A DNA stretch of 64,000 bases from Pseudomonadota bacterium (lineage in GTDB: Bacteria; Bdellovibrionota_C; UBA2361; OMII01). The stretch is taken from positions 44,589-108,588 of the forward strand of contig JAIXQT010000075.1 of assembly GCA_027485595.1 (NCBI GenBank), read 5' to 3'. Each line of letters begins with the position of its first letter. Positions within the stretch are counted from its first letter, which is position 1. This document shows positions 1 through 64,000 of this stretch, one piece after another. Under the pieces are notes generated by a model. That model ran no database searches, was not told the origin of the DNA, and saw nothing but the letters and a program-made list of their open reading frames with translations. Both the position numbers and the translations under genes were made by a program.

Positions 1-790
1 CAAGAGCCCTCTTGGACGCAATCTCTCACTCTCGCTTGGAAGTAGTGAGGTCACCCCACTTGAGCTTACTCGCGCCTATTCGGTGTTCCCTGCGAAGGGG
101 GTTCTTTTTGAGTCGGTGTTCGTCGAGAAGATCAAGGATCGGTACGGGGAGGTGCTCTATGACAGCGCCACCGAGGGCGCGGGTAACGCTCGCCAAGTTA
201 TTAGTGAGAATAGCGCATTCATCATGGCGAACATGATGAAGGGTGTTGTGGAGCATGGAACGGGCTATCGAATTAAAGAGCTTGGCCGACCGGTCGCCGG
301 CAAGACCGGAACATCAAATGATCAGATGGACACATGGTTTATCGGATACACCCCTACATGGGTGTGTGGTGTATGGGTTGGTTTTGATCAGAAGAAGCAG
401 ATCGGAGCAAAGGAGACCGGTGGCGTTGTTGCGGCTCCGATCTGGCTCTACTTTATGAGGGATTTCCTGGAGCGATCGAGCGCGGCGACGGTTGATGGCC
501 TTGAGCGGGAGGCGCGGAGCGAGGCTGAAAAGCTGGGCATTGAATACGTAGCGCCGAAGATCACCGAACAGTTGGATTTTAGCGTCCCCGATGGGGTTGA
601 ACCGTTCTGGATAAACAAATCGACCGGCGCTCGTTTGGCGCAGGGAAGCTCGGGAGCCTTTCTTGAGTACTACATCAAAGGTACCGCCCCCGAGGAGTAT
701 CCTAATCTAGGCGGCGGTTCAGAGGGGGAGGGTGATGGCGACGAGCGCGAGGCCAGCACGAGCTCCTACCTTGAGTCTCCGGATCTCTAG
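1..790 (+). CDS. mrcA: Penicillin-binding protein 1A, C-terminal (transpeptidase) portion; 5' end lies outside the window
   Basis: The translation has the KTGT(S/T) transpeptidase motif (RPVAGKTGTSND) and a conserved PBP1A C-terminal region (WFIGYTP..GVWVGFD). The frame is open to base 1. Confidence 0.8.
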   Translation, partial: KSPLGRNLSLSLGSSEVTPLELTRAYSVFPAKGVLFESVFVEKIKDRYGEVLYDSATEGAGNARQVISENSAFIMANMMKGVVEHGTGYRIKELGRPVAGKTGTSNDQMDTWFIGYTPTWVCGVWVGFDQKKQIGAKETGGVVAAPIWLYFMRDFLERSSAATVDGLEREARSEAEKLGIEYVAPKITEQLDFSVPDGVEPFWINKSTGARLAQGSSGAFLEYYIKGTAPEEYPNLGGGSEGEGDGDEREASTSSYLESPDL

Positions 791-854
791 CGCGAGGTGT
801 TGTTGGACGACCCTGGCAGCCACAGAGTATAATTGCACCGTAGCTGAGATGGCA

Positions 855-1442
855 TCATCGGCCCCCCTCCCGTATGAATACGGTTACCTTAATAATCCTG
901 TCGCCCGCTCGAAGTTCTTTGAGAGTATCAAATCCACCGACCACCTTGCCAAAAACCGTATAGTGCCCGTCCATATGCGGAGCGTCTGTGAGCAGGATGT
1001 GAAACTGGCTCCCATTTGATCGCCGCTCGGGATTAGCCCGTCGACCGGTTTTTGTATCCACATCCGGCTTGCGGGCCATGCCAACGGTGCCCAGGGTGTG
1101 GTCGCGATCGCTAAACTCTGCGGGGAGGTCGTACCCTGGCCCCCCTCGTCCATTCCCGAGCGGATCTCCTCCCTGAATCAGGTAGTCCCGCTGCGAGAAG
1201 TGAAAGGTGAGGTTCTTATAGAAGTGTTTATCGGCCAGGTACTTAAAGTTCGCCACGTGCCACGGGGCTTCCTCGGGAAAGAGCTCGAGAAAAAGCTTGC
1301 CCTTGGAGGTCTCCACGATAGCGCTACGAATTTTCAGTACCTCCCCCTTCGGCGGCATGTTAAACGGGGGATCTTTAGCGAAGGAAAGCGTGGGCGAGAG
1401 AAATGTTCCGATATAAAGGGCGAGTATGAATAGCTTTTTCAT
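855..1442 (-). CDS. Cyclophilin-type peptidyl-prolyl cis-trans isomerase, secreted (signal peptide)
   Basis: It starts MKKLFILALYIGTFLSPTLSFA, a signal peptide. It has cyclophilin motifs (FHFSQRDYLIQGGDPLGNGRGGPGY ... HYTVFGKVVGG). The ORF track start at 1493 is an upstream extension; the ATG at 1442 fits the signal peptide. Confidence 0.8.
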   Translation of the reverse strand: MKKLFILALYIGTFLSPTLSFAKDPPFNMPPKGEVLKIRSAIVETSKGKLFLELFPEEAPWHVANFKYLADKHFYKNLTFHFSQRDYLIQGGDPLGNGRGGPGYDLPAEFSDRDHTLGTVGMARKPDVDTKTGRRANPERRSNGSQFHILLTDAPHMDGHYTVFGKVVGGFDTLKELRAGDRIIKVTVFIREGGR

Positions 1443-1572
1443 GTGACGCGGAGCTACCGTACCAGGGTGGTAATTAACCCGTTCCCAGACCATTCTTAAG
1501 ACCCTGCTAAGCCTATCATGACTCCGGTCTCGTGGGCCTTTTTGTTGACTGGCGACACCGGGACTACCTGAC

Positions 1573-1582
1573 TATAGTATAC
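1573..1582. promoter_or_regulatory. Perfect 10-bp AT-rich palindrome TAGTATACTA in the divergent promoter region between the cyclophilin gene and the VWA gene
   Basis: TAGTATACTA is its own reverse complement. It lies in a GC-rich background between two divergently transcribed genes. Confidence 0.25.
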
Positions 1583-1863
1583 TAATGTAGGCAGCGAATG
1601 TTATCTCCTCAGCGGCTTTTTTCCTATGAAGAAACGCCATCCAGGGAGATGGTGCGTTTATCACTGTAAATCGGTTGAAGATTTCGGAGGTAAGCGCTCT
1701 TTTGGTCGGTCCCTCGAGGCTATCGGATGTCCCTCCAAGAAGCGGCTGGCTCAGTAGAAACCTCCTCGTGTGAATTCCACGGTGTTCATTCGCAGCGGGT
1801 TGATCGACCTCTTCGTTGGTTGGGACAACGTGGTCAGTTTTGCAGGTTTAACAACGTACGCGC

Positions 1864-3954
1864 ATGAGATCATCCTCCCTTTCTCGTTTTATTACCCACG
1901 TCACCCTCCAGATAGTATCCGCGTATACTTTTGCTTGTTACGTAGCTGCTGACCAACGTGAGCTCCCGCAACCACGGGGGGCCGTAGACGCCGTCCTGCT
2001 CGTAGACGCCTCTGGAAGCATGCTGAAGACAGACGCTCAGATGCTTCGGTATGAGGGGGCAAAGCTCTTTTTGCAATTTCTCGGCAAGGATGATCGGCTC
2101 GCGATTGTTAGCTTCGGTGACCAAGCCCGCGTCGTCAGCGACTTGAGGGACTTTAGTAAGGAGCCGATAAACGAGGTTGTCCAACAGATCCAATCGATCA
2201 AAACGGAGGGGCAGTACACAGATATCCTTGAGGGCGTTCGGGCAGCAGCAAGGATATTAGAGGCGAGTCCCCGTAATGACGCTGAGCAAATTATCGTCCT
2301 ACTCTCGGATGGTAAGATGGAACCGAGTCCGCAAAGCGGCACGGCGTCAACCCGAACGCTTGAACTGGTCAACCAAGTACTTCCTGAACTGAAAGCGAAA
2401 GAGATTAAGGTGCACTCACTCGCTTTTTCGGATCAAGCCGACAAGATGCTTCTGTCGGAGATATCGGCGGCTACGGACGGTTTGAATTGGTTTACCGCCA
2501 CATCTGATGATGTTCATAAATCGTTTGCGAGCCTTTTCCTTGTGGTCAAGCGTCCGCAGGTTTTGCAGATGCGCAGTAGGTCCTTCGCCCTAGACGAGAG
2601 TGTTGATGAGGCGACGTTTTATATCACTCGAGATGAGGGCTCGAAACTCAAGCTTATTAGCCCAAAGAACCAGGAGATGACGGTCGATCAAATTCCTGAT
2701 TGGGTTACGTGGTTCGCCGGTAAAAACTTTGACGTAATCACGATGAGGGAGCCTGACATTGGAGAATGGCAGGTGCAAGGAGGGGGAAATACGGAGGGCT
2801 TCGCCACAGTCCTTACTAATCTACGGCTCGTCACGGATTGGCCGGTAATCATTCGGGTGGGTGATAAAAACGTGGTACAAGCCCGACTCTATGACGGTGA
2901 GAAACCGGTGGCCTTGCCCGAGATGTCAGGAGTTGTCCAATACGCGTTTCAAGTCATGCCAACAGACCGAATCGCCGCGGCAGTTGCCAAAGATTTCTTA
3001 AACGACGAGGGAAGGGACGGGGATAGGGTCGCTCGTGATGGTATCTTCTCGCGATATTGCGTTATTCCAGAGGCTGGAGAGTACAAACTTTCGATCGTCG
3101 CTCGGGGGCCAACCTTTGAACGGTCTCAGCAGGTTCCTTTTCGGGTGCGCCCTCCACTTCTCAGCTTTAGCGTAGCCGCCGGTGGCGATCACGGGGATGC
3201 TCACGATAAACACTCGCACGAAGGCGGGGAAACGTCTGGGCATCAGGCCTCGCACGGAGAGAGCAGTGTGATCAAGGGCGATCAAAGTGGTGTTTTTCGA
3301 GTTGAGCTGAGCAAAGAGGCTATGACGTTCCGTGATGTAGAGGTCTCGGTAGAAGCGCTTTCTCAGGAGCGCAGAAAGACCGTTGTTCGTCTCAAGCGTG
3401 CTCATGGAGAGGAAGGAGGGGTGTATGAGGGGAGCATCGACACCCTACCAGAGGCTGGAACCTATACACTAACGGCCATGCTCAAAGGCATCTCAAAGAA
3501 GGGGCAGGAGATGGAGGCGGAGAGTGAGCCTCTGAAGTTTGAGCTAACGGGTTTTGTGAAAAAGCCTGATCCTACTCCCACCCCGGTTGCGAAAGAGGTT
3601 CATCCTGAGGGGCCGAGCGAAGGTAAAAAGTTTCCGATACTCCCAATCGTAATAATCAGTGCCTCAAGCGTTTTAGCGATGATCGTTGGGGTAGTTCTGA
3701 CCAAGAAAAAGAAGGGACCGGGGTCGAACGTTACGCCGTACAATCCTCCGAAACAGATGCTCGATGCGATCGCGAGCCTCGAGCAAAAACTTGCGGCTTC
3801 CGACGTGAAGGTCGGCGATGTGAAGTTGGAGTCGGAGGTCGAGGCCGAACGAGCTGAAGCGGCCACGAAATCCGAAAATTCCCCCCAAGTAGAAAACGCC
3901 CCGGAAGACGCGACGCTCCAATCCGCGGATCCTCCGCCCTCCGAGGAGAGGTAG
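1864..3954 (+). CDS. von Willebrand factor A (VWA) domain protein with C-terminal transmembrane anchor and acidic/coiled tail
   Basis: It has a MIDAS motif (LLVDASGSM) and the VWA signature (IIVLLSDGK). A TM helix (FPILPIVIISASSVLAMIVGVVLTKKKK) lies near the C-terminus and no N-terminal signal peptide is evident. Confidence 0.7.
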   Translation: MRSSSLSRFITHVTLQIVSAYTFACYVAADQRELPQPRGAVDAVLLVDASGSMLKTDAQMLRYEGAKLFLQFLGKDDRLAIVSFGDQARVVSDLRDFSKEPINEVVQQIQSIKTEGQYTDILEGVRAAARILEASPRNDAEQIIVLLSDGKMEPSPQSGTASTRTLELVNQVLPELKAKEIKVHSLAFSDQADKMLLSEISAATDGLNWFTATSDDVHKSFASLFLVVKRPQVLQMRSRSFALDESVDEATFYITRDEGSKLKLISPKNQEMTVDQIPDWVTWFAGKNFDVITMREPDIGEWQVQGGGNTEGFATVLTNLRLVTDWPVIIRVGDKNVVQARLYDGEKPVALPEMSGVVQYAFQVMPTDRIAAAVAKDFLNDEGRDGDRVARDGIFSRYCVIPEAGEYKLSIVARGPTFERSQQVPFRVRPPLLSFSVAAGGDHGDAHDKHSHEGGETSGHQASHGESSVIKGDQSGVFRVELSKEAMTFRDVEVSVEALSQERRKTVVRLKRAHGEEGGVYEGSIDTLPEAGTYTLTAMLKGISKKGQEMEAESEPLKFELTGFVKKPDPTPTPVAKEVHPEGPSEGKKFPILPIVIISASSVLAMIVGVVLTKKKKGPGSNVTPYNPPKQMLDAIASLEQKLAASDVKVGDVKLESEVEAERAEAATKSENSPQVENAPEDATLQSADPPPSEER

Positions 3955-3959
3955 CTCTC

Positions 3960-4625
3960 ATGTCATTAATCATCTTGATTGTGGCGGTTGTTCAGTCTCT
4001 GTTGGTGGGGTTATTCCTGTTTAGGCGAGCCCTGGCTGAGGGGAGGGAGGCGAACGCTGGGAACGAGCTCGTCAAAGAGGAGCTCGCCACGAAGCGTGAT
4101 CTGTGGAACAGACTTGAGAGCCTTCGCCAGGAGATGGCGAATCCTGACGATTACGAGAAAGCTTCATCGGAGGTCAACGTCGCTCGGGAGTCCCTCAAGG
4201 CGGAGCGAGGTCGCGTCATCATTACCCAGGCGGAACTCGAGAGTGTCGAAGTTCGCTTGCGCGAGCTGGACGAGGTCAATCGAGAGCTTGAGGCAAGCAC
4301 ACTCGAGACTAAAGAGGAGCTCAAGATCCTTCAAAAGCGAGAGGGCGATCTCAAAACGAAGAATGAGGAGTTGCGAGTTCAGATAGCCAATTCGACCACG
4401 AAGCTTGAGGCCTTAATGTCTGAGATCGAGATGTCTGTTCAGATGCAGGAGCAGGTCAAGGTCATGAGGGCGGATCTCCTCAAGAGCGAGGAGCAGGTCG
4501 AAACCCTTATGAACGAGATTCAAAAAGGGAACGAGCAGTACTTTATAGCTAAGCGTCGTTACGACGCGCTCGATGTTGAGTACGCGCAGCTCTACCAGCA
4601 GTACATGGAGCAGAAGCAGAAGTAG
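3960..4625 (+). CDS. Membrane-anchored coiled-coil protein (N-terminal TM helix, long heptad-rich region), likely co-transcribed with the VWA gene
   Basis: It begins 6 nt after the VWA stop. It has an N-terminal TM segment (LIILIVAVVQSLLVGLFLF) and E/K/L-rich coiled-coil sequence thereafter. Confidence 0.5.
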   Translation: MSLIILIVAVVQSLLVGLFLFRRALAEGREANAGNELVKEELATKRDLWNRLESLRQEMANPDDYEKASSEVNVARESLKAERGRVIITQAELESVEVRLRELDEVNRELEASTLETKEELKILQKREGDLKTKNEELRVQIANSTTKLEALMSEIEMSVQMQEQVKVMRADLLKSEEQVETLMNEIQKGNEQYFIAKRRYDALDVEYAQLYQQYMEQKQK

Positions 4626-5093
4626 GGCATTGTTGTTGTCGACGTTCGGGTAGTCTGGGCACGTCACACATCCTTGCCGATACCAAAAACTAATTCCTGC
4701 GGTATGGGTGGTTATTCTGGATTCATTATCTCCCGGGTGGGGCTAAGAACGATTTTGACCCTGCGGATGCGTCGATTCAAAGAAAGCTGACGTTTTTAAA
4801 GGCTCTGATAAAGGCTCCATGAAAGAGCGAGGACGTATACGTTCCCCCGCGGTGTCGTAGGTAACGGCGGGTATTAAGCGCGCCGGCTGGTGCCGCCATC
4901 CCCCGTTGTCCACATAGGTAAATACCTGCCCACAGGCATCTTTCTCCCGGTGTTTGTGAAGCTCCGGTGGGCGCCCGTCTGAGCATCAGAAAAGTCATGC
5001 CTTACCCCAAGAATCGCCGGCGTATTGTATCTTGCGAGGAAAGGAAGACCTGATACGATTTTTGCTCAGTCGTCAGCGATATGGTGAGTCTCG

Positions 5094-6047
5094 ATGGCCT
5101 TCAAAATATCTCCACAAGCCGAACGAGTACTCGCTGAGGTTACTTGGAACGCGCGAGCTTCTATTGAAGATGTCGCGCGCAAACTGCGAATGCGCGCCCA
5201 TACCGTTAGGCGAACGGTGCGAAATTTGCATGAGGCCTTGGATTTTCAACCCGTTTGTTGGACCCATCCCTATCTACTTGGAAAAATACCGTTCCGAGTC
5301 TTCTTTCGACTCAAGGGGGGAACCCCACAGAGAGTGCGGGAGTTCGTGACCTTCATCAAGTCGTTGCCGCAGGTGAGTTGGTTTGTGTCCCTCATAGGAC
5401 GGTATCAGTATGGCGTCACCGTTCGAGCGGAGGGACACCTCGCTCTGTTAGAGCTCTTCGATGTTATCGACAAAAAATTTGGTGATATGATCGGGCATAA
5501 GAGCGTCTCAACAGTCGTGAGTCTTACGTGCTACTCCCCAGCTCTTGCCCACGCCGGTGTGGGATCGCGTAAGCAGCTCGAATATTCTGCAGTTGATGAC
5601 CGAGTTGAGCTGACCGAACTCGATCGTAGGCTCGTGGAGTTTCTGCGGGATAAGCCCCTTGCTAGTTTGCCAGAAGTCGGTCGGGCACTGGGGGCAAGTG
5701 CCACTACTATAGCGTATCGATTCAACCGACTCGTCAACATACAAGCGATACTTGGCTTCGGGTACGCCTACGACGCCGTTAATTTGCAGTATACTGAATT
5801 TCTCGTGTCCGTGGCGACCAAGGGGTTTGGATCCCCTTGCTTCGACGCAATAGCGAGGTTTTGCGCGGAACATGGAGGCGTCTGGTGGCTTGGTCGATAT
5901 ATAGGTCATTGGGATATCGAACTCTCTCTCAGTGTTAAGACAACTCAGGACCTTGATCTCTTTATCCAGCAACTCAACGTTATTTGTCGTGACCAAATTG
6001 AGGAGATTCACATCCACACGTTCGGTAAGCTTTACCAAGATCGATAA
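5094..6047 (+). CDS. Lrp/AsnC-family transcriptional regulator with two tandem Lrp/AsnC modules
   Basis: There are two repeats of an HTH (IEDVARKLRMRAHTVRRTVRNL; LPEVGRALGASATTIAYRFNRL), each followed by a RAM-like ligand-binding segment. Confidence 0.5.
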   Translation: MAFKISPQAERVLAEVTWNARASIEDVARKLRMRAHTVRRTVRNLHEALDFQPVCWTHPYLLGKIPFRVFFRLKGGTPQRVREFVTFIKSLPQVSWFVSLIGRYQYGVTVRAEGHLALLELFDVIDKKFGDMIGHKSVSTVVSLTCYSPALAHAGVGSRKQLEYSAVDDRVELTELDRRLVEFLRDKPLASLPEVGRALGASATTIAYRFNRLVNIQAILGFGYAYDAVNLQYTEFLVSVATKGFGSPCFDAIARFCAEHGGVWWLGRYIGHWDIELSLSVKTTQDLDLFIQQLNVICRDQIEEIHIHTFGKLYQDR

Positions 6048-6565
6048 ACTCAATCGTTTCAAACTTATGTGCTTCATGACTGATAGTCGCATGCCGGGTA
6101 AGGCTATAAACGAAGGCGACGCCCCGTAGGTTTGCCGAGCAAATAGCATATCGTAAGTAATGGCGTTCTAGTGTCCAACGTACAGAGCTACCTATGTTCC
6201 CAAGGCGCTGTCAGCGAGCAACGCTGTGAATACTTGTTGGGTTCGTCCCATTAGTTTTCTAGGGGCGTACGGGGATGGTAACCGTGCTTGAAGATAGTTT
6301 GGGAGAACGAAGAATTTCGCAAGCAGGACGCGTTTAACATTTGGTAGCTATGACATTGTAACATTTAATTCGTTCAAGTGTGAAAAGAGCATGCCGATCG
6401 ATTCTCGTGCGAGAAGCCGAACGGGTGGAACTCACTGGCAGATTTGTTGAGGACTTAGACCGGAAATACGGGGAGCTTGAGGAGGGGGCGACCGTAAACA
6501 ATAGTAACTTCCAATCACCCCCGAATATGCCTACAATTCTTAGAGCGAAACTTGGGGCCAGGATC

Positions 6566-7222
6566 ATGCTTAGATATAGGGTCGTCTTTTTACTTCAACT
6601 CGTCACGAGACACTCCTGGTGTGACCGCTCCTTGCGGACGGTAGCCGTAGTTTTTTATCTCCTGTTTGGCGTGTTCTCCTCGTTCGAAGCTGCCGCTGAG
6701 ACGCCAATAACCGTGCCTCCACTGTTTCAACTTACGTTGGACAGGATTGATGGCACAAAAGTTTCGATGAGCACTTTTTAAGGCAAGGTGATTCTCGTCG
6801 TTAACACCGCGTCGAAGTGCGGTTTCACGCCGCAGTACAAGGACCTTGAGGTCCTGTATGAACGATATCGTGATAAAGGCTTCGTAGTGCTCGGTTTTCC
6901 GAGTAATGACTTTCGGAATCAAGAGCCGGGTCAAGACGATGAGATCGCCACGTTTTGCAAGACCAGGTTCGGAGTCACCTTTCCACTGTTTAAGAAGGGT
7001 TCTGTTACTGAGCCACACATGCAGCTCTTGTATCGGACACTATTATCACAGGCCCCGGATGAATTGAGTGCCCCTCCTGCCTGGAACTTTGAGAAGATCC
7101 TTCTGAATAAGAAGGGGGTAGTGGTGGCCCGGTTTGGGTCGTTTGTTAATCCGTTGAGCGATAGGATCACCTCTGTGATTGACAAAGAGGTTGCCCCACC
7201 GATTCAAAGCGCAGCGCGATGA
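6566..7222 (+). pseudogene. Glutathione peroxidase (BtuE/GPx family) with signal peptide, interrupted by a single in-frame TAA at 6779-6781
   Basis: ORF 6380..6781 and ORF 6788..7222 are in the same frame. Joined, they read ...[35 protein letters not shown]...WNFEKIL, a continuous GPx fold with a Cys (not Sec) active site. The stop replaces one residue of the conserved (K/A)G(K/N)V motif. Confidence 0.6.
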
Positions 7223-8004
7223 ATGCTCGACTTATCCTAGTAGCACTTGCCCCAGTACTCCTCTGCACCGCGTGTACCGTATTCAAGGCTCGCCCCGCGG
7301 AGGATAGCGGGTTTCTGCCATATCCTGAACTATTAAAGCCAATGCCGGAGCGCGCGCCCTTTAACGCCGTATATGTTCCCGATCCTAAACGAATGGAGGA
7401 GCTGCGCCTCAAGTACCCATTTATTTCAGTCTTGCCGATCAACACCCTGCCTGCGGAAGCCAAGATAAGGGCCAAGCAGCTACCCTCAGGGGTTGAGGAT
7501 TCAAGGATAGCGGATGTGAGGGAGCTCAGCGCCTATTTCCATGCGCGTCTGACGAGCGCGTTCTCTGAATATGATGGAGATGGACTTTCAGCAGACGACG
7601 AACCGATTAGCGTGAGACGGTTCGCCGTACGTGATGAGCCAACGGATCAAACTCTTGTATTGGAGATCGCCATCACTGAGATTTCGCCGAATCTTCCGGA
7701 GGTATCCGCCGTTGCTACAGTCGCCGGGTTTATACTGCCGGGAAGTAGTATTATCCGGTTGTTTGGGTCAGGCAGCATCGCCATAGAGGGCATCGTGAGA
7801 GATGGAAAGACAGGTGAGCTGCTTGCCGAATTTAGAGACCGAGAGGCAGATAAATCCGCTCCGATATCGGTTCGGGATTATCAGATGTATGCTCACATCC
7901 GACGTACCTTAGACGACTGGGCCGATCAGTTGGCCGAACTTGCGGGTACCGTTCCGAGTCATCAAGTCAAAGACTCTTTGCCCTTTACCCTCGACCCCCT
8001 CTGA
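7219..8004 (+). CDS. Hypothetical lipoprotein (signal peptide with Cys in a near-canonical lipobox position)
   Basis: The N-terminus MNARLILVALAPVLLCTACTVF is signal-peptide-like. The start overlaps the upstream stop (ATGA). No recognisable catalytic motif. Confidence 0.45.
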   Translation: MNARLILVALAPVLLCTACTVFKARPAEDSGFLPYPELLKPMPERAPFNAVYVPDPKRMEELRLKYPFISVLPINTLPAEAKIRAKQLPSGVEDSRIADVRELSAYFHARLTSAFSEYDGDGLSADDEPISVRRFAVRDEPTDQTLVLEIAITEISPNLPEVSAVATVAGFILPGSSIIRLFGSGSIAIEGIVRDGKTGELLAEFRDREADKSAPISVRDYQMYAHIRRTLDDWADQLAELAGTVPSHQVKDSLPFTLDPL

Positions 8005-8173
8005 TCGCTTCACAATCTCTCATGCTTCCCCTTTCTGCTCTCTTGCCTGCTCTGTGGCGACACGATGGTAGCGACAACAGGGAGCGTCATCAGGGACAGA
8101 GGCTTCAGAACGAGTTGCGCACGGTGATTGTTACCTCCTAAACTGCTAGGAAGGCACGGCAAGGGGGGGCGAT

Positions 8174-8860
8174 TTGAGAATCATTCTTTTCGATATCGAC
8201 GGAACGTTGATCACCGCTGGAAAGGCACCCAGGCGCGCTTTTACGCAAGCCTTCCAGGAGGTCTTGGGGGTTGTTCCAGTGACTGCGGGCGTTAGGACTC
8301 ATGGAGCAACTGACCCGCAAATACGTCACGACACCGCCATGTCGACCTTTGGTCGTTCTCTGACTGATAGTGAATACGCTCGTTTCAACGCTCGGTATGT
8401 GGAGCTGCTGTATCGGGAGATAGAATGCGAAGCTGAGTACCAGGTCATGCCCGGAGTCGGAGATCTTTTGGAGACTCTTTCGCAGCGTGAAGGTGTAGCG
8501 TTGGGTCTTCAAACTGGGAACTTAGAGGAGGCTGTGCCCGCAAAACTCAACCGCGGAGGACTTACTCGCTATTTTGCGTGCGGTGGTTTCGGCACGGACA
8601 GTTCCTCTCGGCCTGAGATTATTCGCACCGCGATAGCTCGTACCATAGACGCTTATCAGATCGCCTCCGCTCAGCAAACGGATGTTATCGTCATTGGCGA
8701 TGCTCCGCAGGACGTTGGTGCGGCGATGGAGGTAGGGGTGCGTTCTATCGCGGTAACAACGGGGGTCTATTCGGCGAAGGAATTGGCGGCGGCTGGTCCG
8801 TGCACAGTTCTGGCGGACCTTTCAGATGTGCAGGGGGTGATCTCCCTTCTTGGGGTATAA
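8174..8860 (+). CDS. HAD-superfamily hydrolase (phosphoglycolate phosphatase-like)
   Basis: HAD motif I FDIDGTL at the N-terminus and motif IV-like GDAPQDV near the C-terminus. TTG start. Confidence 0.7.
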   Translation: MRIILFDIDGTLITAGKAPRRAFTQAFQEVLGVVPVTAGVRTHGATDPQIRHDTAMSTFGRSLTDSEYARFNARYVELLYREIECEAEYQVMPGVGDLLETLSQREGVALGLQTGNLEEAVPAKLNRGGLTRYFACGGFGTDSSSRPEIIRTAIARTIDAYQIASAQQTDVIVIGDAPQDVGAAMEVGVRSIAVTTGVYSAKELAAAGPCTVLADLSDVQGVISLLGV

Positions 8861-9005
8861 CGTTGGAGTGCACTGAGCAACCCACAACCATAGAACGCTT
8901 TTGGCATCGAGAGTGGGGCGAGGTGACTCTACCGGCGGGAAGGGGAGTTGTAGAGGCTCGTTCCACGGACCGGTCACCTCTTGCATACGTGACCGGAGAC
9001 GCGCC

Positions 9006-9452
9006 ATGGGTATGATTGAGAGAGCAGACGTAACGCAAGGATCCGCATATGAGATCACCCAGCAGGAAGATTGGAGGGCCGCAGGTGAGGTCCTGGTGCA
9101 TTTGCGACCGACTTTGGACGTTGATAGTTTTGTCTCAAGAAGAGTGGAGCTTTCCGCAAAAGGCTTGCGGCTCGTTGCTGTAAAGCGGGATGGTGAGATC
9201 GTCTCAGTCGGTAGCTTCACCATCTCACCGCATATTCTGCATGGGCACGAAATGCTCGTTCACGATATGGCTACGAGGAAGCAAGAGCTCGGATGTGGCT
9301 ATGGAACCCGCGTGGTGGAACAGCTTGAGCGCATCGCAAAAGACGAGGGGTGCTTCCGTGTGTTTGTCCACACCAGAAACGCCAGTGGCTTTTATGAACG
9401 AAATGGGTATGAGCGATATTCAACCGGTATGGTGAAAACGGTGGATAGATAG
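9006..9452 (+). CDS. GNAT-family N-acetyltransferase
   Basis: The Q/RxxGxG/A-like motif (RKQELGCGYGTRVV) and the fold order are typical of GNAT. The likely start is MGMIERADV, internal to the longer ORF-track ORF. Confidence 0.6.
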   Translation: MGMIERADVTQGSAYEITQQEDWRAAGEVLVHLRPTLDVDSFVSRRVELSAKGLRLVAVKRDGEIVSVGSFTISPHILHGHEMLVHDMATRKQELGCGYGTRVVEQLERIAKDEGCFRVFVHTRNASGFYERNGYERYSTGMVKTVDR

Positions 9453-9666
9453 CAAGCTCATCGCGTTTTCGAGTGGGTGATGGCGAGCATGGAGAGGGCG
9501 TAGGTCCTTGTTTTGAGGTATAATTCGCGCCTTTCAGCATAATACCGAGTGCTACCCACTCGATTCCGCGATGACCCAGATAAAAAGCAATGCTATCGGC
9601 CGCGTTGCAGTGAAGGGGCGTGTTCACCACATCCGTTCAGGTGTCGGTGCGAGTAACGCCGGGCCT

Positions 9667-11964
9667 CTACAGCATATCCTGCGGATCAAGATCGAATACA
9701 ATCCGAGCGTTCTTTTCCCCCGCTGAGTCACGCTTTAATCGTAGCATGAGATTCTGCAACTTCGCGGCTGACTGCGCCTTGAAGAGGATGTGGTATCGCC
9801 AGTAATTTCGAACTTTCTCGACCGGAGCGGGCGCGGGGCCTAAGAGTGTCACGCCGAGCGTATCGCACGGCTCTGCGGCTCGACCTGCTATTCTCGCAGC
9901 GATAGTCGCGGCGCTATTTTTGTCCTCCGCTCCGACAATAATCCGTAAAAGACGCTGAAATGGCGGATATCCAAGCATCTCCCGCATCTCGAGCTCCTGT
10001 TTCGCGAAGCCGTGGTAGTTCGCCGCGATCGTCATTTGTAAACTTGCGTGTTGAGGTACCCGTGTTTGGAGGATGACGTGTCCCTGTTTCTCTCGACGAC
10101 CTGCGCGACCCGCTACCTGGGTGAGAAGTTGAAAGGCTCGTTCCCCAGCTCGAAAGTCGGGAACATGAAGGCCCACATCGCAATCGACGATACCGACAAG
10201 TGTCACATCAGGGAGATCATGCCCCTTCGCGATCATCTGGGTGCCGACCAAGATATCGATCTCTTTGGCGCGCATTTTGTGCAGTACTGCGGTGTAGTCA
10301 TCTATCGTTTTGACCGCGTCCCGATCGAGTTTAGCGATGCGAGCTGAGGGGAGAAGCTCGGAGATCTCCTCGAATACTCGCTCGGTCCCCGCTCCGCGTT
10401 GTTTGAAGAGGGGCTCGGCCTCAAGGTTTCCGGATGCGTGGGGATCCTTCGCCCCGCAACTCGAACAGGCAACCGGAGGAGGAGTGGTGAATCCACAGAA
10501 GTGACAGAGGAGGGAGTTCGAGTTTCTGTGATAGGTGAGGGTGACGCTACAGTGCGGACATCCGACCACGGTCTCACATCCAGTGCACTGTAAGTAGCTC
10601 GCGAAGCCGCGTCGGTTGTAGAGGACGAACGCTTGCTCTCCGCTGTGCAGCGCCTCTTTGAGGGCAGTGAGGAGCTTTGGTGATATATTTCGAGAGGGCA
10701 TCTCCCACGGCTTAAGGCGATTGAGGTCGACAAGGTCGAAGGAGAGGGGGCGTGAGGTAAAAAATCGACTCTTAAGGGTAAGGAGGTGGTGTTTGCCGGA
10801 CCTCGCGTGCTGGAAACTTTCAAGGGAAGGCGTAGCCGATCCGAGAACGATGGGACATCCAACGAGTTTGGCGCGCACAACCGCCAGGTCTCGGGCGTTG
10901 TACCGAATCCCCTCACCTTGTTTAAAGGAACCGTCGTGCTCCTCGTCAACCACGATAACACCGAGGTCTTTCATCGGCGCGAAGATCGCTGATCGAGCGC
11001 CGATAACGACCCTCGTTTCTCCCGAGAGAACACCGCTCCAGTGTTGCCACCGTTGATGTGGTTTTAGACTACTGTGAAGAACCGCGACCCGTTGACCGAG
11101 ACGGCTCTCGAACCGATCGAGAAGCTGTGGTGTGAGTGCTATTTCGGGCACCACCACAAGAGCTGATCGTCCGTGGTTGAGTGCCTCGATGATGAGTTCA
11201 AGGTATACCTCAGTTTTGCCACTCCCTGTGACGCCATGAAGAAGAAATGACGCAAAGGATCTCTCCTTCACGTGGGAGAGGATTGGGTGGGTGGCGTCCC
11301 GTTGCTCTTGAGACATCGCATCGATCAGCGATGTCGCAGTGGTTGTCAGACGCTCCGTTTGCTCGGAGGGAGGGGTGGGAGCGCTTTGTATCAATCCTTT
11401 TTCCTCAAGCGTTCGGATGATAGCAGAGGAGACATCACATGCCTGACGCACCACGGAGGTCTGGGTCCATGTATTCTTCCGTGAAAGATAGTCGATAACC
11501 CGCTGTTGCGCCGAACCCAGTTTGGTTGAGGGGAGAGGGGACGTGACGTTGATGAAGGGATCTTTACGGCCAAAGGCGGGTGTTGGAACAGCCACATCGA
11601 GGATCTTTGAGAGAGGTTCCGCGTAGTACTTTGCGATCCACTCGAAGAAGGCGAGGTGCTCTTCGGTAAAAGCTTTTAGGGGCCGAGATGAGGAGGGGAT
11701 TGGTTTAATCTTAACCCCGCGCTGAATCACCTCTCGAGCTGCCTCTCGTTCTCGCTCCGAATTAGCCGATATGACGAATCCTGGCACAGCGCGACGTCCA
11801 AGCTGCACTTCAATCAGGCAGCCGACGGAGATATCTGCGCATACCGTTGGGTCGAAGGCGTACAGGTATTCACCCTCGAGGGGCGGCACGACCACGGTGA
11901 CCAGGGAACCTGGTATCTCCTGAACTGGAGGCGTTGGTGTGTCTATGAGGGATAATTGCGCCAT
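9667..11964 (-). CDS. priA: Primosomal protein N' (replication restart helicase PriA)
   Basis: Walker A GVTGSGKTEVY, DEAH box VVDEEHD and the PriA Cys-rich zinc-binding cluster (CTGCETVVGCPHCSVTLTYH..CHFCG). The start MAQLSLID is chosen by analogy to PriA N-termini. Confidence 0.9.
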   Translation of the reverse strand: MAQLSLIDTPTPPVQEIPGSLVTVVVPPLEGEYLYAFDPTVCADISVGCLIEVQLGRRAVPGFVISANSEREREAAREVIQRGVKIKPIPSSSRPLKAFTEEHLAFFEWIAKYYAEPLSKILDVAVPTPAFGRKDPFINVTSPLPSTKLGSAQQRVIDYLSRKNTWTQTSVVRQACDVSSAIIRTLEEKGLIQSAPTPPSEQTERLTTTATSLIDAMSQEQRDATHPILSHVKERSFASFLLHGVTGSGKTEVYLELIIEALNHGRSALVVVPEIALTPQLLDRFESRLGQRVAVLHSSLKPHQRWQHWSGVLSGETRVVIGARSAIFAPMKDLGVIVVDEEHDGSFKQGEGIRYNARDLAVVRAKLVGCPIVLGSATPSLESFQHARSGKHHLLTLKSRFFTSRPLSFDLVDLNRLKPWEMPSRNISPKLLTALKEALHSGEQAFVLYNRRGFASYLQCTGCETVVGCPHCSVTLTYHRNSNSLLCHFCGFTTPPPVACSSCGAKDPHASGNLEAEPLFKQRGAGTERVFEEISELLPSARIAKLDRDAVKTIDDYTAVLHKMRAKEIDILVGTQMIAKGHDLPDVTLVGIVDCDVGLHVPDFRAGERAFQLLTQVAGRAGRREKQGHVILQTRVPQHASLQMTIAANYHGFAKQELEMREMLGYPPFQRLLRIIVGAEDKNSAATIAARIAGRAAEPCDTLGVTLLGPAPAPVEKVRNYWRYHILFKAQSAAKLQNLMLRLKRDSAGEKNARIVFDLDPQDML

Positions 11965-12125
11965 CGTCAGGGTATTGTACCCCGTTACAGGTAAGTTGGA
12001 AGCGTCGAATACTGGAAATGGATCCCGGCCACGCGGCTGATGTGCCATCGTTGCTGCGCGCCGACGTTGTTATTTGGTAAGAGGTTGATTTCCTTGTCTC
12101 CTGACCCTGCACAACATCGATAAAG

Positions 12126-13064
12126 GTGCCTTCTCCCGCGCAACACTTAGCCTTCATTCTCGATGTATGTCTCAGGAGTATGGCGCGAGGTATGAGAGCT
12201 TTTCTTCAGAGATGGTGGCACGGACGAGATCCGATTCTAGGGATAGATGTGCGTGATGACAGTATTGTGGTCTCGGATATCAATCTGAGCGGCTCGAATC
12301 GTTGGCTCAAGATATCCGATGGTTCCCGCGAACCTGGCAGTCGTGGACCTCTCGTTGATCCAGACCTCTTCATATCAAATATTCGGGAATTCATCGCCGC
12401 TGGGCCGTTGCCCATAGAACGGTGCGCCGTCGCGTTGCCGGAGAGCCTTACCTACATGGCCTCCGTTACGCTCCCCAAAAATATTCCCCAAAAGGCGGAG
12501 GACGTGAGGTATGAAGCGGCCCTTGAAGGGGCATATCTTCGTCGCCACGACGTTCGCGGAGCGATATATCCTCTTTGCGAAGACGGTTCCAGGGTACTCG
12601 TTGTCGCGGTGAAAATCGCGGAGGTGGAAGCGCTGGAGAGCGCTCTTCGTTTAATCGGTCTCGAGGTTTCGTGTCTCACACCCCGTGTGTTCGCGCTCCA
12701 TCATCTCGTTGCGCTATCTGGTGTGGAGGTAACGGCCGATCTGGTAGCGTACTGTGATAATACCGCGACGATTCCACAGTTTCATCTCTTTCAACGCCCC
12801 TTCTATCTCGCCTCGGCTCGTGGATGCCCGGACTTCTTGAAAGCGCTCGAACGAATTGCGTATTCAGAGCGAAGCGAGAATAAGAGGCGCGGAATCTCTC
12901 TCTTCCTACATGGCCAACATCCAACCGAGATAGGGCCCCAACACCGAGATTTTTTTTGTCAGGTCGTGAACCTCACCACAGTGCCCTTACCGCGCGGCCT
13001 TACCCTGGCTCAAGATCAGGTGGTGCCCGCCGCTCTGTCGTTGTGGGAGACACGCCATGTATAG
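12126..13064 (+). CDS. pilM: Type IV pilus assembly protein PilM (actin-like ATPase fold); true start probably ~12180-12195
   Basis: The N-terminal ILGIDVRDDSIVVSDI matches the PilM/FtsA-like start. Its position is upstream of the pilN, pilO and pilQ homologs. Confidence 0.6.
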   Translation: MPSPAQHLAFILDVCLRSMARGMRAFLQRWWHGRDPILGIDVRDDSIVVSDINLSGSNRWLKISDGSREPGSRGPLVDPDLFISNIREFIAAGPLPIERCAVALPESLTYMASVTLPKNIPQKAEDVRYEAALEGAYLRRHDVRGAIYPLCEDGSRVLVVAVKIAEVEALESALRLIGLEVSCLTPRVFALHHLVALSGVEVTADLVAYCDNTATIPQFHLFQRPFYLASARGCPDFLKALERIAYSERSENKRRGISLFLHGQHPTEIGPQHRDFFCQVVNLTTVPLPRGLTLAQDQVVPAALSLWETRHV

Positions 13065-13590
13065 AGTCAACCTCATGACAAGCCCGTCATGGACCGTGGT
13101 AGAACTACGCGCGTTATGTGTCAGGCAGCTCACCTGCGCATGCTGTGTGCTAGCGGCGTTGTGGGGCGGAACCTTCATCCTGCATTACTGGGGTGGATGT
13201 TCGAGTGCTCAGGCATCATCAAAGATGGGTGGCTCGGCGGAGCAGATAGAGCGATGTCGGGCTGAGCTCGAAGAATCTGAGCGTGTGTATCGATGGCTTT
13301 CCGAGAGTAATGAATCGCGTGCGCAGCCCGCGCAAATCCTGATCGCTCTGGAAAAGATAATGCCCTCTGATGTGTGGCTCAGAGAGATCGTTGTTTCCGA
13401 GGGGAGCGTGCGCATTATCGGGTTATCTCGCTCGGAATCGTCGGTGGCGAATTTTCAGGGCGGCTTGGTGGATAGTGGCGTTTTTCGGCATCCCCGTCTT
13501 GAGTCCTCCCAGGTAGCGCACGATGTCTCAACGGATTGCCGAGAGTTTCGAATATCCGCGGATATGGCGCCTCGACGAGGTGAGCGTTGA
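13057..13590 (+). CDS. pilN: Type IV pilus assembly protein PilN
   Basis: The N-terminal MYRVNLM resembles the conserved PilN INLLP motif. It is followed by a single TM helix and a periplasmic domain, and it overlaps the pilM stop. Confidence 0.6.
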   Translation: MYRVNLMTSPSWTVVELRALCVRQLTCACCVLAALWGGTFILHYWGGCSSAQASSKMGGSAEQIERCRAELEESERVYRWLSESNESRAQPAQILIALEKIMPSDVWLREIVVSEGSVRIIGLSRSESSVANFQGGLVDSGVFRHPRLESSQVAHDVSTDCREFRISADMAPRRGER

Positions 13591-13768
13591 CAATGAAGAG
13601 GGGGAAAAGAATGCAACTGGTACCAGAAGGCAGCTCCTCGCGGTTGCACATCACGGACTGCCACGTCGTCAGAGCGCCGGGAAAAAGCTCCCTCGGTGTC
13701 TTAGTGGAGCCCCCTCTGAGCCGTGTGCTCGTCTTATCGTTGTTGGTACACATCCCGAGGCGCCCGCT

Positions 13769-14359
13769 ATGAAGGCAGCTTGGAGACCCGTCCTACTCAA
13801 CCGAGTATGCATGCGACTACGGTGTGTGTCTCGCCGACGCATGTATCTTCTCGGCGTGGGATTTCAACTGAGTGTTGTTGTCCTTGGTGCGCGCGCATTT
13901 GTTGTGCCCGAGGTGAGTGCGCTCCGAGAGTGCATTGCGTTACGTCTCGAGGAGCGCGCCGTCTTTGATTACCAATCGCAGGCGAGAGACGCGACCCGAG
14001 AACTGGCGTCACGGTTGGAGGAGGTGAGGGCCAAGCTTCGAGCCTTCGGTGAACTGAGCGTGGACGGAGGCCAGGTCCACTCGATTGCTCGAGCGTATGC
14101 GGATCATGCCAGCCTCAAACTTACGAGTTTTGTCGCGATGGAAACGGAAGGGGAGTATCTCGTGAACGTTGAGGGAGCATTTAATAACGCCGTTGTGTTT
14201 GCAGCGATTCTTGAGAGCCACCCCTCTACGCTCCGAGTGAGAAGGTTCAACGCGCACGTTGTCGAATCCTCGATTGATCGAATCGGGCTTGAGATCCTCA
14301 TCAAAAAATCGCCCCATGCGTCTGTCGGCCCGCGCTCCTGCTCTCTTCAGCGAGAGTGA
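13769..14359 (+). CDS. pilO: Type IV pilus assembly protein PilO (start uncertain)
   Basis: A short basic N-terminus, a TM helix (MYLLGVGFQLSVVVLGARAFVV), a coiled-coil and an alpha/beta core, in the canonical position between pilN and pilQ. Confidence 0.5.
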   Translation: MKAAWRPVLLNRVCMRLRCVSRRRMYLLGVGFQLSVVVLGARAFVVPEVSALRECIALRLEERAVFDYQSQARDATRELASRLEEVRAKLRAFGELSVDGGQVHSIARAYADHASLKLTSFVAMETEGEYLVNVEGAFNNAVVFAAILESHPSTLRVRRFNAHVVESSIDRIGLEILIKKSPHASVGPRSCSLQRE

Positions 14360-14725
14360 CGTTGTTTTGTTTTTGTGTGTGACGGTGGTTGATTCCTTGC
14401 TGTGTAAGATTACAACTCGGGATTTCCAAAAATTCAGCGACCTTTGAAAAGACGGTGCCATCTCATCTTGGAGAGTTCGAATCATCAATCGTCATCCAAG
14501 CGAAGACTACCTTGGTTGAGAGAGATGAGTGGAGTGTAAAGGACGACGAGCTCTTGTGTGACCTTCGCCCTGTTTTTCCGGTGAGGGTTTTTCCGGAGAG
14601 GTTTTTCAGAAAGGGCCCCGTGGCATGTGCCGACAGCTGAGCGCAAAACACAAAATGCGAATGAGGAGCTCCAAGAGCTGTGCTGGCGGGTGCTGGGTTG
14701 ACGTGGCGGTTTTGAGGGGGAATGA

Positions 14726-17371
14726 ATGAAGTCTCTCATAGGTAATCAACGAATCCTGAGAGCGACACTCATGGTTGCGCTCACAGTCGTATCGTCGGTA
14801 GAGGCGGAGCCGCCGAGTTCCTCTGCTTTTGCTGGCCGCTCGGTCGTTCCACATTCAAAAGGTAACGTTGGCGTTCAGGTCGCGCACAGTAACGGTGTTG
14901 ATCAGGTCGCAATCGACACAGATTCGGAGCAACCAGTCTTCCAGGTAAAGCGGCTTGAGAATCCATCCCGACTCATCATCGACCTTACATCTCAAAGGAT
15001 TAGTTCCAGTAAATCCCTCGCGATCGCTGACTTGGATAGGGTTTCATCTATTCGCATTGGCGCTCAACCAACTTCAGGGCGGATCGTTATGGATCTGGCT
15101 GAAGGACAGAACATCACCCATAACGTTCGCTCCGAGGGCGGAAAGATAGTTGTTACCCTCTCATCAGGCGGCACGAATGTCGTTCATGAGGTGACCCAAG
15201 CTCCGGATTCTCGAAAAGCCGAAAAGCCTTCAGTTCTCCCGATAAAATCAGAGCCTCGATTGCCGGATGTTGAAGAGCGTGACGACGCGAATACAGAGCG
15301 CCTTATGAAGATAGAGAAGGCCGTGGTGCCGGCCTCTTTGAAGAACTCCGCTCCATCTGTCTCAACCACAGATATGGAGAAGAAAGAGCAAACTCCAAAG
15401 GTCGAGGCCCCAAAGCTCAAGGATCTCAAGCCCGCGATCGAGCAAGCCGTTGCGCCGCAGAGCTCTGACCTCTTAACCAAAGAGGTTTCGATCCTTCCGA
15501 TCTCCGCTACCACGACTGCGGACATCACTCGGGTGAAAAGCGTTCGTCTCTCCTCATCGCATGGCGCGACAACCTCGGTAGCGGTCGATGTCGAGACGAC
15601 GCCTGAATTTACGATTGAGCGAACAGCTCCGTCCGAATACGTGTTAACCCTGAAGAATACGACCCTTCCCGAAAGCGCGTTGAGCGCGACTTTGTTCTCG
15701 GAGTCTCAAACAGCTCCTATTCGGTCTGTGCGATCAACCGTGCGGGGACGAGATGCGCTTATCCGAATCTTTGCGCAACCTGATACGTATTTGACGGCCC
15801 GAGTTGCTGGTGCGCAGGTAGTCGTGGAGGAGACAAAGGATCTCAAGCAGGTTGTTCAGGATATGCGCGCGCAGCTTGCGCCTAAGAACGCTCCCTCACC
15901 CGCCGACGCAAAAGAGAAGTCCCTACCGGAGAATAAAGAGAAGATCGCTCCAGTCGTCAAGGACAACGCTGTGGCCGCGAAAGCAGAACCCGCGGTCAAA
16001 ACGACTACGGATGAGGAGATGTCTGAGAGCGAGGTGCGGTCGTTGCTTGGCGATACGGCTAAATACACCGGCAAACTGATCTCGCTTGACCTCCAAGATA
16101 CAGACATCGATAACGCCCTTCGGATTATTGCGGAGGTTTCAAATCTCAATATAGTCGCGAGTGAGGATGTGCTCGGAAAGGTAACTCTTCGACTTACAGA
16201 TGTACCATGGGACCAGGCGCTTGACGTGATCCTGAAGACGCACGGCCTTGATAAGGTGCTCGAAGGAAATGTGATGCGTATCGCTCCGATCGATAAGCTT
16301 CGCGTTGAGCGCGAGTCGCTGAAGCAGGCTCAGATCGCCGACATGGAGCTTGCCCAGCTCTTGGTAAAATATATCCGGGTCAGCTATGGTAAAGCCTCTG
16401 AGCTTAAGAGCTTGGTTGAGACCGTTTTGTCGGAGCGTGGTACTGTAGCCTACGACGAGCGGTCTAATCAGCTTATCGTGAAGGATATCCAATCCGGCCT
16501 CGATAATGTGACCGAGCTCGTTTCGAAGATCGATCTTCGGACACCCCAAGTTCTTCTTGAGACGCAGATCGTTGAGGCTAGTCGAAATCTTACCCGAGAT
16601 TTGGGTAGTGAACTTGGGTTTCAATACATTCAGTCTCCATCAACTGGTAACGGCACGGGCATGAATTTCCCGTCCGCGGTATCGGTAGGCGGAACGCTCG
16701 CGAACAACGGTCTCGGTGCCTCTGCGTTCCCAGCCGCGGTATCAGCTACGGCCGGTTCAGCTGTGAGTATGTTGTTTGATAGCGCAGATGGTAGCAAGAC
16801 ACTGGAGCTTCGGCTCACTCAGTTAGAGGCAGAGGGACGTGTTCGGATCGTGAGCCGTCCGGCGGTCGCTACGACTAACAATAAGCCAGCCGAGATTAAG
16901 AGCGTTGAGAAGTATCGCGTTAGGCTACCAAGCGGAGGAACCTCGGTCGCTACTGGTCAGGGATCGACAGCAAATGGAACGGGAGGCACCGCTACAGAGG
17001 TTATCGAGGCGGGAATCGTTCTGAACGTCACTCCTCAAGCATCTCCTGACTACTACATCTTGCTCGATATCAAGGCTAAGTCCAGCACCTTTGGAACCTC
17101 GACGGTGGAGGGCATTCCGAACGAGGTGGAGCGGAGCGCAAGCTCGTCAGTTCTCGTGTCGAGCGGTCAGACGTTTGCTCTCGGCGGAATCTACAAGCTC
17201 ATGGATAAAGATGATGTGACTGGAGTTCCGTTCATCAAGGATATCCCGGTGCTTGGGACGTTCTTCCGACGTCTGCAGACCACCAACACTGATGAGGAGC
17301 TGTTGTTCTTCATTACGCCGCGAATCGTTGAGGGAAGCTTCGACAATTCAATTATGAAGTCTGACTCCTAG
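14726..17371 (+). CDS. pilQ: Type IV pilus secretin PilQ with N-terminal AMIN domain(s)
   Basis: It has a signal peptide, AMIN-like segments (PSRLIIDLTSQ...GRIVMDL) and a C-terminal secretin domain (RTPQVLLETQIVEASRN...VPFIKDIPVLGTFFR...LLFFITPRIV). Confidence 0.85.
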   Translation: MKSLIGNQRILRATLMVALTVVSSVEAEPPSSSAFAGRSVVPHSKGNVGVQVAHSNGVDQVAIDTDSEQPVFQVKRLENPSRLIIDLTSQRISSSKSLAIADLDRVSSIRIGAQPTSGRIVMDLAEGQNITHNVRSEGGKIVVTLSSGGTNVVHEVTQAPDSRKAEKPSVLPIKSEPRLPDVEERDDANTERLMKIEKAVVPASLKNSAPSVSTTDMEKKEQTPKVEAPKLKDLKPAIEQAVAPQSSDLLTKEVSILPISATTTADITRVKSVRLSSSHGATTSVAVDVETTPEFTIERTAPSEYVLTLKNTTLPESALSATLFSESQTAPIRSVRSTVRGRDALIRIFAQPDTYLTARVAGAQVVVEETKDLKQVVQDMRAQLAPKNAPSPADAKEKSLPENKEKIAPVVKDNAVAAKAEPAVKTTTDEEMSESEVRSLLGDTAKYTGKLISLDLQDTDIDNALRIIAEVSNLNIVASEDVLGKVTLRLTDVPWDQALDVILKTHGLDKVLEGNVMRIAPIDKLRVERESLKQAQIADMELAQLLVKYIRVSYGKASELKSLVETVLSERGTVAYDERSNQLIVKDIQSGLDNVTELVSKIDLRTPQVLLETQIVEASRNLTRDLGSELGFQYIQSPSTGNGTGMNFPSAVSVGGTLANNGLGASAFPAAVSATAGSAVSMLFDSADGSKTLELRLTQLEAEGRVRIVSRPAVATTNNKPAEIKSVEKYRVRLPSGGTSVATGQGSTANGTGGTATEVIEAGIVLNVTPQASPDYYILLDIKAKSSTFGTSTVEGIPNEVERSASSSVLVSSGQTFALGGIYKLMDKDDVTGVPFIKDIPVLGTFFRRLQTTNTDEELLFFITPRIVEGSFDNSIMKSDS

Positions 17372-17396
17372 GATTCTACCGTTGAAGGAATTTGCT

Positions 17397-18257
17397 ATGA
17401 CACAGTACAGAGGCCTCCTCACTATCCTGATATCGATGTGTGCGATGATTGGGTGTGGCGGAAATGGAGCGTCTAATAATGACCAGGGGGTCTCGGTTAC
17501 CTTTCTTGGGGTCTTCGATGGTAGCTCGTCAGGGACATCAAATGGAACTCCGGTGCCCACCCCAACACCGAGTAGCACCACAAACGGATGCGGAGCCTTG
17601 CCGACGACTATTCTGACTGGCGCGATGCTGAACCTGGATCAAGCGGCGATGATACAAAACGGGACATTCCTGGCCTCCGTAGGACTACAAAACAATTTGC
17701 ATGGCCAGTTCTTTAGAGCGGATCGACTGCTCCTTGAGTACTTTATCCCTGGTTCATCTGTGCAACCGCCATCCACCACCTTTGCGCTTAACTTGCTCGC
17801 CGGTCCGGCTGAGGGTAGGGATCAGGGGGGGGCGAACTCGACGGGCGGAATACGACGGCCCATCGTGACGAGCCTTCCTCCATCGTTTCGCTCAAACTGC
17901 AATAGGGCTTTTGCTCAGGTGCCGCTTATTCCTCCAGCGATATTTGAATGGCTCGCCTTTAATCGGAACCAACTTCCAGCCACGCCTTTTGACATGGAGG
18001 TCGTGATTACCTTGACCGGATTGTCGTCGAGTGGGGACAGATATGACACCAATCCTGGAGCGTTCGGAATTATCGTAACGTCGGGTGGTGTGAACACCAA
18101 CGGGGACGTCTCTTCGAATTCAGACGCTACCGCCGAGGGGGGTGACGAGGCGCCCTCCTCCACACTGAGCGCGCCGCACGCCGGTGATGAGGATGAGCAG
18201 GGGCTTGAGGAGCTGGAGAGCGCTTTCAACACCGAGTCGGTGGTTGAGGGGGAATAG
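17397..18257 (+). CDS. Hypothetical lipoprotein with acidic C-terminal tail
   Basis: Signal peptide plus lipobox (LISMCAMIGCGG). The RBS AAGGA sits 8 nt before the ATG at 17397. The product is Gly/Ser/Thr-rich and has no known domain. Confidence 0.45.
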   Translation: MTQYRGLLTILISMCAMIGCGGNGASNNDQGVSVTFLGVFDGSSSGTSNGTPVPTPTPSSTTNGCGALPTTILTGAMLNLDQAAMIQNGTFLASVGLQNNLHGQFFRADRLLLEYFIPGSSVQPPSTTFALNLLAGPAEGRDQGGANSTGGIRRPIVTSLPPSFRSNCNRAFAQVPLIPPAIFEWLAFNRNQLPATPFDMEVVITLTGLSSSGDRYDTNPGAFGIIVTSGGVNTNGDVSSNSDATAEGGDEAPSSTLSAPHAGDEDEQGLEELESAFNTESVVEGE

Positions 18258-18406
18258 AGGCTGTGTTCCCCCACGGTCGGCTGGGTAGCCTGGGGTGCGC
18301 CATATCGAGATCCACCACCTAAGTAGTTGTACTTACGCAGCTTGAGCTGGAAAATTTCAGACTTGGTATTGGCTTTATCTCGCCTTCGTGGCTAGGATAC
18401 GCCCCC

Positions 18407-18868
18407 ATGGATATCAAGGACATTGAGAACATCATCAAGATACTGAAACAGAACGAGGTAACCGAGTTCGAGCTTGAGCAAGAGGGAACTCGCGTCAAGC
18501 TCTCCAGAACGACTGGTGGCACCTATGTGACCTCAGAGGCTCGTTACGAGATGGTTCCGGCGGTGCAGGTTTCTATGGCCGCTCCGGCTGCCGCTCAAGC
18601 CGCCCCGCAGGAGGACCTCGGCCGTTATGTGAAGGTTGAGTCTCCGATCGTCGGTACGTTCTACCGTAAACCTTCACCGGACGCTGATGTGTTCGTGAAA
18701 GAGGGCGATACGGTAAGCAAAGGTGATACCCTTTGTATCATTGAAGCCATGAAGCTCATGAACGAGATTGAGGCACCCACGTCCGGCAAGATCGTAAAGG
18801 TCCTCGGAGTAGAGGGACAGGTTATCGAGTTTGGTGAGGTTCTCTTCCTCATCGACCCAGCTGTGTAA
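18407..18868 (+). CDS. accB: Acetyl-CoA carboxylase biotin carboxyl carrier protein
   Basis: Biotinyl-lysine motif [11 protein letters not shown] with a C-terminal lipoyl/biotinyl fold. It sits immediately upstream of accC. Confidence 0.9.
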
Positions 18869-18891
18869 TCACACCTACGGCGGTACTTCAG

Positions 18892-20250
18892 ATGAGTTCT
18901 GTGCCATTTCAAAAAGTTCTCGTAGCGAACCGCGGCGAGATCGCGCTTCGTATCATCCGCGCTTGTCATGAGCTCGGTATCAAAACTGTTGCAGTTCACT
19001 CGAAGGCGGATGAAGACGCGCTTCACGTTAAGCTCGCCACCGAGAGCGTGTGCATCGGGCCTGCTTTAGCGAAAGAAAGCTACTTAAACATCGCCTCTAT
19101 TATGTCAGCGGCCGTAGCGACACGTGCCGACGCCATTCATCCTGGATATGGATTCCTGAGTGAGAACGCGGCGTTCGCTGAGATCTGCGCGAGTTGTGGG
19201 ATTACCTTCATCGGACCAACAGTTCGCAGCATGCGCATCATGGGCGACAAGGCCCGCGCGCGTCGAGTGGCCGATAAGGTCGGAGTTCCGACGATTCCGG
19301 GCGACAGCAAGGGGATGCTTGACGCGGCAGAGGCTTTGAAAGCCGCTGACAAGGCTGGGTATCCGATCCTTCTGAAGGCGTGCGCCGGAGGCGGTGGACG
19401 TGGAATGAAGATCGTGAAGGGGCCGGAGGAGTTCGTTTCTACCTTCCAGACCGCGCAACGTGAAGTTGAGGCCGCTTTCGGTGATGGACACCTTCTGGTG
19501 GAGAAGTATCTTCCAAAGGTGCGGCACATCGAGGTTCAGGTCGCTGGAGATCTCTCTCACAACGCCATTCACCTCGGTATTCGAGATTGCTCTATTCAGC
19601 GCCGATATCAAAAGGTGATCGAGGAGTCTCCCTCGATAGGATTGCCTGAAAGTCTTCAAAGTCAGATTCAGGACGCGGCGCTTGAGCTTATTAAGTCTGT
19701 GAACTACTCCAGTCTCGGAACTGTTGAGTTCCTCGCTGATCTTGAGAACGAGAAGTTCTACTTCATTGAGATGAATACCCGATTGCAGGTAGAGCATCCG
19801 GTGACCGAGATGGTTACTGATGTGGACCTTGTGAAGGAGCAGATACGACTAGCTGCTGGCATGGAGCTTTCTTGGCAGCAGAAAGATATCAAGATCACCG
19901 GTCACGCGATTGAGGCTCGTATTAACGCTGAGGATCCTCGGACCCTCATTCCATCTCCCGGACTGATTAAGAGCTACCATCCACCTGGAGGAAATGGAGT
20001 TCGCGTTGATTCAGCGATTTACGCTGGATACTCCGTCAAGCCGTACTACGATTCTCTTATCTCTAAGTTGATCGTTCGAGATAAGGACAGAGCGTCATGC
20101 ATCAAGAAGCTCTTAGTAGCTCTCGACGAGTACCTGATCGACGGTATTTCGACGAACATTGAGCTCCACCGAAGAATCTTGTCGCACCCTGATTTCCAGA
20201 GTGGTAACTTCTCCACGAAGTTCCTCGATCAAGTTCAACTCTTCGGCTAG
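18892..20250 (+). CDS. accC: Acetyl-CoA carboxylase biotin carboxylase subunit
   Basis: The ATP-grasp biotin carboxylase signature (KVLVANRGEIALRIIRAC...EMNTRLQVEHPVTE) is present throughout. Confidence 0.9.
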   Translation: MSSVPFQKVLVANRGEIALRIIRACHELGIKTVAVHSKADEDALHVKLATESVCIGPALAKESYLNIASIMSAAVATRADAIHPGYGFLSENAAFAEICASCGITFIGPTVRSMRIMGDKARARRVADKVGVPTIPGDSKGMLDAAEALKAADKAGYPILLKACAGGGGRGMKIVKGPEEFVSTFQTAQREVEAAFGDGHLLVEKYLPKVRHIEVQVAGDLSHNAIHLGIRDCSIQRRYQKVIEESPSIGLPESLQSQIQDAALELIKSVNYSSLGTVEFLADLENEKFYFIEMNTRLQVEHPVTEMVTDVDLVKEQIRLAAGMELSWQQKDIKITGHAIEARINAEDPRTLIPSPGLIKSYHPPGGNGVRVDSAIYAGYSVKPYYDSLISKLIVRDKDRASCIKKLLVALDEYLIDGISTNIELHRRILSHPDFQSGNFSTKFLDQVQLFG

Positions 20251-20253
20251 TTA

Positions 20254-21294
20254 GTGAAAACTATGCAGCGATCCCTCTCGCCCCGCCCTTCTTTACGTAG
20301 TCGGTTGTTGGTCGTTGTGGGATCTGTTGTGCTTGGGCTCGCTTTCTCGCGTGCGGCCGTTTCAGAGTCACGCCCAGTCATATCGATCTCGGCCACCTCG
20401 TATGATTTTGGCACCGTCGCCCAAGGTACAAAGGTTGTTCATGAGTTTGAGGTGAAGAACAAGGGGAACGCCGATCTCGTTATTCAGCGTTTGTCACCCT
20501 CGTGTGGATGCACCGCGACCCAAGTGGCGTCACCAATCATAAAGCCTGGAGGCTCTGAGAAGGTTCGAGTGACCTTTGATACGAGCGGCTTCATGGGGGA
20601 TAAAACAAAGAGCGTTCTTATCGCAAGTAACGATACCAACACTCCCGAAGTTATCGTGACCTTGAAGGGGCAAGTATTGTCGAGCTTCACAGTAGATCCG
20701 GCGCGAGTTGACTTCGGAGAGATATTTCCATCTTCGCCTCTGTCGGACCGGCAGCGAGAGGTAAGCTTCTCGGTTGCCGAGGGTAGTGACCTCAAGATCA
20801 CAAAGGTTACCAGTCTCTCTCCCTACCTCGTGACGACGCCGGTGGTCGCGCAGGGAAATCGAGCGACCGTTACGATTCAGATAGCGCCTACCGCCCCGTT
20901 AGGGGAGTTCCGAGATCGGGTAATTTTTGAGCTTGATGGAGGGCGTCGAGCGTCCGTCAATGTCCCTGTGAACGCCTCCGTTAAAGGAGATCTTCGTGTA
21001 ACGCCAAGCACTATCTCGTTCGGAGTTGTGGATGGACAGGCTTCCCTAGAGCGTCGTGTTCAATTCGAGAATAAGGGGCGTGACGCGGTAACCATTCAAT
21101 CGATCACATCCTCTGACCCAGCGGTTTCCGCGTCGATGGTGGAGGTGCAACCGGGACGTCTTGGTGTACTCATCGTGAAAGTTGATCCTCGTCGGGTGTC
21201 GGGCGATCTCAAGGCCACCGTTGAGGTTAGGACGAATCATGCGACTGAACCAGTGCTCGCAGTAAACGTATTCGGCGTCTTGCCCGCAAAATAG
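20254..21294 (+). CDS. Secreted DUF1573-like repeat protein
   Basis: Signal peptide and the characteristic SPSCGCT motif, within repeated Ig-like modules (...DFG.V..G....F.V.N.G...L.I). Confidence 0.5.
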   Translation: MKTMQRSLSPRPSLRSRLLVVVGSVVLGLAFSRAAVSESRPVISISATSYDFGTVAQGTKVVHEFEVKNKGNADLVIQRLSPSCGCTATQVASPIIKPGGSEKVRVTFDTSGFMGDKTKSVLIASNDTNTPEVIVTLKGQVLSSFTVDPARVDFGEIFPSSPLSDRQREVSFSVAEGSDLKITKVTSLSPYLVTTPVVAQGNRATVTIQIAPTAPLGEFRDRVIFELDGGRRASVNVPVNASVKGDLRVTPSTISFGVVDGQASLERRVQFENKGRDAVTIQSITSSDPAVSASMVEVQPGRLGVLIVKVDPRRVSGDLKATVEVRTNHATEPVLAVNVFGVLPAK

Positions 21295-21295
21295 C

Positions 21296-23077
21296 TTGAC
21301 CGAAGCTGGTGGATTGAGTCTAACGGAAAGCATGACTCTCCCCGTCACATCCCGTCCTCGGATGATAGCTGTTTTGTGTGTAGCCCGTATCGCTGTACTA
21401 GCGACTCTCTCCCTTTTTATTTCGCAGGCTATTTTACATGGGCACGCGGAAACATTTGAGTACGCGGGGAGAGCATTCAAGGTCGATAGCCTGAGGGATA
21501 TTGATGGGGACAGTGTCGCGCTTGAGGTCAACGGGCAAGAGCTACTCACCTCAAAGTCAACTCTTGGACGCTCGCTCTTCGCGCTCTACGCCCAACAACC
21601 TGAGCTGTTGGAGAAGCAGGGCGTTTTCAGTGGATACGGTTCGTGGGTCGCGACACTCCCATCACGTGGAGACGAGGCGGGAGCTGTTACCGCTGTGGAG
21701 CGGGTCCTTGGCTCTCCTCAGATTGATGTGGTCGGAAAACTGGGTTTTTACGCGGAAGTTGTTTCAACGAAGGATGGCGAGCGTGTGCTAAGCACGGCGG
21801 TTTCTTCGTTGGGTGGAGGCGACGTTGGTGTCTGTGGAGCGTTGGGTTTTCTGAGTTCAGAGAGTCAGCTCTTGCTCAAAGATGCGCAATCTATCGACCG
21901 GGAATGGATAACGATGACCTGCCCACGGTCGCTTGTCGAGCTCGCTCGTCAATTGATGGTAGGGGGAAAAACCGGGTGGGGTATCGATATGTTACGCGCC
22001 GCCGCCATGTTTTCACGTTCCAGCGAGATCGGAGAGGCCGCGAGCACTTCCCTGCAGAGAATCGAGATGCTCGACAAAGCCAGGAATTCTCAGGATCCGG
22101 CGCAGCTAACCTCAGCGCTTGAGGTCGCAAGTTTTGATGCCCTGTTGCGTGAGTACTTTGAGAAAATTCGCCCGGAGGTACTCGATGATTTTAGCGCGCG
22201 GGCCCTTCGGGATGGTAAGCCGATGACCGCTTTGCGGGCGTTGTCGCTCCTTGATTTCTCACTCCGGAATGATGCCCAGCACGAATTGGTGTCTCAGGCT
22301 CTTCATCAGTTGCATTTCGAGGATCGTGAGATCGTGCGTGACCCTGGTGTTCGCGCGTTAGTATGGTCGTACGCCACGAGGGATGACGACATACGGCAGC
22401 GATATATGGCTACCCTTGAGAATTGGATTAACCGTTGCCTTGATGAGGACAATCCTGGGCAGGCGTTGAGTTTGCTCCAGAACCTAACGGAATTAAGACT
22501 CGATCCTTCCCCGGCGAACGACACGCTGCGAGGTGCTATCGCTGAGCATTTTGTGGATAACGGGGACGATGAGGCCGCGAATAGGGTGTTGAGGGATATT
22601 CGAACGGAGTTGCCGTGGGTATATCGATTCCGGCTCCTGCTCAAGCGCGACATGTATGTGTTGATCATGGTGTCGCTTGGTTATGTCGTTGTTGTGCGAT
22701 GGGCTTTCATGCTTATCAATCTGATAAGGCGGAGGAACACCGCGAGAAGGATAGCTCAAGAGGCTGAAAGGAGAGCCGCTGAAATCGCTCAGCGCGAGTG
22801 GTATCACGCTCAATTCGCTGACGACGCCCTCAGAGCTGAGGGGTTTTTGGATATCGACGAATACGCGGCCGGGCTCAAAAAATTCAATCTTTCTCCCGGG
22901 GCGTCATTGAAAGAGATTAAGAACGCGTTTCGGCACGTGGTCAAAACTCTTCATCCGGATCTTAATCCACGGGCGAGTGAGGACGACACTCGGGTGTTTA
23001 TTGATCTTACCAGGACGTACGAGCGACTCCTTGTACTACACGCAGAGCGGGAGCGGCGGGCGACATCGTCGAAGTGA
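21296..23077 (+). CDS. Membrane protein with C-terminal J (DnaJ) domain
   Basis: TM helices near the N-terminus and at ~aa 445-470. The C-terminal J-domain carries an HPD motif (LKEIKNAFRHVVKTLHPDLNP...YERLL). Confidence 0.55.
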   Translation: MTEAGGLSLTESMTLPVTSRPRMIAVLCVARIAVLATLSLFISQAILHGHAETFEYAGRAFKVDSLRDIDGDSVALEVNGQELLTSKSTLGRSLFALYAQQPELLEKQGVFSGYGSWVATLPSRGDEAGAVTAVERVLGSPQIDVVGKLGFYAEVVSTKDGERVLSTAVSSLGGGDVGVCGALGFLSSESQLLLKDAQSIDREWITMTCPRSLVELARQLMVGGKTGWGIDMLRAAAMFSRSSEIGEAASTSLQRIEMLDKARNSQDPAQLTSALEVASFDALLREYFEKIRPEVLDDFSARALRDGKPMTALRALSLLDFSLRNDAQHELVSQALHQLHFEDREIVRDPGVRALVWSYATRDDDIRQRYMATLENWINRCLDEDNPGQALSLLQNLTELRLDPSPANDTLRGAIAEHFVDNGDDEAANRVLRDIRTELPWVYRFRLLLKRDMYVLIMVSLGYVVVVRWAFMLINLIRRRNTARRIAQEAERRAAEIAQREWYHAQFADDALRAEGFLDIDEYAAGLKKFNLSPGASLKEIKNAFRHVVKTLHPDLNPRASEDDTRVFIDLTRTYERLLVLHAERERRATSSK

Positions 23078-23675
23078 TGTGGCCTCTTGGTTGGAGCGAT
23101 TGGTTTCGAGGGCGTTGCGCGCGCATGGTCGGTCGGGAACGCATCGCGCGTCGCAAAGGGGGGCGTCTATCCGTATGGTTGCGTGTTGTTGAGAGCTCTT
23201 TAGTAACGGCCCTAGCATACATGTTCCGCGTAACGACTCGCGATCCGATCAGAGTCCGTTCCTCTGGTGAGAGGTCTCGGTAGAGCGCGCCAGCTTTGAG
23301 CCGGTGAGCGAGTTTTAAATCGTGGTCTACGCGTCGCCAAAAGAGTCTCATGAGTGCGACGTGCAGCGGGGAGGCGGGCTCGAGGTATTCGTTCAGTACA
23401 ACGATGGCCCACCATGGATTGCCATGACAGAGTTGGTGAGAGATGGATTTAAGAATGGGTTGGGTGAGTTTCATATCCCCCCATGAGCAGGCTCTGTGCC
23501 AGCAAGAAGGATCTCTAAGTGCATGTAAATAAAGGGCATTGTTGCCGCTTGCTGAGGCGGTTTGCATCATCCCCTGGGGTGACATACTACAGAGCCTGCC
23601 GTTCGCTGTACGGTCATAGAGCTGCTCGTTTATTGATAATTCGGGGCCAGTTTCGATGACAGACGCCGTCATCAT
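23007..23675 (-). CDS. Hypothetical protein (Trp/Cys-containing core; basic C-terminal tail may be out-of-frame read-through)
   Basis: The ORF is long and has a plausible hydrophobic core (CWHRACSWGDMKLTQPILKSISHQLCHGNPWWAIVVLNEY). No motif recognised. It overlaps the 3' end of the J-domain gene. Confidence 0.3.
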   Translation of the reverse strand: MMTASVIETGPELSINEQLYDRTANGRLCSMSPQGMMQTASASGNNALYLHALRDPSCWHRACSWGDMKLTQPILKSISHQLCHGNPWWAIVVLNEYLEPASPLHVALMRLFWRRVDHDLKLAHRLKAGALYRDLSPEERTLIGSRVVTRNMYARAVTKELSTTRNHTDRRPPLRRAMRSRPTMRAQRPRNQSLQPRGHITSTMSPAAPALRVVQGVARTSW

Positions 23676-23903
23676 GCGTATACTTCTGAGCGACGATCGG
23701 AGCACGCGAGAGAGTGTACGAACCCGGCCAGGATCGGAAGATAGCAACCGCACTACATGTATCTGTGATGTGTTTCCGGTCGTCGTTTGTACGAGGCGTT
23801 CCAAAATAATCCCATCCTCATAGCTCGTTGCGCAAAGTTCTTGATGCGAATTCGTACAAGACTGAGTATCGTGTAGAAGCTTGTTTGTTTTTGGAAAACG
23901 AGA

Positions 23904-25604
23904 GTGTCCTACCTAGTCCTTGCCAGAAAATATCGCCCATCGGTTTTTAGTTCCGTCAGTGGACAAGAGCATGTCACCCGAACGCTCGCAAACGCGCTGA
24001 AACGGGATAAGGTAGTTCACGCGTATCTCTTCACTGGACCGAGAGGGGTTGGAAAGACCTCCGTGTCTCGAATCCTCGCTAAAGCCATCAATTGCCAAAA
24101 TCCTCAGGATGCTGAGCCGTGTCTGGAATGTCCAACTTGCCTTGAGATCGGGGCGGGAACCAGCCTTGCGGTTCGAGAGATCGACGGAGCCTCGCATAAT
24201 AGCGTTGAGAACGTTCGCGATCTGATGGATTCGTTCAAGTCGCTTCCACCTCCTGGCTACAAGCGAAAGATCTACATCATCGACGAGGTGCACATGTTGA
24301 GCATCTCGGCGTTTAACGCGCTTTTGAAGAGCTTAGAGGAGCCTCCTCCTCATACTGTGTTCATCCTCGCCACCACAGATGTTCATAAGATTCCAGAGAC
24401 CGTTATCTCGCGGTGTCAGCGCCACGATTTTAGAGCGCTCAGCATGGCGGCTATTGAAGCGCGATTGCGTGAGGTGTGTGACGCCGAGAAGATTGAGGCT
24501 GACTCGGAGTCGTTAAAATTAGTCGCGCGCATGGCGGATGGATCGATGCGTGACGCACAGACCCTACTTGATAGGGTACAGAGTTTTTGTGAGGGGGGCA
24601 TCTCTGCCTCGGAGACTAGTCGAGCGCTTGGGACCGTTGATCAGCGGATCTTGTTTGAGCTTGCACAGGCGATCATCGCTCGGGATACGGCGACCGTACT
24701 GGGAAGAGCCTCTGACATATTCGCGACAGGGATTGATCCCTCAACGCTTCTTCGAGAGTTTGTTCACTTTTGGCGAGAGGCGTTTGTCGCCAAGTTAGGC
24801 GGTGAGAACGCGCTTCTCGGCTTGGGTTTAGGTAAGGACGCAACCGTTGAGTTGCTCAGGCTCGTCTCGTCCCTTGAGGCGACCGACATGCAAGACCTGT
24901 GGGATGTCGCTCGCGATGGCGCTGATAGAGCGCTTCGCTCAGCTCATCCTCGATATGGCTTTGAGGCGCTCGTCGCTCGTATGGCGACACGACAACCGGT
25001 AGCTGAGATCGGGGCGATTATAGGTCGTCTCATGAGCGGTGGGGATGAGCGTAAAGCTGGCGCTCCAACTCCTCCGCGTAGTGGCGCATCAAGTGCTCCT
25101 GTTCAAACAGCTCCACGTGAACCGGCCGTGCCTCGATCCGCCGCTCCAGAGCCGGTAGCCTCTTCAAGCGCCGTCGCCTCCCCTCCCATGGCCGGTGCGA
25201 TGATTGCTGGAAGCGCCGGGTTTGCGTGGGAGGAGATCGTCGCGTTCGCCTCGGACACCACAGGTCGAGTGTTTGTTGAGAATTTGAAGCGGCTTCGACC
25301 GACCCGGTGTGAGGTCGGTGTGTTTGAGGCGGTTGGTCCGGAGTTTACCGCAACGAGTTTGATGCGGGAAAAAGACAAGGTCATCGAGATCTTCAATCAG
25401 TATCTTGATAAGCAGGGAGCGGCGCGTCCGCGGGCTTGGAAGGTGGTGATTCAGAAGGGGCAGGGGGCGGTCGAGGTGTCGGTGTCTGAGAAGGCGCAGG
25501 CGAAGGCACAAGGCGAGCGAGAGCTGCATGGACATCCGGCGGTGCAGAGCTTGCAGAAGATATTCCCGGGCAGCAAGGTCGAGCAGGTCAGGGGAAAAGA
25601 ATAA
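23904..25604 (+). CDS. dnaX: DNA polymerase III subunit gamma/tau
   Basis: The N-terminal clamp-loader AAA+ module (YRPSVFSSVSGQEHV...GPRGVGKTS, zinc module CQNPQDAEPCLECPTC, SRC motif ISRCQ). It forms the conserved dnaX-ybaB-recR order. Confidence 0.9.
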   Translation: MSYLVLARKYRPSVFSSVSGQEHVTRTLANALKRDKVVHAYLFTGPRGVGKTSVSRILAKAINCQNPQDAEPCLECPTCLEIGAGTSLAVREIDGASHNSVENVRDLMDSFKSLPPPGYKRKIYIIDEVHMLSISAFNALLKSLEEPPPHTVFILATTDVHKIPETVISRCQRHDFRALSMAAIEARLREVCDAEKIEADSESLKLVARMADGSMRDAQTLLDRVQSFCEGGISASETSRALGTVDQRILFELAQAIIARDTATVLGRASDIFATGIDPSTLLREFVHFWREAFVAKLGGENALLGLGLGKDATVELLRLVSSLEATDMQDLWDVARDGADRALRSAHPRYGFEALVARMATRQPVAEIGAIIGRLMSGGDERKAGAPTPPRSGASSAPVQTAPREPAVPRSAAPEPVASSSAVASPPMAGAMIAGSAGFAWEEIVAFASDTTGRVFVENLKRLRPTRCEVGVFEAVGPEFTATSLMREKDKVIEIFNQYLDKQGAARPRAWKVVIQKGQGAVEVSVSEKAQAKAQGERELHGHPAVQSLQKIFPGSKVEQVRGKE

Positions 25605-25637
25605 TTTAACTCACTCATTATTGTGGAGATTGGTGGT

Positions 25638-25979
25638 ATGGCGAAGGGCTTTAATGGCTTTCCAGGTGGCGGCAATATGCAGGCGCTTCTTCAGCAGGCG
25701 CAAAAAATGCAGCGTGATATGCAGGTCGCGCAGGCTCACGCCGAGGCGTTTGAGGCGGAAGGTTCCGTTGGTGGCGGTGCGGTAAAGATCAAGGTAAATG
25801 GTAAGTATGAGGTGCTCGCCGTTGAGATTAAGCCTGAAGCGGTTGATCCTTCGAGCGTTGATCTCCTCCAAGATATGGTTAAGTCAGCGGCTAACGAAGC
25901 TATTGCTAAAATTAGGAGCAATACCGATGCGGCACTTTCTAAGGTTACCGGTGGAATGAGCATTCCTGGATTGTCTTAG
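25638..25979 (+). CDS. ybaB: YbaB/EbfC-family nucleoid-associated protein
   Basis: [25 protein letters not shown]... is the typical YbaB sequence. Confidence 0.85.
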
Positions 25980-26173
25980 CAGGGTGGTGAAAAATGATTT
26001 CCCGTTGCGCCTTTCGATGGTTTGACTCCAACTTCGTTGGAGCCAACGAAAAAATCCTCGACGTATCTCAGTGGATACGCCTCCGGTTTTTTCGTCGTCT
26101 CCGCCTCGTTTCGCCGAAACCCTCAAAATGCTCACGGCGGAACCGTTTTTCACCACCCTGCTAGGAGGCTTCG

Positions 26174-26779
26174 ATGCTAGTATTTCCTCCCGCTCTTCAA
26201 CGTTTGATCAAGGAGCTCTCGAAGCTCCCCTCAGTCGGTGAGAAGACCGCGACCCGGTTGGCGTATCATCTGATTGCGAACGATCGAGATCTCGCTCGGT
26301 CTCTTGGAGCTGCATTGCAACAAGCCGCGCACGATGTGCGGCTATGCGAGCGATGTTTCTTCTTGAGTGAGGAATCGTTGTGCTCACTGTGTCGAAATGC
26401 ATCTCGAGACCCATCGTTGCTGTGCGTTGTTGAGAAACCGGTCGACCTGGTTGCCATTGAGCGAGGAGGGGAGTTCAAGGGGCTCTATCACATCCTTCAC
26501 GGTCTCTGGGCGCCTCTCAGAGGACAGGGCCCTGACAGCATGAAGCTTAAGGAGCTCATGGATCGGGTCCGAGGTGGGGCGGTATCGGAGGTCATCTTGG
26601 CCACGAGTGCCACGGTTGAGGGGGACGCAACAGCGCTCTACATCGGCCGTATGTTGGCGGATTTGGGCATCAAAACGACTCGACCCGCGCAAGGCATACC
26701 CAAGGGCGGGGAGCTGGAATACGCTGATGACGTTACCCTTTCTCGGGCTTTTGCCGCTCGAAATACCTTGCAGTTTTAG
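26174..26779 (+). CDS. recR: Recombination protein RecR
   Basis: The HhH domain, the C4 zinc finger (CERCFFLSEESLCSLC) and the Toprim domain are in RecR order. Confidence 0.9.
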   Translation: MLVFPPALQRLIKELSKLPSVGEKTATRLAYHLIANDRDLARSLGAALQQAAHDVRLCERCFFLSEESLCSLCRNASRDPSLLCVVEKPVDLVAIERGGEFKGLYHILHGLWAPLRGQGPDSMKLKELMDRVRGGAVSEVILATSATVEGDATALYIGRMLADLGIKTTRPAQGIPKGGELEYADDVTLSRAFAARNTLQF

Positions 26780-26877
26780 TGAGTTTTTTCAGCTGGTTTT
26801 GGCCATGTTTCTGACAAAAGAAGGGTGTGGGTATCTTGACTTTCACGCCCTTTGAGCGATTATAGACCGGTCAATTT

Positions 26878-26952
26878 TCCCCGGTAGCTCAGTTGGTAGA
26901 GCAGGCGGCTGTTAACCGCCTTGTCGGGGGTTCGAGTCCCTCCCGGGGAGCC
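26878..26952 (+). tRNA. tRNA-Asn (anticodon GTT)
   Basis: Cloverleaf by hand. The acceptor stem TCCCCGG pairs with CCGGGGA. The D-arm is GCTCAGTTGGTAGAGC, the anticodon stem-loop is GGCGG-CTGTTAA-CCGCC, and the T-arm is GGGGGTTCGAGTCCCTC. The discriminator G and CCA are encoded. Confidence 0.85.
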
Positions 26953-27241
26953 ATTTGTCCGAACAGGACCGATAGGCTCCTCTTTTTTTATCCATACATT
27001 CATTCGGTATGCCCCGCGTCCATTCGGAGGGCGACTGTCCACGGTCGCCGAAATGTCGCGCATCGTACATGACGTTCGCCCTACGCAACGACTCGGCGGT
27101 CGGGGACCCGCCTTCGCTTCGCTACGTCGAGGCAAGCCGGTCGCCGTAATTCCGTGATCCCATGCCCCCTTCGCCAAGGATGGCAGAAATCGCGCATCTC
27201 GGGCATCGTAGGAGCGTACAGTTTTTGAACCGGTTCGTAGT

Positions 27242-27937
27242 ATGGACGCTGAATTTCTCGCTATCGCCCTCATTTGGTACGTTGCATTTCTCTTTAGCAC
27301 GGTATGCCATGAAGCGGCGCACGCTTTAGTGGCGAAGTGGGGGGGGGATCTCACCGCGTACGCTGGTGGGCACGTCACCTTAGATCCTATCCCTCACATC
27401 AAACGGGAACCGTTAGGTTTGGTAGTTATACCGTGGCTATGTCTGATCGCCTCGCAGGGAACAAGCTTGTTCGGCTGGGGAAGCGCTCCGTTTGATCCAT
27501 ATTGGCAGATTCGATACCCCAAGCGCGCCGCCCTCATGGCGCTCGCTGGTCCAGTGAGTAATTTTCTTATCGCGCTCATCGCGGCGGTTCTGATGCATAT
27601 CGGTATCTCCGCGGGCGTGTTTACCCTGACTTTTTCTCCAGTCGTTGCGTCAACCGCGGGTGGTTTTCTCGATGGCGCGGCGATGTTTCTGAGCGTTCTT
27701 TTTATCCTCAACATTATCCTCGGAGTTTTCAATCTTCTACCGATTCCACCCTTGGATGGATATTCCGTCCTGGGGCTCTTCGTGCCGGAGCGGACCTACT
27801 TACAACTTCTCGAATTCGCAAGAGGATCGGGTTTTTCCATTCTCGGCATTATCGTCGCCTACCAGCTTTTTCCACACCTGGTTCGACCGGTACTAAGCTG
27901 GGCCATGTATCTCTTCATGCTACCGCTTGTCCCGTAG
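27242..27937 (+). CDS. Site-2 protease family (peptidase M50) integral membrane zinc metalloprotease
   Basis: HExxH motif (HEAAHALVA) in TM1, a polytopic membrane topology, and LDG in a C-terminal TM segment. Confidence 0.65.
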   Translation: MDAEFLAIALIWYVAFLFSTVCHEAAHALVAKWGGDLTAYAGGHVTLDPIPHIKREPLGLVVIPWLCLIASQGTSLFGWGSAPFDPYWQIRYPKRAALMALAGPVSNFLIALIAAVLMHIGISAGVFTLTFSPVVASTAGGFLDGAAMFLSVLFILNIILGVFNLLPIPPLDGYSVLGLFVPERTYLQLLEFARGSGFSILGIIVAYQLFPHLVRPVLSWAMYLFMLPLVP

Positions 27938-28762
27938 CGTTCTTCGGCGCGTTCGTGGTGTCGGCTGACAGGTGGGGCATACGTGAGTTCCACGTTGTCC
28001 TACTACGATACGCATGATCGTATCGCGACACCGCGAGCACTTCTTCTCCTCTCGCCCGTAGACGCGAGGTTTGTACATACCTCCGTCAACCACGCCATCT
28101 CCGAAGTCGCACCCAAGCTTTTCGATCGCTTCGATGAGAGTTTCTTGAATCGCTTTGTGGAGTTTTAAAAAATGCTCGGCAGACAGAGAGGACGCGCGGG
28201 TGAGAGGGTGAACTTTGATCTTCCACAACACCTCATCAACGTAAATGTTTCCCAGCCCCGCAATGACAGTTTGGTCAAGGAGAACCGGTTTAATCCTTCC
28301 AGATTTTTGGGAGAGGATCATGTGAAGCGCCGCTGGTGTGCATGAGGGAGCGAGGGGCTCAAGGCCGAGGTGCCCCACCACATCGTCCGGATCTTCACAG
28401 AGAGTCATCCGACCGAACTTTCGAGTATCGTTAAATCGGATACTCTTTCCTGAGTCGAGTTCAAGGCAGACCCTGTCGTGTCGATCGATCTCGAAATCGG
28501 TTGGAATGACGTCGAGGGATCCACTCATTCGAAGGTGGGTAAACAGATAGAGAGGACTCTGAGAGTCAAGTCGCATGCCGATGTACTTACCGCGACGAAA
28601 GACTGAAGAGATCTTCGTTCCCGTGATCTGATGCAGAAAAGCGGCGGGGGCTTGGGGAGAAACGGTTCGTGCCCACGAGACATGACCACGCACGATCGTC
28701 GCTCCTTCGACGCGCTCGCGCACATAATCAACGGTTGCTTGTACCTCTGGAAGTTCGGGCAT
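27920..28762 (-). CDS. mutM: Formamidopyrimidine-DNA glycosylase
   Basis: MPELPEV N-terminus with catalytic Pro2, the H2TH region, and a C-terminal zinc finger (CSRCRDTIMRIVVGQRGTHVCPTCQ). Confidence 0.9.
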   Translation of the reverse strand: MPELPEVQATVDYVRERVEGATIVRGHVSWARTVSPQAPAAFLHQITGTKISSVFRRGKYIGMRLDSQSPLYLFTHLRMSGSLDVIPTDFEIDRHDRVCLELDSGKSIRFNDTRKFGRMTLCEDPDDVVGHLGLEPLAPSCTPAALHMILSQKSGRIKPVLLDQTVIAGLGNIYVDEVLWKIKVHPLTRASSLSAEHFLKLHKAIQETLIEAIEKLGCDFGDGVVDGGMYKPRVYGREEKKCSRCRDTIMRIVVGQRGTHVCPTCQPTPRTRRRTLRDKR

Positions 28763-28951
28763 AACGGCCTGGTTTGATGGGGGAGTATAGCTGTTTTATC
28801 GCATCAGAGGGAGGCGATCGGCGAGTGAACTTCCCAACTTGTTGGATTTACTACGAGGTCGGGTCGCCACGGATACGCCACGATCGTATCAGCTCGGTAA
28901 GTCCTTATTTTAATCAGAGTTTCTGCCGATTTTCAGCTATGGAGGCCTTTT

Positions 28952-30409
28952 TTGCCGATGCGCATCGTTCACCGATATCAAAGCGAGCAGATGAATATCG
29001 AGTTGTCGATCTCTGACGACAGGCTCAAGCTGTTCGCCAAGGTGGTACCGCAGCCTAAGCATGAGGAGGCGAACGAAGGTATCCTGATAGAGGAGTTGCT
29101 TAAAGTAACTCAGGGCGAGCTCATAGAGCGGGATGTCGTCGAAGATATCATCCGTCAACTTCATGAGAACAAAGGGTGTGAGGGAAGAAGGGTCGCCAAG
29201 GGGCAGCCACCCGTTTTGGGGCGTGATGGAAAGATCGTGTGGCTTGTTCGTCGTTTCCGGCAGGGTTCGGCGGTTTCATCAAGTAGAGAGCTCGCGGACT
29301 TCTATAACTTGGGTCTCTTTGAAAATATCGAGGCGGGACGGGAGGTGGCGCGTGTGTATAAGCCATCTGAAGGGCAACCCGGAATTGATGTGATGGGCGT
29401 TCCTATCGCTTCGAAAGCTGGAAAGCCGGTGGCCGAAAGATTCGACAAAACGCTTGAATTTAAACCTGATGAGCAGCGAGATGACTATCAGACTCTGCTA
29501 GCTGCGGTTACCGGCTACGCTCACGAGGAGAACGGAAAAGTTTCGATTCGAAATACCCTGAATATCGCCGGAAATCTCGACTACGAGATGGGGCACATCG
29601 ATTTTATCGGTAATGTTCGGGTGGGAGGTGACGTTCAAAAGGGCTTTCACATAAAGGCGCGGGGCGACATAGAGGTTGCTGGCTCAGTTCTAGGCGAGAA
29701 TCAGCTGACAAGCGATGGATCGATTACGATCCGGGGTTTTCATCAAGGGGGAGAGGGCTCCATTCTTCGAGCTCGTAATAACTATTCCGTGGGACTGGTG
29801 CAGAACGTCACCGCCGACGTTGGCGGCAGTATTACCATTCTCAAAGAGGCCCGGGACTGCTCGTTTCGAGCCTCCGCGGCGGTCATAGCGTCGCAGGCGA
29901 CGATTGTCGGCGGTACAATCTGGTGCGTGAAAGGTTTGGAGGCAAAGATACTTGGCAACCCTGCTGGCGTCAGGACGATCGTTGAGCTTCGAAACGAGTT
30001 GGAAGTCACGCCAGAGTATCGGCGTGTCGAGGAAAGTATCAAAAAGCATGAAGTCGCTATCGCCGCGCTTGAGCTTCACATCGGCCCGTATCTCCGGAAT
30101 CGAAAGCGAGTGCCCCTTCTTGCCGCGAAATTCAAGATGAAGATTACTGAGCTGCTCAATAAGTACGACGGAGTGCAGGCATCTCTTACGAAACTGCAGG
30201 AGTCGTTACAACAGATGCATGAATCGAAGCCTACGGAGGAGTCATCGCGAGTCAACGTTCTCGGGATGGCGTACGCAGGTGTGGTGTTAAGCGCCGCCAC
30301 CACGAAGACACAATTTCAGGAGAATAAGCAGGGGCCTCTTAGCTTTAAGCCGGATCCGGCGGGAGCTGAGTGGGTTTCAGTGCCGTATGAACCATTGCTA
30401 AAGGGATAG
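28952..30409 (+). CDS. FapA/DUF342-family protein (beta-helical repeat core plus C-terminal coiled-coil)
   Basis: A repetitive (V/I)xGxV..G segment (VRVGGDVQKGFHIKARGDIEVAGSVLG...ITIRGF...) typical of DUF342. The assignment is by pattern only. Confidence 0.45.
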   Translation: MPMRIVHRYQSEQMNIELSISDDRLKLFAKVVPQPKHEEANEGILIEELLKVTQGELIERDVVEDIIRQLHENKGCEGRRVAKGQPPVLGRDGKIVWLVRRFRQGSAVSSSRELADFYNLGLFENIEAGREVARVYKPSEGQPGIDVMGVPIASKAGKPVAERFDKTLEFKPDEQRDDYQTLLAAVTGYAHEENGKVSIRNTLNIAGNLDYEMGHIDFIGNVRVGGDVQKGFHIKARGDIEVAGSVLGENQLTSDGSITIRGFHQGGEGSILRARNNYSVGLVQNVTADVGGSITILKEARDCSFRASAAVIASQATIVGGTIWCVKGLEAKILGNPAGVRTIVELRNELEVTPEYRRVEESIKKHEVAIAALELHIGPYLRNRKRVPLLAAKFKMKITELLNKYDGVQASLTKLQESLQQMHESKPTEESSRVNVLGMAYAGVVLSAATTKTQFQENKQGPLSFKPDPAGAEWVSVPYEPLLKG

Positions 30410-30411
30410 GT

Positions 30412-30912
30412 ATGGACCAGAAAACGCTCATGTCCACGTTGCATTCAGCTACAGCGAGAGGGATTCAGCTCATCCCACCGGCCATTTTAAGTGAGAGTAT
30501 TGGGTCGATCGGACTCAAAGATCCGTTGACCATCGCTCCAACAGCCACGCTGCAAGAGTGTGTCGAAACGATGCAGTCGCATCGTGTTGGAAGCCTTCTT
30601 GTAACAGATTTAAACGGTAAGTTAATTGGGATCTTCACTGAGCGTGACCTTCTCCTAAAGGTGATGGGAAAGGTTGCTGATCTTTCTAGCCGTACGGTCG
30701 CCGACTTTATGACCAAGGACCCGGTTCGTGAAAAGCCGGAAGCGTCCCTTGCCTTCGCGCTGAGCGTCATGTCGCACGGCGGATTTCGACATGTGCCGAT
30801 CGTTGATCAGGATGAGGTTCCTATCGGTATTGTGTCCGTTAAGGATGTTGTCGATCACTTTGTGCGGAGGATGCTCGATGGGATCTTCGCGTCGGTGGAT
30901 ACGATTTTGTAG
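30412..30912 (+). CDS. CBS-domain pair protein
   Basis: Two CBS motifs (VGSLLVTDLNGKLIGIFTERDLL ... HVPIVDQDEVPIGIVSVKDVV). It starts 2 nt after the FapA-like stop. Confidence 0.75.
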   Translation: MDQKTLMSTLHSATARGIQLIPPAILSESIGSIGLKDPLTIAPTATLQECVETMQSHRVGSLLVTDLNGKLIGIFTERDLLLKVMGKVADLSSRTVADFMTKDPVREKPEASLAFALSVMSHGGFRHVPIVDQDEVPIGIVSVKDVVDHFVRRMLDGIFASVDTIL

Positions 30913-31071
30913 GGGGGTAAAAGGCGTGATGACTCGTGATCGGAAGGGCGACGATTCCTGGTCTCCGGAAAATAGGGAATTGTGAAAGACTCTTGCCTGT
31001 CGTGATGTGGCGACCAGGAATGGTCGCTCTCCGAAGCCGCGAATTCGTATCATTGCTATGAGGCCAAGGAC

Positions 31072-31103
31072 AAAAAAAGGGCCACCCGAAGGTGGCCCTT
31101 TTT
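31072..31103. terminator. Bidirectional rho-independent terminator between convergent CBS and hppA genes
   Basis: AAAAAAA-GGGCCACC-CGAA-GGTGGCCC-TTTTT is a perfect 8-bp GC stem flanked by an A-tract and a T-tract, so it can terminate on both strands. Confidence 0.8.
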
Positions 31104-31119
31104 CGTGGCTTGAACCGGA

Positions 31120-33204
31120 TTATGAAATCCAGATCTTCGCCAAAACTGGTGCGATGAGGAGGGCCAAGATAGACACCATCTTGATCAAGATGTTGAGAGA
31201 TGGGCCGGAGGTGTCCTTGAACGGATCGCCTACGGTGTCACCTACAACAGCTGCCTTGTGAGCGTCTGATCCCTTCTTCTCGCCCTCAACGAGCCCTTGC
31301 TCGATGTACTTCTTGGCGTTGTCCCATGCGCCACCCGTATTTGCCATAAAGATTCCAAGAACTACTCCCACAATGGTTGTTCCAAGGAGGAGTCCAGCGA
31401 GAGCTGCAGGGCCCATCACCAATCCGACGGCGATCGGGGTGATAAAGGCCACCAAACCAGGAGCGCGCATCTCGGTGAGAGCCGCCTTGGTTGAGATCTC
31501 CACGCATCGAGAAACGTCAGGCTTAACGCCCTCTCGTCCCTCAAGGAGGCCCGCGATCTCGCGGAACTGACGACGAATCTCCGTTACGATCAGTCCGGCA
31601 GCTTTACCTACGGACTGCATCGTGAACGCAACGATGAGGCCTGGAAGCATCGCGCCGATGAACACTCCTACGAGGAGGGTCGGGTTCGTGATAGCCAGGT
31701 CGACCTTGCCCGCTGGAAAGCTCTGGGTGAACGCTCCGAACACCGCGAGCGCTGTGAGTCCCGCGGATCCGATCGCGAAGCCCTTACCGATTGCGGCGGT
31801 GGTGTTGCCAAGGGCGTCGAGCTTGTCCGTGATATCACGGGTCTCTTTGCCAAGTTGGGCCATCTCAGAGATTCCACCTGCGTTGTCAGCGATAGGACCG
31901 TAGGCATCGATCGTCATGATGATACCGGTTGTCGCGAGCATCGCCACACCAGCGATCGCCACACCGTACACGCCACCGAAGGAATTCGAGACAAGAACAG
32001 CCGCTACGATGATGATGAGAGGGAGCGTTACGCTACGGAATCCAACCGCGATACCGTTGATAACGCAGGTAGCTGGGCCGGTCTTCGACGCGTTTACGAT
32101 CTCATACACCGGCTTCGACGAGGTGTAGTACTCCGTAGTCAAGCCGATTCCGATACCACAGAAGGTTCCGAAGATTACCGGAATCCAGAGCGATACGTTG
32201 ACTGGCGTAACTAAGAAGAAGCCCAAGGAAGCGATGATGAAGAGGACTGACGCGAGGAGGATCGTTGTCCGCAACGCCTTCGCTGGGTCTCCGTCCTTGA
32301 GGAACGACATCCACTTGATAGCGATGAAGGAACCGATCGATCCTAGGAGTCCAAGGATGAGCGGCGTAGCCATCAGCCATATCTTGTAGCTCTCAACCGT
32401 CGCTGGGTCGCCAGCGTAGCTGGTGAGCGTTTGAAGGTCTGCCACGCTAATTGTAGCGGCGAGAGCCAAGCAACCGATGAGACACGTTACGTATGACTCG
32501 AAGATGTCGGCGCCCATTCCGGCTACGTCACCTACGTTGTCACCTACGTTGTCAGCGATAACGCCAGGGTTTCTGGGGTCATCTTCCGGAATTCCAGCCT
32601 CAACCTTACCAACGAGGTCAGATCCTACGTCAGCGGCCTTGGTGTAAATTCCTCCACCCACGCGAGCGAAGAGCGCTACTGAGGATGCTCCCATCGCGAA
32701 TCCTATGATCGGCTCATGGTGAGCGGGAGTGCCGAAGATAAGGAAGAGAACACCTACACCGATAAGTCCGAGGGCTGCTACCGAGAGCCCCATGACGGCG
32801 CCACCGTTGAAGGCGGTCATGAGCGCTTGCCCTGGCTGAGCCTCAGAGGCTGCCTGAGCGGTGCGCACGTTAGAGAGGGTTGCTGACTTCATTCCTAAGT
32901 ATCCAGCAAGAAGCGAGCTACCTGCTCCGAACACGAACGCGAGCGCTGTTGGAAGCTGCAATGCCCACCAGATAACAAGAAACGCGCCGATGATGAACAT
33001 CGAGAGGTACTGAGCTTGCTTACGAAGGTATGCGATAGCGCCATCACGGATCGCGGCGCTGATCTCTTGCATGCGAGCGTTGCCCGCAGGAAGAGCTTGG
33101 ATGCCGACGTACAACTTGTACGCGAGCGCGAATCCAATTAAGCCGAACAGCGGAATGGCCCAACTGAAGAGGGACAAAGAGAATGCTTCCATGTCTAAAC
33201 TCAA
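31120..33204 (-). CDS. hppA: Membrane-bound H+(or Na+)-translocating pyrophosphatase
   Basis: ~16 TM helices with V-PPase signature segments (GGIYTKAADVGSDLVGKVE, DNVGDNVGD, EYYTSS). Confidence 0.9.
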   Translation of the reverse strand: MSLDMEAFSLSLFSWAIPLFGLIGFALAYKLYVGIQALPAGNARMQEISAAIRDGAIAYLRKQAQYLSMFIIGAFLVIWWALQLPTALAFVFGAGSSLLAGYLGMKSATLSNVRTAQAASEAQPGQALMTAFNGGAVMGLSVAALGLIGVGVLFLIFGTPAHHEPIIGFAMGASSVALFARVGGGIYTKAADVGSDLVGKVEAGIPEDDPRNPGVIADNVGDNVGDVAGMGADIFESYVTCLIGCLALAATISVADLQTLTSYAGDPATVESYKIWLMATPLILGLLGSIGSFIAIKWMSFLKDGDPAKALRTTILLASVLFIIASLGFFLVTPVNVSLWIPVIFGTFCGIGIGLTTEYYTSSKPVYEIVNASKTGPATCVINGIAVGFRSVTLPLIIIVAAVLVSNSFGGVYGVAIAGVAMLATTGIIMTIDAYGPIADNAGGISEMAQLGKETRDITDKLDALGNTTAAIGKGFAIGSAGLTALAVFGAFTQSFPAGKVDLAITNPTLLVGVFIGAMLPGLIVAFTMQSVGKAAGLIVTEIRRQFREIAGLLEGREGVKPDVSRCVEISTKAALTEMRAPGLVAFITPIAVGLVMGPAALAGLLLGTTIVGVVLGIFMANTGGAWDNAKKYIEQGLVEGEKKGSDAHKAAVVGDTVGDPFKDTSGPSLNILIKMVSILALLIAPVLAKIWIS

Positions 33205-33417
33205 CTTTTAAATGTCATGATTCATTGGCCCACGACCAAACCGTCTGATGTGAGAAAGCTCTTTGAGTGCGCGGTAACCACAAACTCGGACGAGCCCTCG
33301 GATGCATCTATACAGCATGGTCGTAAGTGCCTGAAACTACAGGCCTGGCGATTCTAGCCGTATTAGATAGAGAGTCAACCGGAATATGTTGAGGTGGGGA
33401 GGTGTCAGAGGTTAGAT

Positions 33418-33444
33418 GTGTGGGGCATGTGGGGCATGTGGGGC
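33418..33444. repeat. Tandem 9-mer repeat (ATGTGGGGC x3) in the intergenic region downstream of the PERPE-tail gene
   Basis: Three direct head-to-tail copies, read directly from the sequence. Confidence 0.6.
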
Positions 33445-33462
33445 AGGGGGAGGGAGCGATCG

Positions 33463-33488
33463 GGGGCGACCCTCTTCCGGTCGCCCCC
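33463..33488. other. Perfect 10-bp GC-rich hairpin (GGGGGCGACC-TCTTCC-GGTCGCCCCC), ~25 nt downstream of the stop of the minus-strand gene at 33513
   Basis: A perfect inverted repeat with no flanking T/A tract. It is a possible factor-dependent terminator or a stability element. Confidence 0.4.
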
Positions 33489-33512
33489 AAACCTGGGCTC
33501 GGACGGCGTGTC

Positions 33513-34049
33513 CTATCGCCGCCGCTCAGGTCGCTCAGGTCGTTCCGGCCGCTCCGGCTTTTCAGTCCTTGGGCCAGCCACGTCATCTCGTCCACGTCCC
33601 CGAGCCCCGCTGTCTCCATCGCCCAGGTTCGAGGGTGCCGGGGAGTCCTCTCCACTGGTCTCGTCACTCGTCTCTTCAGTGTCCTTAGGGGCGCAGGTCG
33701 CCTCTTCCGCGGTTACCAAGGCGACCCGAAACTGCGAAAGGTTTGCTTTGGTGAGTATCTTTACCTTAGCGAGAGCCTTAAAGGCTGGGCCAACCTTGCC
33801 ACCTGCTTTACGGAAGCACGCATGGCATGTTTCGGCATCAGCGGCAGGCGCACAGGTGTCCCTAATAGTTGCCACCACTGAATCTGCCGAGACGTAAGCG
33901 CCTGAAACGGCGCACCCCAAATTATTGAGAGCCTCGGTCACTGTCTTCAATGAGCACTGTTGGTCTGATTGCCCGAGTGCGGGTTGGAGGGGAAGAGCTA
34001 TGGTTCCGATGAGGCTCAGTGTTGCGATAACGGAAGTTCTTAGGTTCAT
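33513..34049 (-). CDS. Secreted Cys-containing hypothetical protein with C-terminal PERPE repeat tail
   Basis: Signal peptide MNLRTSVIATLSLIGTIALPLQPALG, and a C-terminus ...TEKPERPERPERPERRR encoded by CAGGTCG-type nucleotide repeats at ~33521-33566. Confidence 0.5.
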   Translation of the reverse strand: MNLRTSVIATLSLIGTIALPLQPALGQSDQQCSLKTVTEALNNLGCAVSGAYVSADSVVATIRDTCAPAADAETCHACFRKAGGKVGPAFKALAKVKILTKANLSQFRVALVTAEEATCAPKDTEETSDETSGEDSPAPSNLGDGDSGARGRGRDDVAGPRTEKPERPERPERPERRR

Positions 34050-34233
34050 GGGAATCCTTCTGTTTGGTTGACCTCTTTGACCCAGCAAGCTTTGGGCCAC
34101 GCCTAGGTACGATATGGAACAACCACCTTAATGGGGGTTAGCTGGGTGGTTGTTGGAACTGGTGTTCACAGCTGAGAACACTTTGCGGAGAGCTTCACGT
34201 CAAAAGGAACTTCCATGGGGTGTGGCTTGACTG

Positions 34234-37200
34234 TTATGGGAGCAGCGTTTGGTGCAGGTTTTGCGAGCGAATGAGTGAGTAGTGAGCAGGGATAGTAAAG
34301 AGGGGTGTGTTTCTCTCACCCTGTCGCAGGAGACGTCGGTACACCGTTCGGGATTCGTTGTCGACCCAGAAGATCCCTGGGGCCTGTGTAAGTGCGTCTG
34401 TTAAAAATATACCTGTCGAAATGGTAGCGCTTCGGGCCACATAAAACAGTGGAAACGCGAACGTCCCCGCTAAGGTCGTTATACGCATCTGTCGGCCATT
34501 GTTGTTGGTGCCACCCAATATCGCGAGTAAGGGAACTTCAGAGCTACCGCGACGAACAACGAAACCTCGGAGAAATGGGTTATAGCTGTGCGCGGCGATT
34601 CGCTTGCCGGATAGATCGAACGCCGCGACACCGGGCTTGCGTCGATCGCCTCTCGCTACCTTAAAAATAATTTCATCTACTCCATCAGAGTTGATATCCC
34701 CACACCCGATCAGATCTCCGGAAAGGGATCTGGGGAGCTCGGTCACGCGCTTACTCGGAGAGTTATAGGCCCTCGTGTGCAGCTTCCTCTCGGCTCTATC
34801 GTAGACCGCCAACGATGAGCCGGTCTGTGTGGTGAATGAACAGCCGGTGATGACGGTGTCCCCAGAGCTTCCAAAGCTGACGCTTTGAATATCCCCTAAT
34901 GAAGAGAGTTTAATATTCCACCTGAGACCTGCCTCGGTAACCGCAACGGCAGCCAGGTCAGTGGTTCCGTCGCCATCGTAGTCAGCCGGCACTGGGTAGC
35001 GCCCCTCCACGGTCGTTGAGGACCACATGCTGTCCCGAGTGTGGCGACTCTTAAAGGTGACAGCGGCTCCTGTTGTACGCGATACGGTGATAGCTGTATC
35101 GCCCGTCCCATCGAAGTCGAGGGGAGCAGCCTCAACGACAACGACTGATGTCGCCTCGGATGGTGCGCTTCTACCTCCGTTTTCCGCGATAAAGGTAGTA
35201 ACGATTTGGTGTCGACCCGCGGCAAGCGTTGGTAACGTAAACTCCCATGTCCCCGCTTGAGACATCATTCCTTGAGCACCCCTTTCCGAACCGGATATCA
35301 CGGTCGTTCCAACCACGATGCCGTTGATCGCGATCTCCACGACATGTCCCGGAATACCGGTTCCTGAGAGTGTGACCGCTTTTTTGTTCGTGATCACCGG
35401 TTGTGTCCCGTATTCGGCATCAGGAACTCCGATACGAGCTTGAGCTGGTGGGACGATCGTTGGCGTGAGTGTTGGGGTTACGGTTGCCGTTGGGGTAGGG
35501 GTGGCTGTTCTGGTGGAAGTTGGAGTTGGTGTCGATGTTGGAGTTGCGGTGCTCGTTGGAGTCGAAGTTGATGTGGCGGTGGAGGTTACCGTAGGGGTGG
35601 GCGTCCAGAGAGCGCACGTGCTCGGCTCCCCAACGCATGAGAAACCCGCGTCCTGTCGGCAGGTATTAGAGCATCCGTCCGCGACAGCCGAGCCCGCGTC
35701 TGTGTAGCGGCCGACAGTGATATTCCCTTGGAAGATACTTTCAATCGTAAAGAGAATTCCTAATGAGGAGATCGTAGCAGCTCTCATATACGACACGGGT
35801 AGTCTCGATGACGTGCCGTAGGTGGTATCGAGTTGACCACTAGAAGAGTAGCGATACACGCCCGCCAGCCAACCAGTATTTCCGACAAGCACACTGCCGT
35901 TACTCTGTGGAAGGGCATAGAGCGCATTGCCGACAGAATCTAAAATTTCAACCGTGCCACCACTCCCCCAGGTTGTATCAGTTGTTCCGTCAGCATTGAG
36001 ACGAAGAACCTGCCCGGCGTACCCACAATCCTCACAATTTCTTGTCACATGCAGGGAGATAAGGAGCTTTCCATCGGTAGTAAGCGCGAGGTGATTCGTT
36101 TGAACGTAGTCCGGGTATAGGGATATGGTGCGCACTCCATTGGTGCCGAAGGAGGTGTCGAGCGTGCCATCAGAATTGTATCGTGCAAGCCCCGCTCGAT
36201 ACTCACTCCCTTCCACGACAGTTCCGGCTACCACTATCTTTTGGTCACCCTGAATCGCTACGGCAAAAGCATCGCCACCTGTTCCCCACGGCAGGAGCAG
36301 AGCCTTGCCATCGCCATCGAATGTTGAATCCAAGGAGCCATCAGCGTTGTAACGAACGACGCAAAAGCGAGAGTCGGCCGTGCCGGCCACAACGATCTTT
36401 CCATCAGCTTGGACGGCTATCGCTCGAGCGTAGGCTTGCGTTGACCCGACCTGTGTTAACACCTGACCGTCGCCATCGAACGTTGTGTCGAGGACTCCTG
36501 CTGACGTCAGACGAATGAGGGCGAGCCGGCTCACCCCTCCGAAAGTTGCGCGCGCTGCCCCGGCCATGAGGATCTTGCCATCTTGTTGTACTGCTATTCG
36601 GCCGATATTGGTTGAAAACGCTACCGGGATGAGCGCCTGTCCGGTGCCGTTAAATGTTGTGTCGAATTCTCCCTGGGCGTTAATGCGAAAAATACCCCAC
36701 TGGTTGTCTCCGCCGCTTCCCGAAACGCTTGCGCCCACAACCACCTTGCCACCGGGATAAGGTTGAGCGTCTGAGGGTGAAACGAATGTTGCGGACGAGA
36801 TCGAGAAGGATCGGGGATTTGACGCTGCGTCGTCGCACTCCTCCGCGCCTCTCACTAATCCATCGCCGCAGACCGGAGAGCAAGATGTGCCGGTGCAGGT
36901 GTAGCCCGCTTCTCGTGCGCAGGTGCTTGAGCATCCATCGCCAGATGTTGTGTTACCATCATCGCATGTTTCTGGCGCTGTTGTTTGAGAATCTCCACAA
37001 TCGCAGGGATCTCCGATGCCGTCGTTGTCATAATCCTGATTAGATTCGGCTACCAGAGCTGGGCAGAGGTCACAGGCGTCTCCATGATAGTCCCCATCAG
37101 AGTTGGCCTGATCGACGTTCGAGATCGTTGGGCAGTTGTCAACGTTGCCGCACAACCCGTCCCCATCAACATCGTTGTTAGAAGATAACGGGCAGGTGTC

Positions 37201-37428
37201 GCACTCATCCCCGCGGCCATCAAGGTCGTTGTCCACCTGCCAGCAGCCATCGTCACAGACCTCAGGGTTGTAAACTCCGGGGCAGTTGTCCCAACTATCG
37301 TCCACGTAATCTCCGTCAGCATCTACCGCCCAGGCCATGGTGGGAGCCGAAAACATAAGGAACAACGCGACAATGGCGTGGATCCATTTTGATGGTGCAG
37401 TGGCTTCAAGGTAGGGGGAACGCATCAT
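34234..37428 (-). CDS. Large secreted multi-domain surface protein with thrombospondin-3-like Ca-binding repeats, a Myxococcus-type Cys-rich repeat, a delta-60 repeat propeller, a Thr/Pro linker and an Ig-like/FG-GAP-like C-terminal region
   Basis: Signal peptide; D-x-D-x-D-G repeats (DNDLDGRGDECD, DVDGDGLCG, DYDNDGIGDPCD); CGDGLVRGAEECDD; recurrent LDTTFDGDGQ / LDSTFDGDGK / TLDTSFGTNG / TTDTTWGSGG motifs; a TPTPT linker; DYDGDGTTDL and GDINSDGVDE. Confidence 0.7.
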   Translation of the reverse strand: MMRSPYLEATAPSKWIHAIVALFLMFSAPTMAWAVDADGDYVDDSWDNCPGVYNPEVCDDGCWQVDNDLDGRGDECDTCPLSSNNDVDGDGLCGNVDNCPTISNVDQANSDGDYHGDACDLCPALVAESNQDYDNDGIGDPCDCGDSQTTAPETCDDGNTTSGDGCSSTCAREAGYTCTGTSCSPVCGDGLVRGAEECDDAASNPRSFSISSATFVSPSDAQPYPGGKVVVGASVSGSGGDNQWGIFRINAQGEFDTTFNGTGQALIPVAFSTNIGRIAVQQDGKILMAGAARATFGGVSRLALIRLTSAGVLDTTFDGDGQVLTQVGSTQAYARAIAVQADGKIVVAGTADSRFCVVRYNADGSLDSTFDGDGKALLLPWGTGGDAFAVAIQGDQKIVVAGTVVEGSEYRAGLARYNSDGTLDTSFGTNGVRTISLYPDYVQTNHLALTTDGKLLISLHVTRNCEDCGYAGQVLRLNADGTTDTTWGSGGTVEILDSVGNALYALPQSNGSVLVGNTGWLAGVYRYSSSGQLDTTYGTSSRLPVSYMRAATISSLGILFTIESIFQGNITVGRYTDAGSAVADGCSNTCRQDAGFSCVGEPSTCALWTPTPTVTSTATSTSTPTSTATPTSTPTPTSTRTATPTPTATVTPTLTPTIVPPAQARIGVPDAEYGTQPVITNKKAVTLSGTGIPGHVVEIAINGIVVGTTVISGSERGAQGMMSQAGTWEFTLPTLAAGRHQIVTTFIAENGGRSAPSEATSVVVVEAAPLDFDGTGDTAITVSRTTGAAVTFKSRHTRDSMWSSTTVEGRYPVPADYDGDGTTDLAAVAVTEAGLRWNIKLSSLGDIQSVSFGSSGDTVITGCSFTTQTGSSLAVYDRAERKLHTRAYNSPSKRVTELPRSLSGDLIGCGDINSDGVDEIIFKVARGDRRKPGVAAFDLSGKRIAAHSYNPFLRGFVVRRGSSEVPLLAILGGTNNNGRQMRITTLAGTFAFPLFYVARSATISTGIFLTDALTQAPGIFWVDNESRTVYRRLLRQGERNTPLFTIPAHYSLIRSQNLHQTLLP
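35455..35615. repeat. Low-complexity Thr/Pro/Ser-linker coding repeat inside the large surface protein gene
   Basis: It encodes TPTPTVTSTATSTSTPTSTATPTSTPTPTSTRTATPTPTATVTPTLTPT. The reverse strand gives a spurious GV-rich ORF. Confidence 0.6.
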
Positions 37429-37627
37429 GAGCTACAATCCTTCGCACCATAAGGTCGGCTCCCCTGGCCTGTTTCTTGAGGATTAAAAGCCCCTTAGGAC
37501 GGTAGGTGTTCTTGGGAGTGCGTTCGATTTGTACGAGACGGCTCTGCAGGAGAGATTGCGCCTATCTAAAGCCCTGGAATGTCTATGGTATGTGGTTGAT
37601 GTGAGCGTGGACTGGTTAGCCGCGGGC

Positions 37628-37660
37628 GGTGCCCCACACCCTGTCAGGGGGTGGGGCACC
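37628..37660. other. 10-bp perfect hairpin (GGTGCCCCAC ... GTGGGGCACC) ~90 nt downstream of the ettA stop
   Basis: An inverted repeat read from the sequence, with no U-tract. Confidence 0.35.
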
Positions 37661-37752
37661 TTAGAGGCTCTGGTGGGGTACGTACCTTGTAGCACAGCAG
37701 GCCGCCCCCCTTCAGAGATGGCTACTTTGCATGGACTTCCCCACTAGGGGAT

Positions 37753-39426
37753 CTAATGGGTGAGCTTCTTGTACTTGATGCGGTGCGGAGTTTCAGCGTC
37801 AGCTCCAAGACGTCGACGCCGATCGGCTTCGTAGTCTTGGTAGTTACCCTCGAACCACACGACATTACTGTCACCCTCGAACGCGAGGATGTGGGTCGCG
37901 ATTCGGTCAAGGAACCACCGATCATGGCTTATCACCACCGCGCATCCAGCGAAGTTAAGGAGAGCTTCCTCAAGCGCTCGGAGCGTGTTGACGTCGAGGT
38001 CGTTCGTCGGCTCGTCGAGTAGGATGACGTTTCCGCCTGCTCGAAGCATCTTCGCCATGTGCACACGATTACGTTCTCCACCGGAGAGCGCTCCCATGAG
38101 TTTCTGTTGATCCTGGCCACCAAAGTTGAAGCGAGAGACGTAGGCTCGGCCGTTAATCTCGCGAGTGCCGAGTTTGATAATATCATCGCCCCCAGTGATC
38201 TCTTCAAAGACCGAGTTCTTATCGTTGATCGCTTCGCGGCTCTGATCCATGTAGGCGAGCGATACTGTTTCTCCGACCTTGAAGGTTCCGTTGTCAGCAT
38301 TCTCTTTGCCGGTGATGAGCTTGAAGAGGGTCGTCTTACCGGCGCCGTTTGGCCCGATGATACCCACGATACCTCCTCGAGGGAGGTTAAAGCTCAAATT
38401 CTCAAAGAGAACTTTGTCGCCGAAGGATTTTGAGATGCCATCAGCTTGGATAACAACTTCACCGAGACGAGGTCCCGGTGGGATGTAAAGCTCAAGGTCA
38501 TCAACCTGCTTGGACTGCTCTTGATTGAGAAGCTCCTCGTACGCTTTGATACGGGCCTTCGACTTAGCTTGTCGAGCGCGAGGGGATTGTTGAATCCACT
38601 CAAGCTCTCGAGCGAGGGTCTTCTGTCTCTTCGACTCCGATTTCTCTTCAAGCTCAAGTCGGTTCTTCTTCTGTTCAAGCCACCCTGAGTAGTTGCCTTC
38701 CCAAGGAACTCCGTGTCCGCGGTCGAGCTCAAGGATCCATTTCGCGACGTTGTCGAGGAAGTATCGATCATGGGTAACGCAGAGGACTGCGCCCGGATAC
38801 TCACTCAAATGTCGCTCAAGCCACGCGACTGATTCCGCGTCGAGGTGGTTGGTTGGCTCGTCAAGGAGGAGTACCTCTGGTTTCTCAAGGAGGAGTTTGC
38901 ACAACGCAACGCGACGCTTCTCTCCACCCGAGAGGTTCTCAACGCTTGAGTCCCCTGGGGGACATCGAAGCGCGTCCATCGCGATGTCGAGGGTGCGATC
39001 AAGATCCCACGCGCCGCACGCGTCGATCTTATCTTGAAGCACTGATTGCTTGTCGATGAGCTTCTCCATCTCCTCTGGGGAGATATCCTCACCGAGCTTA
39101 GCGCTGATCGCTTCGAAGTCTTTCAGCAGGGTTGCTGCCTCTTTGCATCCCTCCATGACGTTCTCTTTAACCGTCTTAGTTGGATCAAGCTTTGGTTCTT
39201 GCTCAAGGTACCCGATCGTAAGGTTTGGACGACAGCTGATATCGCCCGAATACTCCTTATCAATTCCGGCGATGATCTTGAGGATACTGGACTTTCCGGA
39301 GCCGTTCAGTCCGACGATTCCGATCTTCGCGCCTTCAAAGAAGGAGAGGGAGATATCTTTAAGAACCTGTTTACCCGGTGGGTACACTCGGTTCACTTTG
39401 TGCATGGAAAAAATAATTGGTGGCAT
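37753..39426 (-). CDS. ettA: ABC-F family energy-dependent translational throttle protein EttA
   Basis: It is collinear with EttA over its full length: MHKVNRVYPPGKQVLKDISLSFF, two ABC cassettes with Walker A (GLNGSGKSS, GPNGAGKTT) and signatures (LSGGEKRRVAL, LSGGERNRVHM), and a C-terminus IKYKKLTH. The likely start is MPPIIFSMHKV. Confidence 0.9.
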   Translation of the reverse strand: MPPIIFSMHKVNRVYPPGKQVLKDISLSFFEGAKIGIVGLNGSGKSSILKIIAGIDKEYSGDISCRPNLTIGYLEQEPKLDPTKTVKENVMEGCKEAATLLKDFEAISAKLGEDISPEEMEKLIDKQSVLQDKIDACGAWDLDRTLDIAMDALRCPPGDSSVENLSGGEKRRVALCKLLLEKPEVLLLDEPTNHLDAESVAWLERHLSEYPGAVLCVTHDRYFLDNVAKWILELDRGHGVPWEGNYSGWLEQKKNRLELEEKSESKRQKTLARELEWIQQSPRARQAKSKARIKAYEELLNQEQSKQVDDLELYIPPGPRLGEVVIQADGISKSFGDKVLFENLSFNLPRGGIVGIIGPNGAGKTTLFKLITGKENADNGTFKVGETVSLAYMDQSREAINDKNSVFEEITGGDDIIKLGTREINGRAYVSRFNFGGQDQQKLMGALSGGERNRVHMAKMLRAGGNVILLDEPTNDLDVNTLRALEEALLNFAGCAVVISHDRWFLDRIATHILAFEGDSNVVWFEGNYQDYEADRRRRLGADAETPHRIKYKKLTH

Positions 39427-39783
39427 GCGGAGAACATACCGCTCTGAGGCGATGCGGGGCAAGGGGAGGCAGGGCCCTTTGTGGCGGCGGGCGCTTTTTA
39501 TGACGCACTGGAATGGGTGATGAAGGGTGTGTGCATACCTCCGGCCTGTGAGGACACAGACTTCGGCGATCAGGAATGACCGCCCTCCCGGTGTTGCGGT
39601 TCATGGTAGGGGCCGTCTCCTGACGAGCCGGAACGCGCGGCACAATAGACCCTAAAATAGAGTGTCGCGATCTGTCGGTGACAGCCCGCTTTAAAAACTA
39701 CGACCTTCAAACATCAACCGCTCCGGCCTAGAGTTCGCGAGCTGTAAACCTAAAAACGGGTCGACCCGATAGTAGGAGGTGCC

Positions 39784-42138
39784 ATGCGACAACGTTACTC
39801 ATCCGAAGTAGGAAGTTACGTTCTTGAGCTCGCTGGCGTTATTATGGGCGTCGCGGTGTTCATCGTCGGCGCCGCCGATATATCCCGCATCTTTCAGGCG
39901 CGAAGTGCGGTGCGGGCCGCGGTGAACGATGGGGCTCGGTGTCTCTTTCCAACCGACGCGGCGTGTGTCGAGCGCGGTGAGGGGGAACTTTCCGCTCCGA
40001 ATCGCACGTATGACGTGTGGGTGTGGGGCTCGGGATACGAGGTTCCTCAGGAGTCGTTCGTTGTGTCCGCTCGGTGGCAACAAGAGCCTGTCTATGAGGT
40101 AGCGGTCCTCCAAGACGAGATTACTGATGTGACAGTTCAGCAGCGCCAATTTCAGTATCGCCCGTACTCGATGGTGTATCCCACCGTCGCTCATACGACA
40201 TATCTGATGCAAACTCGATTTCTCCCCGTCATAGTTGGAGGCCGTCCCCTTGAACCACAATTCGCGGACCCTCTTACCACGAGGGTGTCACGTCCAACCG
40301 CGACCTACAGCATGGAACGAGTGAGTGGCTCCACGACCAGACGGGTAACGACCGCGCTCAAAACGCCCTACCATGACACCTTTAAAATTGGCTCCATCTC
40401 CTTTCCGGTGAGTGACGCGTGGCCAACGATGCGGGAGGACAAAGCTCGTATCGCTGAGATGCCTTCGAGTATCGCGAGTTCCTTACCCTGTTTATTTGGC
40501 GCCCGGCAGCCCGCGCCCTCTGGCGAGGTGCTCACATGGAGCGCGGGGACGCCGCAAGAGTGTCGCTATCGTGTCCGTTCATCTCGCTCCTCGCGGGTCA
40601 TGGAGCGTGGAAATCTCAAAGTTCCGATGATGTTTCGGATTGAGGGAGATTCGCGAGGCACTGTAGATGGAGCAGAGGGAAAGGTGATGGTAGCGCTGTC
40701 ATGGCAGAGCCCCTCGGCGGGCGCAGGCCAGGTGGAGCTTGGGGGGCGAAGACTTGGATATTTGGGCGGAGGCAACTTCGTGCCACGGGGACTCGCCGAG
40801 GTCGATATCAACGCCGCATTGCGTCCCAATTACAACGACTACTCGGAGGAGTTGAGACTCTACTCTGAGCTGCCGCTCCTACCGGTAGACGCTACGGCCA
40901 CGCTCGATTTTTACCTGGTCAGTTTCAACGAACGTCGGGTGGCATGGAACGGCGGTAAACTTGAGGTATGGCTTCCTCAATATCGCTTGGTTCACGAGAG
41001 TCACGACTGTGGGTACACCGCCAATCCAACGGAATGCCCTACGCCGCCAGCGCAGGCGCCAGTTCATTACATAACGTTGAGTGAGAGATCGCCGTTCTCA
41101 GCTGTGGTGGCGGGGCGAGAGAGCTGTTCGCTCGCCGAAGACGCCAACGCCGAGAGCGATCTCCCTGGCTTCATTGCGCGATTGCGTGAGGAGGCGCTGA
41201 GCACTGGTAGCGCGCGACCACGCTCATTTCACCTTAAGGTGCCGACAGCGCATGCAGTATGCCCGCCGATTGTCGCGACGAGAGCGTGCGCCGCGCCTCT
41301 ACCGGAATACTTTGAGGGATGCGGGGAGACGCTCTCCCGTGACGATATCGCCTCTCGGTGTGGTGTGCCGAGCGAGTCGAGTGAGGTCCTTGACTACACA
41401 AAGCGTCCGACCGCGAGGTCGGTCAAACGATTCAAGGGATGTTCCGATGAAACCTTACCACAGTGCGCCTTGAACCAAGCTCAAAAAGTCGAATCCGTGC
41501 TCTACGTGGGTGAGAGGAGGTGTGACGCGGCGACGACCTCAGATGCTCCGCAGATGATTATTGGCCCCCTCGACGCGACAACATGTCAGGAGCGGGAAGG
41601 GGAGGCGGCACGATTGTATCGATCGCGCGAGAAGATTCCACGTGATGTCCCGGTTTCTGTGATTCGGCTACCCTCGTCCTCTCGTTTTAGTTCGGCTCGT
41701 CCGCCAAACATCTGCGTGCCCTACCTTTCGGCTGAGGGCACCTCGCGCGAGATGCTGTGTGGGCGGGGTCTCAGCGAGGCCGCCGCCGAGCGGTGTTGCG
41801 CCGAGAGTGATGGGCGATGTCGCAAGCAGCTCGTTGTGGTTCCGAGTTATTCGTCTCGGGATGACGAATGGGTATCCGCTCTCTCTGCCGCCAAGCGGCG
41901 GGTTGTTCAAGCGGCGCAGGCGGGATATCCACCTGTTCGGTATCAAGAGATCTGCGGAGATTCCGAAGTCAATTGCTTGCAGGTTGGCGCTGACCTTGAT
42001 GCAGACACATCAAAAGCGATCGTTTCAGCCAAGGTCCATGTACCACTTATGCTGTTACGTTTTTTTCACAAGAGTTGGGTGACTGTGGAGTATTCCACGG
42101 AGCGGCTCTTGGAGCGCATAGCGCTCGAAAAGTCGTAA
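39784..42138 (+). CDS. Large Cys-rich hypothetical protein with TadE/TadG-like pseudopilin N-terminal segment
   Basis: The N-terminus SYVLELAGVIMGVAVFIVGAADISRIFQARSAVRAAVNDGARC has the TadE-like layout (a short polar lead, a TM helix, then an R/A-rich helix). The remaining ~730 aa has many Cys and no recognisable domain. Confidence 0.4.
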   Translation: MRQRYSSEVGSYVLELAGVIMGVAVFIVGAADISRIFQARSAVRAAVNDGARCLFPTDAACVERGEGELSAPNRTYDVWVWGSGYEVPQESFVVSARWQQEPVYEVAVLQDEITDVTVQQRQFQYRPYSMVYPTVAHTTYLMQTRFLPVIVGGRPLEPQFADPLTTRVSRPTATYSMERVSGSTTRRVTTALKTPYHDTFKIGSISFPVSDAWPTMREDKARIAEMPSSIASSLPCLFGARQPAPSGEVLTWSAGTPQECRYRVRSSRSSRVMERGNLKVPMMFRIEGDSRGTVDGAEGKVMVALSWQSPSAGAGQVELGGRRLGYLGGGNFVPRGLAEVDINAALRPNYNDYSEELRLYSELPLLPVDATATLDFYLVSFNERRVAWNGGKLEVWLPQYRLVHESHDCGYTANPTECPTPPAQAPVHYITLSERSPFSAVVAGRESCSLAEDANAESDLPGFIARLREEALSTGSARPRSFHLKVPTAHAVCPPIVATRACAAPLPEYFEGCGETLSRDDIASRCGVPSESSEVLDYTKRPTARSVKRFKGCSDETLPQCALNQAQKVESVLYVGERRCDAATTSDAPQMIIGPLDATTCQEREGEAARLYRSREKIPRDVPVSVIRLPSSSRFSSARPPNICVPYLSAEGTSREMLCGRGLSEAAAERCCAESDGRCRKQLVVVPSYSSRDDEWVSALSAAKRRVVQAAQAGYPPVRYQEICGDSEVNCLQVGADLDADTSKAIVSAKVHVPLMLLRFFHKSWVTVEYSTERLLERIALEKS

Positions 42139-42168
42139 CAGCCCTAGGTGCTTCACGCTCTGCGCTGC

Positions 42169-42747
42169 TTAAGAAACGCCGCAAACGTCCCGAATCTCCG
42201 CGATCTTACGATCGATGTCGGCGTTGTACTGTCCAGCGCTCACCCGAACATTCTCGGCGTAATTTCCCTTGAGCAGTCCAACTACGGCTGATACCGGGAA
42301 TACAGAAGAGACCCCAGCTACAAGCTGTTTCCCTACACCCGCCTTCTCACTTGTGAGGGTCGCGATATCCTGCTTCGCCGTCGCGCAATTAATCCCCTTC
42401 TTGAGCGCCGCGTCGCCACCCTTGGGGGCGTGACTTTCTCCTACCAGACCGGAGGCGTCGTGATAGAGCCGGTCGGCCGATTCACCCACGGGGTCCGTCA
42501 CTGGCGCGATCGCGTCGCCGACCGGTTGCAGGACATCTCCAACTTTATCAGTCACGGGAGCTACGTCGTGGCCGATGTGTCGACCTGCTTTTTCCACAGC
42601 ATCTTTTCCGGCGGTCGCCGCGTTTTGGATGTCATCGCCGATCTCTGAAAGGTCCTCACCGAATTGAGCGTGGGCCGTTCGGGAGACAACGCAGGTACCG
42701 AGCGTGAAGAGTGCTAGAACGGAATAACAAGCGATTTTTCTAAACAT
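42169..42747 (-). CDS. Secreted hypothetical protein with short (A/V)PVTD-containing repeats
   Basis: Signal peptide MFRKIACYSVLALFTLGTCVVSRTAHA, then repeats DVAPVTDKVGDVLQPVGDAIAPVTDPVGESA. The ATG at 42747 was verified by hand. Confidence 0.45.
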   Translation of the reverse strand: MFRKIACYSVLALFTLGTCVVSRTAHAQFGEDLSEIGDDIQNAATAGKDAVEKAGRHIGHDVAPVTDKVGDVLQPVGDAIAPVTDPVGESADRLYHDASGLVGESHAPKGGDAALKKGINCATAKQDIATLTSEKAGVGKQLVAGVSSVFPVSAVVGLLKGNYAENVRVSAGQYNADIDRKIAEIRDVCGVS

Positions 42748-42915
42748 TGTATCCTTGATGTGGCGATTTACCCGCCGTATGACTGAAAGGTGACACAGAA
42801 ACAGCGGACCGTCACCCAAAGATTTACGCCCACTATGTGCTGGTTTGTGGGGATCTCTTATGGACTGTGACTTTTTCGTTGCGGTGTGATGGTAGGGTGA
42901 CTGATACTTTGAATC

Positions 42916-43419
42916 ATGCGCAACCGCCAAACTTTCTTCGCTTCCCTTTGTGCTTCGCTTTGTATCGCGCTCGGTACGTTGAGCATGTCGATGTACCCCG
43001 CTTACGCAGACTTCGGCGCGGATTCCGGAAAGGCTGAGGTGCCCGTCGCAATGGCACAGGAGTACGGAGCTTTCGCGGATAAGGCGGTGGAGGCCCTTGT
43101 GAAGGGCGACGGTAAGGCTTTTCGCGCGATGTTGAGTCCTGGCACGGAGAAGATGGAACAGCGAGGAAAGGGGGCCATCGACATGATCATCTACGAACGG
43201 TTCATTCCGTTTTTCGATGGTTTTGTTAAGCCACATCTCGTCGATCAACCATTTCCGACCTACCGCCGGATAGATGGCGTGAAGGGAGTGGGCTTCGCGC
43301 GCTCCTTCTTCCTATCGGATGGCAGCGAGCGATTCTACGTCATCTTCATTCTCAAAGAGGATGACCGACTCACGGTTGGCAATCTCTTACTCGACAAGAA
43401 GCTCGACGACGTTCGTTAA
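42916..43419 (+). CDS. Secreted hypothetical protein
   Basis: Signal peptide (FFASLCASLCIALGTLSMSMYPAYA). It is transcribed divergently from the previous secreted protein. Confidence 0.45.
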   Translation: MRNRQTFFASLCASLCIALGTLSMSMYPAYADFGADSGKAEVPVAMAQEYGAFADKAVEALVKGDGKAFRAMLSPGTEKMEQRGKGAIDMIIYERFIPFFDGFVKPHLVDQPFPTYRRIDGVKGVGFARSFFLSDGSERFYVIFILKEDDRLTVGNLLLDKKLDDVR

Positions 43420-44702
43420 GATATCGTCTGCAAGATGTTCTGCACCGTCTCCTCGGCGGCGTGAAACACCTGCTCGGCGGGAACGTGGCTGATACGCGAC
43501 GCGATTGTTTCTGCTTCTACTTTTCGACCCGAGTTGAGCAGGTTCCGAATCGCCGAGAGAACAACTATCTCCTGCTGAGGCATCGTGGTCGCGAAGTGCG
43601 CAATAAGATCTGTTCCGAGATTGGTTTGAGTCATCTCGTTGTAGGCGTAGCACGCTTTAATCAAGTACCCGGCTTGTGAATTAGTGAGCTCCTCTCCGGC
43701 GGAGAGTCCGTGCTGAGCCGCGACTATAGATGCGGTCAATGGGATCGGCATATGTCGACCGGTTGATCTCACGTACATCAGACTCGTGATGACATGATTA
43801 ACCATGGCGCGGAAATGTCGATCCTTAGCGGGGGTTCTTTTCGTTATGGTGGAGAGGAGTTCATGCACCGTCTGGGCCCGATGTTTGGGGAGGTGTTTCT
43901 TCAGGATCTCCTCGCGCCCGGCGCGAGCGATCTGTCGCAGCTGCTCCGGGCGTTGAAGGAGCTGGGATACTCGTTCAGTGGCCTCGTCCACGCTGTCAGG
44001 GCTGTAGGTGACGATATGCTCCCCCTCGCGGAATAAATCAAAGAGTCCGTTGGGCGTTCGCTCCGTCAGAACAAGAGATCCGCACATCAGCGCCTCGAAT
44101 ACGCGAAAATTGAGGTCTCCCATCACTGTTTGATTCACCACGATCTCAGAGAAGGGAAAGACCTCCCAGTAATTGCCGTGGGTAATGTGGATCGGTACGC
44201 GATGTTTAAGTTCCTCGAAAAATTTGACCCGCCGCGGATTGAGCTTTGCGTTGAGGTTGCCGACGAATGATACCGGCCACCTCTTGTCCTCACTCGGTTC
44301 GACGAACCGAGGGGCCCACAGTGGGAGCCACGAAGCGGGTGTTCCGCAATCCTTGAACTTCTCGACGTAGTCCTTTTGCGCCACCAGAACGTGGTCGAAG
44401 ATCTCGGCCATGAACGTATGCATCGGGTGGTGGTGAAACGTATCTACCGAATAGAGCACAACTGGAATGGTGGTAGACTCAAGCCCTGTCATGAGAATGG
44501 TGGGCATGCTGTTGTCGTGCCACAGGATCCTATCGGGTAGAAATCCGTTGAGGCTCGCGAGTACGCTGTCGAGGTGGTTTGTACCGCAAGGGATTCGATA
44601 ATCCAGGTGCGCCTCTGAGCCACAGGTAATAACCTCATGGCCCAACTCCCGCAGTTCAGGTGCAAACCAATCTTGGTTAAAAATGAGAACCTTCACACGC
44701 AC
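43416..44702 (-). CDS. CgeB-like / group-1-type glycosyltransferase family protein
   Basis: A C-terminal GT-B-type motif (RVFEALMCGSLVLTE) and an overall resemblance to the CgeB/DUF3880 family. Pattern-based. Confidence 0.45.
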   Translation of the reverse strand: MRVKVLIFNQDWFAPELRELGHEVITCGSEAHLDYRIPCGTNHLDSVLASLNGFLPDRILWHDNSMPTILMTGLESTTIPVVLYSVDTFHHHPMHTFMAEIFDHVLVAQKDYVEKFKDCGTPASWLPLWAPRFVEPSEDKRWPVSFVGNLNAKLNPRRVKFFEELKHRVPIHITHGNYWEVFPFSEIVVNQTVMGDLNFRVFEALMCGSLVLTERTPNGLFDLFREGEHIVTYSPDSVDEATERVSQLLQRPEQLRQIARAGREEILKKHLPKHRAQTVHELLSTITKRTPAKDRHFRAMVNHVITSLMYVRSTGRHMPIPLTASIVAAQHGLSAGEELTNSQAGYLIKACYAYNEMTQTNLGTDLIAHFATTMPQQEIVVLSAIRNLLNSGRKVEAETIASRISHVPAEQVFHAAEETVQNILQTIS

Positions 44703-44847
44703 TCCCGCTCATGATGTCATGTCGCAGAGGGCGCGACATAAGCATCTTTAAGATGCGGTGAGATGAACAAGGGGCTCACCTAGTTCCCTCTGGAACGGTC
44801 CTGTAACCTATTGAACGCGTACGGTTTTGGAGCCCGCCGGGCACGGC

Positions 44848-45741
44848 CTACGCTGAGAGCGCAGCCTTTCGCTCGAGCGCCTCTTCATAGATACGAGCTG
44901 GTGGCTCCCGAAGGTCCCACACGAGTCCGAACCAGGAAAGCACTTTGAGTGTGTAGTGCGAGATGTCGACCTCCCACCAGTAGAACCCCTGACGCTCAGA
45001 GCCAGGGTAGCGGTGGTGGTTGTTATGCCATCCTTCACCTAGGGTGATGATAGCGAGTAGGAAGCTGTTCTTGCTGTCGTCGCCCGTCTTGAAGCGAGCT
45101 TTTCCAAGCACGTGAGCGAGCGAGTTAATGCAGAAGGTTCCGTGGTAGAGGAGCGTTGTGCTGATGCAGAATCCCCAGGTGAACATCTGAAGAGGACCGG
45201 TTCCAAGCTCAGGGTAGTACGCCTGAAGGAAGTAGCCGAGCCCAGTAACACCAAGGCCAAGAAGAACAGGTGGCACGATGTGGTGCCGCTCAAGGAGACA
45301 AAGCTCTGGGAACTTAACGAGATCCTTTACGAGCTCCCAACGGGTCTCAACGAACTGCGTGCTCAAAACCCATCCAACATGCGCCCACCACATGCCGTAG
45401 ATGCGTGGTGGATGAACGTCTTCCTCGGTGTCAGAGAACTGATGGTGATGGCGGTGGTGCGATGCCCACCAGATAGGCCCCTTTTGAGCGGAGGTAGCAC
45501 CAATGAACGCGAGTACGAATTGGAACCATCGACTCGTCTTGTAGCTTCGGTGAGAGAAGTAGCGGTGGTACACGCCGGTGATGCCGAACATCCGGATCGC
45601 GTAGAGAGCCATACATACCGCGAAAGCTACCCAGCTAAAGCCTGCCCAAATTACCAAGAGGCATCCAAGATGAATCGCCCAGAAGGCCGCTTGCTTGATC
45701 AGATTAACGGGATGGAGAGGATTGCCGCTGGTGTTATTCAT
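44848..45741 (-). CDS. Acyl-CoA (delta-9-type) fatty acid desaturase
   Basis: Three His boxes: HRYFSHRSY, WASHHRHHHQFSDTEEDVHPP and WHNNHHRYP. Four TM segments. Confidence 0.85.
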   Translation of the reverse strand: MNNTSGNPLHPVNLIKQAAFWAIHLGCLLVIWAGFSWVAFAVCMALYAIRMFGITGVYHRYFSHRSYKTSRWFQFVLAFIGATSAQKGPIWWASHHRHHHQFSDTEEDVHPPRIYGMWWAHVGWVLSTQFVETRWELVKDLVKFPELCLLERHHIVPPVLLGLGVTGLGYFLQAYYPELGTGPLQMFTWGFCISTTLLYHGTFCINSLAHVLGKARFKTGDDSKNSFLLAIITLGEGWHNNHHRYPGSERQGFYWWEVDISHYTLKVLSWFGLVWDLREPPARIYEEALERKAALSA

Positions 45742-45853
45742 GTTCTCGAGATCTCTCCAGGGGCGAGGTAATTCTCGCGAGCCAAGATGACCCCGATAGT
45801 AAATGAATTACCCCCGTAAGCAAAGACTGCGCGGACCGCTTGCGGTCTCTTTT

Positions 45854-46333
45854 CTACGAACACTTACGACAGAGTCCGAAGAACTCAAGTACATGAGATT
45901 GCACGGTAAAATTGTGCGTTTGTTGAATCTTTCCCTCAAGGGCGTGAAGGTCGTGGTGGGGCACCTCAACGCACTGGATATCCTTACACGAGGTGCACAC
46001 GAGGTGGTGGTGATGGTGGTCAGGGTGAAGCAGTTCGTACCGCTTCATGCCATCAAGGATATCGATCTCCGAGAGGATCTTGTTATCAGCGAGGAAGTCG
46101 AGCTCTCGATAGATCGTTGTCTTGTTGACCGAGGGGTGTTTGTAAGCAACCTGCTCCAAAAGCTCCGGGGCTGAGATCGGCTGGCTGGCTACTACCAACG
46201 CCTCGATCATCGCCTGTCGAATCTTTGTGATGCGAAAGCCCTTGGTTCTTAAGGCGTCGATAAGCTGCTCTGCGGAGGAGTTCTCCGGGGTCTCGTCGGG
46301 CAGCACGGTGAGGGTTTTCGACGGCGTCTTCAT
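45854..46333 (-). CDS. Fur-family metalloregulator (Fur/Zur/Nur-like)
   Basis: A winged-helix N-domain and a C-terminal metal-site cluster (HPDHHHHHLVCTSCKDIQC ... HVLEFFGLCRKC). Confidence 0.8.
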   Translation of the reverse strand: MKTPSKTLTVLPDETPENSSAEQLIDALRTKGFRITKIRQAMIEALVVASQPISAPELLEQVAYKHPSVNKTTIYRELDFLADNKILSEIDILDGMKRYELLHPDHHHHHLVCTSCKDIQCVEVPHHDLHALEGKIQQTHNFTVQSHVLEFFGLCRKCS

Positions 46334-46341
46334 CCTACGCG

Positions 46342-47088
46342 CTAGCTCTTCGATAACCTTGAGGGGATCTGAATAAGAGGTTGCTGAGGACCCGTTTTGT
46401 TGTGCATCCAGTACCCAAGTCCGACGCTCATCGCTATCGCGCAGAGGACGAACGCCACGACCCCAGCGGCTGGCAACTCAACCGCATGCTCTACCACATG
46501 AAATAGAGCGTAGCTCGCTATTCCAGTAAGTCCCGCGGTTACCACGCCAGGAAGGGAATCGAGAACCTTCATGATAGTTGAACGGCGAGTCTCTCCAACC
46601 AGAACGACGAAGGATATCAGTAATCCGATCACAACAGAGGCTCCAAGGAGCATGATTATCAGTGGCTTCTGTTCCGTTACGCCACTCATGTGACTCAAGA
46701 TAGGCCCAGCCGCGAGCGCGTGAATGGAGAGCGCTCCGGCGGTAGAGATGATCTGAAGCGAGCTAATTGGCGCGACCTCATGGTGTTCGCAGCTACAATC
46801 ACCGTGAGAGCCGTGATGTAACCGGTGATGCATGAAGTGCTTGAGAAGGATCAACGTTCCAACAAACACGATAATGCCGCCAAGTGTTTCAGAGTAGTGC
46901 GCTGCCTCGGCGGCAAGCAAAGTTCCAGCGACAGCATACAGGGCGTGAAAGAACGCGAAAGCCGCACCACACACCCAGGGATTTCCGCCCGTTGTCGCGA
47001 CAAGCGCGATGGCGATAAGGATGCAGCCGTCCCCCGCGAGAACGAGGGGATAGAGCAAGATAAATGAGAGGAGCGACAGGGAAGACAT
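46342..47088 (-). CDS. Polytopic membrane protein with His-rich cytoplasmic loop, putative divalent-metal transporter (ZIP- or RcnA-like)
   Basis: ~7-8 TM helices, a His-rich loop HFMHHRLHHGSHGDCSCEHHE, and His/Glu in TM segments (FFHALYAVAG, FHVVEHAVEL). It is in an operon immediately upstream of the fur-family gene. Confidence 0.45.
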   Translation of the reverse strand: MSSLSLLSFILLYPLVLAGDGCILIAIALVATTGGNPWVCGAAFAFFHALYAVAGTLLAAEAAHYSETLGGIIVFVGTLILLKHFMHHRLHHGSHGDCSCEHHEVAPISSLQIISTAGALSIHALAAGPILSHMSGVTEQKPLIIMLLGASVVIGLLISFVVLVGETRRSTIMKVLDSLPGVVTAGLTGIASYALFHVVEHAVELPAAGVVAFVLCAIAMSVGLGYWMHNKTGPQQPLIQIPSRLSKS

Positions 47089-47399
47089 GCCCCTAGTGTA
47101 TGCGGGAGCGGGGGCCTTTTGCAAATGAGTCGCAAGTAGGCCAGCGGCTAGGCGGCGTTTATGGGAGTGTCTGAGCTGACCGGATATAATAGTTAGGTAA
47201 AGCAGGTGTTTAGCTAGCTTGGGGGTGGTGGGACGGACAAGCAGCCTTAGTCTGTTTTGACGGACACGGGGATGCCTCACTGTGCCGGGCCACACCGCCG
47301 GGTCTCCGTGCCCCTTGGTGATTGTTACCGTTCAACGGGATGTCACCATACCTACTAAGGTAAGTGTTACATGAGGGGATGACCCCCAAGGATTGAGGT

Positions 47400-47966
47400 A
47401 TGCAACACATTCAGCCTGCCCAGGCACTCCCGGCTAATAGCGGTTCAGCAGCAGAGCATCGAGCGACTACCGATTTTTTCGAGAGAGCTCGACGCGTTGT
47501 CACATCCTTAAAGGAAGGGAAGGTCATATACGCCAAAGAAGGTTCCAGAGGAGGTTGCCAGGTGCTCGCGTTCGCGGAGCACGGTTTGGTGGTTAAGCTC
47601 GTGAACGAGGCGGAACTGAAGAGAACTGAGAATGCGTTCTCAGTTCTCTCCGACGCGGGCTACTCGCCCCCTCGCGCACTCTTTCTTGGAGCAACCTCGG
47701 AACATGTCGCGCTTCTGGTGATGGAGCAGATACCACGGGAGCAGATAGCCGGGGCTCGAAGACTGTACTTTGCGGAGCCGCACGGCCAGCGGATGAAGGA
47801 ACTCGTGCGGGAGGGGAGACAAATAGTTGAAGATGCTGGGCTCCGCAGTGACGAATGGATCCCTGATCATGGATCGAACATGGCGATAACGCCGGACGCG
47901 GAGCAAGCGGCCGTTCGGGGGCAGCTTACGAGGAGTCACCTGATTCCCTTTGATCCTGTGTTCTAG
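47400..47966 (+). CDS. Hypothetical protein (weak kinase-like N-lobe features)
   Basis: No firm motif. The segments VKLVNEAELKR...LLVMEQIP and DHGSNM are faintly reminiscent of the APH/kinase fold. Confidence 0.3.
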   Translation: MQHIQPAQALPANSGSAAEHRATTDFFERARRVVTSLKEGKVIYAKEGSRGGCQVLAFAEHGLVVKLVNEAELKRTENAFSVLSDAGYSPPRALFLGATSEHVALLVMEQIPREQIAGARRLYFAEPHGQRMKELVREGRQIVEDAGLRSDEWIPDHGSNMAITPDAEQAAVRGQLTRSHLIPFDPVF

Positions 47967-48184
47967 AGTCCTTGCGCTCTTGCGCCTTCTCTCAGCGACC
48001 GCGCGCGATGGGGAAGAGCATTTCGCCTCTGGTAATGGCCTAGTCACATGGTACACCCTACCTTGTCGAAGACGGCGGGCCACAGCAGGGTGGCAATGGA
48101 ATTCGGCAAGAGCATCAGCCTCCCGGAGGTGTCTCGTAGTTCAAAAGGTAGGGTGTTCCAGTAGGAGCCAAATCGGGCCGGGGG

Positions 48185-49738
48185 TTACCCGATTGCCTGA
48201 GCTGACTGGCCAGATTGCTTGGCCAAATCCACCACCTCCTTGAGCATCTCAAGCTTGGTGATGATCCGAGGTACCTTGTTCTGTCCCCCTAATTTGCCCC
48301 GTCGACGCATCCATTCGGCGAAGAAGCCGGGGGCTACGGGAAGGATCTCGGGAGCCTTGAGTCCGAAGCCCTCTGAGCGATGAGCCTCATAGTCCTCGTT
48401 TCGTTTGCAGAGCCGCGCGTCGAGTGTCTGTTGGAAGCGCGCTAACGTTTCGCCTGAAGGAAGCGAGTTCGCGAACTCGACAACGTAAATGTGTCCACCA
48501 AGCTCGCCTGAGCGTTCCGGAAATACCGGTCCAACAGTAAAGTCAGATACCTCGGTACCTGTTTCATGCGCGGCGGTCGCGATTCCATCCTCTATCTCCT
48601 CAGCGATGAGATGCTCTCCGAACGCGGAGAGGTAGTACGAGGTACGACCGGTCACGAGAACGCGCGGTGTCTTCGTATCGACGAAGCGAACGGTGTCGCC
48701 GATCACATACGACCAGAGTCCGGCGCACGTCGTAAGGATGATCGCGTAGTTCACATCCTGCTGAACGTTGCCGATCCAGTGACGAGTTGGTTGCGCGCTC
48801 TCAAGCTCCTCAAGGGGAACGAACTCAAAGAAGATCCCGTGATCGAGGTTCATGCGGAGTCCATCGCCGTACCCACGATCCCCGACCGCGATGAAGCCTT
48901 CGCTCGCGGGATACACCTCGCGAAGCTCTGCGTGGCTGTGAGCGAGAAGCTCTCGGAATCGATCAACATACGGAGCGAAATTGACGCCACCGTGCACTAC
49001 CATTTCGAGGTTCTCGTAGATGCGACCGATCTTGCCCTGCGCCTCTGGTCGAAGCGAATTAAGCTTGTCGAAGAAGATCAGCATCCACGCTGGAACGCCC
49101 GAGATCATACGAATATCCTCGGAGAGTGAGAGGCTCGCTAAGGTGTCGATCTTCTCCTCCCAGTTCTTGAGGAGCGCTAGATCCGCCGGTGGGAAATATC
49201 GCATCTTCGCCCACCACGGCAGCTCTTTGACCGAGATGCCACTCAGGTCGCCGAAGTAGATTCCAGGAGCTGCGTTTGTGAGGTCCGTGCTGCCGCCGAG
49301 CATGAAGCTCTTACCACCCATCAAACGAGAGTGCGGACGATTCGTGACATGATGAATGAGAAGATCTGTTCCCGCCTTCGTGTTCGACTTCAACATCTCA
49401 CGGGAGTAGGGGATGTACTTCGTTGTGCCCGAAGAGGTACCGGAGCTCACCGGGAAGTAGGGGATCGTTCCGGGCCATGTGCAGTCGGTAAGAACTGGGA
49501 AGCTCTCCTGCCAAAAGTCTCGCCAGAAGTCCTCATACTTTCGAAGTGGAACCTGTCGCTGATAGTCCTCGATTGAGTTGATAGAGGAGAATCCATGCAT
49601 CTTTCCGAACTTCGTCGACGCCGCGTGGCGAACGAGCCCTAAAAGTTGCTTCCTTTGAGTTTCAGTGGGGTTAAGGGTGTTGAGTTGTTGGTTACGCCAA
49701 CGGGCGTACAGCCGTAGGAAAGGGGTTGCGTCAAACAT
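48185..49738 (-). CDS. GH3-family acyl-acid amido synthetase (adenylate-forming enzyme superfamily)
   Basis: GH3 signatures: the SSGTSSGTTKYIPYS AMP-binding motif, the YASSE-like YPASEGF, and overall length and order. Confidence 0.7.
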   Translation of the reverse strand: MFDATPFLRLYARWRNQQLNTLNPTETQRKQLLGLVRHAASTKFGKMHGFSSINSIEDYQRQVPLRKYEDFWRDFWQESFPVLTDCTWPGTIPYFPVSSGTSSGTTKYIPYSREMLKSNTKAGTDLLIHHVTNRPHSRLMGGKSFMLGGSTDLTNAAPGIYFGDLSGISVKELPWWAKMRYFPPADLALLKNWEEKIDTLASLSLSEDIRMISGVPAWMLIFFDKLNSLRPEAQGKIGRIYENLEMVVHGGVNFAPYVDRFRELLAHSHAELREVYPASEGFIAVGDRGYGDGLRMNLDHGIFFEFVPLEELESAQPTRHWIGNVQQDVNYAIILTTCAGLWSYVIGDTVRFVDTKTPRVLVTGRTSYYLSAFGEHLIAEEIEDGIATAAHETGTEVSDFTVGPVFPERSGELGGHIYVVEFANSLPSGETLARFQQTLDARLCKRNEDYEAHRSEGFGLKAPEILPVAPGFFAEWMRRRGKLGGQNKVPRIITKLEMLKEVVDLAKQSGQSAQAIG

Positions 49739-49759
49739 GGACCGTCCGAGGTGAGACCT

Positions 49760-50182
49760 TTAAGCAAGGCCACCAGCATGGCCTTGAAATCTCTGCTCGG
49801 CAAGTACGCCTGGGAGTGAGTGGCCCACAAAGAGCACAACCGACCCTTCGACTCGACCGGATCGGGCAATCATCTTGAGGAGTTCTCGGCGGTTAGGGCT
49901 GTGATGACGAATGCGTGCGGCATGGGGATGGATGTTCTCTGGCTTCCACGAGTAGGTAGTAAGCTCGACCCACTCACCCTCGAACGCTTCACGAATCCGG
50001 CTCCATGGAATCTGTGCCATGACTATCCCCTCGGTAAAGTACGTGCTCATCCTACAGGTCTTTTCGGTGCTTATCAAAATTATTTTGGGTTCGTTGAGGG
50101 GATTCGAGCCGAGCGTCCACCTGTGCCCGTGCTCTTTACCGCGTGCGTAAACGTGACCATAAAGGCTTGGGTTTGGTGCCAC
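49760..50182 (-). CDS. Hypothetical protein upstream of the GH3 gene (probable start at 50050, MSTYFTEG)
   Basis: Its third-position G/C usage fits this genome better than the overlapping plus-strand ORF. It ends 21 nt before the GH3 start. Confidence 0.3.
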   Translation of the reverse strand: MAPNPSLYGHVYARGKEHGHRWTLGSNPLNEPKIILISTEKTCRMSTYFTEGIVMAQIPWSRIREAFEGEWVELTTYSWKPENIHPHAARIRHHSPNRRELLKMIARSGRVEGSVVLFVGHSLPGVLAEQRFQGHAGGLA

Positions 50183-50453
50183 CGTCTACGATACTCGCCG
50201 TGAAAGGTCAGTTCTTACAGATAGTTCGACTGTCGTTTGGGCGGCATCCACGCCTACGTACACGATCCCGGAACGGATCTGAAGCGCTCTTCACGGGAAG
50301 CTCCACACTTGTTTCCTCGGAGATACTGCGCGATCGCGGAGCCGCCATACTGTGAAACATCACGGAGTCCGTTCTCTGTCCCCCCGTTCTCGGAGAGAAA
50401 GATAGGGGGTACGCATGTCGAAGGTTGGGGTGTTTCCACGCGAGAGACCGCAT

Positions 50454-51035
50454 CTATCTGAAGAACAACGGTCGCCCTTCCTTCGAAACAGAATACGTAT
50501 CCAAGATCGTCTTGATCCCTTGACAGCATCGAGCGCGAAGCTGTCCGTCGCTGAGTGCTTGAGCGTCGATCTTCGTAGGATCTCTTCGAATCTCTCCCCT
50601 AAGGCTCTCGCGCAACGGCTCGAGTGCAGCCATCTTCTGAATGACCTCAAGCGTTGCTCCTGCTACGATCTCTTTCTTTGCCTTGTCGTTGAAGGCCGTA
50701 TGGTGCTTCTTCATCGCATCCACAAGGATCGGTGGAAGCTCAACCTTGAAAAGGTGGTTGAGCTGTTGCTCAATCGGCGCACTCGCAGGCAACGCAGCCG
50801 GCGCAGCCGCTGGCTTAGCCGGCACAGGCTGTGTAGGGCGTGCGGGAGTCGCTTGTCGTTGCGGAGACGCCGGTGGAAGCGCCTTACCCGCCCCACTGTC
50901 AATGTGCTTCCCTCTAAAATCGGGAAGGCTCGCTTTATCAAGCGCCGGAGCTGCCGTAGTAGTGGTGCTCTTATCTGGAGCCCGATTTTGGGGCGTAGCC
51001 TTCTTCGCTAGCCGGGCTGATCCTGGTTGGCACAT
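50454..51035 (-). CDS. Hypothetical protein with Pro/Ala-rich N-terminal half and helical C-terminal half
   Basis: It begins 36 nt downstream of the 1404-aa gene on the same strand. The overlapping plus-strand ORF is Arg-rich low-complexity and was rejected. Confidence 0.4.
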   Translation of the reverse strand: MCQPGSARLAKKATPQNRAPDKSTTTTAAPALDKASLPDFRGKHIDSGAGKALPPASPQRQATPARPTQPVPAKPAAAPAALPASAPIEQQLNHLFKVELPPILVDAMKKHHTAFNDKAKKEIVAGATLEVIQKMAALEPLRESLRGEIRRDPTKIDAQALSDGQLRARCCQGIKTILDTYSVSKEGRPLFFR

Positions 51036-51071
51036 ACAAAACTCCTACGCTACCGCTACAATCGATCCCTA

Positions 51072-54000
51072 CTATTCAAAAAAGAGAGCCTTTCGCGCCG
51101 CCACAAAAGCGGGGTCGCTCAGTAGTTGATCGCGGATGATTCTAACCTTCTCCCCGTACAGATCAACTAATGTTCTCATCTCAAGGATGATATTCGGCGC
51201 TCCACTCGCTTGGTCCTCCTCAAAGGTTACAAGGGCCTTTTTCCAGGCGTTTAGACACGGCATAACGCCGCGATGGAAGTGATCCGACGTTGTGTCACGC
51301 CCCTCATCGCGCCCCCGCACCCAGCTTGCCGCCAGAATGTCCTCTATGCCATGCCGCTTAAGGAGCTCCCGCAGATCGGCTTGAAAGGGGATCGAGAGCT
51401 CCGCGAGTGGACCACCGTACTCACCATTCGACAGGATCGAACCGATCAGTTGAAACGTTGGAGCTCGGCTAATATCGATCAACCCAAGCATATCGGTGCG
51501 TCCGTCGAAGGTGAAGAAGTCTCCGCCCCCAGAACGCCGATGACCGCCCTCGCCGGGAAAGCTCGCCAAGGGCCCTGCTGCGTCGTAAATCACCATCCGC
51601 TTGCCGGTCTCGTGGTTGTAATTGCCAGCGGAGAACATCTCGAGCGAGTACTCGGGATTATCCACCGCGCTCAACAATATCGTCGCGCCGAGCGCGGCGC
51701 ACTGTGCTGGACGCAAACGTCCGCGAATACAGAATTGGTACTCCGGGAACTCGGGCTTGATAATCTTAAACTCCACAAGGAGCCGCGCTACCTCAACCAA
51801 CTCACGAGCGCTCGTCATAGCTGGGAGTACGATGCAGTCATCGGCGTTATCCACCTTAAAGCCGCCCGTGAACGAGAAGGGGGCTACAAGTTGGAGCGCC
51901 TCAAGTTTCCTCCTATCGACCTTAGAGTGAAGGTGTAGCTTGCACCCAATCGGAAGCAGAGCCGCCGCGTCACGACGGAGTTCCCTCACGATCCCACGGA
52001 ATTCGTCGAGCTTTGGATCGCTCGCAAGAACGCTCAAGCCCTCCTTGTGTACCTGCGGCCACTCCTCAAGCTGTGCGACCTCGCCGTCCCGCGCACCCTG
52101 TTCAGCGATCATCCGCTGCATCAAGAAGCTCCCTACAAGGGCGTGATTAGCAATAGCGAGCGAGTCATTCGAGCGACTTAATCCACGATTAATAGTGTTC
52201 ACGGCGGCGTTAATCTCTTCCGCGCACTGCTTGAGAAACACCAGATGCATCCATCCCGGAAAAACCTCAGCGAGCACCTTTCTTTGCGGGAGCAGTAACG
52301 GCTCCTCCCATCCGGCAATTTCACGCCCCCAGTTCTCCGGATGGGCGCTCTGAGCCTGATCCCGAAGTCGTTCAATCGATTGCACACTACCCCGTATAGC
52401 GTGAGTAACCCCCTCGAGAGCACCCCAGCTTAAGAGGCTTGCGGAGAGCTTCGATGAAACCTTGGCAGGGTCGAAGCACCGCGCGAATTCAAGCACCTTT
52501 CCATCAAGATGCTTCTGTACCGTTTCGGCATTTGGTGAGCGCGGTTGATCATCGCAGAGATCTCTCGATTCATACGACTGCTCCTCGAATGCCATAAGCT
52601 CACTATCGTGCTCCGGTGCCACGGTGAGCTGCTCTATGAGGGTGTCGAGACAGTGGCGGTGCTCACGCGCGTCGAGCACCCCTGCGGCGACCAGGAGATT
52701 GAGGTTGTAGATCGTTGGCGCAATGGCGCAGAACTTCTCACGGCGATATGCTTGCTGAGTTCCCTGTAGCTCCCCAGCAGCTCTTCGAACGTTCTCTATG
52801 ACACCTTCGTGGTCGATCTCTGGAGGAGAGATAAGCATCGATTCAAAAGGCGGTAGCGGACGGTCATGGGATGAAAACTCGTCATCACAATCGCGCTCTA
52901 CATTCGCGAGTCTCTCCCTCTCAATGGTGAGTTGTTGTGCTGCCCATGGCTCCGGAGCGAAATCAGCCTCTAGTAAGAAGTAACGGTCGCGGGGGAGTGC
53001 TCTTCGCTCCCACTTCTCGACCTCCTGCGCGATCGAGTGGTGACGATTAAGGAGTCTGTACGCTCGGGCAGCCACCTTCTCCGCTGGTTGGCGCATCCCA
53101 ATATAGCTCTCCGCGACCTCGATCCTCGTAAGCCGCTCCGCCGAAAGTGGGGCGGTAATCCAGCCGAAGAGACGAGAGACGGCTTTGGGACTCACGAGAC
53201 CGATAAGCTGCGCGTCAAGCACCGCTGAGAGCGCGGCGAACTTCTGCACCAAGAGATCTCTGTTGTTTTCCTCATGAAGATGGTGTTTCGAGCGAAAGCC
53301 TGGCCAGGAGATCACAACGTTAGGGTCACGAATCGCGTCGTACTGCTCAAGAAACCGCAAGAACCCACGGGGGGGACTGAGCGGCTCCGGCATCTTGGCC
53401 GCGAAGAAGGCGAGATACACTTGGGCGATAAATCGTTGTTTCCGTGGGGAGCCGAGCACCTCACTCGCAAGGCGTTGCTCGAACTCGTGCCACGCCACGG
53501 CAGGGGACTGGGGAGCAACGGAGGCGTTACACTCAAGGAGGAGCTCGCGCGGACCGAGAGGGATGTGCGTGCCGAGCAATCCAGCGGTGCGTCGCTCGCC
53601 TCGACCGGTGAGTGGCACGGGATTAAACGCGCGGTTCTCAAGGGGGAGGGCGAGGGGGCCCTCAAGTTGCAGGAGGTCAGACACCGTAGCGGACAGGTCA
53701 AACGACTGTCCCTTGCTGGCGCCGCTGAGTCCAAACACCTCCCGAAGGTTTGCGAGCCCCGGTTTAGCGAAGGAAGCCTCGCTTCCCTCAAGGATCGCGA
53801 TAATCTTTGAAGTCGGCTTCTCGCGCATCAAGCAATCTTCAAGGATTGAGAGGCCCCGCGCGGATCCGTTCGTACCGTACTGACCCATGAGATCGACCGC
53901 GTACTGCCCGATTGCGCGAGCACGCTCAGGATTCCCCGCGCCGTAGTAATTGATCACCAGAGAGCAGAACCGGATCGCCACCTCTTCGCCGACCTCCGCG

Positions 54001-55286
54001 AAGGACGCGAGCTCCTTCCCCTTTGCCGCGTAGAGGGTCGCTGTCTCCTCAAAAGAGGAACCCGCGATAGCGGCTATTTTATGGATCTCATCTCCAGAGA
54101 GCGATGGCGTCACGATCGCAAAGTCACGACGGAACCACCACGGGGCAGCGCCTTGGCAATAGATATCGGTAATAATCTGAGTGGCGCGGGCGAGCGCTGT
54201 TTCTGGCGCCTCAGCGTGAAGGTATTGGAAGAGGGCCGACGCGCGGTCGGGATTAAGACCGTTCTCAAGCGCTGACTCAAGTGCGCGGACAAATGTGGTA
54301 AAGTTCTCTGATTGAAGCTCCTCATGCGAAAGACGCTCTCGATTCTCCAGCGCAAAGAGGAACGCTTCTGGAAGAACCTTGTCGCCCGTCACCGCTGATA
54401 CGATCCGATACGTCGCATCACTCCATGCGTCACGTGCGAAGACCCGCTCACGATCGAGCTCCTCGTTCCTTACGTTCCCCATAACAGAGGCAAGTGGCAT
54501 AAAGGCGAGCTCAGGCGGTAACGAACGGTAATCGTGCCCAAGGCACGACACGCCATGCCCGTGCGTTATCTCAACACACGCCGCAGCCCATGCCAGTGGC
54601 GAGCGAAAAGCATCTTGCCCGAGATGTGGATGGACCGCCTGCGCGTAGAACTCAGGCTGAAAGTAGAACCACTGAAACAGAGCCTTCGTCGTGTACTGAT
54701 TGAGGAACGCGAGAACAGAGGCTCGCTCAACTCGCTTCGACACATCACCATCTTCTGAGAGGGCGAGGTCGGTCGCAGGAATGCCGCCGTTGGAGGGTGT
54801 GATCGTAATCGTATCGTCTGTAATCCGAACGGAACCCTCGCGACGGTCGCGCAACGCCTCGGTCAATCCCTTGAGGTGCTGTTTGAGCCACGATAAGCGG
54901 GGACCCTCTTGGTTGTGGTCACCGGACCTCTCATAGCGATCCTCTTCTAAAAACCGCCTGATGGCGAACTGTTCAACCGAAGGTGTGCGGCTAGAGTAGA
55001 AGAAGAGGCCCCACTTCGGACCGTACTGAAATAGATCGTGTCGCCCCTGGAGAGGACGGATGTAAATGTAGTGGGGGAGAGTTTCCGTCTCGCTCATATC
55101 GGCGAGACAGCGTGGACCTGGATTGTACGCGCCGCCTAGTGCTCGGATGGGAAAGTTAGAAACCTCTGCGAGTAACTCCCTAAAGTCCTCTAAGAACTCG
55201 CTCTCCCGCGAAGGGAGAGACAGGGATTCCTGCGGCGAACTCTTTAAGGCAACAACACTAGTACTCATCACGAGACACGGCCACAC
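51072..55286 (-). CDS. Very large (about 1400 aa) soluble hypothetical protein without recognisable domains
   Basis: A 4.2-kb uninterrupted ORF with genome-typical codon usage. There is no signal peptide or TM helix, and no Walker A or HExxH. The possible start is MSTSVV at 55268. Confidence 0.6.
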   Translation of the reverse strand: MWPCLVMSTSVVALKSSPQESLSLPSRESEFLEDFRELLAEVSNFPIRALGGAYNPGPRCLADMSETETLPHYIYIRPLQGRHDLFQYGPKWGLFFYSSRTPSVEQFAIRRFLEEDRYERSGDHNQEGPRLSWLKQHLKGLTEALRDRREGSVRITDDTITITPSNGGIPATDLALSEDGDVSKRVERASVLAFLNQYTTKALFQWFYFQPEFYAQAVHPHLGQDAFRSPLAWAAACVEITHGHGVSCLGHDYRSLPPELAFMPLASVMGNVRNEELDRERVFARDAWSDATYRIVSAVTGDKVLPEAFLFALENRERLSHEELQSENFTTFVRALESALENGLNPDRASALFQYLHAEAPETALARATQIITDIYCQGAAPWWFRRDFAIVTPSLSGDEIHKIAAIAGSSFEETATLYAAKGKELASFAEVGEEVAIRFCSLVINYYGAGNPERARAIGQYAVDLMGQYGTNGSARGLSILEDCLMREKPTSKIIAILEGSEASFAKPGLANLREVFGLSGASKGQSFDLSATVSDLLQLEGPLALPLENRAFNPVPLTGRGERRTAGLLGTHIPLGPRELLLECNASVAPQSPAVAWHEFEQRLASEVLGSPRKQRFIAQVYLAFFAAKMPEPLSPPRGFLRFLEQYDAIRDPNVVISWPGFRSKHHLHEENNRDLLVQKFAALSAVLDAQLIGLVSPKAVSRLFGWITAPLSAERLTRIEVAESYIGMRQPAEKVAARAYRLLNRHHSIAQEVEKWERRALPRDRYFLLEADFAPEPWAAQQLTIERERLANVERDCDDEFSSHDRPLPPFESMLISPPEIDHEGVIENVRRAAGELQGTQQAYRREKFCAIAPTIYNLNLLVAAGVLDAREHRHCLDTLIEQLTVAPEHDSELMAFEEQSYESRDLCDDQPRSPNAETVQKHLDGKVLEFARCFDPAKVSSKLSASLLSWGALEGVTHAIRGSVQSIERLRDQAQSAHPENWGREIAGWEEPLLLPQRKVLAEVFPGWMHLVFLKQCAEEINAAVNTINRGLSRSNDSLAIANHALVGSFLMQRMIAEQGARDGEVAQLEEWPQVHKEGLSVLASDPKLDEFRGIVRELRRDAAALLPIGCKLHLHSKVDRRKLEALQLVAPFSFTGGFKVDNADDCIVLPAMTSARELVEVARLLVEFKIIKPEFPEYQFCIRGRLRPAQCAALGATILLSAVDNPEYSLEMFSAGNYNHETGKRMVIYDAAGPLASFPGEGGHRRSGGGDFFTFDGRTDMLGLIDISRAPTFQLIGSILSNGEYGGPLAELSIPFQADLRELLKRHGIEDILAASWVRGRDEGRDTTSDHFHRGVMPCLNAWKKALVTFEEDQASGAPNIILEMRTLVDLYGEKVRIIRDQLLSDPAFVAARKALFFE

Positions 55287-55393
55287 AACGGTTTGGGCAA
55301 GAGCCGGAGTGTAGCTGGAGCGAAGGGGCTACTCAAACGATGCAAAGGTACTATGAAAGCCCTGGATCGTGAGGGGAGGGTGGGGTTGTTTGT

Positions 55394-56632
55394 TTGGGTA
55401 GGCAATGGTCTGGAATGTCAAAATACGCCACCCTACCCCTCAACACCCCCATAACCCTTCCCATGCACCCAGCCACCAAAACCATCGCTACGCCCTCTGT
55501 TCCTCCCTATCGGTCCGATCCCCTCGACTCCCTGGCAACGCAGTCTTCAGAGATCATGATCCTTCACAGTCAGCTGTTAATCGCCTCAACCTTGCGTGCG
55601 CAGGGGGTTTTCGGCGGCGCAAGCCCCTCAGAGGTCCGGGCCCACTTTGAGCGGATCCGCGACCAGCTATCGCCAAACGTGCCGAGCGATGATCTCAAGC
55701 GGTACAGCGATATCCGATCCCCTGGCAGTCAGATGATGCATCTCTTTCTTTCGCTCTGCGCGCAGGTCCCCCAGTATCTCTCGGATCGGGTTGGGGGCTC
55801 CTTGCCAGCGAGGGATGCTCTAGATTGTCTCCGTGACGAAGCCCGAACCCGGAAGTTCCTGGAAGCCATCCCTGAATCTCTCGCTCGCATTCGAAACACC
55901 AACCCATCAGGGCAGGTGCATGTCGTCGATGCTGGATGTGGACCGATACCGATCATGGCGATCGCGGCTGCCTGGAGTGATCCGGGGGTGTATGTAACCG
56001 CGCTTGAACTTAATCCGCTCTCTGCTGAGCTTGCGCAAGGGATCATTACCGCTCTTGATCTTCAGGATCGAATTACTATCACATGTGACGATGCGACGAC
56101 CTACGCACCCTCCCGGCCAATTGACCTCATCATCTCTGAAACGATTAGCGCCGGCCTACTCAATGAGCCAGTGGTTGCGGTCATGCAGAACCTCTCGAAG
56201 CACCTAACCGCGAGGGGGGAAACGCTACCAACAGGGATCGATGTGCACCTTGGCGTTTTTCCGATTCATCAGTTTGAATCCCCGCTCGGCCACCTCCCCT
56301 ACAATGGCTTAACCGCGCTCTTGGCGCCCACAGAGCTTGCGCGCATCCCGTGGAAAGCGACCTCCCCTTTGTCTAGGATCGCGGCTCGAATGGCTATTGC
56401 TCCCTGCCATGCTGACTCGGTCGCGTGCGCATGGTTAACAGTACGGCTAGGGGACGCGGCGCTTCGCATGAACGAATCCCTCATCACGACACCAACGCTC
56501 GTGAACTGCCTGACATCCGACAAAAAAATTGAACCACTTATCATCAATGCCCTGCCAGCGCCAACATCGATTGCAGTTTTTGGTGAGCCTGGCGGACCAT
56601 TTCTTATCGGGGTACTTCCTCGGAACGAGTGA
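55394..56632 (+). CDS. Class I SAM-dependent methyltransferase with PRMT-like (protein arginine methyltransferase) double-E loop
   Basis: Motif I VHVVDAGCGPIPI, an acidic post-I residue (TALELNP), then PIDLIISETISAGLLNEPV. This aligns to the PRMT1 VDIIISEWMGYCLFYESM segment with the two Glu residues spaced identically. It is divergent from the 1404-aa gene. Confidence 0.5.
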   Translation: MGRQWSGMSKYATLPLNTPITLPMHPATKTIATPSVPPYRSDPLDSLATQSSEIMILHSQLLIASTLRAQGVFGGASPSEVRAHFERIRDQLSPNVPSDDLKRYSDIRSPGSQMMHLFLSLCAQVPQYLSDRVGGSLPARDALDCLRDEARTRKFLEAIPESLARIRNTNPSGQVHVVDAGCGPIPIMAIAAAWSDPGVYVTALELNPLSAELAQGIITALDLQDRITITCDDATTYAPSRPIDLIISETISAGLLNEPVVAVMQNLSKHLTARGETLPTGIDVHLGVFPIHQFESPLGHLPYNGLTALLAPTELARIPWKATSPLSRIAARMAIAPCHADSVACAWLTVRLGDAALRMNESLITTPTLVNCLTSDKKIEPLIINALPAPTSIAVFGEPGGPFLIGVLPRNE

Positions 56633-57300
56633 CTGGAAAATTCGCTCCTATCTTTCTGGGTAGTGCCTCACCAGGGTGGGCCACACATAGTTGCCACTAC
56701 CAAAGACGAGAGGAGAATTCGATGCCCTGTGTCCTCCCTTTATGGACATGGATACATGATGAGGGCAGTGCGAGACCCTGACCTATCCCACATTAGACCA
56801 TACCCGAGAGTCCTCAAGGATATCGAGCGCCCAGCGAAAGTGCCTCAAGACTTTGGTACACCCTACTTTTCAAAAGTAGGCGAAGTTGTTGAAATCGCAG
56901 GTTAGCTGAAACTATCTCTGATATGCACTGCGGCGCTTGGGCGGCTTCGATTAAGGAGGGTGTGTCAGAGGATTGAGCTAAGCAGATAGGACTCCTTACA
57001 ATCGGCCACTGGCGTAATTAGTTGTTTGATAAGTAACCCCAGACCTGGAGGAGAAAGAAGCACGCGCAGGTCTCTTAATAATGAAGAGGAAAACGGAGCG
57101 AAAAGGGACGTTTCCTTTTGTGATGCCTCTAACCGGTCTTGGTGTCGTGACTGGATGTAGTAGCCCCGGTACAGAGGAACAATTTTTTGATCAAAGGACC
57201 AAGGATCAAAGGGAACCAACCCCTCCTAGCGGAGGGGATCAAGGATGTCCGCCGTAGCGCCACAGGCGCGAAGGTGGGAACCCAATGACCGAGGACTAAA

Positions 57301-57909
57301 TTATTTTGATTCCGCAGAAGCGCGCACAAACAACGCCCCATAGCGAGGAAAGCCGTAGTGGAGCCAGTGGAAGTTGTCGCGAACACGCCGACCATCAACA
57401 TCAAGCCCGCCTCGAACATCCCGCACGCACCGCTCTCGGTAGGTCTCTAGAGCGTTCTTTTCTGCGTCATTGATAGTGTCGTTGCCTTCTTTCGCTAAGA
57501 GGCCTTCAACATAGGCCCGGTTCTCTTCGCGGGTAGCAACTCGGTAACCTCCTAACCTTTCAGCATAGGATGTCTGATCCGCTCGTGATTTATTGAAAGA
57601 CCCTTCCGACAGGAGGGTATCTAATTGCTGACCCTTTACTGATATTTGACCCACTACAGCCTGATGATTGTCGATGGTCTTGATCTCGCTGACAGCTTGC
57701 GATTGTGCATCGGACTGGGCGGCTTCAGTGCTTGTGAGAGCTTGCAGAAATTTTACTCGCGCCTCAGGAGAAATCGCTTTGAGCGCCTCTGACGTCATGT
57801 CAGATACTAGATGGTCAAGCACTGCGGTCTTGCCTGCTTGTGGCAGGATACCAGCTGCACTCTTAGCTACCTCAACTGCTGCTTTCGTATCTATTGCTGG
57901 GCTAGTCAT
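57301..57909 (-). CDS. Hypothetical protein (202 aa), translationally coupled to an upstream 53-aa ORF
   Basis: The ORF has no motif. Its ATG overlaps the stop of the small upstream ORF (ATGA). Confidence 0.45.
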   Translation of the reverse strand: MTSPAIDTKAAVEVAKSAAGILPQAGKTAVLDHLVSDMTSEALKAISPEARVKFLQALTSTEAAQSDAQSQAVSEIKTIDNHQAVVGQISVKGQQLDTLLSEGSFNKSRADQTSYAERLGGYRVATREENRAYVEGLLAKEGNDTINDAEKNALETYRERCVRDVRGGLDVDGRRVRDNFHWLHYGFPRYGALFVRASAESK

Positions 57910-58067
57910 TGTGCTTCCCTCCGAGCCTTATCCTCTTCAACTATCGAAACGAGGCGTTTTGCTATCTCAATCTTCTCTTCTATGGAGAGCATTGGAGATG
58001 CTCGCAGCGCTTCTATGCGCCGTACGATCTCAGCTACCTTATCCTCGGTTTTCGTATCGTTTTCCAT
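57906..58067 (-). CDS. Small helical protein (53 aa; MENDTKTEDKVAEIVRRIEALRASPMLSIEEKIEIAKRLVSIVEEDKARREAQ), not in the ORF track because it is under 60 aa
   Basis: Hand-translated from the reverse complement of 57906..58067. The ATG is at 58067 and the TGA overlaps the ATG of the 202-aa gene. Confidence 0.4.
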   Translation of the reverse strand: MENDTKTEDKVAEIVRRIEALRASPMLSIEEKIEIAKRLVSIVEEDKARREAQ

Positions 58068-58665
58068 AGCTCCCTTATCTAGAGTCTAAATCAATCCGCG
58101 CGCCAATCAACTGCTGTTGCAATCTGCCGGTTTGGGACGTCTTGCGTGCCTGCCTCAAAATACCCACGAAGGGTCTACGGGAACTCCCGTTGCTCGAACT
58201 TTAAAATGGAGATGTGGCTCACCTAGCTATCTCTCTCACAGACCCCGCGCAAGGGATTCCGAGCTTAGATGGGGGCACTCGCCTGAAATCTTGAGATATT
58301 CAGATATGATTTGAAATCATACGACCCGCGAATTTTTCGCGCGCGCTCTCTGAGAAAAATGGTAGGGGGAAAGTGGTAGGGGAACGGGTCCGCTGTTCCG
58401 AGGCCGCCAGCCTTCACGGATGGCTGGAACCGATCTGGCGACGCTATCACTGAAATCTCCGCGCCCCAGAGATCTGCTTAGAGCCATCCATCGCAGCAAC
58501 GGGGTGTAGCAAGCTCCGACGACGTCCGAAGCATGATTTTTCCCGCCACCGCCAACTAGCTGCTTTCAAATCGCTTTTCTACCTACCTACTCATTCCGGG
58601 CGCACCATCGCGACAAACCTTAACTAATTGCCGGGTCATGCCGACCTACGAACGTATGTGGGGAT

Positions 58666-61600
58666 TTGCCATTTTTTGTATGCGACGCATCCCCTCCGTT
58701 TCGGCAATGCGGGGAAAGCATGGGGCACTTAATACAAATACGGAGCTTGAAGCCGATGGCGGCGCTGATCGTCATCGCCGTTGTGGTCGGACTTATTGCG
58801 CTGCCCAATCTACGGCAGCGGCCCCAACTTCCGATTGACGTACGCAAGGTGAGCTCTCTTGAGGAAATATCATTCAATCCAGAGGGAACGTGGAAGGTCA
58901 CTCTCAACGAGGGAGAGACGCTCAAAGAGTACGAGGTCTATGACGCATCAGGGCGAGTAAATCTCTCTCGAGCGAAGTCAATCCTTGCCTACTTTTGGGA
59001 TAGAGTGATTTTCAGTGAAACCTTAGATGTCGAGGGAGAGAATCTTGCGATATTTAGGGTCTCTACAACAGCAGACGGAGATCTCAAGAGCTCGCCCGTA
59101 TTCCGCCGAAGCTATAAACTCTTCGGTATCTCCTCAACCGGCAAGCTCGTCGGCTTTCGGGATGTACAGGGCTCTCTCCCCTCAGGGGCACCCGAATTGC
59201 TCTTCAACTTCGGGCCATTTCTCAAAGGGGGCGCCACCAACATCGGCAGTGGGTCTATCAGCATCCCCCTCGAGATTTCCCAGAAAGAGGATGCTCTCCG
59301 CGTACGAAGCATTGGTCAAACGACCGAGCCGCAAGCGTTTGTGGCCGCCACTGTCAAAACCCCCTCCGGCATCAAGGTCCGCGGGTACCTCATAAAACTA
59401 TCAGGAGCATCCCTGGCTCTTCCATCCCTCGATCAGGTTGTGGACAACGCGCAGAAGGGGGTCGTAGCAGAGACGATCACCGCACCAACTTACAAGAGCA
59501 AGGATGCTCAGGGCTCAAGAGACCTCGGCGGCTCACCAACCACGGGCTCGAACGGCCCCTCAAAGGACAAAGGAAAGGTCTCGATTGACTCAGTAAACGC
59601 TTCGGCTTCAGTCCGTACCCCGACAAGAACACCGACCGTGACGCCAACCCATACCCCGAGCCGAACTCCCACCAGAACACCGACGGCGACTCCGACAATG
59701 ACCCCTACTCGCACACCGACGGTAACACCGACCACCACTCCGAGCCGCACGCCGACGAGGATTCCAACGGCCACTCCGAGCCGCACGCCCACACGTACCC
59801 CAACGGCACCTCCAACAAGAACACCTACTCAAACACCAACCGCGACGCCTACAGCGACCCCCACGCGGACTCCAACTGCCACACCCACGAAAAAATGTGG
59901 TGATGGAGTTAAAAATATTGGAGAGGAGTGTGACAGTGGTAATAAGAATTCAAATTTAAGCGATCAATGTAGAACTGATTGTAGGATGCCAAAGTGTGGG
60001 GATGGGATAAAAGATAGCAATGAAACTTGTGACATTAATGATTTTAAAGGATTGGTAAAACCGAAAAAAATGCCAGAGGATGTTTTCGCGCAAAAAGTTT
60101 GTCATTCATCATGCAATATTGTCACTTATCCAAATTATTGTGGTGATTGGATAACAAATATTGATTTAGGAGAAGAATGTGATCATGGCGAAAATAACTC
60201 TAATTTAGGTTATGAATGTAGAACTAATTGCACAGTGCCAAAATGTGGTGACGGAATAAAAGATTTAAATGAAGCCTGTGACATTGGCGTACTAAATAAA
60301 GATAGTTTTAGTGGCTGTGATACAAAATGCAGAACGACAATTTGTGGAGATGGAAACGTTACAGGTGCTGAAGAGTGTGACGACGCGAATACGAATGATA
60401 CAGACAATTGTACCAATGTATGCCGGCAATCAAGATGCGGTGATAATATAAAAAATGGACAAGAAATTTGTGACGCGAATGATTTTGCGGGAATAATAAA
60501 ACCAGAAAATATGCCCGAAGATGTTTTTGCAAAAAAAATCTGTGATTCATCATGTAATCTTTCTTATCCAGAACATTGTGGTGATGGAATAAAAAATGTT
60601 GATGAAGAATGTGATACTAATGATTTTAGAGAAGTAATTAAGTCTGAAGAAATGCCAGATATTATCTTCAGAAATAAAAAATGTGACTACAATACATGTA
60701 AGGTTATCTACGAACCATTATGTGCAAAAGGTCAAGTTTTGAATTGTATAGATGAGTGTCCTAGCGATTCTAACAAAGCCGACCCTGGAGTCTGTGGCTG
60801 CGGAGTAACAGATACCGATACCGATACCGATGGTGATGGAACAGTAGATTGTATTGATGAATGTCCTGAAGATAGTAATAAAAATAAAGTTGGAGGTGGA
60901 TGTGGGCTCGTTGATATCGACTCAGATAACGATGGTACTCCTGATTATAAAGATCAGTGTATAGAAGATGCTAATAAACATGACTCTGGACAGTGCGGTT
61001 GTGGTGTAGCGGATCTGGATTCAGACCGAGATGGCACTGCTGATTGTAAAGATGAATGTCCTGATAATGCTTCATTAACAGCAAAAGGAATATGTGGATG
61101 TTCAGGAGATGAGGATTCAGATGGAGATGGTACTCTTAATTGTGAAGATCAGTGTGTATCAGACAGCAAGAAAACATCACCAGGACATTGTGGATGTGGC
61201 AATGCAGATTACGTTGTAGATGACCAACCAAGTTGCTCTAAACATGTACTTGCACTAGAGCCAGCACCAACTGCCACACAAACACCGACACCTGAAACCT
61301 CTCAGGGAACTCAGCAAAAATGTTGTGTTTGTTTATATGAAGAAGAGTTTAAATCTGAGTGTGGAGTTTGGAGAAATAAAACTGGAGGTTGTACTAGTGG
61401 TGGTGATTATCCATTGAGTAGTAGCGAAATGAGTCCTCAAAGTGTTTGTGGAGATGTATCTAATGTAGAAGTTTATACTGCTGCTCATATGGATGAATCT
61501 GATGCAGCGTGTCTTTCAGACATTTCAGAAACTTTAGTTAGCTCATTACCAGCATTAACTTCTTGTCACATAATACTAGATGGATGCAATTCTTTTAATA

Positions 61601-61959
61601 ATATGAATCTAGCTAATGCAGAAGCTAGGAGAATTAGACAATACCTAAATAGTTGTGGACGTACGAATGTAGAGGTAACTATTGAGGGAAATGAAAATAT
61701 TACTTCAGATCTTACAGGGGCTCCTGGTAATACTCGTTGTTCTCCAAGAGGAATTAGAGTTTGTGCACGTACTATTACTGACGTATTACATAAATGTCAT
61801 CCTGCTGGAAGTGACTGTTGGACGGACCCGCAGAATCTAGATAGTAGAACGTGCACTGAGGCTGGAGTGACAAAAACTCAAGTTTGTGTAGCAAATGGTG
61901 GAAACGAAAATAATAATGGGGATGGGAGTGGAGCCGGAACTTGGCAATTTCGAAATTAA
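58666..61959 (+). CDS. Membrane-anchored large cysteine-rich repeat protein (N-terminal TM, unknown domain, Thr/Pro linker, Myxococcus-type Cys-rich repeats, thrombospondin-3-like repeats, novel Cys-rich C-terminal domain); probable start ATG 58720
   Basis: TM helix [17 protein letters not shown]; the TPTRTPT linker; repeated CGDG(I/V)K...EECD modules; TSP3-like [38 protein letters not shown]. From ~59890 onward the DNA is strongly AT-rich. Confidence 0.65.
59617..59892. repeat. Thr/Pro-linker coding repeat ((T/R/S)PT)n inside the 58666..61959 gene
   Basis: It encodes [31 protein letters not shown]... The reverse strand yields a spurious GV-rich ORF. Confidence 0.6.
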
Positions 61960-62169
61960 AGTTTAGTTGATCTGCCCCCTCAGTTAGTACCAGCCCTGAT
62001 TAGGTTTCCCAGATATTTTTCCTGCCTAACATATTTATTCATGGCTGTCTTGCAGTCCCTCGGCGTGGTTGAGATTCCGAGTGAGCTATGTCACCGTCCA
62101 CTTTCCGGCGTCCTAGCGACCAAGCATGAGTCTCGTACCCTTGCGCTTCCACGATTAAGGAGGTGCAGG

Positions 62170-62280
62170 ATGAGAAGACCACGACGCACTGAAGAAGAGC
62201 GACGCGCAATAATCGAGCGAACTCTGACAAGCGGACGACCGATAGCTGAGATAGCGGCGGAGGCAGGGATTTCGCGCTAA
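62170..62280 (+). mobile_element. Truncated IS3-family transposase OrfA fragment (HTH region only, about 36 codons)
   Basis: MRRPRRTEEERRAIIERTLTSGRPIAEIAAEAGISR stops where IS3 OrfA proteins continue. AGGAGG lies 7 nt upstream of the ATG. No orfB or inverted repeats were found. Confidence 0.5.
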
Positions 62281-62731
62281 ACGATCCAAAGTTGAATGCG
62301 AACACCGAAGAGTGACAAGGAAGGCTTCATTGAGGTCTCCCCACCCCGCGCTACAGTTGTAGGCCGAAAAGGGGACGTTTCCCCAAAAAAGTAGAGTCCC
62401 CTTTCCCTGTTCATAGGACCAGAGGGCGAAGGAGGTCACAGAGATATTACACGCGCCCCAACAGACTCTCCGTTTTCAACTTGGTCTCCACCGAGACGCG
62501 ATTCCGTCCAGATGAGCGCGAATTTGGTGTTCACGCGATTCCCCCAGGCACGTTTATTTTCGGCGCGTGCACGAAATGGGGGTGAGCCTCTGTTCCATGA
62601 CGAGGCTGATGCAGGGGGGCGTTGCTTGGGGGGACGGGGCAGGGGGGAGGTGGGCGGTCCTTGCCAGAAAAAGGGCAGGAAGTAAGCGAAGCTTGCCATG
62701 AAAGGTAGCGCAACCGTTCTCCTCTTCACCT

Positions 62732-64000
62732 CTACGGCCGTGTCATCTGAATCGGTACTACATACCGATCGAACTCCTCTGCCGTAAGGTATCCGAGGCT
62801 TACAGCAACTTCACGGAGGGTCTTGCCCTCCTTGTGCGCTGTCTTGGCGATGGTGGCAGCTTTGTCGTACCCTATCGTGCCGTTTAAGGCTGTCACGAGC
62901 ATAAGATTCTTCTTCATGTTCTCGTCTATTCGCTCAATGTTCGGCTCGATTCCTCCAGCGCAATGAGTGGTGAAGGTGCGGGAAGCGTCGCTTAAGAGCT
63001 CGATGCTCTCAAGGACGTTATGGGCCATGACCGGCTTGTAAACATTCAATTGGAAATTGCCCTGGCTTCCCGCAAACGCGACGGTCGCGTCGTTGCCGAA
63101 AACCTGAGCGCACACCATGGTGAGCGCCTCACACTGAGTGGGATTTACCTTGCCGGGCATAATCGAGGAGCCGGGCTCATTTTCCGGTATCGTAATCTCT
63201 CCGATTCCACAACGGGGACCACTTGCGAGCCACCGCACATCGTTCGCCATCTTAAAGAGGCCCATAGCGAGGGTTAGGATCGCGCCGGAGGTATTGGCGA
63301 GCGCATCGTGCGCGGCGAGAGCGAAGAACTTATTATCGCACGAGCGGAAGGGGCTCCCGGTGATCTTTCCGATTTGCGCCGCGCATACCTCACCGAACCT
63401 TGGGTGCGCGTTAAGTCCCGTGCCAACAGCGGTGCCGCCAATAGCGAGGTCGTAAAGCCCCCGAGCGTTTTCCTTAATAGAGGCAAGTCCGTAATCAATC
63501 TGAGCAACCCAGCTTCCAATCTCTTGCCCAAGTGTGATCGGGGTTGCGTCCTGGAGGTGTGTACGTCCCGTTTTGACGATGTTTGAGAAGCCTTTCGCCT
63601 TCGCCGCCAGAGTATCGCGCAGTTCGCTCACTGCAGGATAAAGGTTCGCGCTTAATTCCCCCGCCACGGCGATGTACATAGCGGTTGGAAAGGTGTCATT
63701 GGAGGATTGCCCTCTGTTTACATGATCGTTCGGGTGGATGGGCGTCTTGCTGCCGAGGACTCCCCCGCACAATTCAATCGCACGATTTGATATCACCTCG
63801 TTTGCGTTCATGTTCGACTGTGTGCCAGAGCCGGTTTGGAAGACAACGAGAGGGAAGTGATCGTCCAACTGCCCTGAAATTACCTCCTCAGCGGCTTGCA
63901 TAATTGGCCCAGCGACCTGTTCAGATACTTCGCCCAACTCAGCGTTTGCTATAGCTGCCGCCTTCTTGAGAACTCCTAATGCTCGGACGATCGGCCGCTG
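62732..64000 (-). CDS. fumC: Class II fumarate hydratase, C-terminal ~420 aa; 5' end lies beyond the window
   Basis: The [16 protein letters not shown] signature and the fumarase/aspartase fold. The frame stays open to base 64000; the hand translation upstream of the ORF-track start continues ...[22 protein letters not shown]. Confidence 0.9.

Follow-up and report, generated by a model that had tools for sequence, protein, structure and literature searches.

A widespread family of large bacterial proteins predicted to form a conserved two-gene module with small Met-Cys-initiated partners

In pupylation (PafA/Dop-Pup) a ligase of the glutamine-synthetase fold acts with Pup, a small intrinsically disordered protein of about 64 aa with a C-terminal GGQ/GGE. 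Eukaryotic substrates of the Cys/N-degron type begin with Met-Cys, as in the plant ERF-VII proteins (MCGGAI...) and animal RGS4/5. We know of no glutamine-synthetase-like ligase that is paired with a disordered partner initiated by Met-Cys. The locus described here, which may share elements with both systems, lies in a 64,000-nucleotide stretch of DNA from a Pseudomonadota bacterium (the window, from whose first letter all positions are counted) and comprises the following features.

51072..55268, minus strand: gene for the large protein, 1,398 aa, with its probable start at ATG 55268 and its stop codon at 51072-51074.
50454..51035, minus strand: partner gene, 193 aa, 36 nt downstream of the large gene, with an AGGAG ribosome-binding site.
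51009..51035, minus strand: partner codons 1-9, MCQPGSARL, this clade's variant of the N-terminal motif found family-wide, M-C-[EQDH]-x-[HG]-[RKA]-x-x-G.
55308..55338, minus strand: putative promoter-like block, TTTGAG and TACACT separated by 18 nt, at a distance of 40 nt upstream from ATG 55268.
55415..56632, plus strand: PRMT-like SAM methyltransferase, 405 aa from ATG 55415, as in P0215.

The preliminary description reported a protein of 1404 aa encoded by a single minus-strand ORF (51072..55286) with good codon usage. The ORF itself stands, with GC1/2/3 values like those of housekeeping genes, but translation probably begins at ATG 55268 rather than at the ORF-maximal GTG 55286, because the database protein P0001 and the ortholog P0002 both start there and the conserved promoter-like block lies a short distance upstream. 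This block is kept in the 57% ortholog while the remainder of the spacer has diverged; it is absent from the list returned by a generic promoter scan and is thus considered putative, and promoter and terminator scans gave no excess over shuffled sequences. The 1,398-aa product is 100% identical to P0001, the same protein is on record in several sources (NCBI, JGI/IMG, ENA and Logan), and it aligns colinearly over its full length with the 1,401-aa P0002 (57% identity). Comparison with a 96% identical strain gives a dN/dS of 0.24 over 1,291 codons, and these alignments show a real gene that evolves under purifying selection. That the ORF is artefactual or decaying, through mis-assembly, fusion of a pseudogene or chance, might be entertained given the lack of database annotation and the probably wrong GTG start chosen earlier; it has a negligible probability, however, in view of the dN/dS, the recurrence of the identical protein, the confident AlphaFold models (pLDDT 81 and 92 for two models), and the full-length, colinear alignments with orthologs and with dozens of equally long homologs.

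As first proposed, the protein is cytoplasmic and lacks the common catalytic motifs. The best 19-residue Kyte-Doolittle mean is 1.65 and falls within a modelled helix, so that there is no convincing transmembrane segment, and no signal peptide is seen; Walker A/B, HExxH, Fic and kinase motifs are all absent in a motif search of the large protein, and nuclease, NTPase and protease motifs were not found in it. We also weighed a His-rich stretch (H213..H245-D246) as a candidate HD-type site but rejected it because its residues are not conserved across the family. The window contains no internal repeats or paralogs.

Searches of Pfam, NCBIfam, PADLOC, PHROG and, by phmmer, PDB sequences give no significant match to the large protein, and Pfam is empty even at E<=0.1; the statement that it has no recognisable domain in current libraries therefore holds, and it is an uncharacterised protein. 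It is not an orphan. A word-indexed homology search that returned only two clusters gave the same misleading impression, which an exhaustive HMMER profile search corrects: it finds 270 cluster representatives at E<=1e-3, of which 163 pass <=1e-10 and 65 pass <=1e-30. The homologs are equally poor in annotation: none of 16 scanned singly has a Pfam match above threshold (one has a sub-threshold DUF6247), and among 44 further homologs (alignment A11) no Pfam family is matched more than once. Profile A6 retrieved only designed helical proteins from PDB sequences, which we reject as an artefact of helical low-complexity columns, and the C-terminally focused profile A11 retrieved nothing relevant. 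No confident remote match accounts for most of the length, and the one weak fold hint concerns the last 313 residues. A metagenome locus scan added only three loci, and literature searches turned up no account of either the family or the Met-Cys motif. The family is widespread in many uncultured bacteria and previously undescribed.

The preliminary description also drew attention to a Pro/Ala-rich neighbour of 193 aa on the same strand, and this gene proves to be the informative one. It is confirmed, it forms an operon with the large gene, and the pattern is general: a small gene on the same strand lies 3-76 nt downstream in 14/14 independent family loci. All but one of these partners (13/14) start with M-C-x-x-[H/G]-[R/K/A] and continue into a disordered linker rich in Pro and Ala, the exception being that of locus L019, which starts with MG. 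The partner in the window has the N-terminal sequence MCQPGSA, a Pro/Ala-rich linker of low hydrophobicity, and a more hydrophobic, presumably helical C-terminal part ending in RPLFFR. Partner lengths range from 160 to 613 aa across loci, the linkers are rich in Pro, Ala, Thr and Ser and low in hydrophobicity, the usual C-terminal end is P-x-F-L-[R/K], and distant partners cannot be aligned as homologs. When the window and 16 fetched loci, 17 sequences in all, were scanned on both strands with the motif, it was found only at partner starts and in one antisense chance match. Judged by gene order and motif, the large protein would be the larger subunit encoded by a conserved two-gene module that has not been described before.

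The methyltransferase upstream has a different distribution. The large gene is indeed read divergently from it, but with starts at ATG 55415 and ATG 55268 the spacer is 146 bp, and not 108 bp as first given. The best PDB sequence matches of the 412-aa methyltransferase ORF are PRMT7 and CARM1 (E about 5e-6, residues 144-293), with PRMT6 also among the best, and its translation contains a SAM motif I (VVDAGCGPIP) and a PRMT-type double-E loop (ISETISAGLLNEP / DLIISETISAGLLNEP). Pfam scores stay below gathering for both PF05185 PRMT5 (18.5 vs 22.9 bits) and Methyltransf_25 (20.4 vs 27). It shares motif I and the double-E loop with the protein arginine methyltransferases (PRMT1/4/6/7; Pfam PRMT5 PF05185) but differs from them in having no recognisable THW loop, there being no T-H-W tripeptide in the translation. 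The large gene has the methyltransferase as its neighbour in just three cases, namely the window, the 96% strain and the 57% ortholog; the 11 more distant loci do not have it, and its relatives amount to only four clusters. Synteny and the tiny size of its family lead us to reject it as an obligate partner: the methyltransferase is a lineage-specific accessory that falls outside the family-wide module.

Large cytoplasmic proteins of this kind had been suggested to belong to defence, regulatory or effector systems, and we find nothing that points to defence or an effector. The window is core chromosome (PriA, PilQ, DnaX, AccC, SRP RNA, H+-PPase and FumC), the large-gene region matches the chromosome in GC, and the flanking genes are unrelated housekeeping genes that vary between loci (ArgS, HisS, GyrB, DnaE/ImuB, KatG/Fur and MsrAB). 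Against PADLOC-DB v2 the best match of the large protein is PsyrA at an insignificant E of 0.045 (10.9 bits) and the partner has none; PHROG gives no match to either, and relatives are absent from viral contigs, phage genomes and plasmids by contig scan and tblastn. Neither a secretion signal nor conserved secretion genes were seen, and the absence of nuclease, NTPase and protease motifs noted above is again relevant. There are nonetheless some hints in the other direction, namely the sheer size of an unannotated protein, the end of synteny with the 96% strain 210 bp past the methyltransferase, the VirD4/TraG-like and transposase-like genes that lie 5-7 kb away in the ortholog locus L001, and a weak match of the methyltransferase to PADLOC mad2 over the SAM domain. 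Taken together, a role in anti-phage defence, or as a toxin or secreted effector, is doubtful, and we would give it about one chance in ten.

Family members that carry both conserved domains share a common order of parts, consisting of a variable N-terminus, a helical domain of ~520 aa, a variable helical middle and a C-terminal alpha/beta domain of ~310 aa. In the window these are as follows.

54675..55268, minus strand: N1, residues 1-198, variable, matched only by P0002 and P0011.
53019..54674, minus strand: N2, residues 199 to about 750, conserved and all-helical, with a core of about 199-720.
52014..53018, minus strand: M, residues 751-1085, variable helical middle, matched only by close relatives.
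51075..52013, minus strand: C domain, residues 1086-1398, alpha/beta, the most conserved and most widespread part.

In the AlphaFold models N1 is of mixed alpha/beta character with lower pLDDT, N2 is mostly above 90, and M consists of long helices of moderate pLDDT. N2 carries the motifs PWWF (376-379) and KMPEPLSPPRGFLRFL (625-640); few polar residues are invariant in the helical 1,085 residues (W227, N265, E301, R449, R546 and Y618), and a Foldseek search of this N-part against PDB gives no fold assignment (best E 0.32). Among the best 150 of the 270 representatives, 57 have N2 plus the C domain and 85 have the C domain alone. The partner also accompanies C-domain proteins that lack N2, as in L011 (a tandem pair of 923 aa and 1,217 aa) and L021 (1,171 aa), while the stand-alone C-domain proteins of ~340 aa (L010) have no Met-Cys partner. 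These sequence comparisons show the C domain, which occurs also by itself or with other N-termini in front of it, to be the family's evolutionary core.

The C domain is 76-86% identical to that of the ortholog, and its model is of high confidence (pLDDT 92.1, pTM 0.92). Even among homologs that are only 20-30% identical, H1112, R1257 and D1259 are invariant and K1110, Q1178, D1229 and T1258 are more than 90% conserved; together with the near-invariant G1108 and P1149 they are placed by the model on or beside five beta-strands, whereas the near-invariant W1316 sits in the helical part. In the model the invariant and more than 90% conserved residues alternate along the strands and face one side of the sheet. 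Foldseek searches with the C domain give YbdK (1tt4 and 1r8g) and glutamine synthetase (8oon) as top PDB matches, and 16 amidoligase-named entries among the top 50 in a viral library. No single match is significant (E >= 2.6e-3, TM about 0.3, rmsd 10-25 A), but the glutamine-synthetase/YbdK/amidoligase superfamily is the only one retrieved repeatedly, and from two independent libraries. Profile comparisons do not detect such a relationship: hhalign with the C-domain profile A11 yields probabilities of 0.07% against E. coli YbdK, 0.36% against a phage tf amidoligase and 0.06% against a 24-sequence amidoligase alignment, and the PF12224, PF04107 and Gln-synt_C HMMs match none of 44 C-domain homologs even at E<=10.

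The amidoligase alignment has E36, D53, G54, S55, L56, R57, E61, H98, H100, E190, F191 and R192 as its invariants, and the corresponding catalytic motifs (G-x-E-x-E on strand 1, D-G-S-L-R and E, (C/S)-x-H-x-H and E-F-R) are absent from the C domain, whose own near-invariants are G-x-K-x-H, P, Q, D, G-R-T-D and W. The spacing of the two sets nevertheless suggests a correspondence, G-x-K-x-H matching amidoligase G-x-E-x-E exactly, and G-R-T-D-x-x-G being spaced as G-S-V-E-F-R-G.

Our best guess, to which we attach a probability of roughly 35%, is that the two genes form a conserved module in which the C domain docks the N-terminal Cys peptide of the partner and then acts on it, by modification or processing of a chemically non-canonical kind. 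The C domain would be a strongly diverged descendant of the glutamine-synthetase/YbdK/amidoligase fold in which the canonical metal- and ATP-binding residues (G-x-E-x-E, H-x-H and E-F-R) have been exchanged for others, and its ligand site would be built from G-x-K-x-H on strand 1, Q on strand 3, D after strand 4 and G-R-T-D-x-x-G on strand 5. Docking of the partner's N-terminal Cys-containing peptide is the most likely role of the domain, with the peptide then modified or processed, and the helical 1,085 residues would act as a scaffold. The methyltransferase would be an addition peculiar to this lineage, with the large protein or the partner as its possible substrate.

Because the metal-binding acidic and His residues of the ligases are absent, the C domain could also be non-catalytic, a pseudo-enzyme or peptide-binding module within a structural or regulatory assembly of a helical scaffold and a disordered tether-like partner. 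We consider this only slightly less probable than the catalytic reading. The loss of the canonical ligase residues, the about 1,085 scaffold residues with so few invariant polar positions and the mostly low-complexity linker of the partner are all consistent with it, and the weak C-terminal HTH of the L011 partner suggests a tethering or DNA-linked role; yet polar residues kept at 20-30% identity and facing one side of a sheet are typical of an active site, and chemistry accounts more readily than binding for the invariant N-terminal Cys of the partner. Catalytic action on the partner may be carried further, to a new and widespread bacterial protein-modification system in which a K-x-H / Q / D / R-T-D site acts on the N-terminal Cys. 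In this more speculative form, which we consider unlikely, removal of Met would expose the Cys of the partner (C-x-x-H-R-x-x-G) before the C domain acts, and the chemistry could be, for example, acylation, ligation, oxidation-linked tagging or thioester transfer. If true, this would be N-terminal-Cys chemistry with no described bacterial counterpart, and a rare bacterial PRMT-like methyltransferase would, in this lineage, be coupled to the system as well.

How, then, does the proposed docking module compare with known systems? The C domain resembles the glutamine-synthetase-like ligases in that its conserved residues lie on consecutive beta-strands, but it has other residues in place of their metal/ATP ligands E-x-E, H-x-H and E-F-R and, unlike them, it ends a helical protein of 1,400 aa. 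The pupylation system offers an analogy in that a domain of possibly similar fold is encoded beside a small protein dedicated to it, which is largely disordered and conserved at one terminus, and it could be asked whether the large protein is itself a canonical ATP-dependent carboxylate-amine ligase that joins the partner, or an amino acid, to targets as PafA does with Pup. While the fold-level hints and the adjoining gene, whose small product is intrinsically disordered and conserved at its termini, would accommodate such a ligase, we think it improbable, slightly more so than a defence role: all three ligase motifs are missing, there is neither profile similarity nor a Pfam match to Pup_ligase or Amidoligase_2, and proteasome genes were seen in 0/14 loci. 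The partners are also far longer than Pup (160-613 aa vs about 64 aa), and their conserved end is the N-terminal M-C-x-x-H-R, with C-termini of RPLFFR or P-x-F-L-R and not GGQ/GGE. The Cys/N-degron substrates differ in being eukaryotic, while the partner is bacterial, its motif is C-x-x-H-R-x-x-G and neither a cysteine dioxygenase nor an arginyl-transferase homolog was identified; by analogy, what they may have in common with the partner is a Met-Cys start and a short conserved peptide on a regulatory or disordered protein.

The open reading frame at 51072..55286 on the minus strand is present and uninterrupted on translation, and it is a real gene, as the preliminary description had supposed. 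Its 1,398-aa product is identical to a protein (P0001) on record in NCBI, JGI/IMG, ENA and Logan, and aligns end to end, with small indels only, with a 57% identical ortholog of 1,401 aa (P0002). Comparison with a 96%-identical MAG sequence (L004) gives a dN/dS of 0.24 over 1,291 codons, and the GC content by codon position (GC1/GC2/GC3 of 0.645/0.44/0.635) agrees with that of the PriA, DnaX, H+-PPase and FumC genes of the window. That the frame is an artefact, of the kind a frame disagreement with orthologs would betray, is thus scarcely conceivable. The database proteins and the ortholog start at ATG 55268, not at the upstream GTG, and a TTTGAG-18 nt-TACACT block (55338..55308) is retained in the ortholog, the remainder of whose upstream region has diverged; on both grounds we take 55268 as the start. 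The genes discussed are:

51072..55268, minus strand: the large-protein gene
50454..51035, minus strand: its partner, encoding a 193-aa Pro/Ala-rich protein
55415..56632, plus strand: a divergent PRMT-like methyltransferase

The divergent product is PRMT-like, as described earlier: its best PDB sequence relatives are PRMT7, CARM1 and PRMT6 (E ~5e-6) and a double-E loop is present, although its Pfam scores are under threshold. If translation begins, as is likely, at ATG 55415 (405 aa, the length of the database form, P0215), the spacer measures 146 bp with the revised starts, not the 108 bp proposed earlier.

Searches of Pfam, NCBIfam, PADLOC, PHROG and PDB sequences with the large protein were empty, and neither common catalytic or NTP-binding motifs nor a convincing membrane segment (by hydropathy) were found in it, in agreement with the earlier reading of a soluble protein with no recognisable domain. 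It is not, however, the orphan it was taken to be. A word-indexed search returned two clusters only, but when 1.84 billion cluster representatives were searched exhaustively in HMMER, using a two-sequence profile that spans residues 199-1386, 270 family representatives emerged at E<=1e-3, of which 163 reached <=1e-10 and 65 reached <=1e-30. Segment-wise phmmer on the best 150 of the 270 provides the following map.

Domains of the large protein
N1, residues 1-198: conserved in the closest relatives only
N2, residues ~199-720: conserved
M, residues 751-1085: variable
C, residues 1086-1398: the most conserved part, with 76-86% identity to the ortholog

N2 and C occur together in 57 of these best 150 (median length 1,405 aa) and C alone in 85, including stand-alone proteins of ~340 aa and classes of ~600 and ~1,150 aa; the eight with N2 only are probably fragments. 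No Pfam match over threshold was found when 16 homologs were scanned one by one (there was a single sub-threshold DUF6247), no family was matched by more than one of 44 further C-domain homologs, and the sole name for family proteins in any source is "hypothetical protein".

The partner gene lies 36 nt after the large gene, with an AGGAG site, which bears out its earlier placement, and the only genes common to the window and the ortholog locus are these two and the methyltransferase. We also examined 11 further independent loci with more distant family members. The methyltransferase, whose family comprises four clusters, is missing from all 11, and does not always adjoin the large gene. A same-strand gene follows the large gene by 3-76 nt in all 14 loci. 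The products (160-613 aa) lack Pfam domains, one having a weak HTH_30 match, and 13 of them start with Met-Cys; the fourteenth starts MGEHHRGL, and at one locus (L007) the true start had been overlooked by the gene caller.

Amino-terminal sequences of the partners
Group 1: MCQPGSA, MCQQGSA, MCQPGAT
Group 2: MCHTHRHSG, MCDTHRHSG, MCEQSQRHSG
Group 3: MCEHHKALG, MCDSHRRFG, MCLSHRSIG
Group 4: MCEQHRPIG, MCQSHAHTS, MCQTGAGHS, MCEQHRAIG

When 17 sequences, the window plus 16 fetched loci, were scanned on both strands, this motif turned up at partner starts only, apart from one antisense chance match, and we found no description of it in the literature. The conserved peptide is followed by a disordered body rich in Pro, Ala, Thr and Ser (66-87% small or polar residues), the C-terminal ~80 residues being more hydrophobic and in most cases ending in P-x-F-L-[R/K]. 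Distant partners cannot be aligned as homologs; conservation is confined to their position, their architecture and the N-terminal peptide. Partners also occur beside C-domain proteins without N2, at loci L011 (two tandem C-domain proteins) and L021, so that the partner is linked with the C domain. No MC partner accompanies the stand-alone 340-aa C-domain protein at locus L010. The large-protein gene and its partner constitute a conserved two-gene module with the C domain as its core.

At L011 the module occurs in a duplicated form without N2, in which tandem genes (1164-8138; 923 and 1,217 aa) each carry the C domain at the end and the MC-initiated partner, of 160 aa, is the one with the weak HTH_30 match and has a Lys-rich tail. 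We also note that a conserved N2 motif, KMP(E/D)P(L/F)xPPxGFLxFL (residues 625-640; window 53349-53396), resembles the usual partner ending, a likeness between sequences that may be coincidence or may represent a shared docking or pseudo-substrate element.

Foldseek searches with AlphaFold models, proposed in the preliminary description, were empty for most of the protein and gave weak matches for the rest. The model of residues 1-1085 (54 sequences; pLDDT 81, pTM 0.80) is helical nearly throughout and has no match in the PDB (best E 0.32). The C domain (84-sequence alignment; pLDDT 92.1, pTM 0.92) is predicted to form five beta-strands alternating with helices and then a helical bundle. H1112, R1257 and D1259 do not vary among sequences only 20-30% identical, in which G1108, K1110, P1149, Q1178, D1229, T1258 and W1316 are at least 90% conserved; in the model all except W1316 lie on or beside strands, and the near-invariant polar residues are strand-borne. 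Nothing in the PDB matches this model at E<=1e-3. The best matches are YbdK structures (1tt4, 1r8g; E 4.7e-3, probability 0.77, TM 0.30), glutamine synthetase comes seventh in the list, and among viral models "amidoligase" accounts for 16 of the top 50 (E from 4.1e-3, TM ~0.3). The two libraries thus converge, weakly, on the glutamine-synthetase-like carboxylate-amine ligase superfamily.

This lead gained no support when tested, and the C domain does not belong to the amidoligase family itself. Alignment of the C-domain profile by hhalign with E. coli YbdK, the phage tf amidoligase and a 24-sequence amidoligase alignment gives probabilities below 1% in each case, and none of the invariants of that alignment (G-x-E-x-E, D-G-S-L-R, E, H-x-H and E-F-R) is present; a canonical ATP-dependent, Pup-like ligase system is accordingly most improbable. 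By our reading of the sequences, the C domain instead has G-x-K-x-H and G-R-T-D-x-x-G on seemingly equivalent strands with identical spacing. The likeness to the superfamily is a weak and unproven one, at the level of the predicted fold.

The reading we prefer, to which as a whole we give a probability of about 0.35, is that the C domain descends from the amidoligase/glutamine-synthetase fold with its site rebuilt, and would dock the partner's N-terminal peptide and modify or process it; the helical 1,085 residues would provide a scaffold, and the PRMT-like enzyme may be a lineage-specific accessory. The main rival, which we rate only a little less probable, makes the C domain a pseudo-enzyme within a non-catalytic complex.

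The window is ordinary chromosome, encoding PriA, PilQ, AccC, DnaX, SRP RNA, tRNA-Asn, FapA, H+-PPase, an ABC-F ATPase and FumC, with the lipid gene OlsH beyond the partner. The flanks at other loci are unrelated housekeeping genes, and at the sensitivity used no family member was found on viral contigs, phage genomes or plasmids. The defence or effector role first envisaged, like that of a toxin, is therefore unsupported, and we consider it unlikely. Further features of the window are:

20254-21294, plus strand: 346-aa protein matching the NCBIfam OS_HP2 family (seleno)protein and choice-of-anchor D domains
23692-23787: bacterial small SRP RNA, within a mechanical ORF (23007..23804, minus strand) that is for this reason probably spurious
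39784-43248: a 784-aa ORF (plus strand) and a 359-aa ORF (minus strand), neither with a Pfam or NCBIfam match
48185-49738, minus strand: GH3-family gene, the second past the partner, whose product matches OlsH (lyso-ornithine lipid synthetase), an NCBIfam equivalog, at 621.9 bits (cut-off 620); not kept with the module at other loci
57301-57909, minus strand: 202-aa ORF with no Pfam family and a weak match to phrog_5869 (a phage family of unknown function; E 1.2e-4)
58666-61959, plus strand: 1,097-aa ORF with a long (T/S)PT(R/A)TPT tract, then Cys/Asp/Asn-rich DUF4215 and thrombospondin type-3 repeats

Within the last of these, GC falls to 0.38 at 60001-62000, against ~0.55 elsewhere, which probably reflects repeat and amino-acid bias or, conceivably, foreign origin. 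Similarity to the 96%-identical MAG (JAIXPR01) ends abruptly ~210 bp past the methyltransferase stop (window ~56845; L005 1-8424), placing the module on the border of a strain-variable region that lies next to the methyltransferase and includes the 202-aa ORF. Beside the ortholog's module (L001 15893-23777) are a metallophosphoesterase, a 331-aa ORF (transposase-like by eye only, with no Pfam match on record), a VirD4/TraG-like 724-aa protein (weak TraG-D_C match) and a 688-aa unknown, a group not seen at other loci and possibly a mobile or conjugative remnant.

Unannotated metagenomic families are common. This one is widespread and now experimentally tractable, its mechanism being speculative. 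The large protein is explained by no known family or system and is new in the sense of being far from anything described: for 1,085 of its 1,398 residues the PDB offers no structural relative, and the remaining, C-domain residues weakly resemble a known fold while lacking the catalytic signature of that fold.

Follow-up and report, generated by a model that had tools for sequence, protein, structure and literature searches.

[quoted passage not shown] The window (the whole 64,000-nucleotide stretch of DNA analysed here) contains one such gene. The initial annotation, made from the letters alone, described a forward-strand open reading frame at 55394..56632 as a methyltransferase with a PRMT-type double-E loop, divergent from a giant orphan gene. 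The reading frame is present (412 aa if a TTG start is used), as are the two motifs quoted for it, VHVVDAGCGPIPI at 55916-55954 and DLIISETISAGLLNE(P) at 56123-56170, and 146 bp separate the gene from the start of its giant neighbor. The methyltransferase start is uncertain by 7 residues, because an SD-like G-rich tract lies 13 nt 5' of TTG 55394, yet every database orthologue is called from the start that corresponds to ATG 55415, giving 405 aa. The gene is under purifying selection (dN/dS = 0.16-0.27), and a search of its product for a hydrophobic signal or TM segment found none. The features of the locus are collected in Table 1.

Table 1. Features of the methyltransferase gene and its neighborhood, in window coordinates.
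Feature	Position	Strand	Basis or remark
PRMT-like class I SAM-dependent methyltransferase CDS	55415..56632	+	ORF, 405-aa orthologues, PRMT matches, dN/dS
Helix motif DCLRDEARTRKFL, equivalent of the PRMT D-x-x-R-T segment	55823..55861	+	alignments, conservation
SAM-binding motif I VHVVDAGCGPIPI	55916..55954	+	D172 86/88, G174 88/88, G176 87/88 members
Post-I motif VTALELNP	55994..56017	+	E198 86/88; aligned with CARM1 AVE
Double-E loop DLIISETISAGLLNEP (E242, E251)	56123..56170	+	alignments, conservation
C-terminal all-beta domain, ~residues 264-405	56204..56629	+	model secondary structure, Foldseek
GETLP, equivalent of the PRMT 'G-x-x-F-P' turn into the C-terminal domain	56216..56230	+	P272 invariant
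Divergent intergenic region, methyltransferase/giant gene, 146 bp	55269..55414	.	presumed shared promoter region
1398-aa orphan protein, divergent partner	51072..55268	-	start ATG 55268
193-aa orphan protein, downstream of giant gene, third cassette member	50454..51035	-	dN/dS 0.22
Three-gene cassette, 6.4 kb, as unit of exchange	50440..56842	.	identity and synteny comparison

The description of the product as a methyltransferase with a PRMT-type double-E loop is borne out by PDB profile searches, Pfam, hhalign and Foldseek. The best matches in a single-sequence phmmer search of the PDB are PRMT7, CARM1, PRMT6 and PRMT9; a five-member profile recovers about 50 PRMT matches before the first non-PRMT, and with an 88-member profile the best 58 matches are PRMT1-9, Hmt1 and Hsl7, at E-values from 2.4e-13 (CARM1) to 8e-6, followed by the first non-PRMT at 1.4e-5 over 50 residues. 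The E-values of PRMTs are about 8 orders of magnitude better than those of all other PDB methyltransferases. PRMT5 is the Pfam family matched by most members (71/88 at E<=0.01, best 1.3e-10), and the window protein itself scores 18.5 bits against PF05185, under the gathering cut-off of 22.9. Against PRMT1, hhalign reports a probability of 98 (E = 2.6e-13) for an alignment of 143 columns that covers the D-x-x-R-T segment, motif I, the double-E loop and G-x-x-x-P. Structure prediction, which had been proposed as a check, points the same way: with an AlphaFold model of the methyltransferase (pLDDT 79.5, pTM 0.81) the best 50 Foldseek PDB matches are PRMTs without exception, over ~310 aligned columns and at a target-normalised TM of 0.5-0.55. 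A first model, built from 5 sequences (pLDDT 56), was left out of the conclusions.

The initial annotation had allowed that the double-E pattern might be coincidental in a member of some small-molecule or rRNA methyltransferase family. No such assignment emerges, because the matches to PrmA, CbiT, PrmC and TrmN all lie far under their cut-offs, and these identities are rejected. PrmA, for example, which shares the class I Rossmann core with Mad2 of the MADS defence system, other N6-adenine and amino methyltransferases and the window protein, is matched by the latter at only 13.9 bits (Pfam PF06325, cut-off 22) and 15.9 bits (NCBIfam PRK00517, cut-off 244), and PrmA structures in the PDB rank beneath all PRMTs.

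Residue conservation was counted over 88 diverse family members (21-33% identity) and motif counts were made over 148 representatives. In the helix before motif I, DCLRDEARTRKFL aligns with MMQDYVRTGTY of CARM1 and MLKDEVRTLTY of PRMT1, and the PRMT motif M-L-x-D-x-x-R-T-x-x-Y is represented by C-L-R-D-E-A-R-T-R-K-F, the last aromatic being Phe, not Tyr. R144 occurs in all 88 members, T145 in 84, F148 in 83 and D141 in 82. R144 is the predicted ligand of the SAM carboxylate and D141 lines up with the aspartate of the His-Asp relay in PRMTs, roles that we presume to carry over from published PRMT structures. Motif I, VVDAGCG, and ALE198, the Glu of which is predicted to bind the ribose hydroxyls, are kept in at least 86 of the 88 members and have aligned counterparts in CARM1 and PRMT1, as befits a class I Rossmann methyltransferase.

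The double-E loop is conserved to the same degree, with E242 in 87/88 members and T243 and E251 in 88/88, and the pattern [ST]-E-[TCS]-x7-E is retained in 136/148 representatives. Here S-E242-T-I-S-A-G-L-L-N-E251 lies against SEPMGYMLFNE of CARM1 and SEWMGYCLFYE of PRMT1 with the same 8-residue spacing. The residue-by-residue alignment claimed for this segment holds in HMMER, where it matches the CARM1 loop DIIISEPMGYMLFNE residue for residue, and in hhalign, where it is aligned to VDIIISEWMGYCLFYE of PRMT1. Since the Glu pair is conserved, the motif is so widely retained and PRMTs outrank other PDB methyltransferases, the likeness is more than chance; the double-E resemblance is homology, not coincidence. 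The PRMT-type residues D141, R144, motif I, E198, D226, E242 and E251 are all kept, and the alignments support homology of the whole catalytic (Rossmann) half, double-E loop included, with the eukaryotic PRMTs.

Sequence alignments to PRMTs end at about residue 289, and the C-terminal domain is family-specific in sequence; a profile of this domain alone found no sequence match to any PDB chain. It carries the motifs NESLITTP (56471-56494) and FGEPGG (56579-56596), and the only C-terminal motifs conserved through the family are [YN]-[ED]-S-x-I-[TS]-x-P and Y-x-P-G (S355 in 85/88 members, P360 in 80/88, Y390 in 82/88 and G393 in 87/88). A THW loop, or FSW as in PRMT5, was sought in this domain across the family and none is conserved, in agreement with the remark in the initial annotation that a clear THW loop could not be seen. 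The PRMT-type assignment thus stands for the Rossmann half and the double-E loop, and falls short at the THW loop and the PF05185 cut-off. The domain is ~35 residues shorter than that of PRMT1, and in the model the expected site of the dimerisation arm holds only a 4-residue helix (284-287). In the region of YFxxY, the N-terminal motif of type I PRMTs, the window protein has LFLSL and the family consensus is L-E-x-Y-[LF]-L, which lies ~30 residues upstream of D141, as against ~12-16 for YFxxY in CARM1; equivalence of the two is unsupported by alignment.

Set beside eukaryotic PRMT1-9 (the nearest by score being CARM1, PRMT6 and PRMT7), the window family has the same Rossmann motifs, identical double-E spacing and a G-x-x-x-P turn, and a two-domain layout with an all-beta C-terminal domain is predicted for it as well. 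Unlike them it has no THW/FSW loop, no recognisable YFxxY and, in the model, no long helical dimerisation arm; its C-terminal domain is without sequence similarity to PRMT barrels, and the window protein has an extra ~130-residue N-terminal helical region and a bacterial host.

The methyltransferase gene belongs to a three-gene cassette. The initial annotation had proposed as its partner a single gene of 1404 aa; there are instead two, encoding a protein of 1398 aa (ATG 55268) and one of 193 aa. The larger is soluble, is most conserved at residues ~1101-1300 and has a dN/dS of 0.16; neither the entire protein nor its conserved C-terminal block has a match in Pfam, NCBIfam, PADLOC, PHROGs or the PDB, and it contains no RGG/GAR tracts. 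The smaller, in which a linker rich in Pro and Ala precedes a conserved C-terminal region, has no match in PADLOC or PHROG; in L010 the giant orthologue is likewise followed downstream by a gene whose product is 48% identical to the 193-aa protein (E = 1e-55). A consensus scan of the intergenic region gave no convincing sigma-70 site, and no convincing promoter or terminator was found at the cassette.

Identity and synteny mark the cassette as a unit of exchange. It is 96.3% identical to its counterpart in L019, as against 88.3% for the adjoining GH3 backbone, and synteny stops at 56842-56844. It is also present in L018-L021, and in L010-L012 it is kept in another genomic context, with identities of 54% for the methyltransferase, 57% for the giant protein and 48% for the small one. 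Repeats, an integrase, a tRNA and known RNA families were looked for at the cassette edges and none was found. The L002 lineage is without 50368-55316, with GGAG microhomology at the junction. In a sister lineage both partner genes are deleted and the methyltransferase is intact and under purifying selection. The proposal that the neighbor is a partner is therefore sustained in part: in two lineages the methyltransferase is kept together with the giant and 193-aa genes, whereas the sister lineage does without them and no such neighbor was seen beside the wider family members examined. Dependence on the partners is not absolute, since the methyltransferase persists in the sister lineage after the loss of both. 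The 1398-aa and 193-aa proteins are the best candidates for its substrate, adaptor or co-factor.

Two further features adjoin these genes. Beside the cassette is a gene for a GH3-family amido synthetase. It belongs to the backbone and not to the cassette, as its identity is 88% against 96% for the cassette and the L010 context lacks it. An ORF 3' of the methyltransferase gene, at 56663-56905, was considered as a gene and judged non-coding, because frame-breaking indels occur there in relatives.

The reading that we favor, with a probability of roughly 0.55, is that the product is a class I SAM N-methyltransferase, soluble and cytoplasmic and sharing ancestry with PRMTs in its catalytic half, which methylates arginine in a peptide or protein, with the cassette partners as the leading candidates for substrate, adaptor or co-factor. 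We infer arginine methylation by the window methyltransferase along the following lines. In a soluble, cytoplasmic enzyme whose catalytic N-terminal half shares its ancestry with eukaryotic PRMTs, SAM would be bound as in PRMTs, E242 and E251 would clamp the guanidinium group, and the methyl group would pass to a terminal nitrogen of an arginine side chain within a protein or peptide. The C-terminal beta domain of ~140 residues is predicted to sit in the position of the PRMT barrel, with its own motifs replacing the THW loop, and in the source species cluster the methyltransferase may work together with the divergent 1398-aa and 193-aa cassette proteins.

Such proteins turn out not to be rare. 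Word-indexed searches gave a tiny family of 4-7 relatives, a picture overturned by an exhaustive HMM search: at E<=1e-3 it recovered 2,487 cluster representatives, among them WP_308362773.1 of Pseudoalteromonas xiamenensis, from a cultured genus. The family is large, bacterial and without a curated name. That PRMT-like proteins of this type might be rare in bacteria, as the initial annotation supposed of bona fide protein arginine methyltransferases, does not survive this count, nor the earlier comparative-genomic work of Aravind, Iyer and colleagues (2011/2012), who inferred bacterial PRMT-like peptide methylases, located the nearest bacterial PRMT relatives in antibiotic-like operons and within NRPS megasynthases, and proposed that eukaryotic PRMTs derive from bacterial homologues of the catalytic domain. 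Compared by description, the window family resembles those peptide methylases in consisting of bacterial homologues of the PRMT catalytic domain and in being weakly linked to a methyltransferase domain embedded in an NRPS. Their operons encode dioxygenases, NRPS and LSD1-like oxidases, whereas the window gene and most of its relatives are stand-alone or orphan-paired; no secondary-metabolite operon of that type (dioxygenase, NRPS, LSD1-like oxidase) occurs in the window or in L002, L010, L013, L014, L015 and L018-21, and the one related feature is a gene for a 2OG-Fe(II) oxygenase in Pseudoalteromonas, two positions downstream of the family member's gene.

A literature search for an experimentally characterised bacterial protein arginine methyltransferase of the PRMT fold found none. 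Rv1988 of M. tuberculosis is, to our knowledge, not of the PRMT family. One review names it as the sole experimentally shown bacterial arginine methyltransferase nucleomodulin, and Legionella pneumophila has predicted, uncharacterised PRMTs; the window protein resembles these in being a bacterial protein for which methylation of protein arginine is reported or predicted. Rv1988 is secreted and targets host histone H3R42, and the window gene shows no sign of secretion or of a eukaryotic host.

A broader reading, possible but tentative, would make this locus the founding example of widespread bacterial PRMT-type arginine methylation, by THW-less enzymes that are monomeric or differently assembled; at this locus the enzyme would be tied, within a horizontally exchanged cassette, to a 1398-aa orphan dedicated to it as substrate or adaptor and to an accessory protein of 193 aa. 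Were this true, PRMT-style protein arginine methylation would be an indigenous bacterial post-translational modification and not a eukaryotic invention. The family keeps the full PRMT catalytic signature and swaps the C-terminal specificity elements, and its thousands of sequence clusters are now delimited. With a cultured member in Pseudoalteromonas and candidate partners next door, both bacterial PRMT-type methylation and the ancestral PRMT form become directly testable.

The substrate might instead be a small molecule, or a non-ribosomal or ribosomal peptide natural product, with the enzyme acting as a guanidino or amino methyltransferase that modifies no protein. The settings described by Aravind et al. 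suggest as much, and a weak tblastn match (6e-5) joins a family member to the methyltransferase domain of a Nostoc NRPS; however, NRPS, PKS, RiPP precursor and tailoring-enzyme clusters are found in 0 of about 10 family contexts, where the genes mostly stand alone. Free-arginine guanidino methylation does exist in bacteria: SznE/StzE of streptozotocin biosynthesis N-methylates the guanidino nitrogen of free L-arginine, yielding N-omega-methylarginine. It shares with the window protein the SAM-dependent methylation of an arginine guanidino nitrogen that is predicted for the latter, and works within a biosynthetic cluster of which there is no equivalent at the window gene. The Pseudoalteromonas oxygenase and the GH3 gene beside the cassette also speak for such a substrate, but the latter belongs to the backbone, and the conserved partners are large orphan proteins rather than biosynthetic enzymes. 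We consider a natural-product substrate unlikely.

It is likewise improbable that an enzyme of PRMT-like build now methylates another nucleophile, such as lysine, a protein N-terminus, glutamine or histidine, its double-E loop binding some other cationic group. The THW loop, which positions arginine in PRMTs, is replaced by another conserved motif in a substrate-binding domain unrelated in sequence to PRMT barrels, and 61/88 members match the MTS small-domain family, some also matching PrmC or PrmA weakly. Nevertheless, conservation is as strict for the two Glu, the 8-residue spacing between them and the Ser before the pair as it is for the SAM ligands, and we know of no characterised enzymes in which the double-E pattern serves anything other than guanidinium recognition. 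Among PDB structures, PrmA, PrmC and lysine methyltransferases score far below PRMTs, and only 1/148 representatives contains an NPPY-type motif like that of Gln and adenine N-methyltransferases.

Exchange of the cassette as a unit, a synteny breakpoint beside APH and Fic genes in relatives, and the position of another family member next to Fic, AbiEi/AbiEii and ORF6N might suggest a conflict system (anti-phage defence or an effector/toxin), with the methyltransferase acting on a target, foreign or host, and the giant protein serving as sensor or effector. Large orphan proteins are common in conflict systems, and the ~42-residue N-terminus of the methyltransferase is disordered in the model. 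The giant and small proteins are nonetheless without PADLOC or PHROG matches, the homologue search found the family in no phage, and no secretion system or signal linked to the cassette, integrase or flanking repeat was found. PADLOC mad2 does match 86/88 members, but the match extends over just ~105 residues of the Rossmann domain; the N6-adenine DNA methylases, to which Mad2 is predicted to belong, require the NPPY-type motif absent here, and none of mad3-8 is present. A role in conflict is accordingly a doubtful prospect, and methylation of arginine in a peptide or protein is retained as the preferred reading.

Finally, identification of the enzyme as a DNA N6-adenine methyltransferase homologous to Mad2, raised by the PADLOC match (E = 1e-8 with the window protein and 7.5e-16 with the best-scoring family member), is rejected and effectively refuted because the catalytic motif is missing, [DNS]-P-P-[YFWH] occurring anywhere in 1/148 representatives only and S-E-T-[MI] following strand beta-4; moreover, the match is confined to residues 162-268, DNA methyltransferases of the PDB are not among the best profile matches, and the MADS operon, mad1-8 with mad6-8 mandatory, has no genes nearby, the neighbors being without PADLOC matches. 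As the PADLOC mad2 model cross-matches this family, defence-system annotation could mislabel such genes.

The reading frame divergent from the giant orphan gene encodes a bacterial PRMT-like methylase with no THW loop and, in its predicted structure, no long dimerisation arm, lying here in a cassette with two orphan genes. The frame marked in the initial annotation (55394..56632, +) exists and specifies 412 aa counted from a TTG; its start is ambiguous by seven residues, because a Shine-Dalgarno-like G-rich tract lies 13 nt upstream of TTG 55394 while all database orthologues are annotated as 405 aa, starting at ATG 55415. This ambiguity is functionally irrelevant, and residues are numbered by the 405-aa form. 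Motif I (VHVVDAGCGPIPI, 55916-55954) and the double-E segment (DLIISETISAGLLNE, 56123-56167) occur as first quoted, as does the divergent arrangement; since the true start of the giant frame is ATG 55268 (1398 aa, identical to an NCBI protein), the intergenic region is 146 bp.

Cassette genes, predicted domains of the methyltransferase and residues conserved in its family
Feature	Position	Strand	Status or source
Methyltransferase gene	55415-56632	+	cassette member
1398-aa orphan gene	51072-55268	-	cassette member
193-aa orphan gene, downstream of giant gene	50454-51035	-	cassette member
Disordered segment	residues 1-42		AlphaFold model
Helical N-terminal region	residues 45-162		AlphaFold model
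Rossmann domain	after helical region		AlphaFold model
All-beta domain	C-terminal ~140 residues		AlphaFold model
Conserved residue	R144		88/88 members
Conserved residue	G174		88/88 members
Conserved residue	T243		88/88 members
Conserved residue	E251		88/88 members
Conserved residue	P272		88/88 members
Conserved residue	E242		87/88 members
Conserved residue	D172		86/88 members
Conserved residue	E198		86/88 members
Conserved residue	D226		84/88 members
Conserved residue	D141		82/88 members

Several independent lines place the resemblance to PRMTs beyond chance. With the single sequence searched against all PDB chains, the best matches are PRMT7, CARM1, PRMT6 and PRMT9 (4.6e-6 to 0.2), the CARM1 double-E loop aligning with both glutamates. 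A five-member profile reaches 1.9e-8, with about 50 PRMT sequences ahead of the first other enzyme, and an 88-member profile finds CARM1 at 2.4e-13; its top 58 matches comprise PRMT1, 2, 3, 4, 5, 6, 7, 8 and 9, yeast Hmt1 and Hsl7, and the first non-PRMT (1.4e-5) spans only 50 residues. PF05185 (PRMT5) is the Pfam family matched by most members (71/88), the window protein itself scoring 18.5 bits, under the gathering score of 22.9. The alignment to PRMT1 in the initial annotation is recovered exactly by hhalign of the family against human PRMT1 (VDIIISEWMGYCLFYE against IDLIISETISAGLLNE; probability 98, E = 2.6e-13), a result taken as corroboration only. Homology extends beyond the loop: it starts at the pre-motif-I helix (DCLRDEARTRKFL against MLKDEVRTLTY in PRMT1), takes in motif I, the post-I Glu and the loop itself, and reaches as far as a G-x-x-L-P turn.

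For the AlphaFold model (mean pLDDT 79.5, pTM 0.81, from a nine-sequence alignment), the top 50 Foldseek matches in the PDB are all PRMTs (best 8e-12). Alignments cover about 310 columns against PRMT catalytic cores of about 330 residues, at a target-normalised TM of 0.5-0.55; the predicted two-domain arrangement fits a PRMT-like one, at a high rmsd of 5-11 A. Conservation was counted over the 88 members, each only 21-33% identical to the window protein. In PRMT structures the SAM carboxylate is bound by the Arg of D-x-x-R-T, the ribose by the post-I Glu and the substrate guanidinium by the two loop glutamates.

We conclude that the catalytic half shares ancestry with PRMTs and probably acts as they do. 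We do not, however, count the protein among the PRMTs proper, for the following reasons. Neither a THW loop, of which the initial annotation saw no clear instance, nor an FSW loop is conserved in the family; sequence alignments to PRMTs all end at about residue 289, and when the C-terminal domain is searched as a profile by itself, no PRMT or other entry in the PDB is matched. Where the dimerisation arm would lie, a helix of just four residues is predicted, and no YFxxY motif is recognisable. Instead, the family conserves [YN]-[ED]-S-x-I-[TS]-x-P (NESLITTP here) and Y-x-P-G.

Arginine methylation is the likeliest chemistry, with a probability of roughly 0.55. With its novel C-terminal specificity domain, the enzyme may act on a different nucleophile. 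SznE-like guanidino methylation of small molecules or natural products is possible, but none of about ten genomic contexts supports it. DNA N6-adenine methylation came into question through the PADLOC mad2 model, which matches the window protein (1e-8) and 86/88 members, Mad2 itself being predicted to methylate DNA in this way; we reject this reading because an NPPY-type motif occurs in only 1/148 representatives, the match covers the Rossmann core only and MADS genes are absent. Such cross-matching may produce false positives in defence-system annotation.

The initial annotation considered bona fide protein arginine methyltransferases rare in bacteria; the PRMT-like family is large. Word-indexed searches return only 4-7 relatives, and an exhaustive HMM search across 1.84 billion cluster representatives returns 2,487 (E<=1e-3), of which 1,207 reach E<=1e-10 and 143 reach E<=1e-30; many are full-length proteins, and nearly all have D-L-L-[IV]-S-E-T-M-x-x-G-L-x-x-E-P. 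Members are labelled 'hypothetical protein', 'predicted RNA methylase' or 'precorrin-6B methylase 2', and no NCBIfam model covers them. A cultured member is Pseudoalteromonas xiamenensis WP_308362773.1 ('class I SAM-dependent methyltransferase'; hhalign probability 99.9 against the family). In that genome (NZ_CP099918.1; L016:8950-11524) the methyltransferase is followed in the same orientation by a PF01451 low-molecular-weight phosphatase and a 2OG-Fe(II) oxygenase, with gaps of 42 bp and 105 bp. The protein arginine phosphatase YwlE has the LMW-PTP fold, and these genes could be an arginine-modification operon. Another locus (L015:6766-9992) carries a tandem pair of PRMT-like paralogues (375 and 394 aa), after which comes a gene for a HEAT-repeat protein, with a SAM synthetase and two Ser/Thr kinases in the vicinity. 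Aravind and colleagues (2011/2012), who inferred PRMT-like peptide methylases in bacteria, placed the closest bacterial PRMT relatives in secondary-metabolite operons and within NRPS enzymes, consistent with a weak match to a Nostoc NRPS. A 2022 review names Rv1988 as the only demonstrated bacterial arginine methyltransferase nucleomodulin, plus two predicted, unstudied Legionella PRMTs; our literature search yielded no experimental work on any protein arginine methyltransferase of the PRMT fold from bacteria.

The initial annotation cast the giant gene as partner, possibly as substrate or co-factor. With the 193-aa gene it is co-conserved in a distant lineage (L010-L012; 54%, 57% and 48% identity for methyltransferase, giant and small proteins, in an unrelated neighbourhood) and in four close-relative contigs from different samples (L018-L021); the association is not absolute, being absent from the L002-L006 lineage and from more distant family members, whose neighbours include neither orphan. 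L002-L006 lack window 50368-55316, the stretch with the giant and small genes, with GGAG microhomology at the junction and the methyltransferase intact. The methyltransferase is still useful without its partners, since its dN/dS is 0.23 against this lineage and 0.22 against a partner-retaining one. The giant protein is soluble and most conserved at about residues 1101-1300, with no RGG/GAR tract or detectable domain.

The trio behaves as a recently exchanged cassette: window 50440-56842, exactly the trio, is 96.3% identical to L019, against 88.3% for the adjacent GH3 backbone, and synteny with relatives 95-97% identical stops abruptly at 56842-56844, about 210 nt past the methyltransferase stop codon. 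Together with these identities, a dS against L002 of 0.78 for the GH3 gene (48185-49738, -; dN/dS 0.05) and 0.30 for the methyltransferase points to recent exchange between lineages by recombination. No repeats, integrase or tRNA were found at the cassette ends. Cassette exchange, the breakpoint and nearby Fic, APH and AbiE genes suggest, purely from neighbourhood, a conflict-system role.

Past the breakpoint, relatives carry APH, Fic, 80-aa and 419-aa genes and eventually HisRS, and the window a 202-aa ORF (weak phrog_5869 match), a 1097-aa repeat protein and fumarase. The 1097-aa ORF (58666-61959) has (T-P-T-x), Cys-rich DUF4215 and TSP3 repeats, on which a PADLOC 'REase_II' match is an apparent low-complexity artefact; over a 2-kb stretch (60001-62000) GC falls to 0.38 (window mean about 0.55), with GC skew +0.24. 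The GH3 gene encodes a full-length three-domain protein of the plant-type acyl-acid amido synthetase family, here in a bacterium, and adjoins MntP and Fur in relatives. The window is ordinary chromosome (PriA, DnaX, H+-PPase, PilQ-type secretin, fumarase), its sole Rfam/ARAGORN features, a bacterial small SRP RNA (23692-23787) and tRNA-Asn(GTT) (26878-26953), lying far from the cassette. Large surface-type proteins (34234-37428, -; 1864-3954, +) with DUF5122 beta-propeller, TSP3, DUF4215 and VWA domains, and a PilQ secretin with an AMIN domain (14726-17371), suggest a 'delta-proteobacterial' (Myxococcota/Bdellovibrionota-like) lifestyle.

Follow-up and report, generated by a model that had tools for sequence, protein, structure and literature searches.

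The locus lies in a 64,000-nt stretch of contig sequence, called the window in the following, and consists of one long gene on the forward strand, a smaller ORF upstream on the opposite strand and a transposase relic downstream. The features are:

57301..57909, - strand: ORF of 202 aa without a Pfam or NCBIfam family match.
58720..61959, + strand: whole mosaic gene from the ORF list, 1079 aa counted from ATG 58720, stop codon 61957-61959.
58720..58812, + strand: predicted N-terminal signal anchor or signal peptide, with a basic n-region followed by a hydrophobic stretch in the translation.
58756..59610, + strand: native N-terminal domain (N-domain), ~285 aa without cysteine; GC 0.548, GC3 0.61.
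59611..59889, + strand: Thr/Pro linker of ~93 aa with (R/A/V)TPT repeats, a 12-nt periodicity (DNA repeat family D1) and GC 0.64.
59890..61982, + strand: AT-rich cassette of 2.09 kb, comprising 689 codons, the stop codon and ~22 nt; GC 0.379, GC3 0.19.
59890..60741, + strand: ~7 Cys-rich 'CGDG..EECD' repeats (DUF4215 / TIGR02232; DNA repeat families D2, D3, D5 and D6).
60742..61236, + strand: 4-5 predicted calcium-binding repeats of TSP3 type, motif D.D.DG..DC.D.CP.D..K ... CGCG (repeat family D4, spacing 96-99 nt).
61237..61317, + strand: short, hypervariable Pro/Thr linker 2.
61318..61956, + strand: Cys-rich C-terminal domain (C-domain) of ~213-216 aa with ~18 Cys, from a rare family and with a predicted caspase/haemoglobinase (clan CD) fold.
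61486..61488, + strand: codon of His941, candidate catalytic histidine.
61585..61587, + strand: codon of Cys974, candidate catalytic cysteine.
62170..62280, + strand: relic of a transposase accessory gene, 36 codons with only the helix-turn-helix, preceded by an RBS (AAGGAGG, 62156-62162) and starting with ATG.

Residue numbers of the candidate dyad are counted from TTG 58666, the start given in the ORF list. The true start is probably ATG 58720 or ATG 58756 rather than this TTG; the gene call of the ortholog P0001 begins at the counterpart of ATG 58756, and the N-terminus of the mosaic protein aligns with MGNLKRLWNVKPVAAL... in L006 and with MGSPVRIKPLAAI... in L007, both homologous loci described below. 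The motif 'GLIALPN.R' of the predicted N-terminal anchor is kept in all members of the N-domain family, and the N-domain ends in a conserved SI.SVNASA motif. The domain matched no Pfam or NCBIfam family, and its AF2 model is unusable (pLDDT 34).

Sliding-window analysis confirms the GC step that the initial annotation had placed at ~59890, at the end of the Thr/Pro linker. GC content is ~0.60-0.65 before this position, which is the first codon past the linker, and ~0.33-0.38 after it. In 200-nt windows, values of 0.63-0.65 at 59600-59899 give way to 0.475 at 59800-59999 and 0.355 at 59900-60099, remain at 0.29-0.45 onward to ~61900 and are again 0.51-0.55 from 62000. The switch can be read directly in the sequence at 59889/59890 ('...cccacg|aaaaaatgtggtgatgg'), spans less than ~30 nt and falls on the boundary between domains. 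On the other side, the AT-rich DNA reaches the stop codon as annotated, and GC is regained ~22 nt beyond it; both boundaries are sharp. The cassette GC, annotated as in the high 30s % and measured at 0.379, lies far below the window mean of 0.548 (sd 0.017, minimum 0.499; n=1157 windows of the same length; z = -9.8), and none of the other 1-kb bins of the window is below 0.485.

This contrast is one of codon usage and not of amino-acid content. The N-domain (GC3 0.61) and the host-like Thr/Pro linker (GC3 0.55) stand far above the cassette (GC3 0.19), and the 23 other ORFs of more than 300 aa in the window range from 0.53 to 0.66. Across the three sub-modules of the cassette GC3 is uniform (0.21, 0.19 and 0.17), as a single donor would give. 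An internal control for a foreign origin is provided by the native gene at 34237-37431 of the same window, which also encodes TSP3 and DUF4215 repeats, at a normal GC3 of 0.57, and carries a Thr/Pro linker with a GC3 of 0.50. All cysteines of the mosaic protein (64/64) are encoded by the cassette, the native part being free of them. The reading frame of the cassette contains 0 stops where ~54 would be expected, with 23-109 stops in the other five frames, and dN/dS in the repeat modules is 0.19-0.38 between the window and its relative L001. This shows that the cassette has been kept as coding sequence.

The N-domain family is very small and occurs in Bdellovibrionota-like MAGs, with the members L001, L004, L005 (MAG C1_MAG_00071), L006 and L007 (both Bdellovibrionota MAGs), P0121, which is a 279-aa stand-alone form of the domain, and P0123. 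L001, an independent ENA metagenome scaffold encoding P0001, is 92% identical in amino acids over the full length of the protein and has the same junction, the same composition step and the same AT-rich part; the Thr/Pro linkers of the two differ by a 16-aa indel. The fusion is real and inherited, not fresh. A recent event tied to the adjacent IS relic is not supported, L001 lacking the relic. An ortholog with the AT-rich part and no IS nearby had been expected to signify an old, ameliorated gene; such an ortholog exists in L001, but amelioration is not seen in the cassette. Comparison of the window with L001 gives dS values of the same order of magnitude, 0.056 for the N-domain and 0.118 for the cassette. 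The roughly twofold higher dS of the cassette could have its cause in a separate history, or simply in AT-rich DNA mutating at another rate.

In L004 (MAG C1_MAG_00071) the upstream side is syntenic and the N-domain is followed by the Thr/Pro linker, inside which the contig ends; L004 probably carries the AT-rich cassette after the linker as well. L005, L006 and L007 join the same N-domain to unrelated modules of normal GC with Thr/Pro linkers between them, and the same type of linker is found between modules in L006 and L007 and in the native gene 34237-37431. No N-domain gene other than the mosaic gene has an AT-rich region. These comparisons bear out the annotated exchangeability of C-terminal modules and support their replacement within the N-domain family.

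Within the cassette, the annotated Myxococcus-type Cys-rich repeats are recovered in frame by both profile collections, with DUF4215 (PF13948) at E 2e-6 and 28.4 bits, above the cut-off of 27, and TIGR02232 at E 3e-6 in 5 stretches and 26.9 bits, above the cut-off of 20.8. Three of these repeats contain the insert NDF..(I/V)K...MP(E/D).(F)..K.C. The best relatives of the DUF4215 region, from Candidatus Peribacteraceae/Peregrinibacteria and Myxococcota, are only ~36% identical. For the following stretch, the Pfam TSP_3 profile scores below its cut-off (E 0.002, 18.1 bits against 25), but thousands of TSP3 proteins, many of them annotated with PF02412, match at 50-60% identity; together with the D.D.DG..D motif, this favours repeats of a TSP3-like kind. 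One 32-aa TSP3 unit is missing from L001. Pro/Thr linker 2 retains 68% nucleotide identity to L001, plus indels, and a P/T(E) linker also lies directly upstream of the C-domain in its relatives P0124/L008 and P0136. The combination of DUF4215/TSP3 repeats with the C-domain was found only in the window lineage.

Neither Pfam nor NCBIfam has a family that fits the last ~215 aa, in agreement with the annotated lack of a recognisable family. The domain nevertheless belongs to a rare family, with 12 representatives among the 1.84 billion searched, in which it is always C-terminal and for which a caspase-like fold is predicted. Its AF2 model (pLDDT 83, pTM 0.80) best matches the cysteine protease domain (CPD) of TcdA/TcdB and caspases in structure comparison, and the predicted central sheet shows the caspase/haemoglobinase topology that is the criterion for clan CD. 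In this clan, a His/Cys dyad is situated at the C-terminal ends of strands 3 and 4 with a Gly beside the His (PMC4357240). His941, the one histidine that is invariant across the family, and the invariant Cys974 stand at the C-terminal ends of consecutive model strands, just after E52-58 and E85-90, respectively, and the position of His941 matches the clan CD rule as described there. The His is followed by Gly in most members of the family, but by Met in the window protein. Cys974 is not set apart by its invariance, as several other cysteines of the domain are equally invariant; these are probably engaged in disulfides. In C80 domains, a beta-flap between strands 5 and 6 replaces caspase helices 4 and 5 (PMC4357240). 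The model, with only beta strands (E144-215) and no helices after strand E122-131, is consistent with this description.

The protease assignment would hold at the level of the fold only, as predicted by the model. A Foldseek search of the model against the PDB returned nothing below E 0.001, with the CPD of MARTX at rank 32 (E 0.033), and profile searches of the C-domain against PDB sequences found no protease. None of 13 members reaches the cut-off of the C80 family in Pfam (PF11713), which sets the domain apart from C80 in sequence membership; P0133 alone gives a weak match (E 0.011, 16.4 bits against 23.8), and this covers a helix-strand segment of a generic kind, to which de novo designed proteins match as well. 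Known C80 domains are activated by InsP6 in the eukaryotic cytosol, and here there is no sign of an InsP6 pocket or of a eukaryotic target. Further differences are that the C80 domains of MARTX and C. difficile TcdA/TcdB are internal whereas the present domain occupies the extreme C-terminus, and that the latter, with its ~18 Cys, is presumably disulfide-bonded and extracytoplasmic. C80 domains cleave themselves after a Leu. An upstream Leu exists in the window protein (VLAL) but not in P0001, which argues against a conserved Leu cleavage site.

Contigs with the C-domain have a GC of 0.39-0.45, and the C-domain genes share the native composition of these contigs. Going by its RF-1 cluster, at least one carrier (L011) belongs to Candidatus Paceibacterota (CPR). 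The closest relative of the domain outside the window lineage is 42% identical, and dN/dS between the window and L001 is 0.76 for the C-domain, on few substitutions.

Downstream of the gene, the annotated truncated IS3 orfA does have its RBS, ATG and helix-turn-helix, but IS66 TnpA fits it better than IS3. The best curated match is the IS66-like TnpA family NF047595 (E 4.9e-5, profile positions 1-35 of 113), with a score of 23.9 against a family cut-off of 74 bits; Pfam HTH_Tnp_1 matches at E 0.0026. The earlier label is explained by the fact that IS3 OrfA, too, falls into this helix-turn-helix family of Pfam. Compared with an IS66 element only the first third of TnpA is present, without tnpB, tnpC or inverted repeats, and compared with IS3, in which the OrfA helix-turn-helix is followed by a frameshifted DDE OrfB between inverted repeats, only 36 helix-turn-helix codons are present. 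No transposase ORF was found between 62280 and the fumarase gene, nor convincing inverted repeats around the relic. The relic is absent from the 450 nt downstream of the gene in L001, whose DNA diverges completely from the window ~22 nt past the stop; this point, where homology stops, defines the right end of the cassette.

The locus is probably best explained as a mosaic gene in which a native 5' third is joined in frame, at the linker, to a single acquired low-GC block that replaced the ancestral C-terminal modules, the join being inherited and the tip having a caspase-like fold. The annotated foreign origin of the C-terminal module is sustained by the GC3 of 0.19 against 0.6, the sharp boundaries and the normal composition of the native control gene. 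It is very unlikely that an old native gene became AT-enriched in its 3' part in place, through local mutation bias or through selection for slow translation or silencing. The ortholog in L001 does have the same composition and the host natively encodes TSP3 and DUF4215 repeats, as such a process would allow, but a step of less than ~30 nt at a domain boundary, a low GC3 shared by three unrelated module types, the normal GC3 of the native repeat gene and the lack of such a region in the other N-domain genes speak against it. Moreover, of the differences between window and L001 cassettes, 53 are W-to-S and 40 S-to-W, so that neither direction strongly prevails. A chimera of two organisms created during assembly or binning is extremely improbable. 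Assemblers do break in the Thr/Pro linker, as the end of the L004 contig demonstrates, but two independent assemblies, ~6% apart in sequence, have the identical in-frame junction, the frame is open across it for 1079 codons, and host-like DNA returns on the far side in the window.

A polymorphic-toxin or CDI-type locus, with an N-terminal delivery part and a C-terminal toxin cassette swapped recently via the adjacent IS, was the architecture suggested by the initial annotation and appears improbable. Like CdiA-CT, Rhs and MAFB toxins, the N-domain family combines a conserved N-terminal part with alternative C-terminal regions, here past the SI.SVNASA motif, and shows a composition break and nearby mobile-element debris, the relic being 210 nt downstream; the predicted fold of the terminal domain, that of the self-cleaving protease domain of large toxins, partly favours this reading as well. 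On the other hand, no VENN or PxxxxDPxGL motif and no known delivery domain are present, and neither two-partner, T6SS nor Rhs components occur among the neighbouring genes scanned. As the annotation had already stated, no immunity-like ORF follows: 61960-62730 holds just the 36-codon relic and unconserved small ORFs, and the downstream DNA of the relative is unrelated. The orphan copies of the AT-rich module that it proposed to search for were not found in the 64-kb window, where tblastn of the cassette gave no second copy and its matches were confined to repeat units of the GC-normal gene 34237-37431 (35-41% identity). Furthermore, the relative retains the same cassette at a dS of ~0.1, the exchanged unit is a 689-aa adhesin-like array of several domains and not a compact toxin, and the C80 domain of MARTX and Tcd toxins is itself a processing module and not the toxic effector (PMC4357240), which counts against a toxin cassette. 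Compatible with the mosaic gene, if rather unlikely, is that the two-gene block 57197-61982 is a mobile unit, the fused gene having arrived or moved on an IS66-flanked segment after a fusion elsewhere. Homology between the window, L004 and L001 is indeed limited to this block, which includes the 202-aa ORF (77.5% amino-acid identity in L004, where it also adjoins the mosaic gene), and the flanks outside it are unrelated, the left one differing in L004 and the right one in L001. The motifs CGATTAAGGAGG (56948 and 62152) and AARGGGACGTTTCC (57102 and 62369) occur in the window only on the two sides of the block, in the same order and orientation; the right-hand flank copy holds the IS66 TnpA relic, and ~130 nt of the left flank (56915-57046) recur inverted downstream of the gene in L001. 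However, the likeness of the flanks is confined to short motifs with an overall alignment at chance level, and no transposase gene, terminal inverted repeats or target-site duplication were found for the block. Its native parts are host-like in composition, meaning that any movement took place between similar genomes, and ordinary rearrangement of diverged genomes would equally explain the differing flanks.

For the mosaic gene, the following history can be proposed. The 5' third, encoding the anchor, the lineage-specific Cys-free domain and the Thr/Pro spacer, would be native to a Bdellovibrionota-like genome of ~55% GC. The 3' two-thirds, from 59890 to ~61982, would have been acquired horizontally as one block from a donor of much lower GC (GC3 ~0.2) and fused in frame at the linker end, displacing the C-terminal modules of the ancestor. 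This join would be older than the split from at least one related population, and the composition of the cassette appears still without drift toward the host. The donor taxon and the direction of transfer are read from composition alone; no donor was found, and no sampled carrier of the C-domain has a GC3 as low as 0.19. Recombination in or beside the low-complexity DNA of the Pro/Thr linkers may have swapped the modules in frame, which is likely as such linkers precede the C-domain in its two closest sequenced relatives and separate the modules in the recipient family.

A wider reading is offered only tentatively: the C-domain could be the founder of a new family of disulfide-rich, extracytoplasmic clan CD cysteine peptidases, carried on the tips of large surface proteins and mostly by uncultivated bacteria of low GC, CPR/Patescibacteria among them, and the locus would document how a Bdellovibrionota-like lineage received a whole 'adhesin plus protease' tip module from another phylum, with the Pro/Thr-linker repeats as the in-frame recombination joint.

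As for the product, we infer both its localisation and its function. It would be an extracytoplasmic stalk protein tethered at the N-terminus, in which an extended and possibly glycosylated spacer, the disulfide-rich DUF4215 repeats, the calcium-binding TSP3 repeats and the Pro/Thr spacer follow each other from the anchor outwards. The distal domain is predicted to have a caspase/haemoglobinase fold, nearest to the self-cleaving CPD of MARTX and large clostridial toxins, with His941/Cys974 as candidate dyad. Such a protein may serve in attachment to another cell or surface, and its terminal domain, as a putative protease, might cut either its own Pro/Thr linker, thereby releasing or activating a part, or a target protein. 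If the caspase-fold, CPD-like protease can be confirmed, it would represent a new clan CD family, and some CPR and predatory-type bacteria would carry a protease atop long calcium-binding stalks, which bears on how they attach to or attack other cells.

The locus offers a clean case of module capture, in which distal modules appear to have been gained by horizontal transfer with a low-complexity linker as joint, an undrifted composition and a control gene in the same window. It also holds a warning for MAGs, since a related contig stops in the linker and the foreign half of such a gene may thus be lost to assembly or binning. The large Cys-rich proteins of Peribacteria share the DUF4215 / TIGR02232 'Myxococcus cysteine-rich repeat' type with the cassette at the low identity given above; a role in attachment has been proposed for them and strain-level variation noted (PMC4736985). 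At 58.5% GC (PMC4736985), the Peribacteria genomes are not the AT-rich donor. In-frame joins, at domain or linker boundaries, of segments that differ in composition and variation in repeat number, seen here in the 16-aa and 32-aa indels, are common to mosaic surface-protein genes in general. Compared with these, the contrast in the present gene (GC3 0.61 against 0.19) is unusually large and its step unusually sharp, and the foreign piece adds modules of three types together, one of them from a domain family that is undescribed.

The reading frame of the mosaic gene (58666-61959, forward strand), which was confirmed to be present, changes its base composition within the coding sequence. Its parts are as follows:

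58666-61959, forward strand: mosaic gene, comprising N-domain, Thr/Pro linker and cassette
59611-59889, forward strand: Thr/Pro linker
59890-61982, forward strand: AT-rich cassette
61318-61956, forward strand: Cys-rich C-domain, the C-terminal end of the cassette

In 200-nt windows, GC lies at 0.57-0.65 over 59100-59899, drops to 0.355 at 59900-60099, remains at 0.29-0.45 as far as about 61900 and returns to 0.51-0.55 from 62000. Direct reading places the switch between two codons at 59889/59890 (...ccc acg / aaa aaa tgt ggt gat gg...), where the final Thr of the Thr/Pro linker is followed by KKCGDG. The mean GC of the window is 0.543 and no 1-kb bin elsewhere in it falls below 0.485; the cassette, with a GC of 0.379, lies 9.8 sd under the mean of 1157 equal-length windows elsewhere. 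GC3 is 0.61 in the N-domain and 0.55 in the linker as opposed to 0.19 in the cassette overall (0.21, 0.19 and 0.17 in its sub-modules), and the 23 other window ORFs longer than 300 aa range from 0.53 to 0.66. The drop is due to codon choice and not to amino-acid content. This shows that the break at the linker-cassette boundary is real, sharp and located at the codon level, and the sharp AT-rich step after the linker, which the initial annotation had placed at about 59890 by eye, is confirmed by sliding-window GC and by GC3. A second compositional signature of the junction is the flip in GC skew from about -0.4 in the linker with its ACN/CCN codons (59600-59899) to between +0.2 and +0.5 in the cassette (59900-61100).

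One further gene of the window can be used as an internal control:

34237-37431, reverse strand: secreted protein of 1065 aa with normal GC, carrying TSP_3, DUF4215, four DUF5122, a Thr/Pro linker and Big_13

Its TSP_3 (E 3e-10) and DUF4215 (E 3.7e-7) matches are accompanied by four DUF5122 beta-propeller repeats and by a Thr/Pro linker at aa 609-662, with a GC3 of 0.57 in the repeat segment and 0.50 in the linker. As this gene encodes TSP_3 and DUF4215 at normal GC, the AT-richness of the cassette is not forced by encoding such repeats; its host-like linker likewise implies that Thr/Pro linkers are native to the window genome.

The cassette, which holds all 64 cysteines of the mosaic protein, begins with about seven cysteine-rich repeats of the DUF4215/TIGR02232 type. 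These are followed by four or five calcium-binding repeats of the TSP3 type, then by a Pro/Thr linker that is short and hypervariable, and finally by the C-domain of about 213 aa. The reading frame of the cassette contains no stop codon, compared with about 54 expected from base composition and 23-109 in the other five frames. Together with the domain matches, this upholds the view that the AT-rich part codes in frame for Cys-rich repeats, TSP3-like repeats and a Cys-rich C-terminal domain. Candidatus Peribacteraceae/Peregrinibacteria and Myxococcota are among the best matches to the DUF4215 region, with an identity of only about 36%. Peribacteria are reported to possess large extracellular cysteine-rich proteins with a proposed role in attachment, and their genomes have a GC of 58.5% (PMC4736985), so that they are not the donor of the cassette. 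The donor was not found, and in no sampled relative does GC3 come down to 0.19. Because the top TSP3 match is an MMETSP transcript, an origin from eukaryotes or giant viruses was considered too. It is not supported: the match spans the repeats only, the scan of viral contigs gave no relatives, and those C-domain carriers that were checked sit among bacterial genes. Scans for tRNA and Rfam families revealed no integration site near the locus. A plausible course of events would be the transfer of the cassette from a low-GC donor, possibly a CPR-like one, with the join made by recombination at DNA coding for the Pro/Thr linker.

The nearest database protein, P0001, is encoded on ENA scaffold KRAE22-1 scaffold_13114 (fetched as L001) and is 92% identical over its full length, with a junction and a GC step identical in kind to those of the window. 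The recurrence of both in an independently assembled scaffold rules out a chimeric assembly. The dS separating window and L001 amounts to 0.056 for the N-domain and 0.118 for the cassette, values of the same order, so both halves have been together since the two lineages split. The fusion, judging from these sequences, is not a very recent private event, and the recent acquisition of the cassette proposed in the initial annotation is not supported, in view of the shared junction and AT-rich part and of the comparable dS of the two halves. A third population (L004, “Proteobacteria bacterium C1_MAG_00071”) has an N-domain with 90% amino-acid identity to that of the window and retains the upstream 202-aa gene, its contig stopping within the Thr/Pro linker before the junction. 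Two populations, assembled independently, thus share the fused gene, and a third has the N-domain-linker start in common with them.

Length variation between the window and L001 is limited to repeats and linkers: the Thr/Pro linker differs by a 16-aa indel, one whole 32-aa TSP3 unit (60900-61000) of the window is missing from L001, and the second Pro/Thr linker (61237-61317) has 68% nucleotide identity with indels. An insertion of about 220 nt, rich in TCN/GAC (Ser/Asp-like) repeats, lies upstream of the gene in L001 (248-465) and is missing at window 58368-58381. The start codon is TTG 58666 in the mechanical ORF and, in P0001 as called, the ATG corresponding to window 58756, with homology to L006 and L007 (MG..(K/R)..KP.AA...) favouring ATG 58720. 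Exact-match look-ups returned no record for the mosaic protein, tried from two different starts, or for the fumarase next to it.

Conservation among the window, L001 and L004 covers a single block, next to which the remnant of an insertion sequence is located:

57197-61982: conserved block, consisting of the 202-aa gene and the mosaic gene
57301-57909, reverse strand: 202-aa ORF with no family match, 77.5% amino-acid identity in L004
62170-62280, forward strand: IS relic, an ORF of 36 codons

The 202-aa ORF is the sole neighbour travelling with the mosaic gene. The IS relic has a ribosome-binding site, an ATG and a helix-turn-helix, all as originally described. Its label as an IS3 orfA is not supported, the best curated match being an IS66-like TnpA (E 4.9e-5, profile positions 1-35 of 113); the earlier label is explained by the Pfam helix-turn-helix family that IS3 OrfA has in common with the relic. 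No transposase gene lies downstream of the relic, joining it to the downstream “GFIEV...” frame does not lengthen the family match, and tblastn against plasmids gave 0 matches. Homology between L001 and the window ends about 22 nt past the stop; the 450 nt that follow in L001 are unrelated and without the relic. Therefore, the relic cannot be tied to the join at 59890, and the proposed link between an insertion sequence and the acquisition of the C-terminus falls away.

The left flank of the block differs in L004 and the right flank in L001. Within the window, the short motifs CGATTAAGGAGG and AARGGGACGTTTCC (the pair is also written CGATTAAGGAGG...GGGACGTTTCC) occur only at 56936-57115 and 62140-62382, flanking the block in the same order and orientation, and a left-flank stretch of about 130 nt (56915-57046) is found again, inverted, downstream of the gene in L001 (4300-4470). 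Such sequences could be scars of rearrangement or decayed ends of an IS66-like kind. They hint at movement of the block or at rearrangement hot spots along its borders, on thin evidence, because the left and right flanks otherwise do not align. The flanks as two copies of one element were rejected by full alignment, in which only the short motifs match.

The N-domain comprises about 285 aa behind a hydrophobic anchor, contains no Cys and ends at the motif SI.SVNASA. It matched no Pfam or NCBIfam family, and its AF2 model was unusable (pLDDT 34). A prepilin-like N-terminus, prompted by “GLIALPN”, was rejected because the G/F...E5 leader motif is missing. When 185,579 genomes, one for each species, were scanned, four N-domain loci turned up: L004 and L005 both belong to C1_MAG_00071, L006 and L007 to two Bdellovibrionota MAGs from Lake Mendota. 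In L005, L006 and L007 the N-domain is followed by an unrelated “FDC..G.FLIWRV” domain, and L006 (1097 aa) and L007 (1150 aa) have two further modules, each set off by long Thr/Pro linkers; all these alternative C-terminal regions have normal GC. In the window lineage, the Thr/Pro linker comes directly after the N-domain and leads into the AT-rich cassette. As differing modules follow a common N-domain, the family is modular with Thr/Pro linkers as its joints, and C-terminal modules have been replaced in the window lineage. In the N-domain and DUF4215-region searches, the homologs listed did not exceed about 1.75 times the length of the query; neither P0001 nor the relatives of about 1100 aa are among them, and both family sizes are therefore lower bounds. 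L002 also has a second, weaker N-domain-like stretch (357-1126; 67% nucleotide identity to window 58708-59477) for which no gene was called on that strand; it could be a paralog or a pseudogene.

The initial annotation had compared the locus to contact-dependent toxins and variable adhesins with a polymorphic C-terminal cassette. Comparison of related genes did show that alternative C-terminal modules exist within the same N-domain family, in L005, L006 and L007, with none at all in P0121 (L002), which consists of the N-domain alone (279 aa). However, no immunity gene lies downstream, as had already been remarked, no orphan cassette was found in the window, and relatives keep the same cassette. 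A polymorphic-toxin locus is consequently very improbable. Mosaic surface-protein genes arising by horizontal transfer are already known; what is new here is the size and sharpness of the contrast and an undescribed, protease-like terminal domain.

This C-domain is rare, with only 12 relatives in an exhaustive HMMER search of 1.84 billion representatives and none in the viral and JGI metagenome contigs scanned. It is C-terminal in all 11 relatives whose sequences were examined, proteins which are otherwise dissimilar (coiled-coil and Ig-like proteins, Cys/Asp-rich repeat proteins). The AF2 model from a 13-sequence family alignment is confident (pLDDT 83, pTM 0.80) and predicts a caspase-type fold.

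Structural matches of the C-domain model, with scores
C. difficile TcdB and TcdA (two chains), top three: 9.4, 8.8, 8.2; 150-156 of 216 residues aligned
Next, clan CD or CPD-like (caspases 4, 3, 9 and 8; CED-3; MALT1; DUF4347 T6SS effector domain; metacaspases; legumain; GPI transamidase): 6.2-8.0
Various generic Rossmann-like proteins: 6-7.6

The catalytic dyad of clan CD consists of a His after the third strand and a Cys after the fourth, and in C80 a “beta-flap” stands in for caspase helices 4 and 5 (PMC4357240). The predicted structure of the C-domain is consistent with both. His941 (codon 61486-61488; numbering from TTG 58666), the only invariant His of the family, comes right after the third strand of the model, and the invariant Cys974 (codon 61585-61587) right after the fourth, while beyond the fifth strand the model has beta structure only, as in the beta-flap. 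The residue after the His is Gly in most members and Met in the window protein, and several further cysteines are as invariant as Cys974. Foldseek of the model against the PDB gave nothing significant, and profile searches with the family and one subfamily against PDB sequences found no protease, returning only generic helix-strand matches to de novo designed proteins. A weak Pfam C80 match occurs in one member only, over a generic helix-strand segment. On the model, a caspase-type, CPD-like fold is probable, and the chances that the domain is catalytically active are about even. The product would be a tethered extracytoplasmic stalk protein with calcium-binding and disulfide-rich repeats for attachment, whose putative terminal protease might either process the protein itself or cut a target.

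The two closest relatives of the C-domain, P0124 and P0125/P0136, have a Pro/Thr-rich linker immediately upstream of it. Carrier contigs have a GC of 0.39-0.45, which the C-domain genes match, and one of them (L011) belongs to Candidatus Paceibacterota (CPR), judging from its RF-1, which shares a 90%-identity cluster with MCF7865638.1. The members P0133 and P0135 adjoin ribosomal protein genes in low-GC contigs, that of P0135 being from a Candidatus Paceibacterota bacterium, and P0130 (687 aa, with a long Thr-rich tract; L009 6749-8812) is encoded within the dcw (cell-division/cell-wall) cluster between ftsI and murE.
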